From Azolla caroliniana (lineage: Eukaryota; Plantae; Polypodiophyta): a stretch of 64,000 nt of DNA. The notes beneath the pieces are model-generated. The model saw only the letters and a program-made list of their open reading frames with translations, was not told the DNA's origin and did no database searches. Below are positions 1 through 64,000 of this stretch, one piece after another (within the stretch, counting starts at the first letter, position 1; every line of letters starts with the position of its first letter). Both the position numbers and the translations under genes were made by a program. The DNA lies in contig JBHGNT010000007.1 of assembly GCA_043228905.1 (NCBI GenBank), forward strand, positions 19,406,001-19,470,000, read 5' to 3'.

Positions 1-671
1 ACTCTTTCTTCGGAAGTATACCACCCGAATTGTTCTTGTTGCACGTGTTGATACATCTCGATAACAACCTAACGGGATTGGAATCGGTAGTTAGCAAGCT
101 TGCCATAAAACAAGAACATGGTGCCCAAGAGCTACAATTCACACAAGTTTCGGCTTTTCCACCCTCGATTTACCTCTCCCATAATCACCTACAAGGGTCT
201 ATACCTTCACAAGTCGGTGCTTTTATCTTTGTTTTAGACATGGATTTGAGTTACAACAATTTATCAGGGAACATCCCAGAGACGATCGGCTATATGACTG
301 ATCTTGAGAGCCTCGATTTATCACACAACTCTCTCATTGGTGGAATACCTTTGTCATTGACGAAGCTCACTTTTCTAGCTTATTTCAATGTTTCATACAA
401 TCAACTCGAGGGTTCAATACCTCTCGGCAACCAATTCTCGACATTTTCTAACAAAAGTTATGAAGGGAACTTTGGTCTTTGTGGTGCCCCTTTATCCTTT
501 CTTTGTGGGAATGATGATGACACCAAGTCCAATTCCAATTCCTCTTTAGTTTGGAGGAAAACCCCGATTAAGGCCACTGATATTTTCGAACCGATTGGTG
601 TGGTTATTGGTTATCTTGCATTGATAGTGGGTTGGTTTACTTGGGATCTGACTAGAAGAATGATGGGATAA
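1..671 (+). CDS. 3' part of an LRR receptor-like protein (PSKR/RLP2-like ectodomain, TM, no kinase); starts before the window
   Basis: Plant LRRs (LESLDLSHNSLIGGIP), C-cap YEGNFGLCGAPL, TM helix and short tail RRMMG. Colinear paralog of 30451-31107. Confidence 0.9.
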   Translation, partial: SFFGSIPPELFLLHVLIHLDNNLTGLESVVSKLAIKQEHGAQELQFTQVSAFPPSIYLSHNHLQGSIPSQVGAFIFVLDMDLSYNNLSGNIPETIGYMTDLESLDLSHNSLIGGIPLSLTKLTFLAYFNVSYNQLEGSIPLGNQFSTFSNKSYEGNFGLCGAPLSFLCGNDDDTKSNSNSSLVWRKTPIKATDIFEPIGVVIGYLALIVGWFTWDLTRRMMG

Positions 672-1100
672 GATTAGACCACATAATATTTGGATGTCTA
701 GTTTATCTTCAATAATATAATGGATTTTAAGGGGTGGGGACAAAAATAATGTCAACTCCAAATTTTGGAGCTTCTCTTTTACATGGGGTCATAAAGGACA
801 TCCAAAGTTGGTTGCAAACCTTTTGTGAATTCAATGTAACAAACTATGTTTGATTAGTGCTTGGATTTCCTTTCTTCCATACACAAACATTGTGTTAATG
901 CCGCTAAATTCGTGTTTTATGCTTTCTTTCTCATTCCTTACGAAAGAATGATATGCCAAAATTTGTTCCTTTTGGCATGAAACTCTAATTAATATGTTGT
1001 TCTCATCAATATCCATGTTATCTGTTGTAAGTCTACTTAAAAAATCAACATAAAAAGGAAGGAAATAACCTAGAACTAGTCAAGAAGAGAGTCAAGACTG
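672..1100 (+). repeat. 3' flank of the RLP tandem unit, copy 1
   Basis: Similar to 31108-31520 and 40727-40975, e.g. shared gtgcttggatttcctttcttccatacacaaa. Confidence 0.85.
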
Positions 1101-1619
1101 AACCAAATCATTGTTGGAACTCGTAAAGTGTTGCACTTGCACTCAACATTTTGTTGGGACTATCCACCCAATCCATTACATCTTTCCTCCTAATTCAGGA
1201 TGAATCATTGAAACTATATTCCTCAAGTAAATTTTGTTCAAAAGTTTCCCAATCCGGGCTTGCAACTTGTATTTCAAGATTTCGAGAATGAAGACACAAA
1301 ACTATGACCCTTGCAAAGCTTGACCATTGCATTACAATGAAAATGTCCCTTATTCACATTTAACCTTTGTAGACCTTGAGGTATCATGTCACATCCTTCC
1401 CATTGGAGTGACCATTTGTATCCACGATCTTTTCAATGACCTTTTCACGATCATTTCTCTCACAAAGCATACGGTCCATCATCATGTTCATTACTCAAGC
1501 CAAATCACCATTCGAATGACCAACACTCAATTCACCAACCATCCTCCCCCAATACTCTTTCACATTGGGTTCACAAAATTTATCTCGTGATATTACATGC
1601 ATACGTGTGCTACTTGAGC

Positions 1620-1935
1620 AAGACCATCGGGGACTTGAACAAGAGAGGATGGGATGTTAGGTGACTCGAAGGCTCTTGGGTGTTGAACGATTGCTAGACT
1701 TGAAGGATCACTAGAGTTGAAGGCTTGTCATAGTCAAGGGAAATGCAAAGTCCACAGGTGCACAAAGTCGATGGATGAGCAACATTGAGGATGCGCAGGG
1801 TCAAATGGACCAAAGGGTTGAAGGGAGCCTAGAGTCGAATGGTGCGTAGAGTTAAAGGTAGGTCAGAGTCGAACATTAGGGAGAATCGAATATTCGTTAG
1901 AGTCGAAGGCTCCTTAGAGTTGAAGGTCTTTAGAC
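1620..1935 (+). repeat. Degenerate ~19-20 bp tandem array (agagtcgaagg core)
   Basis: Recurrent gagtcgaa/gagttgaagg motifs; same family as 41175-41500. Confidence 0.6.
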
Positions 1936-1969
1936 AACTCTCACCAAAATTTGCATAAACAACTCCATT

Positions 1970-3180
1970 GATTGACAGAAACGACACATAAACCAATAAC
2001 ATTTAAGAGTAAGAAACTTGGCAATCCTACTCAATGTCAAAATACCAATAGAAAAGGAATTGTTTGTAGTTATCCATGCACTAAACTCATGGCACCATTA
2101 CCTTATGGAAATCGTTTTGTGGTAACTACGGACCACGAATCCTTGAAATATTTTAATGACCAACAAGACTTAAGGGTTGTAAAGCACGATAAGTAGATTT
2201 CATCCAAGACTTTGATTTTTCCATATGATAGCATAAAGGTTCCATGAATATTGTCGTTGATCCACTTAGTCACATTCGTGAAGTTAACATTCTTAGCTTT
2301 ATTGAAATAACATCACATCTTTCTGATCACCTTTGAGGAAAGTATCTTGATGAGAATTATTTTGCAAAACATTGGGCAAGAGCTGAGTCACACTCGCTTT
2401 CATCTTCACTTAATTCTATTAGCCTAAGATGGGCTTTGATATACATAACTGCTAAGTGGGGCACCTTGCAATATATAACACCCTAATATACATAACTATG
2501 TCACTAAATGTCACCAATGTTAGGTTTAGGAAAATAACTTAGGAAAACCACAATATATTTTGCAATTTTGCTAGGCTTATTGCTACTAAAACCATAATAG
2601 CGGTTTCTGAATTGGCTTACCAATTCATTGATGAGTTATTTCGTTTTTATGGGGTACCAATGTTTATTGTGAGCGATCAAGATTCAAAGTTTAGTCGTGA
2701 CTTTTGGATGCAAGTCTTTAAGAAGTTAGAAACTACCTTGAGCATGAGCTTCACAGATCATCTTCAATTCGATGGACAGACAGAATGTGTAAATCAAGTT
2801 AATATCAAGGACATGTTTCAAGCATATGTTGTTGCGAAGCCAACAAAATGGTTACGTTATCTCTAAATTTTGGAGTTTTCTTAGAACTTAACAAGTATAG
2901 ATCGACGAAATATAGTCCTTTTATGTTGATGTATTAATAGCTTTCAGCCACAAGCACGGACTAATATTAATATACATCATGATGAGTTGCGAAGTATACA
3001 AAACTTTTGGAGGGATATGTTGCATATTGCATGAGATAATATTAAAATAGCTCACGGTAAAGGTGTCTTTATGTCAACCATAATAGGCAACCTTGTGTAT
3101 TCAACCTTGGACATAAGGTATTTCTGCATGTACCACAGAATTTCTAAGACATTGTTTACGGGTAAATGTGCATCTTTGTA
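1970..3180 (+). mobile_element. Highly degenerate Ty3/gypsy RNase H-integrase remnant
   Basis: FVVTTDHESLKYF (RNase H) and GVPMFIVSDQDSKF...DGQTECVNQ (integrase), with many stops and frameshifts. Confidence 0.8.
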
Positions 3181-3764
3181 GTATGAAATCAAATGTGATG
3201 GTGAATTATATATATAATAAAACAAGAAAGGGGATCATGAGTAGGGATCAACAACGGCTCGGCTCAAGGCTAAAATGTTTAGCTAAACCGGTTTTTAATG
3301 GCTTAGCGGCTTGACTCGACTCGGCTTAGGCTTGAACCTTGCCAAACCGGCTCAAACCTGTTAAGCTGTTTATGTGATTTACTAGTTAGGTTAGAGAAAA
3401 ACTTAAAAGTTAGAAATTAGTTAGAAACTTGAGATAGAGATACTGACTCATTGAGAGGAAGCCATAGCCATAGGCAACGACTATTGAATCAGAGCCTACA
3501 CAGACGTGAGAGAGACAGAGAGAGAGGGACGGAGAGACGGAGAGAGAGAGAGGGAGGGAACTTGTATACTATGTACCATTGCTGAAGTGCGATGTGAGGG
3601 ATGGAATCTCTCTAGAGTGCACTCAATAAGCTAATGAGGGATGGAACCTTCCTAGAGTGCACTCACTACCATAAGGTACTCATGTATGGTACATCCATTT
3701 TGGCTTGGATAAGGCCAAACCGGTTAACCCTAAATGGAACCATTGTTAATTCCTATCCGCGAGT

Positions 3765-4745
3765 TTCAATGCAAATATATTTTGTTAATGTGCATATTTT
3801 CTAGGAAATTACTCGTTTACACATCAATGACACTTGTAGCACATTGTCCATTGATTACACACACACACACATTGTGACACACACACATGGTTATTAAAAA
3901 CATGCATTTCTTGATTAATTTTCACTTTAGCATAAATGACAATCACTCACTCCATCGGCCAGGTTCCATCACGTAGAGTGAATCTGGTTTTTTGTGTAAA
4001 TTAGCATTAGTGCTACATAGTAATCTTAATCTAATTTGAAGAGCAAGTACACAAAATAATTGCGGACAATAATATTGTCAAAAGAGCTTGCTATTATTAA
4101 ACACAACACATATAGGTGGTCTTGAGTCTCAATTGTGTAGTACACAATGCACACCAATTGGTTTTTTATAGTCTCATTTTGTAGATGCATAATATGAAGG
4201 TTTTCATGTAAGATAATTATTAATGATCACATTCATACTGACAGACACAATCTCAAGGTGGGTGAACTATTTATTTAGTAAGGGCCATCTCATTTATTGG
4301 AGTTGACACAAAGAATAAAAACTAAAAGAAATTTATTATTAATCATAGTTTCTTTTAATATCTCTCTCGTGTTGGTTTTGTTTTTCTCTTGTTGCCTTAG
4401 TGATTGATATATACCATAGCATTAAGGTCATAAATTTTAGAGAAGCCATGTTTGATCCTTGCTACGGGGTTCGCCCCATCTCATTGATTGCAATTGGTCT
4501 CTCGTGATTCTTCAATTTTTTTTTAATATTTAGGGAGAGGATTAAGCCTTCATCCCCCCTCCCACCCCTACATTGGCAAGTTTTTTGGGTTATGTTTCTA
4601 GTAAACTAGTGAAAATATTACCTACACAATACATACTTCAATAGATCTATTTTTAGCAATCAAGATCGAGTTCCTTCGTATTATTATGCCCATGGCATCT
4701 TTCGGCATCATTGTGGTGCTCACAATGGCATCTTCAAGTGTCACT
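3765..4745 (+). repeat. Upstream intergenic block of the RLP tandem unit
   Basis: Colinear similarity to 32290-33330. It continues at 28642 after the nested TE block. Confidence 0.75.
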
Positions 4746-5365
4746 TGTTAGAAATATTGAGAATCGATTAGATAGGTAATTAGAGTTACAATTACAGAGA
4801 TGGATATATGAAAACAAAACTTCTATTACATATTAGAGTAGCTCACAATGGTAGTTTACCCATGCGCTCACACTTCAGAGCTTAGATAGGATATGGACTA
4901 GCTCACTACAAAATTAGTGGGGACTGATGATCAATCCAACCACTGTGTAACAAAGTGGATTATATTCTATGTTTGGTCTGAGTATAACATTAAATGTGCA
5001 AGTCAGTTGATAGTAGTGGAGATATTCCTTTTTTGTCAACTGACTTGTCATTTAATATGACCCAATTCCCTAGATATAGGCCAGTGCTAGATAGTACTTA
5101 TCTTGAAGTCAATGGCACATACTTCAAGACTAAGTACATCATAACTTGCCCACAAAATATTCTAGTTGACTTGATTAGCCAATCCTATTACCTATTTCGC
5201 TCTTTCCTAAATACATTGTGTCCTACACATCTACGGTTTCCTAGATTAACACCTTATCAACCCATATGGTCGAGTTGCACACTAGCCACTCCTCATTTGG
5301 GGCACTATCACAAAATGTGTCCTCTAAGAACACATATGGGGATAGATTTACAACTTCAAGCTGAT
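4746..5365. mobile_element. Left LTR-like end of the outermost element of the TE nest
   Basis: Begins TGTTAGA. Its last ~238 bp recur at 28387-28623, which continues to TCTAACA (28641). Flanks tcact/tcacc resemble a 5-bp TSD. Confidence 0.6.
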
Positions 5366-5839
5366 TGTTGTCCGCCGGAATAGTAACCGAAGGACAAGCG
5401 CGTAGGAATAAGAAATAATATAAGATCATAACGCATGTAACAGTTCATGCAGGAAGCGTGAACAGCTAAATAGACCCAGCGTATATAAAGGGCAGAAAAC
5501 CTCTAATAGAGGGAGCGTGTAATTTTGGAATGTAAAGAAGCGTATCGTAATAGAATTCTATCTTCTTTGAAAGTCTGTATATAGCTACGGCTAATCTACT
5601 GTGTGTCTGGAATATCTAAGCGTGTAAGAACGTAAGTGTAACCATTGCTAAGGAGTCGGTTGTAGCCATCTCCCTTAACCGTTGATAGGTTACGGGGAAC
5701 ATTCCCCTATGCATTACGCATAGACGCCCCATTCGTTGTTCCACAATCACTTGGAGGTCTAGGTCGAAGGACTGACCGAGGACCATGTTCCTAATCGGTA
5801 ACACTTTTGGCACGCTTGGTGATCTGTGTCTTCTCACAG

Positions 5840-8140
5840 ATGAGCAACGACGAATGGATGTTTAGCCGCAGACGCCCCAAAGAACCAACACGACAAGACC
5901 GGCCAATCACACGGTCCGTCACATGCCAGGCAGAGGAACACGCGCGGCAGAAGCCTCGCCTTAGCGACCTTAGTGCTACCTGTCGTGATTACAAAGGTGA
6001 TTCTTCATTCTCCAAACACCTCGACGATACGCGGGGAGCACGCTCACCACAACCACCCTATGGTCTTTCCCGACCCGCCGTAGCCCCCAGTATGGCCTTT
6101 GCCTATCCCCGCTTTAACGACGAAACGGACGCCGCAACCCATATTCGCATGTTCCTTAATGTCTAGAATGCGAACCACATGACACATAGGCTTTCGGAGA
6201 TGGTAGCGCACCAGTCGAAAATGACGGAGTTCGGGTTAACATTGGATGGGCGAGCGGCGTTTTGGCATTCACAGATGGACTTACCAGGAATCACAACCTT
6301 CGATCAGCTGCGCTCCGTTTTCTTGCGGTTCTTCCATCGGAGGGTTCCACAACGCGAAATCCTCGGACAGTTCTACATGATTAAGCAACTGTCGACCGAG
6401 ACGATCGCAAACTTCAGCCTATGTTTCCAAAATTTACGGCAGAAACTAGAACGGAGCCCCGTGGAGGACGAGGCTCGAGAGACATTTCTGGCAGCATTAC
6501 GCCAACCCATCCGGGCAACGCTCAACGACAATAGCGTGAAAGGGGAAACGACGGATATGGTCATTGAACGAGCGTTACAGCTCGAGTTGGATGACGAGGA
6601 AGAAAGGTTTTCTATGTCCTCCTAACGACAAGCGTTACCCCAGGACGAGGAACGCCAGTTTCGTCAAGCAATCCAGTGCACGATTTGCTTGAACTCGGGG
6701 CATTCCGCAGTGCAGTGCAACATGCGAATCCACTGCCCAATCTGCCACTCAAAGGCTCACACAGTCGAACAATGCGAATACAATATGTTGAACAAAGCCG
6801 CTCTCACAGTTCGCAGCATGGACACACAGCGTCCCCCACGCCGTACTGAACAAAGGCGGCAAGAAGACCGACCACGGTATATGGATCGCAACCCATGGGA
6901 CAACCAGCACCATCAAAATCGCCGAAATTACAACGATTCCGAGGAAGAGAAGCCAGAGGATGAGGATTATCGTGGACATCCGAGTTATGCTAAAGGGGGC
7001 CGACGCAATGAGAATCACCGTCCGACAAACAAACATGGCAGCTTCAATGGTTATCGTGGGAAGCCGTGGCAATATCGAGATCACCGGCGTTACGACAAAA
7101 GCTCGGGAGATGAGCAACACCAAGAACCACGACGGGACCAACAATAACCACCGCGTGCATTCCGACAAACAAGGCCGGACCGGGAGGAGCAAGTCGCACC
7201 AGGGGATCGGCACACACCACCAAGAGCCAACAAGGGTGAATCAAGCATCCATTGTTTTATTTGTCAGCAGCCTGGACATTATGCCACGCAATGCCCAGCA
7301 CGCAAGGGCAAGGGGCCCGCTGTCAACACGATTACGGCGGAAGTACAGCAAGTCACGACACGCCAGCAAACTAAAACGGTTGATTGGGCTGCACAAGACG
7401 AGATACGACGACAAGCCCAGACATGGGTGGAAAAAGCAAATGCGACCAATACAGAGCACATGCGGAAGGAGTCCGCGAATACAAGGGAGAAAGCAGAGGA
7501 CGAAGGACCGGTCCCGGACCCCATTTGGCAGGCATACGCGGGTTGCGAGATAACGTTAACAATGGAGAAGCTACTGCAGCTAGTCCCACGCTTCTGCCAG
7601 ACCATAGAAGAACGGGTGACGGGCATACCTGGGGTCAGCGTCGCTACAAACCTTACAGACGTTAGCGATGGCCTACCTGTAGTGGGTCACCACAACCCGG
7701 CTATTACATTAATATTACACGGACAAGAAATTTCTGGATGCGTAATCGATGGCGGCTCAGGCGTCACTGTAATTAGCGCGAAAACTTGCAAGCAGTTGGG
7801 CATTTCAGAATGGGAGGCGTGCCCATTCTGGCTCCAAATGGCAGATACTCACTCAGTACGACCATTGGGCTTAATTCGCAAGATAGGCATTATCGTGGGC
7901 GGACATCGCTTCGACATCTCGGAGGTCGTCCTCGCCTTGGACGCCCCAGGGGCGTACCCAGTGCTTCTGGGCAGACCATGGCTTCGGGCAACAAATATCA
8001 AGTAGAGCTGGCAACACAAGTGTATCAGTTTCCGACACGGACGCACCAAGGTTCGCGTACCTACGGAAGGAAGCACGCCACAACCCAAGGGTATAACACC
8101 ATTATACGCAGAAGATATAAATATGCTGGCTGGGGTGGAG
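5840..8140 (+). pseudogene. gag and aspartic protease of element A
   Basis: Zinc knuckles CTICLNSGHSAVQC and CPICHSKAHTVEQC; protease VIDGGSGV...LLGRPWL; in-frame stops. Homologous to element B gag-PR. Confidence 0.85.
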
Positions 8141-8184
8141 CCCACCGCAACCACCAATCTCCTTCCCACGAACCTACTCTGGCG

Positions 8185-8854
8185 ATGCCGATCTTCATCT
8201 CTACTGCCTTACGCCGATGGCTTGTGGAGAAACGCCTGGATGGGTACATCTGGGTCGTAGAGGCACCCCCACACCCGGATGCGATGGACATCGCTAGGAA
8301 GCTGCACATCGACACGGTCACCAACTCTTCCATCCGGAAAAAGTTGGACCTGTCATCGCTAGGCGAAAGGCATTTCGAAATCCCTCCTACAGAGGCACTG
8401 TAGTGATATTTCGGGCCATATTCCTCCTCCGCCAAGGCCTATAGAACGAAGCAGATCCCGGATCCCTTCTTCCGTGAAGTTGCCAAGTTCCTGTTAGAGG
8501 TCGGTTGCGTACATGTCAATGCATATGGGATGCCCAAGCAGAAGGCGGGCATCATTATCGATACCTTTGAAGGACGTGCGGTCGATTGGGGGGTCATCAT
8601 AGGGTCGGCGTTACGGGAAGGCCTACATGCATATCAGGCAGGCAAAGAGCTCAGGCCGATCATACAACAGTACCTTACGGTACTATTCCCACCCCGAGGC
8701 CTACCGGCACCACAACCCAGCTAGCCCACGCCCCCGCCCCGATCCGCGAAACGCATGTTAGCGGAGTTAGCGGCCGTAGAGTGGGAAGAGGAACCCCAAC
8801 CCGCCTAGCCAGACATGCGGACAACACCTCCCGCCCAGCCAGACACACAGACAA
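8185..8854 (+). pseudogene. N-terminal domain of the extra (post-pol) ORF of element A
   Basis: Reading through TAG TGA at 8401 gives EAPPH...YFGPYS...AYRT...DPFFREVA...MPKQKAGIIIDTFEG..VDWG...LTVLFPP, colinear with the 944-aa ORF. Confidence 0.85.
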
Positions 8855-9161
8855 TGTTATTCGCTTAGCCGGACAAGGCCTAACACAAGGTGTCACGGAG
8901 ACACTTCACCAAAGGGTGATTACGGCATAGGATTAAGATTCAACGATTACACCGACTTACGTAGGTTACACGATTAGATTGCTTTGGTTAATTACACGCG
9001 TAAGATATAACAGTGATTACAGAACGGAAATCAAGACAGAAGTATAAACAACATAAGCTCTACTAATTATCCGCTGTCATTACAATGGGGTCCGGGCCTT
9101 TAAATAGGTTTCCGGCCCGTAGTACAAAACAGTGCCTCTCGCACCTATTCGGGATCCGTCC
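8855..9161 (-). repeat. 3' LTR of element B, missing its first ~40 bp
   Basis: Matches 18098-18402. Follows TGAAGGGG directly after the extra ORF's last codon. Confidence 0.9.
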
Positions 9162-9164
9162 CCT

Positions 9165-11999
9165 TCATTGTTCACCCAAATTGTCCAAAATAGTTTGTTC
9201 AAGAATTTCCACTTGTTCTTCCGGTTGTGGTTGTTGCGGCTGTGCTTGCTGCTGCTGCTGTGGTTGCGGTTGGGACTGAGGCTGCTCCGGCTGCTCTGCT
9301 TGCTGCTGCTGCTCCGTTTGTTTCGCTGACTCCGGCTGCTCCGTTTGTCTCTCTGGCTCCGGCATCTCCGTTTGACTGCTTCCGGTCCGGTCTCCTTCCA
9401 GTAACGGTTCCTCATCACTGAGGTTGACCGTAACTGGTTCTCGTTCTTTCTCTCCCCGGATCCGGGACCTCTCGTAGCTTTCAAACTGGATCTGCGCCTC
9501 CAGCCTGTCGTCGTCCAGCTGAGCTACAAGTTGCCGGACTTGCTCTAGTTGGTCCTCTGCCAAGGCTTGAAAGTCTTCGGCAAGCTCATCTCTTATGCCG
9601 GTGAAGTCTTCGGAAGTCAGCATATAGCAATCATCTCCCTCCTTCCGCCGGTTCTCTACGTCAGCCCGGAGCAATTGGAGTTCCGCCGCGTTCGTGGCCC
9701 ACTTGGTCCACCATTTGACGGACCCGTTGTCAATCAAGCTCTTGGTTTGGTTCAACCAGGCCCGCATTATATCCACCACTTGTCGCTCCTCCTTCAACTG
9801 CTTGATGAGATTTGCCGTATCCTCCGCCTGCTCTCTGTAGCGCGTCAGCTGCCCTTGATATGTCGTTTGCAGCCTCTGCAGTACCTCCGCCGCTCTTTCT
9901 TTTTCCGCGTGCTGTTGCCTGAGGAGCTCTGTCCGAACCTTCTCCGCCTCTTCCAACCGTCTTCTGTTTTCCGCTTGTTCCTTGGCGAATGCGGTTGCGG
10001 TCCGATCAACTGCTTGCCGGAGCTCATCCGTCCGTTCCTTGTGCTCCATTTGCAACCGTTTATACTCTCGGTGCAATTGCTCAAATTCCTCCGTTTTTTG
10101 TTTGAGCTTGCCGTTGATCTGGCGATGGTTCCGGTCTTCCCGGTCCTTTACCTGCCGGAGTTCCTCTTTCAGGCGCTCTACTTCTGTTTCGGCGTTCCTC
10201 CGGAGCCTCTCCTTCTCTTGCAGCATTTTCTCCTTCTCCTCCTTGAGCCGGTCGTACGCTTGGTGGCCTTTCCGTAAGCTTTCCTCGGCCCGGCGTAGAT
10301 TTTCAGCAGTCTTTTTGAGTTCTGCCTCCGCTGCCGTCTTCAATTCTCTTTCGCGGCTCCTCAGCGCTTCTTGGGCAGCTAGCTCATCCTTTAAATCCGC
10401 AAGCTCTTGGGCTTGTGCCGCATTTCTCTCCGGAACGGTTTCCGTTGCCGGGGTCTGATTGCTATGTACAGGTTGATCTGCCGCTTTATTCTGTACATTG
10501 CCCGGAGTCACCGGTGCTTGGACTTGTGTTGTCAAAGCCACTTGAGCCATTTCCCTTGTGACCCTGTCCAAGTCTTGTTCAAGGCTCCGGATTCTGGACC
10601 GGGCCGTCTCTAGATCTACGGTTGTGACGAGCAACCGTTCCTGGTGCGCTCTCTCTTCCGCCTCTATATACTCGACCACTCCGGCGATTTGCTCGCCTAC
10701 CCACCGTAGCCACATGCTACCGGTGCCTTGTTGCTGTACTGGTCGGGTCGGCTCATTCCCTGTGGAATTGTCTGGCCTAAGTGCCTGCATATGCCGTTCT
10801 GGTTCTACTCCTTGGCCGCCGTGTGTGTTGGCTGGGCTCGCCGGCTGTTGAGTTCCGGTTCTCGCCGTCTCCGGAGCCGTTGGACTGACTTCTTCTATAG
10901 AAGTCGACAAGACCGGTTCCCTACGCACCGGTTCCGGTTCCTCCCTTGTGGTTTGCTCAGGTTGAGTTGGGGGCGTTTCTGCCTCTCGCGGGTACGACCG
11001 CTCCCCTCTTGTCTCGGCGGTCCTACTTCTTGACCGTCGTTGGAGGTGCTCTTCTGGCTCCTCCGTTTCCTCTTCCTGTGTCACGGCATGTTTCTGTGCC
11101 GTCAAGGGTTCCGGTTCCTTCTGTCCCGATCTCCGTATGGTTATCTTGACGGGTGGGACCGGTGACACCTCCTCCGGTTCTTGGACCCGTTTCTTCCCTC
11201 TCGTCGCCTTTGACGCCAGCAGCTGCTGTCGTTTGGACGGCGGCTTCGAGGTGCTTCCTTCCGATACTCTTGGCCGCTTCTTTGGCTGGACGGTCTCGAC
11301 CGGCGGCACGAGCAATGTTATCCATTGAGCTACGGCGTGCCACAGCTTCCGGCCCTCCTTGCCGTCCTTCCCTCGTACCATGTCGATTGCCATGCACAAA
11401 CCGTCTGCAATCAACACCGGCCAGTCCACCTTGATCCCTTCATAGGTGGCTATGATCATCCCTGCCCGATTTTTTGGCATGACAGGGGGTCGGGGGTACA
11501 CGTGACCGTACTCATGGAGCACTCGAGCTATCTCCCTGAATAGCGGATCTTCGCCGCCCTGCGTCCGATAGCCTTTGCCGGCAACAGAGTACTCACCGAA
11601 ATATCGGATGAGTTGCTCCGAGGTTGGGTTATCGATCTGAAAGATTCCTCCCTCCGGAAGGCCTGTTAGCGCGCGGATCGCTTCCTCGGTGATGACCTCT
11701 GTGGCGAGCTCCTTGATGACCCGGTCGGCTTCTCTGTGCGGTGGTGCCTCCATGATGGCCAAGAACCCCTCCAGTCCGTTTTGCCTGAACCATTTCCTGG
11801 CCGCTTCCGACAGCGTTTGTGGTTCCATGTCTGCTTCAAGGTCGAGGGAAGATGGCGAAGTAGAGTGGTGTTGAGAGTGAGAGCGAGAGAGAGAGCGTTC
11901 TGAGCGCGGGGGTTCTCTGCGTGCAGGTTCGCGTTTGCTCAGCTTCCACTGCCTTGGTGCTTCTGTGCTTCTTGGCTCGCGAAAAAAGAAGGTCTCCAT
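9165..11999 (-). CDS. 944-aa extra retrotransposon ORF of unknown function: globular N-domain, basic/Pro-rich linker, long coiled coil, conserved helical C-domain, Q-rich tail
   Basis: Uninterrupted ORF between pol and the 3' LTR on the sense strand. Homologs at 8185-8854 and 46951-48200. Alternative start MEPQTL at 11828. Confidence 0.88.
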   Translation of the reverse strand: METFFFREPRSTEAPRQWKLSKREPARREPPRSERSLSRSHSQHHSTSPSSLDLEADMEPQTLSEAARKWFRQNGLEGFLAIMEAPPHREADRVIKELATEVITEEAIRALTGLPEGGIFQIDNPTSEQLIRYFGEYSVAGKGYRTQGGEDPLFREIARVLHEYGHVYPRPPVMPKNRAGMIIATYEGIKVDWPVLIADGLCMAIDMVRGKDGKEGRKLWHAVAQWITLLVPPVETVQPKKRPRVSEGSTSKPPSKRQQLLASKATRGKKRVQEPEEVSPVPPVKITIRRSGQKEPEPLTAQKHAVTQEEETEEPEEHLQRRSRSRTAETRGERSYPREAETPPTQPEQTTREEPEPVRREPVLSTSIEEVSPTAPETARTGTQQPASPANTHGGQGVEPERHMQALRPDNSTGNEPTRPVQQQGTGSMWLRWVGEQIAGVVEYIEAEERAHQERLLVTTVDLETARSRIRSLEQDLDRVTREMAQVALTTQVQAPVTPGNVQNKAADQPVHSNQTPATETVPERNAAQAQELADLKDELAAQEALRSRERELKTAAEAELKKTAENLRRAEESLRKGHQAYDRLKEEKEKMLQEKERLRRNAETEVERLKEELRQVKDREDRNHRQINGKLKQKTEEFEQLHREYKRLQMEHKERTDELRQAVDRTATAFAKEQAENRRRLEEAEKVRTELLRQQHAEKERAAEVLQRLQTTYQGQLTRYREQAEDTANLIKQLKEERQVVDIMRAWLNQTKSLIDNGSVKWWTKWATNAAELQLLRADVENRRKEGDDCYMLTSEDFTGIRDELAEDFQALAEDQLEQVRQLVAQLDDDRLEAQIQFESYERSRIRGEKEREPVTVNLSDEEPLLEGDRTGSSQTEMPEPERQTEQPESAKQTEQQQQAEQPEQPQSQPQPQQQQQAQPQQPQPEEQVEILEQTILDNLGEQ

Positions 12000-12152
12000 G
12001 CGCTCTTCTTTTTCTCTGTGCGTCTTGGCGCCTTTTTTTCGAGCATGCGCACGTCGTGTACCGATTTAGTATTAAGTACGTGGCGGCTCTTAAATGCCCA
12101 CTACGTACCTTTTCGCTCCTTGCTTTCACACCCGTTCATACCTCGATTTTTA

Positions 12153-12185
<33 letters not shown>

Positions 12186-12199
12186 GACGGTGTGTGACC

Positions 12200-15100
12200 T
12201 TACACATCCGTAGGTCCCTTCGGACCCTTACCGTTTTCCTTACGGGTTGCCGTTTCTTCCTTCGTCTCTGCTACGGGTTCCCCGTCGTCTTTTTCTTCCG
12301 GATCGATCCGTACCGATCCCGAACAGGTTCCCGGTATAGTGCCGGTGTGCTGCATAAACGGGTTCTTTGGCATTGGTCCTTTATAGGGCTTTAGTCGAAA
12401 TCCATTCACCCACTTGCCTAGTACTTCCCCGGCAAGTGTCCCTATCTGATAGGATCCGTTGTATTCCCGTGTCAGCCAATACGGGCCTGTCCATCTGAAC
12501 CGGAGTTTACCCGGCATTTTGCCCATCCTCGTTTGGAATACTAAAACCGGCTTTCCGATTTTGAACATCTTTTCGTTACCTTTCCGGTGACGGTCAACGA
12601 ACGCTTTCCGTCGTCGTTGCTCCAGTTCCATGTGGAGGATGCTGGCCAGCCGTTGCTCCTCCAGTTCGCATAGTGCTGCTAGCCGCATTTCCTCCGACTT
12701 CTTTTCATTCAGCCGTTCCCGTAGTTGGATCCGTAAGCTTGGTACCTGAAACTCGACCGGCATGACCGCTTCTAAGCCGAATGCTAGCCGGAACGGCGTT
12801 GTCCGGATACTTGTTTTGTATGCCGTTCTGTACGCCCATAGCGCGCTATGGAGCTTTGTATCCCAGTCCGTCCGGTTTTCGTTGACGATTTTGCGGAGAA
12901 TGTTCTGCAGCGTTTTGTTGGTGGACTCTGCTAACCCGTTCGCCTGTGGGTAGTACGGTGTGCTTCGTTTATGGACCACGGCATAGAACGTTGTTAAGCT
13001 TTCCACTACCTGGCCAAGGAAGTGGCCTCCTTGGTCGCTGATTAATTCAATCGGACATCCATATCGGCACCAAATGTTTTCGTACAGGAATTTTGCTGTG
13101 GATGACGCGGTGTTGTCTCTCAGGGCCTTAGCTTCCACCCATTTCGTGCAATAATCCGTTGCCACGATGACATAACGATTACCTGTTCTCATTGCCGGTG
13201 GCTTGAACGGTCCGACAAAATCCAACCCCCACTTCTGGAATGGCTCTAGTGGAAGTACCGGTTGGTGTGGCATCCGTGCTTGCTCCGTAGGCTGGCCCAT
13301 TCGTTGGCATAGGTCACATTCCTTAGCATACTTGACGGCATCTTTTAGCGTCGTGGGCCACCATAAGCCGCTCTGCCATACCTTTCTTGCCGTCGCTTCC
13401 CCGGCATAGTGTCCTCCGGCAACCCCACAGTGTGCTTCCCGTAAGATTACTTCTTTCTCGTCACTACGGACTGCCCGTCTCCATATTCCATCTGCTCCTT
13501 TGTGGTAGAGAGTGTCCCGTAACAGACAGAAATTGCGGCTCTGCACCGCCAGTCGTTTCCTCTCGTCCCGGTTCATTTCCTCCGGTGGCAGGCCCGTGCT
13601 TAGGAACTGGTGCATGTTTGTCAGCCACCTATCTTCTGATGCCACCGTGTCGTCCGCTGCCGTTTCCGGGGTGATACGGAATAACTCCGCGTCCGGGAAT
13701 TCATCCGCTACTCCGTCGCCTGGTTCTCCGGACTCTAACTGGCTTAGATAGTCTGCTACGGCATGCTGGATACCGGGGCGGTGGAAGATCTCGAATTCGA
13801 ACTCCTGCAAAAGCAAGGTCCAACGGGCCAACTTACCGGTCAAGGACGCCTTGGATACTAAGTACAGGAGCGCCGAGTGATCCACATGGAAGGAGAACTT
13901 CCTTCCCAATAGGTAATGACGAAACTTTGTTACACTATAGATCATGCCCAGGGCCTCCCGTTCTGTCGTTGAATAGTTCTTCTCCGCTTGGGACAGCTTC
14001 CGGCTGGCGTAATATACCGGCCGGTACCATTTAGGCTCCGTAAGTTGCATTAAGGCGCTGCCGATAGCGATGTCGGACGCGTCAACGAACACGTGAAATT
14101 CCTTGCTCCAATCCGGAGGCTGCACGACGGGCGCTTGCGACAAAAGCACCTTCAGGGCATTGTATGCCTTATCCTCCGTATCCGTCCATTGGAACGGTGT
14201 CCAATGTACCGCGGTGTGTAATGGTGTAGCCAAATCAGCCAAGTGACGGAGCATCCGGCTGTGCCACCGGATCTGTCCTAAGAATCGGCTTAGTGCTTTG
14301 GCTGTTTTCGGTGCCGGCGCCCCTAGTATGGCGTTTACTTTGTCCGGGTCGACCGCAATGCCCTCCTTACTTACAATGTGTCCCAGCAATATTCCACTTG
14401 AAACTCCAAAGATGCATTTCGCTGGGTTTAAGCTTAGCCGGTATAACCTACACTTTTCAAGGCATAACCGTAGGTGCTGCAAATGGTCTTTTCCCCGGCT
14501 ATAGACTGCAAAATCATCCAGGAAAACTTGCATGAAGGCAGGAATGTATTCGCCGAAGATCTCCATGATGATTCGCTGGAAGGTTGCTGGTGCCGTTTTT
14601 AGGCCGAACATCATGACTTCGGCCACAAACACCCCCCATTCGGTGACGAACGCTGTCTTCTCCTGGTCGTCCGGGTGCATCCGGATTTGATTGTAACCAC
14701 TGAACCCGTCTAGAAAGCTATAAACTTCATGGCCGGCGACGGCATCCAGTACTCCGTCCGTGAACGGAAGAGGGAATGCATCCGTAATTGTGGCGGCATT
14801 TAGTTTCCTATAATCTACACACACACGGATTTTACCGTTCTTCTTGGGGACGACGACGATGGGGCTCAGCCACATCGCTTTCTTTACCGGCCGGATGAAG
14901 CCCACTCTTAGGAGTTTGTCGATTTCCTCCTTCACTTTGGCGGCGTAGTTGGGGTTCATTCGGTATCGTCTTTGCGCCACTGGTTTCGCGTCCTTGCCTA
15001 AGTGGATCTGATGCTGATATAATTGAGGGTCCAGCCCTCGCATGTCTTCGTATGACCAGGCGAATACGTCGCGAAACTCCGTGAGAAGTTTGATCATCGC

Positions 15101-16087
15101 CGCTTTATCTTCCGGCTTCATTTCTTTGTCGATGTGTTCCGGCTTTGATTCGTCCTTGCTTCCTAGGTTCACTTCGTCGAGCTGGGATGCTTTTACCCGT
15201 TGGGAAACGGCCATCTCCCGTTCCAACGCTTCCTGTGCTTGCCGTAATTCCCGAATCGCATCTTTGTCTGGTTCGGCTTCGGTGTCGTCCCGCTGCGGCA
15301 AGTATGCGGCTACGGCTTCAGCTACGTCTATCTCGAAGAGTGGTACGATCTTCGGATGTTCCTCCAAGTACTGGGCTTCTTCGTCGTCTGCCAATCCTTC
15401 AAGCATGTTCACACATTCCGCATACAGCGGTGTGCATTCCTTACCATTGCTTGTCCGTGGTTGTGTCGGAACCCGGACCTTGGCTTTTCCGCGCCGGAAG
15501 GTAATCATATTTTTCCGCCAATTTTGCTTGATGTGTGCTGTTTTCAACCATGGTCTGCCCAGCAGCAGTGGGTACGCGCCTTGCGCCTGTAGCTGCAGCA
15601 CTACAGCCGAGATGTGAAATGTGTGGCCTCCTATGGTGACTTCCAATTTCCGTATTAAGCCCGTCGGCCGTACCGAGCTCGTATCCGCCATCCGTAGCCA
15701 GAACGGGCATGGCTCCCATTCATGTATACCCAAGGCATCACACGTACGGAGGCTTATTACGTTCACCCCGGAACCTCCATCGATTACTGTGCCGGGAAGT
15801 TCGTGCCCTTTGACAATAGCTGTAATCACCGGACTGCTAGTGTCCACTACCGTCGGTCCCTCCTCCGGGTTCGAGAAGAGGACTGGTGCCGGTGGGGCTA
15901 TGCCGTCTGTCATGCCCGTTTTTAGCCCTTCCGTAAATCGCGGCACGAGCTGCAAGAGTCTTCCTAACGGCAACGTGATCTGACATTCTTGCAGTGCTTG
16001 CCATGTCTCGTTTTCTGGGTGGCTACCGCCGGCACTCCCTATGGTAGTTTGCCTTTTGCCGTTCCGCGTCCGCGACGTTCTTTTCAT
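12200..16087 (-). CDS. pol: Pol polyprotein (protease, RT, RNase H, integrase with GPY/F)
   Basis: VIDGGSGVN; FLDGFSGYNQI...VFLDDF; VDASDIAIG...DHSAL; HHCC plus GLDFVGPF...SDQG...E; WTGPY. No chromodomain or extra RNase H visible. Confidence 0.95.
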   Translation of the reverse strand: MKRTSRTRNGKRQTTIGSAGGSHPENETWQALQECQITLPLGRLLQLVPRFTEGLKTGMTDGIAPPAPVLFSNPEEGPTVVDTSSPVITAIVKGHELPGTVIDGGSGVNVISLRTCDALGIHEWEPCPFWLRMADTSSVRPTGLIRKLEVTIGGHTFHISAVVLQLQAQGAYPLLLGRPWLKTAHIKQNWRKNMITFRRGKAKVRVPTQPRTSNGKECTPLYAECVNMLEGLADDEEAQYLEEHPKIVPLFEIDVAEAVAAYLPQRDDTEAEPDKDAIRELRQAQEALEREMAVSQRVKASQLDEVNLGSKDESKPEHIDKEMKPEDKAAMIKLLTEFRDVFAWSYEDMRGLDPQLYQHQIHLGKDAKPVAQRRYRMNPNYAAKVKEEIDKLLRVGFIRPVKKAMWLSPIVVVPKKNGKIRVCVDYRKLNAATITDAFPLPFTDGVLDAVAGHEVYSFLDGFSGYNQIRMHPDDQEKTAFVTEWGVFVAEVMMFGLKTAPATFQRIIMEIFGEYIPAFMQVFLDDFAVYSRGKDHLQHLRLCLEKCRLYRLSLNPAKCIFGVSSGILLGHIVSKEGIAVDPDKVNAILGAPAPKTAKALSRFLGQIRWHSRMLRHLADLATPLHTAVHWTPFQWTDTEDKAYNALKVLLSQAPVVQPPDWSKEFHVFVDASDIAIGSALMQLTEPKWYRPVYYASRKLSQAEKNYSTTEREALGMIYSVTKFRHYLLGRKFSFHVDHSALLYLVSKASLTGKLARWTLLLQEFEFEIFHRPGIQHAVADYLSQLESGEPGDGVADEFPDAELFRITPETAADDTVASEDRWLTNMHQFLSTGLPPEEMNRDERKRLAVQSRNFCLLRDTLYHKGADGIWRRAVRSDEKEVILREAHCGVAGGHYAGEATARKVWQSGLWWPTTLKDAVKYAKECDLCQRMGQPTEQARMPHQPVLPLEPFQKWGLDFVGPFKPPAMRTGNRYVIVATDYCTKWVEAKALRDNTASSTAKFLYENIWCRYGCPIELISDQGGHFLGQVVESLTTFYAVVHKRSTPYYPQANGLAESTNKTLQNILRKIVNENRTDWDTKLHSALWAYRTAYKTSIRTTPFRLAFGLEAVMPVEFQVPSLRIQLRERLNEKKSEEMRLAALCELEEQRLASILHMELEQRRRKAFVDRHRKGNEKMFKIGKPVLVFQTRMGKMPGKLRFRWTGPYWLTREYNGSYQIGTLAGEVLGKWVNGFRLKPYKGPMPKNPFMQHTGTIPGTCSGSVRIDPEEKDDGEPVAETKEETATRKENGKGPKGPTDV

Positions 16088-16089
16088 TG

Positions 16090-18046
16090 GCTTCCTTCAC
16101 CCATTCCGTCGCCTGCTTTCGTATGGCCTCTTGTGTTTCCCACTCTTTGGCCATGCCTTTCGACCGTGTGGTTACTTGCTGTACATCCGTCACTTCCGGA
16201 ACCACCATATTAACTGTTGGTCGTTTCTCGTAGCTCTTTACCGGGCACTGGTTACTGTAGTGGCCTTCCTGCCTGCAGTAGTAGCAGTACTCTTTACGGG
16301 TATTGCTGGATTCAGCATTGCTGGTTGCCGGAGTCGGTCCCGTAGCGAGTGGTGCGTTCTGTGCCGGTTGGCTCCTTGGGGTTCCATGTTCCGGGGTCCC
16401 TAGGGTGACTTACCTTTCTTGAAATTACGTTTCTTATTATTCTTATGTTTATTTCGGTAGTCCGGTCGTGGTGGATCGTAAAATCGGCCGTATTCCTCCT
16501 GGTGCCTTCGGTAACCAGGGAATGGTCTCTGTCGTATTGCTCGTGTCGCCTGTTGGGCTCTCGATAACGGTCCGATCGCTCATACCGGTCGTAGTTATCA
16601 CGCCGATTCCCGTACCGGCCATCATTCTCTTGCCTGTCTCCGTACCGGACATCCTGTGCCGGTCGGTACCGGTTCATTTTTTTGCCAACGATCTTCATCT
16701 TCGTCTTGGCTGTTTCTTGGCTCGATCCGTCGGACGGGTGGTGCTTGTCGATTTAACAAGTTGTACTCGCACCGGTCCGTTGTATGACTCTTGGATTGAC
16801 AAATCACACACTGAGTGCGCATGGTGCACTCTACTGCCGAGTGTCCGGCATTCAAGCAGATTGTGCATTGAATTGCCTGCCGGAACCGGAGATCTTCCTC
16901 GGTGGGTAACGCCCGTTGCAGTGTTCCCAGCGTAAGCCATGAGCTTGTCTTTTCCATTTCTCTGACCCGGTCAATGACCTGGTCGATGGTGCATCCTCGA
17001 AGTCGATTACCGTACACACCGTGCGTAACGGTTTCCCGAGTCCGTTTAAAAATATCGTCCGTAATTCCTCCTCCGGAGGTGCTACGGGCAAGCTGGCTAT
17101 GCATTCGTTGGAAACGGATGACGAATTGGGGAATGCTTTCCCCTGCCTCCTGCCAGATCGTATAAAACAGGCCCACCATTGTCGTCTGGTCGACCTCCTT
17201 GTGGAAAAAATGCAAGAATTTTGCTTTAATTCTGCAAATGTTGTGATGGTCGCCGGGTCCTGCGACCGCCGCCATCGTGTCGCTGGTCCCTCCAACGTGA
17301 CTCCGAATTCCGCTATCTTCGAGCGTTCTTCTTCCTCCGGTGTCATTCGCTGGGACGTGTGATTTGCTTCCCATGTCTGCTCGAAGTCATCAACATGCGC
17401 TTCCGCATCCGGGTCATCGCGGTACTTTTGAGTATTGGAACGGCATGTCGGTCGTCCAGTATTAGGCGCGGTTTAGTGGCGTTTGTTGATATCTTCCCGG
17501 TTCTTTTTCCGGTTCCACTTCCGGTTCTTTTGCCGGTGCTTTTTCCGGTTGTTTCGCCGGTTGTTTCGTTGGTGTTGGTGGCTTTGCTTCTTCCACTTCC
17601 GGTGTTGGTGGGTTGACAGCTTCCGTTTGCGGTTCCGGATAGCCCTGATTGAGTGGTTCCGGTTCTGGAGTCGGCACGGTATCCGACCCGTCGTCTTCCG
17701 GGCCGCCGGGGGTATCGTTGCTGCTCCGGTAGTTCGTGTGCACGCTGTATCCCCCTTCGGAATCCGATTCGTAAGCTGAAAAGGCTTCTGCCTCGTTTTC
17801 TCCGCTTGCCAGCGCCTCCAGGAGTCGTTCGGTTTCCCGGAGACTACTTAGACTGCTTCCGTCGTCCTGGTCGCGAGTTTGCCCGTAACCGGAGAGATTC
17901 CTCCGCGACTCTCTGGATCTCGTTGGAGAACGAACGATCCGAGCGAATTTCCTACGCTGCTTGCTGGAAAGTCTCACGCCGTCTTGTGCCGTTCGGCGAG
18001 GCGTCGAGCTCGGTCTGTAAGCAAGGTCGTGCGTTGGTCTAGTCAT
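16090..18046 (-). pseudogene. gag: gag of element B, split by several frameshifts
   Basis: Fragments in alternating frames (SKIAEFGVTLEG, QEAGESIPQF, CTICLNAGHSAVEC, CVICQSKSHTTDRC) align to element A gag. Confidence 0.85.
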
Positions 18047-18097
18047 CCATTACCGTCGTTCGCTGCGAGAAAGCAGGAATCGTGGTCGCCAAAACTG

Positions 18098-18444
18098 TGT
18101 TATTCGCTTAGCCAGACAAGGCCTAACACAAGGTGTCACGGAGACACTTCACCAAAGGGTGATTACGGCATAGGATTAAGATTCAGCGATTACACCGACT
18201 TACGTAGGTTACACGATTAGATTGCTTTGGTTAATTACACGCGTAAGATATAACAGTGATTACAGAACGGAAATCAAGACAGAAGTATAAACACATAAGC
18301 TCTACTAATTATCCGCTGTCATTACAATGGGGTCCGGGCCTTTAAATAGGTTTCCGGCCCGTAGTACAAAACGGTGCCTCTCGCACCTATTCGGGATCCG
18401 TCCGGATCTGGAACGGCATACCGTTTCCAGTCCGTCCGTCCACA
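18098..18444 (-). repeat. 5' LTR of element B
   Basis: Adjacent to the PBS. The outer TG end is placed at 18444 and is approximate. Confidence 0.8.
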
Positions 18445-18509
18445 TTATGCTCATTTACAACCATATCTAATTAATTCCTTCACTCCGTATTTTGGACTCC
18501 GTATTTTGG

Positions 18510-19845
18510 CTACAATACTTAAATTTAAAAACTCATCCACCTAAAGAAATGGACGTGATCGACCACGACAACTCACAAAATCAACAAAAGGAAGATACAC
18601 ATACACACAACATTTTTGGACCCATGACGAAGTTCGTAAGTCGACAGAATGAGAATGTTCGTGTCGCGGAAGATTTGCTGACCAACAAAGATGGTCGAGT
18701 CAAGCACTCCGATCGAGGGAGTCGATCGTTGAAAGGACCGATGGAAGTTCCGGTCGAAGAAATATCATCATCAAGGCATGTGGGATCGATGTGCAAGGCA
18801 CTCTCCCACGGGCGTGCCATATTGTGTTACCCCGTACGAGATGTACGGAGAGTCAGTGTGATGAGCGAGGGTCGAATGTTATCATGATGTTGTTGTGTAT
18901 GTGTAGGGGACATAAATGTAATTGTGAGTCTATACGTATGTGAACACATGCACACACGTGTGCATGTGTTCACATACGTATAGACTCACAATTACATTTA
19001 TGTCCCCTACACATACACAACAACATCATGATAACATTCGACCCTCGCTCATCACACTGACTCTCCGTACATCTCGTACGGGGGTAACATTGAGGTTCAC
19101 TTGGTATTGGGCCAACTCTTAGTCGTCGAAGCTATTGTTGTAAGTTGTTCTGCTCCAAGCGCCTTTGTGAAGATATCCACAACATTTTCTTATGTTAGGC
19201 AATACTCAAGCTCCACAATCTCATCATTTATTAGCTCCCGCACATAGTGATACTGAATCTCTATGTGTTTGGTACGTGCATGAAATACGGGGGTTCTTGG
19301 AAATGACCATGCAACTCTGATTGTCACACCTCAATACCGTTGANNNNNNNNNNNNNNNNNNNNNNNNNNNNNNNNNNNNNNNNNNNNNNNNNNNNNNNNN
19401 NNNNNNNNNNNNNNNNNNNNNNNNNNNNNNNNNNNNNNNNNNNAAGAGAGATCATATAGAGAAGCATTGCGGGGTGGGGGGTGGTGCCTAGAATGGCCCC
19501 ACCCCCCTCCCAAGGGGGTTCAACGTGAAGAGAGGGAGAGAGAAAAGGTGTCAAAGAGAGAGAGATTAGAGAGAAAATGTTCATTCATATTCATTCATTC
19601 CCATAAGGGGTTAAATAGTACAAGAGGGGTAGATACATAGGGGTGTAAGCCCCCTCGAGCATTCATACTAGACACTCACTCACACCTCCTCGTATCCATC
19701 CACATGCACACACGTGTGCATGTGTTCACATACGTATAGACTCACAATTACATTTATGTCCCCTACACATACACAACAACATCATGATAACATTCGACCC
19801 TCGCTCATCACACTGACTCTCTCGTACATCTCGTACGGGGTAACA
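18510..19845. mobile_element. Small non-autonomous LTR element (tRNA-Arg PBS), rearranged around the assembly gap
   Basis: LTR ending CGTACGGGGTAACA occurs on both strands. PBS TGGCACGCCCGTGGG on minus at 18819-18805. The LTR resembles 37944-38308. Confidence 0.65.
19344..19443. other. Assembly gap (100 N)
   Basis: Run of N. Confidence 1.
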
Positions 19846-21643
19846 TTGAGTTCACTTGGTATTGGGCCAACTCTTAGTCGTCGAAGCTATGTTGTAGTTG
19901 TTCTGCTCCAAGCGCCTTTGTGAAGATATCCACAACATTTTCTTATGTTAGGCAATACTCAAGCTCCACAATCTCATCATTTATTAGCTCCCGCACATAG
20001 TGATACTGAATCTCTATGTGTTTGGTACGTGCATGAATACGGGGTTCTTGGAAATGACCATGCAACTCTGATTGTCACACCTCAATACCGTTGTCATCCT
20101 TATTGGAACTGCCACATCCATAAGGATTCTTCTTAGCCAAACTACCTCGCATGCCGCTATGCATGCTGCTTTGTATTCTGCCTCCGTTGAAGATAGTGCC
20201 ACTGTTGGTTGTTTTTTACTACTCCATGAAACAACTCTAGAGCCTAATGAAAAACAATATCCAGAAACTGATTTTCTTGAATCAGTATCTCAGCCCAATC
20301 ATAGTCGCAATACCCACTAATTTTGTCAATTGTTGGCTTGTAGAAGATTCCGTAATTTAAAGTACCCATAGTGTACTTTAATACACGCAGTGCAGCTTTC
20401 AATGAGTCTCCTTCGGTTTGTTGCTGAATCGACTCACCACATTGACTGCAAAACAGATATCCGGCCTAGTGTTGCATAGGAAAATTAAACTTCCTACTAG
20501 CTGTCTATACTTCCTTATGTCAACCATTGGTGACGGGTCTTCTTGGGATAGCTTGCAGTTTGACTCCATTGGAGTTGACTTTGACTTGCTGTCCATCATT
20601 CCAAAGGTCTTCAAGATCTCTGTTGCATACTTTCTTTGTGACATGAAGATGGCAACCGAGGTTTGCCAAACCTCAATTCCAAGGAAGTAGTGTAGAATCC
20701 CTAAGTCTGTCATTTCAAACTCAGTTTTCAAACACTCTTGTGTTTGGCCAATACACTCTTCATGGTCACTAGTAAGTACTAGATCATCCATGTAAATGAT
20801 GATGATGATTTGTTTCCCGTCCTTCATTTTGACATACATACTTGCATCCGAAGCACATTGCTTAAAGTTGATTGAACGTAAGAAGTTGTCTATCCTCTTG
20901 TTCCAAGCTCTTGGTGCTTGCTTTAGACCATACAACGCCTTCTTCAGCTTGCAAACTTTGTTTTCTGAATTCGGCATCTCAAACCTTGGTGGTTGTGTCA
21001 CGTATACCTCCTCCTTGAGATGCCCATTCAAAAATGCCGATTTCACATCCATTTGATAAATCGGCCATCCTCTTGAAGTAGCCAATGCTATGACCATTCG
21101 AATTGTTGTCATGCGAGTTGTTGGGGCAAATGTTTCTTGTACATTGAACCCTTCAATTTGGGAGTATCCTTGTGCCACTAGCCTGGCCTTGAATTTCTCC
21201 AAAGAACCATCAGCTTTATACTTTACTTTCCACACCCACTTGGTGCCTATCATCTTCCTCTTTGTTGGTCTCTCTACCAACTCCCATCTATCACTTTTCA
21301 TGATGCTATCGTATTCTCATATGATCGCCTCTTTCCACTTCGGGTCGGCCATGGCTTCCTCCACCGAGGTCGGCTCACTCTCTGAGCCTATGATGTCCAC
21401 CATCATAGCCATGTTGACAATGTGGTCAGAGGTTCTCCCTTGCTCCTGTATTCTTCTTGATCTTCGTAATCCGTCAGTTGAAGTTTCAGGAAACTCAACT
21501 TTAGGAGTACGGGCATTCAAGAGTTGTAGAGCCCACTTAGGTATTTTCTTTACATGTGGGACTGGCATAGGCTGAACTAGCGAGCCATTACCATCAGATG
21601 GTTCAGCTTCCTTTTCTAGACAGTGGGTCGGGATTGGGTGGTA
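19846..21643 (-). mobile_element. Ty1/copia RT-RNase H fragment
   Basis: [36 protein letters not shown]. Cut at 21643 by another copia. Confidence 0.92.
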
Positions 21644-24600
21644 TGTTGAGAAGCAAGCTCAACAAAGCTATGTGATGCTTATTCAGAAATAAGCTATAAT
21701 AGCTATTAGCTAATTAGCTAATTAGCTACTAGTGGACATAAAGGTGAAACAACTATTTAGCTATGCACAACTATTTAGCTACAGATAGCTAATTAGCTAC
21801 AGACAGCTAATTAACTACTGGGAGCTAATTATCTGCATATATAAGTCACGTTAAAAAGTAAGTAGAAAAGTAGAAGTAGTAAGTTGTAGAAGAGTGAGTA
21901 GTGCAGAGGTTAAGAACAGAAAACAGAAAACAAACAAGAGCGAGTTGAGCTCTGCGTGTAATGAAGTAGAAGCTTTTTGGACTGTGCAAAGGTAAGTCTC
22001 CTTCCCCTTCCCCTTTCTGCCTTGAGCACTGAACGATCCAGCACACCACGATCTGTTGTGCACACAGAAGAGCTGAAGCGCCTTCGTAATATGGTATCAG
22101 AGCAGAGTTGCTCATAAAGAGGATTAGAACAGTACAGATTTGAGAAAGGTTGTTTCTCTGCTTGCTGATCTGAATCAGAGAGAGTTGTCTGTGAAGTTAA
22201 CCCCAGTTGAAAGAGAAAATGGCTATAGAGAATGCAAGCCAAATAGTCACAGAAAAACTGGATAAAAACAATTTCCCACCGTGGAAATTCAGAATGACAA
22301 AGTTATGGGGAAAGGATACTGGGATTATATTGAAGGAGACCTAGAAGAGGCTCCAGAGATCCTAGAAGAAAATGCAACTGCTGCACAGATTAAAGCATTT
22401 AAAAAATGGAACCAAGGGGTAAGAAAGGTATTGCATTGGTTGTCCCTTAGCATCTCAGATTCGATGTTTGGACACATACAGGATGTTATGTTTCCAAAAG
22501 AAGCTTGGGACAGTTTAGTAAAACTATTTGCAGTGAATACAAAGGCAAGAAAGCTTCAGTTGAAGATTGAGCTAAATACCTTGGAAAAAGGTAAGATGTC
22601 AGTAAATGAGTATGATCTGAAAATAAAGAGCATATGTGAATCACTTGCTTCTATTAATGAAGATAGAAGATGATGATAAGGTGGAAATATGCTTAAGAGG
22701 CTTAGGACCTCAATACAAGAGTTTCAAAACATCTATTCTCACAAGGGATAGTATCCCAAGTTTTCTAGATCTGGTTTTAATGCTTGTAGTAGAAGAAAGA
22801 AATCAAATGGATGATGTAAACAAAGGAAACTCAGAGATCGAGGGGCAAGCCCTCTAGAATAGTGCTGGAAGAGGTCGAGGAAGAGGCCATGGAAGATTTG
22901 GTTCAGCTAGAACCAACAATAATTATCAAGGAAAAGGACAACAAGCCATTAGTGGAAGAAACAACATTAGAGGCAGAGGGAGCAATCAAGGTAGAGGTAA
23001 GAAAACCTATTTGAATGATGATGGTTGTTGGCATTGTGGAAAACCAGGCCACACACAGGCTGAATGCTATAAAAAGCAAAATGATGAGAAAAGAGGGAAG
23101 AGACAGCAAAATAATTATGCTTCAACTAGTGAAGATTGTGATAAAGATTGTGCATTTGTGATGCAACATGAAACTGCAGCAGTGGCTGAATGTTGACAGA
23201 GATGTAATGAAGAGTTTATGTGGTATGTAGATTCTAGGGCATCTAATCATATGACAGGACCTTAAAAACTGGTTTGAAAGTCTAAGAGAACTAGAGGTTC
23301 CTGGTTATGTACAAATAGGTGATAATACTACTCACCAAATAGAGCATGTTGGAGATATCCCATTGTGGGAAGAAAAAGGGAAATCAAAGTATATGTTGAA
23401 TGTTATGCATGTTCCAAACCTTGCAAAAAATCTGATTTCTGTTGGACAGATAGTAGAGCAAGGAATGCAAGTGAAGTTTAAGCAAAGTGGATGCTTCAAA
23501 GAGAAAAATGGAAAGCTCATTGCAAAAGGAAAACGAGAAGGAAGGATGTTTGTGTTAGATGTGGATATGCCTAGGAAGATTACAACCATGTTTACAGAAG
23601 GTATGAGTGTAATCTCGGAAGTGGAAATGTGGCATAAAAGAATTAGTCACATAAGTATGTAAACATTGAAAAATATGTTGAGGAAAGATGTAGTGGTTGG
23701 ACTGCCTAAGTTGAAAGACTGTGAGATGGGAAAAATATGTGCAACATGTCAATATGGAAAGCAAAACAGGATGCCTTTTCCTCATGAAAGACATGTAAGC
23801 AAACATTTGTTGGATTTGGTACATACAAATGTATGGGGACCAACAAAAAATGCATCAATTAGTGGATGTAAGTTTTATGTAACTTTCACTGATGATTGCT
23901 CAAGGAAAACATGGGTTTACTTTATGAAAGAAAAAGTGAAGTATTTGATTGCTTTCGTAAGTTTAAATGTATGGTGGAAAAGCAGGCTCGAACTAGAATA
24001 AAATGCCTAAGATCTGATGGAGGAGGAGAATACTTCTCAAATGAGTTTCCTGAGTTTCTATGTAATCAAGGGATAAGGAGACAGTTTACATGTAGATATA
24101 CTCCACAGCAAAATGGAGTTGCTGAGAGAAAAAAAAAAACCTTGGTGAACATAGCAAGGGCATTAATGACAGAGAAAAATATGCCATTGTATTACTGGGC
24201 AGAAGCTGTAAACACAACAAACTACATTCTAAATAGGTGTATAACATCTGGAGTATATGAGGTAACTCTTGAAGAATGTTTCTATGGAAGGAAACTTAGC
24301 TTAGGACACTTGAAAGTGTTTGGATACCTTGCCTATGTCCATGTACCTACTGAGGTGAGAAGTAAGCTTGATCCAAAAGTTGAAAAATGTATTTTTGTTG
24401 GATATTCAGAGGAGCAAAAAGGGTATAGATGCTATAACCCTTTGACAAAAAAGATTGTGGTAAGTTGGGATGTAATATTTGATGAGTTGGGCAGCTGGTA
24501 CAACCCAAAACAAAATGTAGAAACTGATGAAGACTATGAAAATGAAGACAGGGATAAATTTGAAAATATAAGAGATAACCACAGAGATGGAAGCCATGTT

Positions 24601-26860
24601 GGACAACAAAGTTCAACATCAATGGAATGTACTGGGCCATCTGGAAGCTCCGGTAGTAAATCTGAATCAAATGCATGGAGTGGAAAAAATGCAAGGCAGA
24701 AAAAATATGATGATAAAAAGGGAAACAGAAGATGCCAGCGTATGAAATGCTTGATGATGGATCTAGAAACATGGAAGATGTAGATTCAGATACATCATTG
24801 GATGATGAGCTTGGTATAGGATCCCTGAAAATCCCTGGTATGGAAAGGGCAATGAAGGATGCAAATAAAAAATTGAGAAGATCATATAGAGAGAAAAAGA
24901 CTGTTGAAAGATTTGGTTATGACACATATATGGCTATGCCTTATGCATACATGTCTAAAGTGGTACAAGTCCTTGATCCAAATAGCTTTGATGAAGCAAA
25001 AGCCGAGAAAAAATGGGTGAATGCAATGCAAGAAGAAATAGATGCATTGGCTGAAAACAGAACATGGGATTTGGTAAAGTTACAGAAAGGAAAAAATGTG
25101 GTAGGTTGCAAATGGGTCTACAAGACAAAGCATGATTCTGATGGAAATGTTAGTAGACATAAAGCAAGACTTCTAGCAAAGGGATATGCACAAATGCAAG
25201 GTATTGATTATGATGAAACATTTGCACCGGTTGCAAAGATGGCAACCTTGAGAACATTACTTACTGTGAGTGCAGCCAAAAGATGGGTTTTGCACCATAT
25301 GGATGTAAAAAATGCTTTTTTACATGGTAACTTGGAAGAAGAAGTGTATATGTGTCAACCACCGGGTTTTGAAGATAGGAAGCATCCTGAATATGTTTGT
25401 AAGCTGAAAAAGGCTCTCCATGGACTGAAACAAGCACCGAGAGCATGGCACAGGGAACTTTCAGAATCTCTGAAAAATTTTCCTTTCAAAATGTCGAAGG
25501 TTGATCCATCATTATATGTAAAGAAGATAAATGATTGCATTGTTGTGATCTTGATATATGTTGATGATCTAATCATTGGAGGTGATTCTATGGAAGAGAT
25601 AAGTAAGTTGAAGAAAAATTTGGAAATGCAATTTCAGATGAAGGATTTGGGAGAGCTGAGATACTTTCTTGGCATTGAGATGATAAGATTTGAGAGTGGT
25701 ATATATATGTTGCAAAAATAGTATGCAACAACTATGTTGAAGAAGTATGGTATGCTTGGATGCAAACCTATTGGTATACCACTAGATAAGAACTGCAAAT
25801 TGAGGGCTCATTTGGGAGCCAAAATAAAAGATGTAAACATGTATAGGTCTATGGTGGGCAGCCTCATATATTTGACCATAACAAGACCGGATTTGAGTTA
25901 TGTTGTTGGATTAATCAGCCAGTTTATGCAATAGCCAACAAAGCCACATTTGGACTGCATAAGAAGAATTCTGAGGTATGTAAAAGCTACTCAGAACTAT
26001 GGACTGTTTTACAGGGCTGATCTAGACATAAAGCTAGAAGGATATACAGATGCTAATTTGGCTGGAAGCCAAACTGATAGAAGATCCACAAGTGGATATA
26101 TGTTTACATTGGGAAGTGCAACTATTTCATGGAGTAGCAAGAAACAAGCTACTGTTGCATTGTCAAGTACTGAAGCTGAGTATAAAGGAGCTGCAATAGC
26201 TACCTATGAAGAGGTATGGATCAGAAGATTGCTTTCTGATTTGGGAGAATATATTGATGGTGTTGTCACAATTTGGTGTGACAATATGAGTATCATTCAG
26301 CTGGCAAAAAACCCAGTGTTCCAATCAAGAACAAAGCACATTGAAGTGCATTATCACTTTGTTAGAAAAAAAGTGATTGATGGAGAACTGGATCTGTTGT
26401 ATGTAAGTACAAATCAACAAGTGCCTGATATTCTTATGAAGAGATTGAGCATGGTAAAACATACACAGTTTAGAGACATGATGGGAGTTATAACCATCGG
26501 CATGGTAGCTGAAAAGCATGAAGAAAAGAAGATTGAAGAAGACCTCAAGAAAGGATAAGTTGAGCTTGAGGGGGAGTGTTGAGAAGCAAGCTCAACAAAG
26601 CTATGTGATGCTTATTTAGAAATAAGCTATAATAGCTATTAGCTAATTAGCTAATTAGCTACTAGTGGACATAAAGGTGAAACAACTATTTAGCTATGCA
26701 CAACTATTTAGCTATTGACAGCTATTTAGTTTTAGACAGCTGATTAGCTACATATATAAGTCACTTATAACTTAGGTAAAAAGTAAGTAGAAAAGTAGAA
26801 GTAGTAAGTTGTAGAAGAGTGAGTAGTGCAGAGGTGAAGAACAGAAAATAGAAAACAAAC
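21644..26860 (+). mobile_element. Ty1/copia element, degenerate gag-pol, 3' LTR truncated
   Basis: 5' LTR 21644-22091, PBS TGGTATCAGAGC (tRNA-iMet) at 22092, gag CWHCGKPGH, integrase, RT YVDDL, RNase H, PPT GAGGGGGAG, 3' LTR 26577-26860. Confidence 0.95.
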
Positions 26861-28386
26861 GACATATGGCATTGACTACGGTGAGACTTTTGCACTTGTG
26901 GCAAAGATGAGCACTATTAGAACGCTTATTTCCTTAGCAGTGAATAAGGATTGGAAATTACATCAATTAGATGTAAAAAATGCATTCCTTCATGGAGAGT
27001 TGATGGAGGAAGTGTACATGGATTTCCCCCCCATGTTTTGGTACAATTCAAACAATAGGTAAGGTTTGCGGACTAAGGAAGTTGCTTTATGGATTGAAGC
27101 AATCTCCTCGAACCTGGTTCGACAAGTTAAGAAGGGCTATGGTGGGTATGGGATACCAACAGACAAATGCAGACCATACAGTGTTTTTTCAACAACACAA
27201 GGAGCATACTACATTACTTGTTATGTATGTGGATGATATAATTATCACAAGTAACTATGAAGGGGAAATTGCCCAATTGAAGGTGCAATTGGGTAAAGAG
27301 TTTGAGGTGAAGGATCTAGGATTGCTACGATACTTTCTTGGAATTGAGGTAGCTCGTGGAGCCGAAGGAGTTGTTCTATGTCAGCGATAATATGTATTAG
27401 ATCTTCTCATAGAAACTAGAATGTTGGGTTGTAGGCCCGTAGCTTCTCCAATCGACCAAAAGATCAAGCTAACTGAACTTGCAAGAGAGAAAGTTGATCA
27501 TGAAAGGTATCAAAGATTGGTAGGTCGGCTGATTTATTTGACTCACACCCGTCCAGATATTTCATTCACAGTAAGTGTCGTAAGTCGCTACATGCATGAT
27601 CCGAGGAAAGATCATATGGATGCAGTGTACCATATTTTGAGATATCTCAAAGGTGCCCCGGGGAAAGGATTAATCTTTAGAAAACATGGTCATTTTAACA
27701 TTGAGGGCTATTGTGATTCTGATTGGGCTAGTTGTGCTGATGATAGGAAATCCACATTAGGATACTGCATGTTTGTTGGAGGCAATCTGGTCTCTTGGAA
27801 GAGTAAGAAACAGTCAGTAGTAGTAAGGTCAATAGAAGCAGAGTATAGAGCTATTGCTATAGGAGTTGCAGAGATGTTATGGCTGAGAACTGTCCTAGTA
27901 GAACTAAAGGTGAATCAAGAAAATCAGATGATGTTGTGGTGTGACAATAAGTCAGCAATCAACATTGCCAACAATCCGGTATAGCACGATAGGACCAAGC
28001 ACATCGAAATCAACAGATTCTTTATCAAGGAAAAGCTTGATAATAGAATATTAAAATTGAGTGATGTTTCTACTGAACATCAAGTAGCAAATTGTCTTAC
28101 AAAGGGAATTGGGCCAGTAAGTCTTACTAGATTGTGTAACAAGATAGGCTTAGTGGATATTTTTCACCCATCTTGAGGGGGAGTGTTGAGAATGTTTAAA
28201 AGTCATAACGGCTAGCCCAACGGCTAGTTGTTTCCAATTTAGCTAGTTAGCCCAACAGCCACATCTTGGCCTTTATAAAGAGGAACTTTCTCCTCTTGTA
28301 AAAATAAGCGATCTCTATATTTTCTCCCTCTAGTTGTGACATACCAATGTATATTACTGAACAAATGTGCCTTCTCCTTCTTCTTT
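26861..28386 (+). mobile_element. 3' part of a different Ty1/copia (RT, RNase H, PPT, partial LTR)
   Basis: Starts mid-RT ([10 protein letters not shown]), YVDDI, CDSDWA, PPT GAGGGGGAG, then TGTTGAG at ~28184. Confidence 0.9.
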
Positions 28387-28641
28387 ACTAAGTACATTGT
28401 AACTTGCCCACAAAATATTCTAGTTGACTTGATTAGCCAATCCTATTACCTATTTCGCTCTTTCCTAAATACATTGTGTCCTACACATCTACGGTTTCCT
28501 AGATTAACACCTTATCAACCCATATGGTCGAGTTGCACACTAGCCACTCCTCATTTGGGGCGCTATCACAAAATGTGCACTCTAAGAACACATATGGGGA
28601 TAGATTTACAACTTCAGGCTGATCATTGATTATATCTAACA
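28387..28641. repeat. Right LTR-like end of the outermost nest element (duplicate of 5128-5365)
   Basis: Near-identical ~238-bp direct repeat followed by ...TCTAACA. Confidence 0.75.
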
Positions 28642-28968
28642 TCACCATGGTGCGCACTATGCACATGGCATCTTGAGGAGTCACTATGCACATGGTTCCA
28701 AAGTTGAGATATCTTTTCAATAGCTTTTTGAAATAAAGACCCATTCTTTGATAACAAAAGTCAATTCTTCTTAGCAAGACTGAAGAAAAACCTTCAAAAA
28801 AACAAATCTCTTTATTCTTCTACAGTTATGTATAGTTATCTCCTCTTCTACATTGTAAAGCCTTTGCATGTATAGTTATCTCCTCTTCTACATTGTTTCA
28901 TCCAATATCTCCTTTCTCTCCACAATTACTTCCACTTCTCACATTACTACTGATAACAAATCCTTTGC

Positions 28969-31107
28969 ATGTATCCACTTTTAAGCATGGTTAGACCCAT
29001 GAGCATTACTAGTACTCTCTATTGCCTTCTATTTCTGCTGTCTTCCTTTACACTACTGCGAACCTCCAATTCTTGCACGAGAGGAGAAGCCGATGCCCTT
29101 CTCCGGTTCACGAATGCTGTGGACATAACATCTCTCAAATATTGGGGTTTAAGAAACAGCAATGGGAACTTAATCATCAATGGGAACTTAAACAGCAATG
29201 AGAACTTAAACAGCAATGGGAACTGTTGTGATTGGGAAGGAGTGAGTTGTGATGCTGTTTCTGGACAGGTTGTGGGCATTTCTCTCTCCAGCAAAGGTCT
29301 TAATGGGACTTTAGCTGCAGGATTAGCCGACATTCCATCTCTTCAAGTTCTCAACGTTTCGAATAATTACTTACATGGGCCTCTCCCACAAGATCTCTCA
29401 ACGCTCTCATCCCTTCACACTCTTGATGTCAGTAGCAACCATTTCTCAGGCCAGCTGTCTGATGTATTAGTGAATTTGAGCTCTTTGCAATTGCTTAACC
29501 TCTCTACCAATGCCTTCAATGGTAGCTTGCCTTCTTCCTCTTCAAGGAATATGACCCATTTAAGGCTTTTTGTGTCTAGCAACAATGATTTAAGTGGAGA
29601 TTTGCCATTCCACCTATGCCAGAGTGCCAAATTCCTTCAACACTTGGATCTATCCTCTAACAATTTCTCAGGAACGCTCTCAAATGGTCTTGGCATCTGT
29701 CGTTCTCTCCGAGTATTGGATCTTGGTCACAACAACTTGGTGGGTAATCTACCCCGAGAACTCTACAACCTAACCTCATTAACAATGCTTCGCCTCACAA
29801 ATAACCATTTCGATGGCATGCTAGATAATGCCATTGGCAACCTAATCAATCTCTCTCATTTGATGTTGGGCTCCAACAACTTCACCGGACAACTTCCCTC
29901 GAACCTATCCTCGTGTACAAACCTAAAGGTATTCATCGCGGACACAAACAAATTCACTAATTCATTGGACATCGTCCCATTCAATCAATTCCCGATGCTA
30001 GAGAACCTTGATCTCAATAGCAATGCTTTTGTCGGGTCAATCCCATCCCCGTTAACGGAGTGTGCAACGCTCAAGAGCATAAACCTTGCGCACAACAAAC
30101 TTTCGGGGGAGGTCCCATCATCTTTGTATCGATTGAAGAACCTAACCACACTCTTGCTATCAAGCAACAGCCTTAATGTGAGCATAAGATCACTCGATGG
30201 GAGTGAACACCTCGTGGTGGTGATCTTATCCGAGAATGTGGTCTACGAGGCACTACCCGATAAGATGCAAGGGTTCACTAATCTACAATTTTTCTCTCTC
30301 AATAACATTGGCCTAAGGGGTTCGATTCCTGAGTGGTTGAGGATTAGTACAAAACTACAAGTGCTTGACCTTTCGTGGAACAACCTAACCGGATCAATCC
30401 CATCATGGATAGGGTCCTTTCCACATCTTTTCTATTTGGACTTATCCAACAATGCTTTCTCCGGAAATATACCGCCCGAGCTTTTCTCGTTGCTGGCGCT
30501 TATAAATCCCGATAACAACCTTACGGGATTGCAATTGGTTGTTAACAACCTCGCCATAGAACAAGAACTTGATGCTCAAGAGCTACAATACGCGCAAGTT
30601 TCAGATTTAGCTCCCTCGATTTACCTCTCCCACAATCACCTCCAGGGGTCCATACCTTCACAAATTGCTGCTTTTGTCATGCTTTTCGAGATGGATTTGA
30701 GTTTCAACAATTTATCGGGAAACATCCCAGACGCGATTGGCTATATGAACGATCTAAAGAGCCTTGATTTGTCACACAACTCTCTCACTGGTTTAATACC
30801 TCCAGCATTGGCAAATCCTTGGTTTCTAAGTTATCTGAGTGTTTCGTACAATCAACTCGAAGGTCCAATACCTCTCGGAAACAAATTCTCGACATTTTCT
30901 AACAAAAGTTATGAAGGGAACTCTGGTCTATGTGGTGCCCCTTTATCCTTTCCTTGTGGGAATGATGATGCCAACTCCTCTTCAGGGAGGACCAAAACCC
31001 CCATTAAGGCCACTGATATTTTTGAGCCGATTGGTGTGGTCATTGGTTATGTTGCATTCATAGTGGGCTGGTTCACTAGGTATGTCACGAGAAGAAAGAT
31101 GGGATAA
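28969..31107 (+). CDS. Intact intronless LRR receptor-like protein (PSKR/PSY1R/RLP2-3-like ectodomain, no kinase), 712 aa
   Basis: Signal peptide, N-cap CCDWEGVSC, ~20 plant LRRs, island-like segment, C-cap GNSGLCG, TM helix, short basic tail. Confidence 0.93.
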   Translation: MYPLLSMVRPMSITSTLYCLLFLLSSFTLLRTSNSCTRGEADALLRFTNAVDITSLKYWGLRNSNGNLIINGNLNSNENLNSNGNCCDWEGVSCDAVSGQVVGISLSSKGLNGTLAAGLADIPSLQVLNVSNNYLHGPLPQDLSTLSSLHTLDVSSNHFSGQLSDVLVNLSSLQLLNLSTNAFNGSLPSSSSRNMTHLRLFVSSNNDLSGDLPFHLCQSAKFLQHLDLSSNNFSGTLSNGLGICRSLRVLDLGHNNLVGNLPRELYNLTSLTMLRLTNNHFDGMLDNAIGNLINLSHLMLGSNNFTGQLPSNLSSCTNLKVFIADTNKFTNSLDIVPFNQFPMLENLDLNSNAFVGSIPSPLTECATLKSINLAHNKLSGEVPSSLYRLKNLTTLLLSSNSLNVSIRSLDGSEHLVVVILSENVVYEALPDKMQGFTNLQFFSLNNIGLRGSIPEWLRISTKLQVLDLSWNNLTGSIPSWIGSFPHLFYLDLSNNAFSGNIPPELFSLLALINPDNNLTGLQLVVNNLAIEQELDAQELQYAQVSDLAPSIYLSHNHLQGSIPSQIAAFVMLFEMDLSFNNLSGNIPDAIGYMNDLKSLDLSHNSLTGLIPPALANPWFLSYLSVSYNQLEGPIPLGNKFSTFSNKSYEGNSGLCGAPLSFPCGNDDANSSSGRTKTPIKATDIFEPIGVVIGYVAFIVGWFTRYVTRRKMG

Positions 31108-31720
31108 GATTTGACCACATAAAATCTCCTTTACCTTCAATAATATAATGGATTTTAAGGGGATGGGGACACAACAAATGTCAGCCAAATTTTGGAGCTT
31201 CTCTTTTTCATGATCATAAAGGACATCCAAAGTTGGTTGCAAACCTTTTGTCGGTTCAATGTAACATAACTATGTTCGATGAGTGCTTGGATTTCCTTTC
31301 TTCCATACACAAATATTGTGTTAATGCCGCTAAATTTATGTTTTATTCTTTCTTCCTCATTCTGTATTGAAGAATGATATGCTAAAATTCGTTTCTTTTG
31401 GCATTAAATTCTAATATGTTGTTCTCATCTCATATCCATGCTATTTGTTGTCAATGTACTTGGAAAAATCAACTTAAAAGGAAGGAAATAACCTAGAACT
31501 CATCAAGAAGAGAGTGAAGAGTCTTAAAGAACCCACGATAGGAAGAGAGGAGACCAAGCATGAGGAGATGCCCGTAGCGAAGGAGGCAACAAGTTTAGAA
31601 CAATGAGCATATATGTCTCATGGTTTGAATACCCTACTTCCCTAAGAGCTTACCTATACGATGCTATCCTCATTAATCGAGTACAACAATGCACGTGTTT
31701 TCAATTTCCCTTGGCACAAT
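31108..31720 (+). repeat. 3' flank of the RLP tandem unit, copy 2
   Basis: Similar to 672-1100 and 40727-41170. Confidence 0.85.
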
Positions 31721-32289
31721 ATAAACCCAAAGGTCTATGCAAATATGGAACACATGTATCGAGCCAAGAGTCGAGAACCTTCATGCCCTACATTCCTCTC
31801 TTTTTTATTCCTAGAGCAAGAGAAACTGCTCTACATAGAGACGAATTGAATTAGGACAAAGCAAAGAAAAGTAGTGGAGCTTATGCCCCCTCATAAAAGG
31901 TGAGGTTGCCAACATATGTGTATTACCTAGGTTCTTACATGAATGGTGGACACTACCTATAGACAAATCTAGTGTTCCAAGAATCCAAACATAATAATTG
32001 CAACAAGCTTGACTGAGGCCTAGCTTTTGATATCAATGTTTGGGCTCATTTTATGATCTGCCTTCCGTCGTCATAAGGTACCAGGAAAATTTTACAAACT
32101 TAAGCCTTCCTATCAATAATATGATTCCCTAAGGAGAGTTCCATGTATGAATTCTTGTTGATGATGTATTCTAATAGTATAATGTCTGAACATTGAAGGA
32201 TGTATCTTCAGTTTTAAATAGGAACTAAGATAAAATGGTGAAAAATTATGTGCATCTATATTGAGCATAGTTCTTCATGAAATCTTGTC

Positions 32290-33330
32290 TCGAGGAAATT
32301 TAAATATATTGTAAATGTGGATATTTTCAAAGAAATCACTCCTTTTGACATTTCTTAGTTTTTGCAAGTCAATGACACTTGTAGCACATTGTCCATCCAA
32401 CATATTTCTCACAATCAAGGAAATTTTTGTTGATTACACAAACACAAACATATGATTATTAAATACATGAATTTCTTGAGTAATTTTCACTTTAGTATAA
32501 ATGTCAATCACTCACACCATTGACTAGGCCCCATCCTGTAGATTGAAATTGTTGTGTGTACATTAGCACTATAAAAAATCTTATCCTAGTGCCTACATAA
32601 TAAATTGTAATCTTAAATTAATTTAAAGCACAAGTATACAAAATCATTGTTCACAGCAATATTTTCATAAGAGCTTGCTATTATTAAACAGAAAACTAAA
32701 TATAGGTGTTCTTGGGTCGTGACTCTTGCTTGTGTGGTACACATATTGGTTTTTTTCTAGTGTCATTTTGAAGATGCCTAACGTGACGGTTGTCAAATAA
32801 GATAATCATCACATTCATATTGACAATGACAATCTTGAGGTGGGTAAAATATCTATATCGTAAAGGCCATATGTAATGAACAATGTATATAGTTATTGGA
32901 TTTGACCGAAAGAATAAAAAACAATTTATCATTAATCATAAGTTCTTTCAATATCTCTCTCGTGTGGGTTTTTCTTTTCTCTTGTTGCCTTAGTGATATA
33001 CACCATAGCATTAAGGTCATGAATTTTAGAGAAGCCATGTTTGGTCCTGGCTATGGGCTTGCCCCCATCCCATTGATCACAATTGGTCTGTCGGTGACCT
33101 CCACATTTTTATTATCTAGGGAGTGGATTAGGGCTTCATGCTCCCTATACAATACTTGGCTAAATTTATTTTTAGCAATTATGAGAAGTTATTGAGTTGG
33201 GTTATAATTTGATGCTCAACAATAAATTCCTTTGTATTATGAATGAATCACCATGGTGCTCACATGGCATCTTCAGGTGTCACCATGGTGATCATTACTC
33301 ACATGACATCTCAAGGAATCACTATGGTGC
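32290..33330 (+). repeat. Upstream block of the third RLP unit
   Basis: Colinear with 3765-4745 plus 28642-28690. Confidence 0.75.
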
Positions 33331-34216
33331 TCAGTCGTATGCAAGATATAGCCACGATGAATGTGTTGACATTGGGATGTGTCAATCAACACGCAACCTT
33401 TGTGAGTCACTCTACACAACACAAAGTATAGCAAAGTGCCAACACTTCGTCTATGTTAGACTCCTCATAATACAACTAGTAGCAAGCTTATCGACCATAT
33501 GCTATTGTACATATAATCTCTATCCCAATGTAATATTATATTGTTCCTAACAATCATCATTGTAACATTAGCAACAACTAACACACAACCCTCTCATAAA
33601 AGAGTGGACTTATATATAGGCCATTGAAGACCCATATATTATGTTAAATGCCTAATTCTGGATGCATATGCACACTTTGCACTACCACGGTCAACATCCC
33701 ACTCATATACCTAGGTGACAATCTTCTAAGATACATCAAAGTTGTTTTTTACACCCCCCAAAATGCTCCCCTGCTACCCATGATGATAAACGTCGAGACC
33801 TGAAGCAATTTTATGCACCACGTGAGCAACAAGATGCCTCGATTCACCCACTTTTCTTTTTGTATCGTTGAGAACCTCAAGTTGCAACTAGAAGTGTTTC
33901 CCTCAGAACATATGGATGTGTGTATGTGTATGTATGGGTGTGTGTGTGTGTGTGTGTGTGTGTGTTTCCCTTTCACATTCATTCAATCAAACTCCAATTT
34001 TGAATACAAAAAGAAGGCAGAGAGCTACAAAATACAGGGATACAGAAAGAGAGCTCTCTCTCCTCTTTGCAGACTCAAACAAGGGATTGAGTGTGTTGTA
34101 GGTTCAAGCATTGTTATGGTACGTCTTTTCTTCTGCTTCTACATATGTATGTACATGTATTTTGGGCATGTGTGTATGCATATACATGCCTTTTGTACGT
34201 GTATATAACCATCACA

Positions 34217-34250
34217 AGGATTAGGCAACACTCCATCTCTTCAAGTTCTC
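34217..34250 (+). pseudogene. Tiny remnant of a third RLP coding sequence
   Basis: aggattaggcaacactccatctcttcaagttctc versus aggattagccgacattccatctcttcaagttctc at 29319-29352. Confidence 0.55.
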
Positions 34251-34479
34251 GATTTGGCCCATGTAATTGAAAAGCTAATTTGGGATTAAACATGGTGCCC
34301 AAATAGAAAAGAAAAAACATAAAAAATAAAAATTTAGCAGCCTAACAACAATCAACTCAAAAACAGTTGCAGGAATTTTGAACAAATTATAAGCAGTTCT
34401 TGAATTTGCGTAATCCACGGCCTGCCGCATGTTCGCCTGACGATTGGTGGGCTGCCGCCCACATGTGAAACGACTGCTG

Positions 34480-34860
34480 GGAAAAACGAAGAAAAAGAAA
34501 AAAGAAAAATGAAAGAAAAAAGGAAAAAAGAAAAAGGGAAAAGAGAAAAGAGAAAAGAAAAGGAAAAAGGAAAAATAAAAAAGAAAAAGGAAAAAAGAAA
34601 AAAGGGAAAAGAAAAAAAGGGGAAAAGAGAAAAAAGAAAAAGGAACAAAAAAAAAGAGGAAAAAAAAAAAGAAAAAAGAGAAAAAAGAGAAAAAAGAGAA
34701 AAAAGAAGAAGAAAAGGTAAATAATAAAATAAAGCAATACGAAAATTTAAGAGTTTTTTTTAATAGAAAAGCATAAAAATAAAAAACAAAAAAAAAGATG
34801 ATGGAGAAAAAGCATTAAAAAATATGTGTTTGAACGAAAGAAAAGAAACGAAGAAAACGA
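34480..34860 (+). repeat. A-rich polypurine low-complexity tract
   Basis: Almost exclusively A/G from ~34490 to 34717. Confidence 0.9.
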
Positions 34861-34959
34861 TTGCCTTGATGCTCCTATCATGAGGACACCTGAAGCCAAG
34901 AAAGCACGCACAATAGTAGGAGAGAAACTCTGATGCTCTATTCATGAAAAGAATGTAGT

Positions 34960-35680
34960 CACTACACCTTCATAAAAATGGTGGCATCAGTTCGGGAGTT
35001 GGAAATTGTTTTCGAAGCCACTAAGGACCCACGATGGGTTGAAGCGATGAACGAGGAGATACAAGCACTCTCCAAGAACAAGACATGGGATCTCGTCCCC
35101 TCTTCACCCCATCATAAAGCAATCAGATGTTGGTGGATATACAAGGTGAAGCACAACGTTGACAACACCGTTAATCGGTATAAAGCCTGACTTATCGCCA
35201 AAGGGTATACATAGACACATAGGGTTGATTATGAAGAGACTTTTGCTCTAGTGGCAATTTGAAAGATGACTCCATTCAAACTGTGATCATGCTTGTAGCA
35301 GCAAAAGGGTGGCACCTCCAGTAGATGGATGTAAATAACGACTTTCTCTAAGGTGAATTAGATGAGGAATACATGGTACGACCTCCTGACTTCAAGTTGA
35401 TTACGCATCCAACTGCCATCTGCCGATTTAAAAAGCCTCTCTACAACCTCAAGTAGGCATCTAGAGTATGACATTCAAAGATAACTCAATATCTTCAACA
35501 AATCGGCTTCAGAATGTCCAAGTCTAACAATTCCCTATTCATTCGGAGGGACTCCAGAGGACAATTGTTTATCATAATGCATGTGGATGACTTGGTTATT
35601 GGAGGAGAGCACATAACAGATATCAATCATATCAAGAAGGTTCTATTCGGCCGATTCAAAATGAAAGATATGAAGGGAAG
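34960..35680 (+). mobile_element. Degenerate Ty1/copia RT fragment
   Basis: WVEAMNEEIQAL..NKTWDLV; HVDDLVIGG. Confidence 0.85.
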
Positions 35681-35985
35681 AAGTAATTTGAAATCCAGAT
35701 GGCATCATGAGAATCAAACTCAACTTCCCTAGTGTGGGAACACAACTTAAGAATAGTCAAGTGTGTGAACACCCCACCACTTTGTATCAACTAATGTGTC
35801 ATAGAAGTTAAGCCCTATGACACATAGTTACTAGGTAATTAAGTCTCCACCTCTTTTTCAAGAGGTGGTTGTAGTGAGAGAATATAGAGAGAAGGTGACT
35901 ACATAAGCACCTTCTCCTCTTCCTTGTAACTATTGTTTGTTTATTTTCTTTTTAATACAATTTTCTTGTTTTCTATATATCTTGT

Positions 35986-36028
<43 letters not shown>

Positions 36029-37943
36029 GTGAGATGTTATTGTATATGCTGCACATAGGGTTGGCAAAAAGCAACTAGAGGGAAAGTCATCTCGAGTTAT
36101 TGTTTGTACAATCCTTGATGAATGTAAAAGGGCAATGATTCTAGATAGTAGTAAGGTGTACTTAAAAGGGACAAGTGTTTCTGTAATGGAGGATAGAACT
36201 CCACAAGAGTAGGAACGTAGAAGGCAAGCATATGCATTTACGAAAGCAAATCAAACGGCATAGCAAGCAACGACTTATGGGACTATAAGTGCTTCACGAT
36301 TGAAAGTTACCTCATAAAATCGATATGGCCTCACTCCAAAGGGAATATTGGGCATGCTGGGATAGCATGTATCTACCATGAGAGCTCAGATAATTCTATC
36401 AAAGTATGCAAATATGATGACTATAAGAGATACATTTGGATAAAGGTTAATTTGGGGAAAGAGAAGTTGTATATAGTTGCATGTTAGATTCCTCACAAAG
36501 ACTCAAACTACTATAGTAGGTTTGGGTTAGATTGTGACGATCCTTTTACAGAATGATGCCATGATATACTTTTATTGAGAAGCTCGATAAAGTTTTAATT
36601 ATGGGAGACTTCAATGCAAGAGTTAGAAATTTCCAAAATGTGGAGACATTTGAAGAAAATGTAGTAGAACATTGTCTATTGCGTGACTCAAAGGATTGTG
36701 TCATGTTAGATTATGGAAAACTTTTGATACATATGTTAAATTGCACAAACTTGATTATCCTAAATGGTATAAAGGCATTCCCATTGACAAATAGCTCACA
36801 TGTTTACCATCCTCGGGTGGAGGAAGTGTGGTTGATTACACATTAATGTTGGCATGTGATCTATCATTGGTGAATGTGTTTAAAGGTGATTCTCTATCTC
36901 CGGACTCAGACCAGAAGTCATTGTACTTAGAGCTTGCAATTCCACATTTCACCAATAGATGCCATGGAGTGAAAGACGAAAAGAGATGTATCATCCGACC
37001 TTGCTACGAAAAAGTTAAGATGTATGCAAATGAAGTGGAGAACGATGTTAATGAAAATTGGCAACATCTGAGGGATATCATCCTTAAGGTTGGGTATCAA
37101 TACTTTAAGAGGCATGTGGGTGGGCATAAGATGTGCTTTTTTCCATGTAATTCTTGGTTCGATGATGAATGTAAGATGTATCTCAAATGGTTTAAGCCAA
37201 TAGAATGGGAAAATGAAAAGATTGTTGCATGACACCTATATAAGAAAGTAGTAAGGAGAAAGAAAAGAAGATATTTTGAAATGCAAGAGATGAAAAAGAA
37301 AAACTTGTTTAAGCTCAAACCAAAATTAGCATGGGAACAACTCAAAGGGTAAGAAAGAAGATGTGAAAGGTCACTTTACAAATGAAGAGAAGTTAAGACT
37401 ATGTACAAAGACTATATATGCATAAAGGTGCGGCTCCTATGGTTGAGAAAATTTAAATACCATGCACTATATGTATCAATATTGATGATGTCAATAAGGG
37501 AATAAAGAAGATGGCGAGTGGGAAATCAGCAGATGCAACCTACGTCTCAAGTGAGCTTTTAAAATGGACAATGCCACATACTCGTCATTGGATAATGACA
37601 ATTATAGAGCAAGCTATAAAACAAGGATTTCCAAATGATTGGCTTATCAATTGGATTAAACCAATATTTAAAGCCGGAGATAAGAATCAAGTATCAAATT
37701 ATCGTACAATAATGGTGAGCTCAACTATTGCTAAATTATATAGCACTATTATGGAGCAAAAGATAAGTACATGGGCTGAAAGTACAAGCAAAAGAGCACT
37801 TGGGCAAGCAGGATTTAGACCAAAACACTCCATTGTGGATTGTTTGATCACATTGAGGGTAATCATGGAAGAGGGTTGAGTACAAGGAAAAACAATTTTT
37901 TGTTGTTTTGTTGATTTTAAGAAAGCTTTCGATACCGTACGAT

Positions 37944-39695
37944 TGTTAATGGGTGGGGGGTGAAGCCAAGAGAGGCTCCACCCCCCTCCCAAGGGGATTA
38001 CGTGTGAGGGAGAGAGAGAGAAAACAAATAAGAACGACACCAAAATGAGAGGGGAAAAAGTTATGTTACATTATGCCCCATGGGTGGGGTTTATATAGTA
38101 CAAGAAGTAACCGTTAGAAATAAATAATGAGACAAGTAGGGAGTTATAGTACTTACCCACTTTCTCACCTTTGTACACATGCACACAAATGTGGATGTGT
38201 TCATACACATACTCATTCTCATACACTCATTCATATTACACATACACATCAACCACATTATCGTGTTCCACCCCTTATGCCTCCCCGTATATATTCTTAC
38301 GGGTAACAAATGGCACGCCTGTGGGACAATGCACTACACGGTGAACCCACTCGCCATGGCAACTCTTCTCGATCGGAACTCCATCGGTCGTCTGAACGGT
38401 CGGAAAATCCCTCGACTGGATCACTGCTCTACGATCGATAACTTCGATCAGAGTTTTGCTTGACTCGAACCTTCTCATTCGGTCAACACAAGTCGCGATT
38501 CGATCATACACCAATCGGCTAGTTCACTATGGCATGGGTCGTGAAATCATGTTGTGTGTTTGTGTGTTCTTTCTTTCATCACGTAAGTTGTGTTTTTGAA
38601 ATTCCATGATTTGTACCCCTTGGTTTTAGAAATTTTCACGTTTATCCTCAAATTTTTGAAATGTTAATCTTCTACCCTCCGGTTTTTGAAATTAGATTGT
38701 GTACCCTCAAGTTATTGAAAAATTTTCTGTATGCCCTCTCTCTTTACCTTTCCTCGTTTTTTTCTCTACTTTCTTTCTTCTCAATTTGTCTCTTCTTCCT
38801 CTTTTTCTTCTTTTTCGATTTTCGACTAGCTCCGTTATCTTTCTTCTCTCTTTCATGATCTTCCTTTTTGTGAAAGGCCCATGTTCCCTCTGCGGGTTCA
38901 GTTGATTACATGAACACAACAGACATGACTTCCTGGATCGCCTAGGAACTCCTCCGCTTATCAGAGGCCCACTCACCTATGTAGTGCTTCGTCTTCTTCA
39001 GGGCTCCATGGTCCTTTGATCCGATCAACTACCAACTTTTGATGATTACGATGATGATGATGGATATGGCTATGGCTATTGCTATGATCGTGATGGATAT
39101 GGCTATGGTGGTGATTATGATTATGGGAAGATCGATCTAGCTCGAAAGGCAAAGGTGAAGGAGATGGTTGGATTGTCGCATCAGAGATCAACATTAGTAG
39201 CAATCTCTCTACTTTCTACTTCTGTTATACTTCTTCTCTCCTCCTATTCTGATGGTTATATTTATTCCTCTATGCTTCTTCTACCACTACCTTTGTCTCC
39301 TTTTTCTATTGCTACCATTGTCTCCTTCTTCTCTTCCTTCCTCTATCCTCATGACGCTACTATTCTTATCCTTTCTTGATCCTTCTTATTGAGGATCCTC
39401 CCTTCTTCTGCTCCATGTCTTCGCTTGCTCTTCGTTCCGGCGTCTCCTTTCGGCCGACTGTCAGTCGTAAGCTATCACTATCTGCCAACTGCCTGATGCC
39501 GGCCATATCCATCCACTGGTTGCCGGTCCGTCGACTGTCAGACGGTCGTCTCTCAGTCCAGTCGGCTCTCTGTCGGCTGTTCGGGATGCTAGCCATCTTG
39601 CTGGTTCTACTGCCCTAGGTCGTCCACCGTATGTCCGCTAGCCAGCTCTGTCATCGTCCACCAGTTCGGATGTCGGCCACTCGCCATGTTCGATG
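37944..39695 (+). mobile_element. Non-autonomous LTR element (5' LTR 37944-38308, tRNA-Arg PBS), no 3' LTR seen
   Basis: TGTTAA...GGGTAACA followed by TGGCACGCCTGTGGG. Non-coding interior; same family as 18510-19845. Confidence 0.7.
38860..39203 (-). pseudogene. Degenerate R2R3-MYB fragment (MYB44/73/77-like R2 repeat) with a His-rich leader
   Basis: DRIKGPWSPEEDEALHR, then in another frame LISGGVPRRSRKSCLLCSCNQLNPQREHGPFT, matching the consensus LIS..IPGRSGKSCRLRWCNQLSP.VEHRPFT. Confidence 0.85.
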
Positions 39696-39969
39696 CATAG
39701 AACTATTGGCACTCCTAAGAGTATATAAATACATTACAAAAGTCAAGAATATGCCGAATCATCGATTACCACATCTTTCTTAGAATGTTGGATGTAAGCT
39801 ACAAAAGAATCATAAAAGTAAGATTCTCTCGACCCATAGAACTATTGGCACTCCAAAGAGTATATAAATACATTACAAAAGTCAAGAATATGCCAAGTCA
39901 TCGATTACCACATCTTTCTTAGAATGTTGGATGTAAGCTACAAAAGAATCATAAAAGTAAGATTCTCTC
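39696..39969 (+). repeat. Tandem duplication with 139-bp period where the LINE resumes
   Basis: catagaactattggcactcc...agattctctc at 39696 and 39835. Confidence 0.9.
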
Positions 39970-40618
39970 ATCCAGTTGGGTTGTTGACATATGGAAATGG
40001 TTTAGAAGATGGGGCATGGATGATCTTTTAGAGCTTTCAGGCAATGCTATGCATTATGTAATGAGTGAGGAAAGGTTGGTGGAATCATTAAGGATGAAGT
40101 GGGAAGATGCTAAGAGGACAAAGCTACAATACTACATTGCAAATGTCAACCTTGAATGTTAGTCTCAATATAAAGCAATAATACTTATTGATCGTATCCA
40201 ACCTTATCTCATTACCAATATGAGTAGTAATGCTCGTAGAACCCTTACACTACTTCGTACTCGATCTCACAAGTTAGGTATTGAAGTTGCATCATGGTTC
40301 AAAATGTAACGAATTTGAAGACATGCAAAGTATGCAATGAAGGCATGGTAGAGGATTAATGTCACTTGCTCTTCACATGCTCGAAATATAGTGCAATTCG
40401 TTCAAGATATGCTAACATACTAAGAGTGATAACTTAAGTGCCATACTTAAGACACAGGTTGAGCTCATATGTGTATGCTTTATTCACACATACAGACTTT
40501 GTGCTTCAATGTATGAATACCCCTTCTTAGGAAGGAGACACATATCAAGAACACATGTATACTCTGGTCCCAGAGGTCAAAATTGGCCTCTTTATGGGCG
40601 ATAAAAATTCTAATTGTA

Positions 40619-40686
<68 letters not shown>

Positions 40687-40726
40687 CTCTTTTGCTGCAT
40701 AGAATCACACTCGATTCTTTACAAGT

Positions 40727-41170
40727 TCAACGTAACATAGTGCTTGGATTTCCTTTCTTCCATACACAAATATTGTGTTATTGCCACTATATTCATGTTT
40801 TATGCTTTCTTTCTCATTCCGTATTAAAGAATGATATGCCAAAATTTGTTCCTTTTGGCATTAAATTGTAATATGTTGTTCTCATCAGTCTCCATGCTAT
40901 TTGTTGTCAGTGTACTTGAAAAAATCAACTTAAAATGAAGGAAATAACCTAGAACTAGTCAAGAAGAGAGTGACGAGTCTTAAAAAAACCTTGATGAGAA
41001 GAGATGAGATCAAGCATGAGGAGATGCCCATAGCCAAGAATTCCAGAAGGCAACACTTTTAAAACAAATAACATATACACCTTGTGGTTTGAATACCCTC
41101 TTTCCCTTAGAGCTTACATATACGTTGTTATCTCGAGTAATAGAGTAGAACAATGCATGTGTTTTCAATT
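40727..41170 (+). repeat. 3' flank of the RLP tandem unit, copy 3 (no gene attached)
   Basis: Colinear with 31256-31707. Confidence 0.85.
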
Positions 41171-41174
41171 TTAG

Positions 41175-41500
41175 CTCTAAGTCGAAGGGAGCCCAAACTC
41201 GAGCTCAAAGTCGACGAGAGCCAAGAGTTGAATGGAGCCCAAATTTGAAGGGAGACTAGAGTCGAAGGGAGACCAGAATCAAAGGGAGCTTAGAGTTGAA
41301 TTCAATAGGAACCTAGACTCGAAGGGAAAGCACACACGAAAGGAGCTTAGGGTCGAAGGGAGCCTAGACTCGAAGGAACGAACACTCAAAAGGAGCTCAG
41401 AGTCGAAGGGAGGCCAGAGTTGAAGGGAGTTCATACTCAAAGGGAGCTCAGATTTAAAAGGACCCCAAAGTCAAAGGGAGGCTAGAGTCGAAGGGATAGC
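41175..41500 (+). repeat. Degenerate ~19 bp tandem array (agagtcgaagggagc)
   Basis: Recurrent motif; related to 1620-1935. Confidence 0.75.
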
Positions 41501-42681
41501 ATTGCCCTGTACTTTCCTCCCTCCCTCCCTCTCTCTCTCTCTCTTGGAGTAAGCAGTTATTAGTACATGAGGTTATAGAAACAACAAGCCATTACGAAAG
41601 AGGAGCCTAATCTTAGATCAGGAGCATTCAATTTAACAAACCAAGAATCAAGAAATGATATTACAAAACGAGGAGCTTGATTGATAGGCCAAATCATTCA
41701 ATTAATCAAGGAAACCCCGTTATATATAGGGTGAACATCGGTAGAGGCAACTATTACAATGGTTGTGGAAATGCCAAGCACTAATCAAAAAGAAGGAAAG
41801 AGAGGAGAAGAGGGATTAAGCTAGCAAGGCTATTACAACAGTGGTGAAAACGTCAACCACTAATCAAGAAACAAAGAAAGAAGGAAAGAGAGGAGATTCT
41901 GAAGAGGGAGTAAGCTTCCGATGAAGACGAGATGAGTGGCCTGCCAAGACCATTGCTACCACCGATGGTTTTGATGCCACGAGTCAGGGTAGTGTTCTCA
42001 AGCCACTTTGTTATCTCTTTGTGAGACTGGCATATGAGTTTGATGATCCACTCTCCAAAGCTCCTCCAAGTGTTGAACATAGAAGACGTTGAAGGCAAAG
42101 AAGACGAAGAATGCAAAAGAGCTCTCAGTTCAATTCCTCTATGCAGACCATTGTCCCCTTTTCTTTATTCTCATTTCCTACCTTTGGCCACACCACATCA
42201 CGACATCCACCCCCACCAAACCACACATCCTCCAACATGTGCTATAAAAATAGAACGATTGTTGGGGACCAAGATATTCAATCTTTGGTATCAGAATCCT
42301 TGCCATCCTCGAGATCATCTGCTTGCATGTCATCTTCTTCATCTCTGAGGTCGTTGAGGTTAACCTCATCGTCATGTCGTTTTTTGAAGATCTTGATTCT
42401 TTTCCGCGCTATCGTTGTCGAGCTTTGCGAGATGGTACGTGTCATTGGCATTGTGCTTGTTACCACATAGAGGCCAAACCACTACCTCCCAAAATTCCTC
42501 ATTGAACTACGTTGATTATTGAGGTTGTTGTCATACACGATCACCTAGTCACCCTCTTCGATCTTCCTGGGGCATAATCAATGTGTCTTATTGAGTCGTG
42601 TTTGGCCACCTTTAGCATTTACTTTGCCAAATCCAAGTCCTCCAGCCTTTGTTCGAGTTGTCTTATCCTTGTTGCTTGAAG

Positions 42682-44298
42682 TGTTGGGAAACAGGTCCCT
42701 CTAGATGGGAAGAGCACCAGCCAGATCGAACTGGTCCGGAGGAGAGAACCGGATGAAGACCAACAAGGGACAAATCAGATGGATCCGGAAGGTATCTAGC
42801 CAGATCCAAAGATGAATCCGGAGAAGGATATACCTGTAAATATGTTCTATTATGCCTAGTGGGGCTACATTTGTAAATAGCCCTAAAGCTATATTAGTAT
42901 AAGTATAACTAGGGCAAATTTTAGTGTATACATATAGTTATAATTGTAAGTGAGTGAGAGTAGTTTTTCTATAGTAATCGTCGTCTGACGAGGAAGAGCT
43001 CAAGGTTAGTGCTTGTTGTATTCCTCTCGTATCATAGTGACTTACTTTGGACTTTATGGGCTCCAACAGTTTTCCCCACTTAGGGTTTCCATGTTAACAT
43101 CCTGCGCCGTTTTGTCTCTGAGTGAGTGTGTGCAATATTATGATTTTCTATCTTATGCTTGAATCTCGGTTGTGGCCGAGACACATTTACATCAAACTAG
43201 TATTAGAGCAAAGGTTCATTACCTTCAAGTGAAAGAAAATGGAAGACTCATTTGGCGGAATGTTCAAGCTAACCGGCTCCAACTACTTAGTGTGGAAGTC
43301 GAAGATGAGATACATGTTGGTATGCAGAGATCTCTAGTTGTGAGTGCAATTCGGAAATAAAAGGTCTGACAAGATTGATGCATCGAGTTGGGAAGTTTTG
43401 TATCTGAAGGCAGTGACATACATAAGGTGTTTTATAGACATAAGTCTATACAACAATTTTAACGAGGAGATAGACGTGGATGTCCTCTAGAAGAAGATCG
43501 ATGCAATGTTTGAGAACAAGAACGTCGTAAACAAGGTCTTAGTCTTTAGGAAGATTGTTAGTCTCTGGTATCAAGATGACTCCAACGTGGCAGAGCATTT
43601 GAACACCTTCCAAGGACTGATCAACCAAACCACCTAGCGTTGTTGTTGCTGGGATCCCTTCCGAACAACTAGGAGATGCTCATTGTCATATTGGGCAACG
43701 CCAAACTAGAAGGGAAACACTTGTCCATAAGCAGCCCAAAGGCCTTGGTCACAGAAATTGACATGAATAAGGGAAGAGGCCAGCAAAGAAGTCCACAAAA
43801 CAGGGACCGGTTTAGACCGATGTCAAAATTGAAGGGAAGACCCATGTGCTTCTATTGTGGGAAGTCGGCGCACTTCTAGAAGAACTATCGGCACTACGAG
43901 AAAGGCAAAGGGGGAGCTAATGGTGTCAAGCCGAAGAGAATTCCGGACAACAAGAACACCTCAACAATTGCTGCGAGCAAGGAAGAGTTGTTGTTCATTA
44001 TTGAATAGAACGAAGTTAATCATGCTAGCGAAGAATCGTCATGGATGGTCGATTTCAGTGCATCGTTTCACCTAACCCCCAACAGAGGATGCTTCTCATC
44101 ATACACGACCAGTGATCACGGATATGTGAAGATGGGAAATGATAGTGCATGCAAAATAGTCGGAATTGGAGAAGTGCATTTGCTGACATCAACAGGTTGC
44201 AGAATGGTGATGAAGGATGTGCGCAATGTTCCAAACATCATATTGAATTTGATATCTCAACCAGACGGCTCGATGAGGAAGGTTACAATGGTACCTTC
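42682..44298 (+). mobile_element. Older truncated Ty1/copia of the same family as 48295 and 54024 (LTR, gag, protease)
   Basis: LTR TGTTGGGAAACAGGTCCC...ATCA (42682-43194), decayed PBS, MEDSFGGMFKLTGSNY, CFYCGKSAHF, ASFHLTP. Confidence 0.85.
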
Positions 44299-45204
44299 TA
44301 TAGGAAGGTCGTCCGGATATCTTTCCCAAATCGGTTACCGGTCATGTATCCAGTCCGAATCGGTTCCTGGATGCAGGACAATGAATGCACGGGTTCAGAT
44401 ACGTGTGTTGTTCTGGACCAGTCATTGGATAACAAGCAACAAGCACATGGGCTCAGGACTCGGGTAAACACGAGCAACTGACGGAGACAGAACGGAGATG
44501 CGTACTCAAAACAAAGCGAACAATCAGATACAATGAACACAAAATAGATTAAACAAGGGAGGAATACAACCGGACTCGGTCAGTATCAGAGTTATGTGTT
44601 CTCGAAACACGCACATGCACAGAAACATAGAATGATGAACCTTTGGTCGGGAGCTCACGGGCATCCTGCATGAGCAGAGGCTTCACCTTCTTCCTCAAAT
44701 CATTACAGAGCACGAGACAGAGAGAGGGAGAGAGCTCATCACTCAAACCGACTGCACTTCATCCTCCCAAATTGTGGATTTCTAAAACAGTCTCAAACCT
44801 ACCCTTTTATAGAACAAGGGGAGGCCCTTACATCACCAATAAAGATAACCACTTTCTGTCTTCCCCGATTCTCTCCTCCCCTCAATCACCTTTATTGCTC
44901 TACTTGTGTGACCATAAAATTACCTGTCAATCACACCTACCTAGTATTTATCAATACTTAACTAATACTATACTATTTACACACATTTGTGCGCACCCTC
45001 GTTCACGCGTATCCGGCTCCATTCTCTTCCTATGGCCGGAATTCTTCACGACAGCGTGAACCGTTACCCTTCATAAATATATTTGGTTGTTACGTCCTCT
45101 TAACTACGCTTCAGCCCCACCCTTCTTCTTCGTTTGCCGTAATCATCCCCTTTATTTTTTCTCCTCTTCAGCCTTTCTCACTTGACCGTCCGAGGCGGCC
45201 AACA
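44299..45204 (-). mobile_element. Probable isolated LTR in reverse orientation
   Basis: Abruptly interrupts the copia coding sequence, ends ...CCAACA on plus, LTR-like composition. No TSD found. Confidence 0.4.
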
Positions 45205-45852
45205 AGGTTATTTGTTGTGAGGATGGGTTTTAAGCCCTCTCTCATTCCATTCCAACAATGGACTGCCAAAGCCATTATTTGTAGCTCCATAAGAAATTAT
45301 TCATAATTAGTTTGATGAATCGAGATAAAAAGTTTCAATTTTGTTTCAATAAAATTACTTGGTATCAAATATCTTCACCTCCCCCTCAAATATTTTTCAA
45401 ACACAAACTCATGTTCCAAATTCAAGCTCATCCATCATAGTTCCCGGCTAGCAATGAGAAAGATTTTGGACTTAGTATTGTATGTGGTTTATGGATTTGA
45501 CTTTTTGGTCGTAATGTCACTAGGCACGATATAATGATTCTAAAGATGATCCGATTTTATTGTAATTAGCATGCCATGTGACATGTAGAAATGTTCAAAC
45601 ATTCCAAGTATTGCACTTCAACATCTCCAATTTCTTGTCCCCTTAGATATTCCCTCGATGAAAGGGAGTAGGGAGAAATGATACACTGGAATCTGTGCAT
45701 GAAATAATGAGGAGAAATGGAGTTAGATTGAGGATCGATCACATGTCATTCAAGATTCCCCTTGGTAAGTTCTATGTTTGAGCTCGAGTTGGAAAGAGAG
45801 CAATGGGTATGGGAGACATCCTCTTGGGGAGCTCAATGTTTGCGTTTGCGTT

Positions 45853-45898
<46 letters not shown>

Positions 45899-46950
45899 CA
45901 TTCTTACAAGTGGCTATTAATATTTGATTAAGGATGATGGTAGATTTTGAAACATAATTGACATTTTAAATTGCCACTTGCAACAAAGGTCTTCAATAGG
46001 AAAGTATTGATTGGGGTTTGCCTTGGAGATTAGCTTTAAAATTACACTCAACTCTCCGTACATCTCGTACGGTGACAATTCTAAAACACATTCTTTTGGT
46101 ATAGTTGTCATGTGGTGAGATTTTTATAATCTCTTAAGACAAGGTATTGAAGTAATAGAAAGTGAAGAAGCACACAAAAGGACAAAAGGCATGAAAGGCA
46201 TGTTGATGATATCATTCAAGTGCCAAATCAATAGGTTTAGGCTCGCCGCTCTCCTGAAGGCAACACCTTCGATTCCTAACCGGAATCGGACCAAAGGACT
46301 GTGGTACGTGGTGGTCAGATCACTTTTACGAAACGGAATGACACCCTACAAATTATGTAAGAGGAACCCTCGGCTATGCATACACGATAAGGAGAGATAG
46401 GTTACTTAACAATTATTAAAAGCAAACAATGACAAAATCATAGTCCCAACACTGTTTAAATTACGAAGTGAGTAGTGATTACAGTTAGACAACTATCTGC
46501 CGGAATGTATCAGATACACTATAGTAGGACTAGTTACGTAGTAACCTCCGACTTCTCTCCTATACCTTCTCCTATCCCTTTTTCCTTCGATCTGTTGCTC
46601 CTTATATAGATGTTCCTTGGTGCGCTCCTTCTCCTTCCACGTTTACGGCTGTGTCTATTTTGGCAGCTTCTGATTGATTTCGATTATTTACCTACTGCTA
46701 CCTAATACCTATTATGTTTCACATATGTTACTATTTTGGCCCACTGACAATACCTTGCACACCCGTGGGACAATGCCTTGGCACGTCAAACCCAACAAAT
46801 CGAAATTTCCCATTCGTAAAAAACTTTGTTGAAATTAATTCAGTATATATTACAGTTAATCCTTGGTCAAAATGTGGAGGACTCCCTCCGTCTGGTTTGG
46901 TTCGGTTGTTTCGTGTTTTGGAATGGTCGCAGGGTCGGGTCGTGGTGCGT

Positions 46951-48200
46951 TGATGTTTTTGGCCGAATTGTCTGTTGCAAGCTCCTTTTTGTCATTGCTT
47001 GGGGATCTCAGGGAGGTTGGGGTGTGGCTGTCCGGCTTTATCGGTCGGTCGTTGATTGCGGGGCGTTATCGTTCAAGGCTTGCTCCGTTTCGATCGTCAG
47101 CGGCATTTGGTCGTCGTTGAACTCCTCAAGGAGGGTGTCGATGGCTTTGGTGTGGGCATCGGCTAGGGCATGAAAATCCTCGATGAGGTCTTCTCGGATC
47201 ATTTGTATGTTGTTGTCGTCCATCTTGTAGAAGCCTTTTCCTTCTTTCCTTCGGTGTTCAGCCTCCGCCCATAGGACTTGCAATTCGGCTACTTGAGACG
47301 ACCATTGCTTCCAACCTGCAGCTAGTGTTTCATCGACCTTTTTGTTTAATATTTGCCACTGCTTCATGACTAACGCATTGATGCGTTCCTCCCATGTGTC
47401 GTACATTGTTTGAACAGCCAGCGTCTCGTGCTTGGCTTTTTCTATGTCGAGCCGTAATTTCGTCGTAAGAAGTTCGTAGGATGTATTGACTGACTTGACC
47501 CTTGCTGCTACTTCCTCCGTTACTTTGTTGATTCGTTGACTAAACTGTGTGCGGGCCTCCTCCAATTCTTTTATGTGCTTCTCTTGCATCTATTCTCGTT
47601 CGTGGATACTATCCATTTGGTGTTTGTGGAGCTCGTCAAATAACCGGATGCGCTAGTTTTCGGCGTCTTCGTATTTTTGCAAAGATTGACTCGTGCATAC
47701 CTGCATTTCCCTGAGTTCTTTGTTCAGTGAGGCGATTTGTGCGGTTGCAATGTCCTATATGGACGTAATAGAGTTGGTCGTTTTTACTTCTGTCTCCTTG
47801 AACTTAGCCGTCTGTTCTTGTAGCGCCTTCGTCAGTTCGGATTCCTTGTGCATGGCTTGCTCCTTGCTTTTGATGGCCTCCGCTTGTGCGTGCTCGTAGC
47901 GTTCTTTCACTTTTTCTACAATGACTTTGTGCACAACGATCTCTTATTCGTACTGGCGAATAGTTTCGCCAATATCTTCGTTGCTTCGCATGGAAGTTGT
48001 CACTAGAGCGGTAGGGCAAAGTGGTCTGGTATGATCGGCCATGTCGGTTCGTTCGCATGCATCGGGATGGTTCATTTGTGTCGTTGTGCTGGTCTGTTCG
48101 GGCCGATGTGGTAAGTCTGCATTGGTTGATTGGTCATTGGAGATAGAAGGGGGAGGCGGTAGAAGGAGCGGTGGTGGCTGATCCTGTGTTCGAAGCTGCT
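46951..48200 (-). pseudogene. Coiled coil and C-terminal domain of the extra ORF of element C
   Basis: WKQWSSQVAELQVLWAEAEHRRKEG...IREDLIEDFHALAD aligns to WTKWATNAAELQLLRADVENRRKEG...IRDELAEDFQALAE. Confidence 0.85.
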
Positions 48201-48294
48201 GCTCTCATTCGGATGTTCCTTAGCACGCTCCTTCTCCTTCCATGTTTACGGTTGTGTTTATTTTGGCTGCTTCTGATTGCTTTTGGTTGTTTAC

Positions 48295-51200
48295 TGTTGG
48301 GAGACAGATCCCTCCGGATGGGAAGGGAGAAGAATAGTGCCGAAACCGGATGATGAGTACCCGGCTACGGAGAGTCGGATGGTACAGACCCGGTGAAGAC
48401 CGGATGACGAGTATCCGGCTACGGAGAGCCGGTTGGTACAGACCCGGTGAAGACCGGATGACGAGTACCCGGCTACGAAGAGCCGGATGGTACAGACCCG
48501 GTGAAGACCGGATGACAAGTACCCGGCTACGGAGAGCCGAATGGTACAGACCCGGTGAAGACCGGATGAAGAGTACCCGACTGCGGAGAGCCGGATGGTA
48601 CAGACCCGGTGAGAACCGGATGAGGAGTACCCGGCTACGGAGAGCCGGATGGTGCAGACCCGGTGAGAAGTGCTCACCGGATAAAGAGACATATTCGTAA
48701 ATATGTTTCTAAGAGTCCATCATGGCTATATTTGTAAATAGCCGAAAAATCATATTAGTATAAATATGACTTAGGGCAAACTTTTAGTTATTGTTGTCAT
48801 TCTTGTTGGTGCAATGATAGAGAGAGCACGTAACTGTGTACAGAGAGTGAGAGAGAGAAAGAGGTCGTTGCCTCTGTTGTAACCGCCGCCTGTGGCGAAG
48901 ATCATGAGCACGAGGTCGTTGCCTCCGTGAACTCACTGTTGTACATTCTAACATAGTGATAGTTTGTAGCCTGTGGGTTGCCGTGGTTTTTCCCTTAGTT
49001 TGGGTTTTCCACGTAAACATCCTGCGTACTTTTCTCGTCTTCGTGTCGTGCATTCTTTCACCGTTTTTTCTGTGTATGATTCTAAGCTCGGTTGTGGCCA
49101 AGCATTGCGCATAAGGAACGTGAGTTCCCGTCAAGTGGTATCAGAGCAAAACGACACAGAAAATGGACGATTCGTTGGGAGGCATGTTCAAGCTCACCGG
49201 CTCCAACTATTCGGTATGGAAGTCGAAGATGAGGGACATGCTCGTGGTTAAAGATCTTTGGCTACCGGTTCAGTTCGGGGACAAGAGACCAGACAAAATC
49301 GACGCCACGAAATGGGAGGTGATGCACATGAAGACAACGACGTACATACGGTGCTTCATCAACATGAGCTTATACAACAACTTCAATGAAGAGAGCAAGG
49401 CTCATGAGCTCTAGGAGAAGATCGGCATTATGTTTCAAAACAAAAATGTTGTTAATCAAGTTTCGGTATTCCGGAAGCTAGTAAGACTCCGGTACCAAGA
49501 TGGCTCCAGCATGGCGGAGCACATGAATGCCTTCCAGGCACTAATACACCAGGCAACGTCATTGGAAGTACCTCTCGCCGATGAGGTACTAGCACTATTC
49601 CTGCTCGGTTCCCTCCCGGATAGTTGGGAGACGTTGGTTGTCACTTTGGGCAACGTCGGGCTGGAAGGAAAGCGGTTATCCCTAGCAAGAGTAAAGTAGA
49701 GCTTGCTAGATGAGGAGGCGCGTCGGAAAGATAAAGATACGAGCTCCAACTCCAAAGCGCTCCTTACCGAATCAGAACGTGGAAGACATAGAAACCGTAG
49801 TCCCCAGAATCGGGAGAAGTCGGGGACACGGTCAAAGTCAAGGGGGAGGCCTACTTGCTTCTATTGCGGCAAGCCGGGACACTTCCAAAAGAACTGTCGG
49901 CATTTCCGAAAAGACAAGGAAACCGACGGTACCGATTCGAAGCGGACCCCAGACCGGAACGGTAAAGACCGGAGGGGGCCGGACCGGAAGGGAACGACGG
50001 CAATCGCGGCAAGTGAAGAAGAGTTGATGCTCATCACCGAGGAGAGTGAGATAAACCTTGCCGGCGACGAGATGACCTGGGTGGTCAACTCCGGAGCGTC
50101 GTTCCACCTTACCCCGGACCGGAAATGTTTCTCATCCTACTCAGTCGGTGATCACGGCTGTGTCCGGATGGGGAATGAAGGAACATGCCGAATTGTCGAC
50201 ATAGGAGACGTGTGGCTGACAACACCAACCGGATGCAAGTTGCTGCTGAAGGATGTCTGACACGTTCCGGAGGTTTGTCTAAACCTGATATCAGCCGGTC
50301 GGCTAGATGATGAAGGCTACACAGGTAGCATCCGGAACGGCGTTATAAAGTTCAGCAAGGGGAGCCTGATTGTGGTTCTCGCCCGGAAGGTAAACACGTT
50401 GTACCTCATGAATGCCCGGTTATGTCCGGAGGAAGTGAACGTGGCATCCGACATTGCCGGTGAGCTGTGGCACAAAAGGCTGTGTCACATGAGCGAGAAG
50501 GGGATGAAGAGGCTTGCAGACGACAACCTCATTCCTGTGAAGAACGTGCACTTGGAGAAGTGCACTGATTGTCTGGCCGGTAAGCAAAACCGGACCTCCT
50601 TCCGATGATGGCCACCGATGAGACGTAATGCGCCACCGGAGTTGGTGCATACGGATGTATGTCAAGTGGACACGAAGTCACATGCAGGATCGTAGTACTT
50701 TGTGACGTTCATGGATGACCGCTGCCGGAAACTGTGGGCCACACCGTTGAAGATGAAGGATCAGGTGCTATCTGTCTTCAAAGAGCTCTACGCGAGAGTG
50801 GAAAGAGAAACCGGCCGGAAGCTGAAGGCGGTTCGAGCAGATAACGGAGGAGAATACCGGGGGCAGTTCGAGGAGTACTGCCGCTCGAAGGGAATCCGGC
50901 TCGAATTTACTGTGCCGAAGACGCCGGAACTAAACGGGCTGGCCGAGAGGATGAACCAGACCATAATGGAGAGGGTCCGGAGTATGCTTGCGCATGCAAA
51001 ACTACCCAAGAAGTTTTGGGCTGAGGCATTGTCGACGGCGACATATGTGATAAATAGATCACCCTCAGTACCCTTGGACGAAGACACGCCACACAAAGTG
51101 TGGACCGGTAAGGAAGTATCCTACCAGCATCTAAAGGTGTTCGGGTGTCTCGCGTACGTGCATGTGGCTAAGGACCGGAGAGGAAAGTTAGATCCAAAGA

Positions 51201-54004
51201 CCCGGCCATGCATATTCCTCGGCTACGGCAACGATGAGTTCGGCTACCGAGTGTGGGACCTGATCGACTAGAAAGTATTCCGGAGTCGAGATATTATCTT
51301 TATGGAGGACAAGACGCTCGCCGACTGGGAGTCGGAGAAGAAGCTAATGAACTCCGAGTCGACCGGTGAGGATCGATTCTACGATGAACAGACCCAACCA
51401 ACAAGAGACCGGTTAGCACTCGAGGAACCAGCCGGTTACGGTGAGGATACCGGACCGACAGAAGAAGAAGTAGAGGAAGCCGAAACCGGAACCGGCCAAG
51501 ACCCCGAATCGGATGAGGATGAGGAGCAAATGGGGGAGCCGGTTACCGAAGCCCAAAGACGGAGATATCCTCTTAGAGACAGAAGGGCCCCCCGGAGATT
51601 TCCGGATGCAGAGCATGTGCTGTTAACCGATGAGGGGGAGCCAGAAAGCTTCGAAGAAGCGAAGGATGACACCCACAGCCGAAAATGGTTAAGTGCCATG
51701 CAGGACGAGATGGATTCCCTGCATGAGAACCATACGTACGAATTGGTGGAGTTGCCGAAAGGAAAGCGGGCACTCCGAAATATGTGGGTATACAAGTTGA
51801 AACCGGGAGATGCCGGCAACCCTCCGAGATAAAAACCCAGGATCGTGGTAAAGGAGTTCCAGCAAAAGAAGGGCGTGGACTTCGACGAGATATTTTCCCC
51901 GGTAGTAAAGATGACCTCCATCCGGACGGTGCTGAGTATAGCGGCGAGCATGGACCTCGAGGTAGAGCAACTGGACGTGAAGACGGCATTCTTTCACGGC
52001 GACCTCGAAGAGGAGATCTACATGTAGCAACTAGAAGGATTCGTGGAGAAAGTGAAGGAGCACCTGGTATGCCGGTTGAAGAAGAGCCTGTACGGATTGA
52101 AGCAGGCTCCCCGACAATGGTACCGGAAGTTTGACTCCTTCATGACCGATCAAGGGTATCACAAGACGCAGGCCGATCACTGCATCTTTGTGAAGAAGTT
52201 TGAAGGAGGCGACTTCCTGATACTCCTTCTGTACGTGGATGAGATGTTGATCGTCGGACGGGACCAAGTCAAAATACGGATGCTGAAGAAGGCTCTCAAC
52301 CGGACCTTCTCAATGAAAGACTTGGGTCCGGCAAGACAGATGCTGGGGATGCATATTATCCGGAACCGGTCAGTGAAGCAATTATGGATGTCACAGGAGA
52401 AGTACGTGCCAAAGGTGCTTCACCGGTTCAACATGTCAGATGCGAAACCGGTCGGATCGACACTTCTGGCAAACTGCAGGTTATCTGGTAAGCAAAGCCC
52501 GAAGACGAAAGCAGAGAAGGCGAATATGATGAAGATTCCATATGCCTCTGCCGTCGGGAGCTTAATGTACGCAATGGTTTGTACCCGACCGGATATGGGA
52601 TACGCAGTCGGAGTGGTGAGCTGGTTTATGAGCAATCCCGGCAAGGAGCACTGGAACGCGGTCAAATGGATACTCCGGTATTTGAAGGGCACTTCAAATA
52701 TGTGTCTTCGATTCGGCTCCGGAAAACCTCAACTTGACGGTTTCACCGATTCGGACATGTCGGCTGATGTGGATACCAGCTGGTCCACATCCGGGTATGC
52801 AATGACCTATGCAAGGGGAGCTGTTTCGTGGCAGTCGAGGCTGCAGAAGACGGTTGCATTGTCAACCACGGAGGCGGAGTACATGGCGGCTGTGGAAGCC
52901 GGCAAGGAAATATTATGGATGAAGGACTTCATCGGAGAGCTCGGTATTCGGCAAAATGAATATCGGCTCTATTGCGACAGTCAAAGTGTCATCCACCTTG
53001 CTAAGAATGCGGCCTACCATTCCCGGACGAAGCATATTGAGCGAAGGTATCACTGGATCCGGGAAAGAGTAGATGACCAGGAGTTCGCACTGACGAAGAT
53101 CCACACGGCCGAGAACAGGTCAGATATGCTGACCAAAGTGTTGATACCCGACAAGCTAGATGCATGTCGAAAGAGGATCGGACTAGTAAGACACCCCATG
53201 CCGGAGTGAAGGAGGAGTTTGTTGGGAGACAGGTCCCTTCGGATGGGAAGGGAGAAGAACAATGCTGAAACCGGATGACGAGTACCTGGCTACGGAGAGC
53301 CGGATGGTACAGACCCGGTGAAGACCGGATGATGAGTACTTGGCTACGGAGAGCCGGATGGTACAGACCCCGTGAAGACCGGATGACGAGTACCCGGCTA
53401 CGGAGAGTCGGATGGTACAGACTCGGTGAAGACCTGATGACGAGTACCTGGCTACGGAGAGCCGGATGGTACAGACCCGGTGAGAACCGGATGAGGAGTA
53501 CCCGGCTACGGAGAGCCGGATGGTGCAGACCCGGTGAGAAGTGCTCACCGGATGAAGAGACATATTCGTAAATATGTTTCTGAGAATCCATCATGGCTAT
53601 ATTTGTAAATAGCCGAAAAGTCATATTAGTATAAATATGACTTAGGGCAAACTTTTAATTGTTGTTGTCATTCTTGTTGGTGCAAGGATAGAAAGAGCGC
53701 GTAATTGTGTACAGAGAGTGAGAGAGAGAAAGAGGTCGTTGCCTCTGTTGTAACCGCCGCTTGTGGCGAAGATCGTGAGCACGAGGTCGTTGCCTCCGTG
53801 AACTCACGGTTGTACATTCTAACATAGTGATAGTTTGCAGCTTGTGGGCTGCCGTGGTTTTTCCCTTAGTTTGGGTTTTCCACGTCAACATCCTGCGTAC
53901 TTTTCTCTTCTTCGTGTCGTGCATTCTTTCACCGTTTTTTCTATGTATGATTCTAAGCTCGGTTGTGGCCGAGCGTTGCGCATAAGGAACGTGAGTTCCC
54001 GTCA
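48295..54004 (+). mobile_element. Full-length Ty1/copia (TNT1-like) with premature stops; TSD TTTAC
   Basis: LTRs 48295-49133 and 53220-54004, PBS TGGTATCAGAGC, gag-PR-INT-RT-RH at 49163-53209, PPT, TTTAC on both sides. Confidence 0.97.
48345..48668 (+). repeat. 54-bp tandem repeat x6 in the 5' LTR (x5 in the 3' LTR, ~53270-53540)
   Basis: Unit accggatgacgagtacccggctacggagagccggatggtacagacccggtgaag. LTR lengths are 839 and 785 bp. Confidence 0.95.
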
Positions 54005-54023
54005 TTTACCTACTGCTATCTAA

Positions 54024-57000
54024 TGTTAGGAAACAGGTCCCTCCGGATGGGAAGCGAGAAGACCCGGTGAGAACCGGATGTGGAGTCCTCGGCAACGGAA
54101 GAACCGGTGAGAACCGGATATGGAGTACCTGGCAACGGAAGACCCAGTGAGGACCGGATGTGGAGTCCCCGACAACGGAAGACCCGGTGAGAACCGGATG
54201 TTGTAGGCCCGGTGAGAACCTCTCATCGGATGGAAGGGACATATATGTAAATATGTTCCAGAGAGCCCATTGGGGCTATATTTGTAAATAGCCCGAAAGT
54301 CATATTAGTATAAATATGACCTAGGGCAAACATGATGTAGAGTTGGTTGTGTGATTATCGTTGTGGCGATAATTCTGAGTGCAATTGTGTACACACAGAG
54401 AGAGAGAGGACAAGAGAGGAAGAGGTTGTTGCCTCTATTGTAACCGCCTGGTGGCGAAGCGAGGGAGCAAGAGGTCGTTGGCTCTGTGCCCCATTGTTGT
54501 AATCTTGATATAGTGATATTTTGCAGTCGGAGGGCTGCCGTGGTTTTTCCCATATTTGGGTTTTGCACGTTTACATCCAGTGCACTCTCTTCTTTACTAT
54601 TTCATGTGTAGATACATCTCTCCACATCCCTGTTTTCTGTGATTGATCCGACGTCTCGGTTGTGGCCGAGCATAGCTTAGAGAAGCGTATTCCCATCAAA
54701 TTGGTATCAGAGCGAAACGACACAGAAAAATGGACGATTCGTTGGGAGGCATGTTCAAGCTCACCGGCTCCAACTATTCAGTGTGGATGTCGAAGATGAG
54801 GGACATGCTCGTGGTTAAAGATCTTTGGCTGCCGGTTCAGTTCAGGGACAAGAGACCGGACAAAATCGATGCCATGATATGGGAGGTGATGCACATGAAG
54901 ATAGCGGCGTACATACGGTGCTTCATCGACATGAGTGTATATAACAACAGCAATGAAGAGAGCAAGGCTCATGAGCTCTAGGAGAAGATCAACATTATGT
55001 TTCAGAACAAAAATGTTGTTAATTAGGTTTCGGTATTTCTGAAGCTAGTAAGACTCCGGTACCAAGATGGCTCCAGCATGGCGAAGCACATGAATGCCTT
55101 CCAGGGGCTGATCCACCAAGCAACATCATTGGAAGTACCTCTCGCCAATGAGGTACTAGCACTACTCCGGCTCAGTTCCCTCCCGGATAGCTGGGAGACG
55201 TTGGTTGTCACTTTCGGCAATGCCGGGCCGGAACGGAAATGGTTATCCCTAGCAAGAGTGAAGTCGAGCTTGCTAGATGAGGAAGCGCATCGGAAAGATA
55301 AGGATACGAGCTCCGACTCCAAAGCGCTCCTTACCGAATCGGAACGCGGAAGACAAAGGAACCATACTCCCCAGAACCGGGAAAAGTCGGGGACACGGTC
55401 AAAGTCAAGGGGGGGGCCTACCTGCTTCTATTGGTGCAAGCCGGGACACTTCTAGAAGAACTGTCGGCACTTCCGAAAAGACAAGGAAACCGATGGTCCC
55501 GATTCAAAGCGGATACCAGACCGGAACGGTAAAGACCGGAGGGGAACGGACCGGAAGGGAACGACGGCAATCGCGGCAAGTGAAGAAGAGTTGATGCTCA
55601 TCACCGAGGAGAGTGAGATAAACCTTGCCGGCGACGAGATGACCTGGGTGGTCGACTCCGGAGCGTCATTCCACCTTACCCCAGACCGGAAATACTTCTC
55701 ATCCTACTCACTTGGTGATCACGGCTGTGTCCGGATGGGGAATGAAGGAACATGCCGAATTGTCGACATAGGAGACGTGTGGCTGACAACACCAACCGGA
55801 TGCAAGTTGCTACTAAAGGATGTCCAACACGTTCCGGAGGTTCGACTGAACATGATATCAATTGGTCGGCTAGATGATGAAGGCTACACGGGTCGCATCC
55901 GGAACGGAGTCATGAAATTCAGCAAAGGGAACCTGATAGTGCCTAGGCTCGGAAAGTCAACACACTATACCTAATGAATACCCGGTTATGTCCGGAGGAA
56001 GTGAATGTGGCATCCAACACTACCGGTGAGCTGTGGCACAAGAGGCTGTGTCACATGAGCGAGAAGGGGATGAAGAGGCTTGCCGATGACAACCTTATTC
56101 CAGTGAAGAACGTGCATCTTGAGAGGTGCACCGACTGCCTAGCCGGTAAACAAAACTGGACCTCCTTCCGCTCAAGGCCACCGATGAGACGTAATGCACC
56201 ATTGGAGTTGGTGCATACTGATGTGTGTCAAGTGGACACGAAGTCACATGCCGGATTGCAGTACTTCGTGACGTTCATAGATGACCACAACCGGAAGCTG
56301 TGGGCCACATTGTTGAAGAAGAAGGATCAGGTGCTATCCGTCTTTAAAGAGCTCCACGTGAGAGTGGAAAGAGAAACCGGTCGGAAGCTAAAGGCGGTTC
56401 GAGCGGATAACGGAGGAGAATACCGGGGGCAGTTCGAGGAGTACTGCCCCTCGAAGGGAATCTAGCTCGAATTTACCTTGCTGAAGACACCGGAACTAAA
56501 CGGGCTGGCCAAGAGGATGAACCGGACCATAATGGAGAGGGTCCAGAGTATGCTGGCGCATGCAAAATTACCCAAGAAGTTTTGGGCTGAGGCACTGTTG
56601 ACAACGACATACGTGATAAACAGATCACCCTCAGTACCCTTGGACAGAGCCACGCCACACAGAGTATGGACCGGTAAGGAAGTGTCCTACCGGCATCTAA
56701 AGGTATTCGGGTGTCTTGCGTACGTGCATGTAGCTGAGGACCGGAGAGGAAAGTTAGATCCGAATACCTGGCCATGCATATTCCTCGGTTACGGCGGCGA
56801 TGAGTTCGGCTACCGAGTGTGGAACCCTGTCGACTAGAAAGTATTCCGGAGTCGAGATATTATCTTCATGGAGGACAAGACGCTCACCGACTAGGAGTCG
56901 GAGAAGAAGATAATGAACTCCGAATCAATCGGTAAGGATCAATTCTACGATGAGCAGACCAAACCGGCAAGAGACCGGTTAGCACTCGATGAACCGGCCG

Positions 57001-59479
57001 GTGACGGTAAGGAGACAAGATAGGCCGAAGAAGAAGGAATAGGTGAAACCGGAACCGGACAAGACCCCGAATAAGATTCGGATGAAGCGCAAATGGAGGA
57101 GCTGGTTATCGAAGCCCAAGGACACAGATATCCTCTTAGAGAGAGAAGGGCCCCCCGGAGATTTCCGGATCTAGAGCACGTGTTGCTAACCGATGAGGGG
57201 GAGCCAGAAAGCTTCGAGGAAGCTAAAAGTGATGCCCATAGTCACAAATGATTAAGTGCCATGCAGGATGAGATGGATTCCTTGCATGAGAACCATACGT
57301 ACAAATTGGTGGAGTTGCCGAAAGGAAAGCGGGCACTCCGAAACAAGTGGGTGTACAAACTGAAACCAGGAGATGTCGGCAACCCTTCGAGATACAAAGC
57401 CAGGATCATGGTGAAGGGGTTCTAGCAGAAGAAGGGCGTGGACTTCGACAAGATATTTGTCCTGGTAGTAAAGATGACTTCTATCCAGACGGTGCTAAAT
57501 ATAGCGGCAAGCATGGACCTTGTGGTGGAGCAGCTGGACGTGAAGACGACATTCCTTCACGGTGACCTCAAAGAGGAGATCTACATGCAGCAACCGGAAC
57601 AATTCGTGGAGAAAGGGAAGGAGCACTTGGTTTGCCGGTTGAAGAAGAGCCTGTACGGACTGAAGCAAGCTCTCCGACAATGGTACCGGAAGTTCGACTC
57701 CTTCATGACCGATCAAGGGTACCGCAATACGCAGGCCGATCACTGCGTATTTGTGAAGAAGTTTGAAGGTGGAGACTTCCTGATACTCCTCCTGTACGTG
57801 GATGACATGTTGATCGTCGGACAAGACCAAGCCAAAATATGGATGTTGAAGAAGGCTCTTAAGCGAACTTTCTGAAGGAAAGACTTGGGCCCAACAAGGC
57901 AAATACTGGGGATGCACATCATCCGGGACCGGTCAAAGAAGCAATTGTGGTTGTCACAGGAGAAATACGTAACAAAGGTGCTTCAGCGGTTCAACATGTT
58001 AGAAGCGAAACCGGTCGGATCGACACTCCCGGCAAACTGCAGATTATCCGGTAAGCAAAGCCCGAAGACAAAAGTAGAGAAGGCGGATATGGTGAAGGTT
58101 CCATATGCCTCTGCCGTCGGGAGCTTAATGTACGCAATGGTGTGTACTCGACCGGATATTGGATACGCAGTCGGAGTGGTGAGCCAGTTTATGAGCAATC
58201 CCGGTTGGGAGCACTGGAACGCGGACAAATGGATACTCTAGTACTTGAAGGGCACTTCGAATATGTGTCTCCAATTCGGCTCCGGTAAACCTCAACTTGA
58301 CGGTTTTACCGATTCGAACATGTCGGTTCATGTGGACACCAGCCGGTCTACATTCGGGTATGAAATGACATATGTAGGGGGAGTTGTTTCGTGGCAGTCG
58401 AGGCTACAGAAGACGGTTGCGTTGTCAACCACGGAAGCGGAGTACATGGCGGTTGTGGAAGCCGGCAAGGAAATATTATGGATGAAGGACTTCATCGGAG
58501 AGCTCGGTATCCGGCAAGATGAATACCGGCTCTATTGCGACAATCAAAGTGCCATCCACCTTACTAAGAACGCAGCGTACCATTCCAAAACGAAGCACAT
58601 CTAGTGTAGGTATCACTGGATCCGGGAGCGAGTAGAAGATCGAGAGTTCGCGCTGACGAAGATCCACACGGCCGAGAACGGGTCAGATATGCTGACCAAA
58701 GTACTGATACCCGACAAGCTGGATGCATGTCGGAAACGGATCGGACTAGTAAGATATCCCATGCCGGAGTGAAGGGGGAGTTTGTTAGGAAACAGGTCCC
58801 TCCGGATGGGAAGTGAGAAGACCCGGTGAGAACCGGATGTGGAGTCCCCGGCAACGGAAGACCCGGTGAGAACCGGATGTGGAGTCCCCGGCAACGGAAG
58901 ACCCGGTGAGAACCGGATGTGGAGTACCTGGCAACGGAAGACCCAGTAAGGACCGGATGTGCAGTCCCCGGCAACGGAAGACCCGGTGAGAACCGGATGT
59001 TGCAGGCCCGGTGAGAACCTCTCATCAGATGGAAGGGACATATATGTAAATATGTTCCAGAGAACCCATTGGGGCTATATTTGTAAATAGCCCGAAAGTC
59101 ATATTAGTATAAATATGACCTAGGGCAAACATGATGTAGAGTTGGTTGTGTGATTATCGTTGTGGCGATAATTCTGAGCGCAATTGTGTACAGAGAGAGA
59201 GAGAGAGGACAAGAGAGGAAGAGGTTGTTGCCTCTGTTGTAATCGCCTGGTGGCGAAGCGAGGGAGCAAGAGGTCTGTTGTAATCTTGATATAGTGATAT
59301 TTTGCAGTCTGAGGGCTGCCGTGGTTTTTCCCATATTTGGGTTTTCCACGTTAACATCCAGTGCACTCTCTTCTTTACTATTTCGTGTGTAGATACATCT
59401 CTCCACATCCCTGTTTTCTGTGATTGATCCGACGTCTCGGTTGTGGCCAAGCATAGCTTAGAGAAGCGTATTCCTATCA
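54024..59479 (+). mobile_element. Full-length Ty1/copia, same internal family with a different LTR type; TSD TCTAA
   Basis: LTRs 54024-54698 and 58783-59479, PBS at 54702, gag-pol at 54730-58772 with stops, PPT GAAGGGGGAG, TCTAA on both sides. Confidence 0.97.
54061..54200 (+). repeat. 40-bp tandem repeat x3.5 in the 5' LTR (x4.5 in the 3' LTR, 58820-59000)
   Basis: Unit gacccggtgagaaccggatgtggagtccccggcaacggaa. Confidence 0.95.
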
Positions 59480-60400
59480 TCTAATACCTATTATGTTTCA
59501 CATATGTTACTATTATGGCCCACGGACAACAATAACTACAAACATTTATTAGTTATTGAATCACGATAGGATTGATGACAATTGATGAGTGAAGGGTCCT
59601 ACAATGTGTGTGTGTAACAAACAAACTATACTCATAATCCACGCATGTTCAACCTCAAAAAAATATTTTAAACTCATGACCCAATTAAGTATCATGAGTC
59701 AAACAAACACATTATCGACACCTAGATAGTGAGAAATATTAAACGGGAAATCTAGTTTGGGTTTATGTGCTCAAATTTAAATCTTAGACAAATTAATAGT
59801 TACACAAAAGGACATTTCCAATCATCGAGGTGTTGGCTAGACACATTGGGGGTGGGAGTTGAACTACACCTAATTCAAAGCAAAGGCATAAACCAACTTA
59901 GCTCAACAAGTATCACTATGACCCCTATATATGACACTGAAACATAAATGCAAACCTCAACTTGTTAGGACACACTAGACATGCCATACCTTTAGAGTCA
60001 AAAACTATAGAAAAAGGGATAGACCTCTAGTCCATAATGGGAAGAGTTAGAACTACAGGCTATACTACTTGAAACAAAACTAAGAACATAACTTTGTAAC
60101 ATACAATGTCCTATGTAAGTTGGCGCCAAGTAAACATGAGTTGACCAAAGTAATGGGTCACCAAACACCTAGGAAGTCTGTTACTAGTGAAGATTCATAA
60201 CTAGGTACAAGAACTTTGATACAACACGCTCCATTAAAGTTTACCATTCTAGACATTGTCAATCTAGTCCACTCCCATACACATTCCTCTCACGTTCACA
60301 ATGTGCACTTTCGATTGCAGCATTTATCAATAAAATTCTTGAATGTTGAGAGTTGCTACTCAATTCCCCACTTACTACGTAAATGTTATTCAATTTTAGT

Positions 60401-60435
60401 CACATATGTTATATTTGATCTATGAGGACAATAAT

Positions 60436-60513
<78 letters not shown>

Positions 60514-61355
60514 GGTGAAAACACACAATTATATTAATAAATGTGTGTAAAAAAACACTACTTACAATGGGTGTGACAATGAAGTATGGTCACCCACTAA
60601 CTACATTACATGGGTAGTGGAACATGTTGAATTGCCAATAGGCAAGACGAACACTCCACCGAGGAAAGAATCTCCACTTGCTCCAATAAAGAAAATTGCC
60701 ACATTAGTACTCTCTTCAACTTTTGTAGATATGCTTTCACTCCATGTCTACCACATATGTTATATTTGATCTATGAGGACAATAATAAAATCTCTCTCTC
60801 TCTCTCTCTCTTTTGGTGAAAACACACAATTATATTAATAAATGTGTGTAAAAAAACACTACTTACAATGGGTGTGACAATGAAGTATGGTCACCCACTA
60901 ACTACATTACATGGGTAGTGGAACATGTTGAATTGCCAATAGGCAAGACGAACACTCCACCGAGGAAAGAATCTCCACTTGCTCCAATAAAGAAAATTGC
61001 CACATTAGTACTCTCTTCAACTTTTGTAGATATGCTTTCACTCCATGTCTACCACATATGTTATATTTGATCTATGAGGACAATAATAAAATCTCTCTCT
61101 CTCTCTCTCTCTTTTGGTGAAAACACACAATTATATTAATAAATGTGTGTAAAAAAACACTACTTACAATGGGTGTGACAATGAAGTATGGTCACCCACT
61201 AACTACATTACATGGGTAGTGGAACATGTTGAATTGCCAATAGGCAAGACGAACACTCCACCGAGGAAAGAATCTCCACTTGCTCCAATAAAGAAAATTG
61301 CCACATTAGTACTCTCTTCAACTTTTGTAGATATGCTTTCACTCCATGTCTACCA
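60401..61355. repeat. Triplicated ~301-bp unit spanning flank, (CT)n and the LINE 3' end
   Basis: Units start at 60401, 60752 and 61053 and look identical apart from (CT)n length. Confidence 0.93.
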
Positions 61356-63850
61356 TCGAATACAAAAGCATTGCGCATATTCCAATTATGATGCAATCCC
61401 CAATATCTCAGAAATAGAAAAACAATCTCCATCTCTGACTTTGGGTCAACCTATGTAAATTGTGCAAACACCCACTGTCTAGGTGTCAAATAACACTGTG
61501 ATAAAACTTGCCAAATTTGAGAAATGTAACTCCAAATCTGAGAAGCAATCGGACATTGTATAAATCAATGAGTACTATCTTCCATTTGAACAGTGCAAAA
61601 AACACAATTACCCGTTGCTAGTCCACGACGCTTTAGAGCTAATCCCAAAGGCAATCCTCCAATCAAAACTCTCCAAATGAAGACCTTTGCTACAAGTGGC
61701 AATTTAGAATGCCAACTACGTTGTAAGATTTGCCACCACCCATAATCAGATTTGTGTAATCTCCATTCTTTTTCAGCCTTAGATGATAACTATCCAAGAG
61801 ACTCAATAGAGCAATGATACAAAAGATTAGTAGTCACTTGTAACAACGATGTTTGACCCTTTAAACACCAATCAATCCACGATTGTTCTCCTATTTGTAG
61901 AGGTGAGGGACCTTGCATCAATTGAATATTTTGTAATTGTTCTAAATAAACCCATAATTAGGCGGAATGCGTAATAATTGTCGTGCTTCAACAAACTCCA
62001 AAATTCTTTGAGAAGGAGCCTCAACAATATCTCCCACCTCTTTGACCCCCAAACGAAACAAACGATTAAATTGAGAATGCAATCTCTCCTTTCCTGGCCA
62101 ACATAATAACCGAGAAGACACAAGTAACTCTTTTTGCAAAGAATTACAATGCTCTCTTCTAGATGATGGTTTCCATACACATAACAAGAGTGCTTCTTGC
62201 CATGAGGTAACCAAGTGTTGAACACATGTAGAGCCTGGAATCCTAAGTGAAATACATCCATTCAGTAATTGCCACCATGAAGACTTAATTGTTGTCCTCC
62301 CATGTGTTAAACCCTTATTCTCAATGAAATATTGAACAATAGATATCCATGGTTGTGGGTTTGAACACATGTCTTGTAATAATGAAAATCTACAAGCCAT
62401 CATATGCTTAGATAAGTTCAATATTCCAACTCCCCCCAAGCGCTTAGGAGTTGCTAGATGATTCCATGCAACCCAATTGATTCCCATCTTATCCCTCTTC
62501 TTCCATAACAAATATCGAAGAGGTTGCAAAATAGAATGCAAAGCCTTCTTTGTCCATGGCAGCAATGACAAGTAATATAATATCATAGGTTCCATAATAC
62601 ATTGTACAACCTTCAAACGTACATGAAATGGCCAAGATTGTGATTTCCAATACATGAACTTATCCCTCAACTTACTAGACATCCATTCAATCAATTGACC
62701 ATTTGTAACATTCATTCCTAATGGATAGCCCAAGTGTCGAAAAATAGAGCCTTTCTTCACCACAGATCCTTGCCATCCTAGATATTCCAAATCCCTTTCA
62801 GTACATGATATGAGACTAGACTACCTCCAATTAATATGTAATCTAGAAGCCAATGCAAATTGGTTCCATACAAGCATCCCCTTCTCAAGATTCTCTTGTG
62901 AGGCTTGTAGAAACATGAAAGAAAAATTAGTAAAAGCTTGTGCAACTAGTTGCCCTCCAGCCGGAAGGTGTAAACCAACAATATCACCATTTGTTGCAAG
63001 CTTGGATAGCATCACTAACAAGGGATGAGTAACAATAGCAAACAACAATGGGCTAATAGGGCATCCTTGACGAACGGATCTTATAAGGGAAATATCTGAT
63101 GTAACTCCCCCATTAAGCATGACTCGAGACGCCAGATCTTGTCCTAATAAAAATATCAGGCGAGACATACGAGGTTCAAAGCCCATTGTATGCATTAACC
63201 CAGAAACAAAGGACCAATTAACATGATCATAAGCTTTCTCCAAATCTAATTGCACCATAATCAATTCTTGATGAGTGTTTCGAGCATAATCCATGGCCAT
63301 TTGAACAATCAACACATTATGCAATATATTCCTACTTGCAATAAAACCATATTGGGTGGGATGTATCAACTAAATTGGCAAATACTTTTGTAATCTATTT
63401 GCAAAGACCTTTGTAAATATCTTATACAACCCCCCAATCATAGAAATAGGTCTCCATTGATGAAACAACTCTGGAGATACCACCTTTGGAACTAATTTAA
63501 TTAGACCAACCTTCCAAGCTTGAGGCATACGACCAGAATCCCAAGAATGTTGAAACATCAAAGTTAAGGGCCCCTTTAAAATGTTCAAATATCACTTAAA
63601 ATTTTCATTTGTCAAGTCATCCCAACCAGGGCTCTTACCACTAGGAATATGTCTTAAAACTGTGTCCATCTCATCCTCAATGAAATCCGCATCCAATTCT
63701 TGACTAATGAGGTCATGCACAATACATCCGACCACATCATAAAACTCATGACGTGCTCTACTCACCTCATTTGTCATTAACAATTGTGGGCCTACTCCTT
63801 AAAGTAATGAACACATATGTCAATTATTGTAGTAGAATCCAATATCTACT
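61112..63850 (-). mobile_element. 5'-truncated degenerate L1-type LINE ORF2
   Basis: GKSPGWD, WRPISM, QYGFI, LDLEKAYDHVNW, SVRQGCPISPLLF, RHLGYPL, VAWNHLATPKRLGGVGI. Confidence 0.9.
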
Positions 63851-63853
63851 CAA

Positions 63854-63925
63854 GTCGTTGTAGTATAGTGGTAAGTATTCCCGCCTGTCATGCAGGTGAC
63901 CCGGGTTCGATCCCCGACAATGGCG
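63854..63925 (+). tRNA. tRNA-Asp(GTC), possibly decaying
   Basis: Matches the plant cytosolic tRNA-Asp GTCGTTGTAGTATAGTGGTAAGTATTCCCGCCTGTCA... with intact A and B boxes and four C>T/G>A changes. Confidence 0.88.
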
Positions 63926-64000
63926 ATGTTATATTATGGAAGATAAAAAATTCTAATCCTAATTCTAATGTACCACATTAGATCGAGTATAAGTAGGATG

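What the first reader, a model, noticed from the sequence alone, without database searches (positions are those of the whole stretch)
9165..11999. Intact 944-aa accessory ORF downstream of pol defines a conserved, uncharacterised Ty3 protein family
Seen: a stop-free 2.8-kb sense ORF lies between the integrase stop and the 3' LTR. It has a ~175-aa globular N-domain, K/R-rich NLS-like patches (PKKRPR, RGKKR), a ~300-aa coiled coil, a helical C-domain and a Q-rich tail, with no signal peptide or TM segment. Two other, nucleotide-diverged elements in the window carry clear protein-level homologs of the N-domain (8185-8854) and the C-domain (46951-48200). Known: Athila, Tat/Ogre/Retand and SIRE elements carry extra ORFs, some env-like and some with Transposase_28/Transposase_32/plant-mobile domains. 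Inference: this is a selected, soluble and probably nuclear accessory factor (anti-silencing, integration targeting or particle scaffolding) rather than an envelope.
Basis: partly seen in the sequence, partly recalled or inferred. Interest (0 to 1): 0.85.

Follow-up and report, generated by a model that had tools for sequence, protein, structure and literature searches.

The report
VANC-like third gene in plant retrotransposons
A group of plant jumping genes carries, after its copying enzymes, a large extra gene kept intact by selection, whose front part is predicted to fold like VANC21, a transposon protein that binds DNA and lifts host silencing, so it likely helps these elements switch themselves back on.

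The parts
9165..11999 (-). ORF3, 944 aa from the first in-frame ATG; 887 aa from the family-wide M58 at 11828
11295..11828 (-). N-domain (aa 58-235), mostly helical, predicted VANC21-like fold; conserved K142, K176, R178, R217, the YFGEYS block and D192-W193
11187..11285 (-). Basic patches PKKRPR (aa 239-244; K240 basic in about all rows that reach it) and RGKKR (aa 267-271; not conserved as such); putative NLS
10530..10712 (-). Conserved middle helix (aa 430-490, begins WLRW) after a variable P/E/T-rich linker
9765..10412 (-). Long proline-free charged helical region, inferred coiled coil (aa about 530-745)
   Evidence: crude heptad score only
9450..9776 (-). Conserved C-domain (aa about 742-850; W..W, ELQ.L.A..E.R..G..Y pattern)
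9177..9203 (-). Short hydrophobic-acidic motif at the extreme C-terminus after the Q/E-rich tail; kept in the distant subfamilies
12089..12096 (-). TATA-like box in the pol-ORF3 spacer; candidate internal promoter (inferred)
12200..16096 (-). Open pol frame: protease, RT, RNase H, integrase; no aRH and no chromodomain hit
16100..18050 (-). gag region, frameshifted in this copy; one 1937-1944-codon gag-pol frame in relatives L001 and L042
18082..18091 (-). Primer-binding site 6 nt inside the 5' LTR; shared by 6 loci
18098..18500 (-). 5' LTR; outer end disturbed, close to an assembly gap at 19344-19443; no target-site duplication found
8855..9161 (-). 3' LTR, inner end missing, so the ORF3 stop abuts mid-LTR sequence
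8188..8694 (+). Decayed N-domain homolog (37%) in an older element (about 5366-8854, gag-protease then ORF3, RT-integrase absent) interrupted by the focal element
47083..48138 (-). Decayed coiled-coil/C-domain homolog in a third element, several stops

Best explanation
This is a selected third gene of a non-chromovirus Ty3 retrotransposon lineage, and its product is likely a nuclear, sequence-specific DNA-binding regulator that counters host silencing of its own element family, as VANC21 does for VANDAL21. Shown: open frame, fixed place after integrase, purifying selection, co-descent with integrase, faster change than pol, no membrane segment. Predicted: the N-domain has the VANC21 fold. Inferred steps: a TATA-like box in the spacer drives a subgenomic mRNA; the basic patch takes the protein to the nucleus; the N-domain binds short motifs in the element's non-coding DNA; the long helical half oligomerises; the acidic-hydrophobic end motif recruits a host factor. 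It would act in trans, also on deleted copies.
Confidence: 0.5

Rival explanations
1. The protein binds DNA or chromatin with the same fold but acts at integration: it would tether the pre-integration complex or cDNA to chosen chromatin, standing in for the chromodomain this lineage lacks.
For: Same fold evidence; no chromodomain in pol; co-descent with integrase; long helical spacer.
Against: No call links it to integrase; a separate promoter-like box fits a free regulator; insertion sites could not be examined (no genome held).
Confidence: 0.17
2. The VANC21 match is a chance helical likeness; the protein is a new-fold scaffold, for example for particle assembly, RNA condensates or movement through plasmodesmata.
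Confidence: 0.18
3. It is a PMD-fold DNA-binding protein that limits the element (self-repression or copy-number control) or acts only as a plain transcription activator, without touching DNA methylation.
For: MAIN/MAIL1 with the related PMD fold act in silencing and against Polycomb; acidic-hydrophobic end motif; no tandem target arrays found.
Against: Faster change than pol with retained frame fits host conflict, as reported for VANC against its transposase.
Confidence: 0.12
4. It is an envelope-like membrane protein, as proposed for sense ORFs of Athila, Bagy-2 and SIRE.
For: Position and orientation are those of env-like ORFs (PMC7264820, first third read); long helical region.
Against: No hydrophobic 19-mer above 1.31 in five full-length members, only 2 cysteines; no viral-protein fold match.
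Confidence: 0.03

Closest known systems
VANC21 of VANDAL21 (MuDR-like DNA transposon; DUF1985; PDB 9lnk; PMC5735166 passages)
   Different: Here in an LTR retrotransposon; 9% identity, no DUF1985 hit; compact 178-aa domain against a 255-residue span in VANC21; no tandem target arrays found; function untested.
Athila sense extra ORF between pol and 3' LTR (ATHILA PF03078; Transposase_32 PF20167; PMC6317226 section 9, supplements 4 and 5)
   Same: Sense, 3' of pol, in an element without aRH or chromodomain; nearest named Atlas clusters.
   Different: No Pfam hit; PBS does not match the window's tRNA-Asp beyond 5 nt; shorter element (about 9.6 kb against a 12.3-kb mean); no TM segment; RT lineage not placed.
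Ogre/Tat PMD (+ coiled coil) and Retand Transposase_28 (+ Smc-like) extra ORFs (PMC4408406 passages and section 11; PMC11963269 part 2 and passages)
   Same: Globular N-domain plus long coiled coil in an extra ORF of a non-chromovirus Ty3; DNA binding predicted for TRP28; PMD is reported to be structurally like DUF1985.
   Different: Those are mostly antisense and in aRH-bearing Tat elements of seed plants; here sense, no aRH, no PF10536 or PF04195 hit.
Phygy and Selgy clades (PMC6317226)
   Same: Non-chromovirus, no aRH; length near Phygy (mean 8.6 kb).
   Different: Reported without extra ORFs; membership not testable here.

Membership tests
VANC anti-silencing factors | DUF1985 (PF09331) sequence match | tested here: not met
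   0 of 104 and 0 of 51 members, and the full ORF; profile searches of PDB sequences missed VANC21
VANC anti-silencing factors | VANC21 fold | tested here: inconclusive
VANC anti-silencing factors | Encoded by a VANDAL/MuDR DNA transposon | tested here: not met
   Encoded in a Ty3 LTR element
VANC anti-silencing factors | Short target motifs in tandem arrays in own non-coding DNA | tested here: inconclusive
   No clear 6-7-mer enrichment in 7 regions tested; a 45-nt unit is repeated 2-3 times upstream of ORF3 in one subfamily, in frame
VANC anti-silencing factors | Sequence-specific DNA binding and demethylation of own family | not testable with these tools
   Needs DAP-seq/ChIP-seq and bisulfite data
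Athila sense extra ORF | Sense ORF between pol and 3' LTR, element without aRH or chromodomain | tested here: met
Athila sense extra ORF | PF03078 or PF20167 match | tested here: not met
   No Pfam hit; Atlas features 0.84-0.85 are a lead only
Athila sense extra ORF | RT/RH/INT phylogeny inside Athila | not testable with these tools
   REXdb FASTA supplement too large to read
Athila sense extra ORF | tRNA-Asp primer (dominant type) | tested here: not met
   PBS matches the window's tRNA-Asp gene end for only 5 nt including CCA; one tRNA copy only
Ogre/Retand (Tat) extra ORFs | aRH domain in pol | tested here: not met
   No second RNase H family hit in three pol proteins
Ogre/Retand (Tat) extra ORFs | PMD (PF10536) or Transposase_28 (PF04195) match, mostly antisense | tested here: not met
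   No hit; ORF is sense
Env-like ORFs | Transmembrane segment | tested here: not met
   Highest 19-residue hydropathy 1.16-1.31 in five members
Env-like ORFs | Spliced subgenomic mRNA | not testable with these tools
   No run on record as RNA was listed

The most novel reading that the evidence does not exclude
A VANC-type, sequence-specific anti-silencing gene carried by LTR retrotransposons of a seed-free plant lineage. The PMD/VANC fold would then have travelled on Ty3 elements before flowering plants, and would be the source of Athila, Ogre and Retand extra ORFs, of VANC and of the host MAIN/MAIL genes, rather than a late capture from the host.
Probability: 0.25. Interest if true: 0.8.

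Novelty: new variant of a known kind. Interest (0 to 1): 0.52.

Why it matters
The role of extra ORFs in plant LTR retrotransposons is described as unknown (PMC7264820, PMC6317226, PMC4408406). In the papers I read, sequence-specific anti-silencing is shown only for DNA transposons. A compact 178-aa domain with many natural variants gives a direct test by DAP-seq and expression, and could yield new sequence-specific epigenome tools. It also bears on an open question: whether TE-borne or host PMD came first (left open in PMC5418596; host capture proposed in PMC13547354). That part depends on the host being a seed-free plant, which no call of mine established.

Full report
Observation. The ORF is on the minus strand: stop-free 9165-12065, ATG 11999, 944 aa. 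It follows an open pol frame (12200-16096; RT, RNase H and integrase by Pfam, protease weakly) and ends at an LTR copy that matches 18098-18403 at 303 of 307 positions, so the insertion is young. The copy is defective: 13 non-triplet indels against L001 in the gag region, and the inner end of the 3' LTR is missing when compared with relatives.

Family. A five-sequence N-domain profile found 276 cluster representatives at E<=0.001 among 1.84 billion, 143 at 1e-10 (150 listed). A second search listed 120 of 207 hits, all from ENA or JGI assemblies and at most named 'hypothetical protein', including a subfamily at 22-30% identity. Of 98 confirmed metagenome stretches 80 were fetched. In 30 of these 80 a related integrase segment lies upstream on the same strand; most others have too little upstream DNA. 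L001 and L042 have one gag-pol frame of 1937 and 1944 codons. No chromodomain or aRH family was hit, which puts the element among non-chromovirus, non-Tat Ty3 by the features in PMC6317226 (section 9, passages, supplements 4 and 5). Finer placement was not possible. The host is a land plant by inference (LRR receptor-like gene; copia-like elements).

Selection. By Nei-Gojobori counts against the window copy, 53 of 80 loci covered the N-domain; 22 had saturated dS, and the other 31 gave dN/dS 0.05-0.39, median 0.17; 19 of the 53 carried a stop. The coiled-coil region gave median 0.095 (4 measurable of 18), the C-domain 0.12 and 0.19 (2 of 14), the linker 0.36 (14 of 20), integrase 0.03 (6 of 10). 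Fourteen further pairs, 11 without the window copy, gave pN/pS 0.12-0.41 for the N-domain and 0.36-0.86 for the 57-codon leader. In the same elements the N-domain changes 3-6 times faster than RT or integrase. Integrase and N-domain trees (17 rows; 3 of 20 candidates dropped for short coverage) agree in their well-supported groups. One frame spans N- to C-domain in 10 of 14 loci.

Start and expression. M58 is the family-wide Met (53 of 53 against 37 of 245), and the distant subfamily begins there. The leader is open for 57 or more codons in 27 of 31 close relatives, so both starts are possible. A TATA-like pattern lies 150-380 nt upstream of M58 in 30 of 31 sequences (one of these is an unrelated A-rich hit, and the control is not composition-matched). 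An internal promoter is inferred. No transcript evidence was obtained.

Mechanism. VANC21 binds a nine-base motif in non-coding parts of its own family and causes loss of DNA methylation (PMC5735166, passages). Its DUF1985 domain is reported to resemble PMD, and PMD occurs in Gypsy extra ORFs with a coiled coil. I therefore favour a nuclear DNA-binding anti-silencer acting in trans (0.5). Rivals are an integration tether (0.17), an unrelated scaffold (0.18), a plain activator or self-limiter (0.12) and an envelope (0.03). The VANC hallmark of tandem target arrays was looked for and not clearly found.

Novelty. Extra ORFs of the domain-plus-coiled-coil type are known in Ogre, Retand and Athila, with unknown function. 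This family fails the sequence tests for all of them and for VANC, so I do not file it as a member. New are the sequence family, the sense position in an aRH-less lineage, and the link to the VANC21 fold; eight literature searches showed no description, with the VANC21 structure paper and subscription journals unseen. An earlier unchecked note of this scan reports a VANC-like gene in the LTRs of an element in another genome; I saw it after my own result, and it is not independent proof. Verdict: new variant of a known kind, interest 0.52.

Noticed in passing
window 18804-18819 (+), 46755-46770 (-), 38311-38326 (-); L005:6412-6466 and 11 more ORF3-bearing loci: Where a polypurine tract should be, the family has a conserved segment ending in CCA, 2-5 nt before the LTR, with a small hairpin showing two compensated pairs (3 window matches against 0.02 expected). 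A gapped pattern from it hit 20 stretches, 15 of them tRNA-Arg genes. It suggests tRNA-type priming of the second strand. The focal copy has lost it. The scan has noted this many times in this genome.
   Followed up: partly
window 5366-8854 (+): Older element with LTR end at 5803, PBS at 5808-5815, gag and protease joined directly to ORF3; RT to integrase absent. L072 and L020 have other internal deletions that keep ORF3 parts.
   Followed up: partly
L010:1-3800: A distant Ty3 element (28% RH/integrase identity) with its own LTR and short tandem repeats is inserted at the pol-ORF3 boundary of a family member.
   Followed up: yes
L001:6333-6866 against window 11295-11828: dS of the N-domain (0.105) is lower than dS of pol domains (0.22-0.52) in the same pair, a hint of recent recombination between subfamilies.
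   Followed up: no
L024, L029, L038, L042, upstream of the N-domain: A 45-nt unit is repeated 2-3 times in frame between the TATA-like box and ORF3.
   Followed up: no
window 18825-19083 and 19344-19443: A perfect 126-nt inverted repeat and a duplicated stretch beside a 100-N gap; probably an assembly artefact that hides the element's outer junction.
   Followed up: no
window 28957-31107 (+): Open 716-codon LRR receptor-like gene with a C-terminal hydrophobic segment.
   Followed up: partly
window 48300-59500 (+): Two tandem copia-like elements (84% alike) with 54-nt and 40-nt tandem arrays near their LTRs.
   Followed up: no
window 63854-63925 (+): tRNA-Asp(GTC) gene called by ARAGORN.
   Followed up: partly
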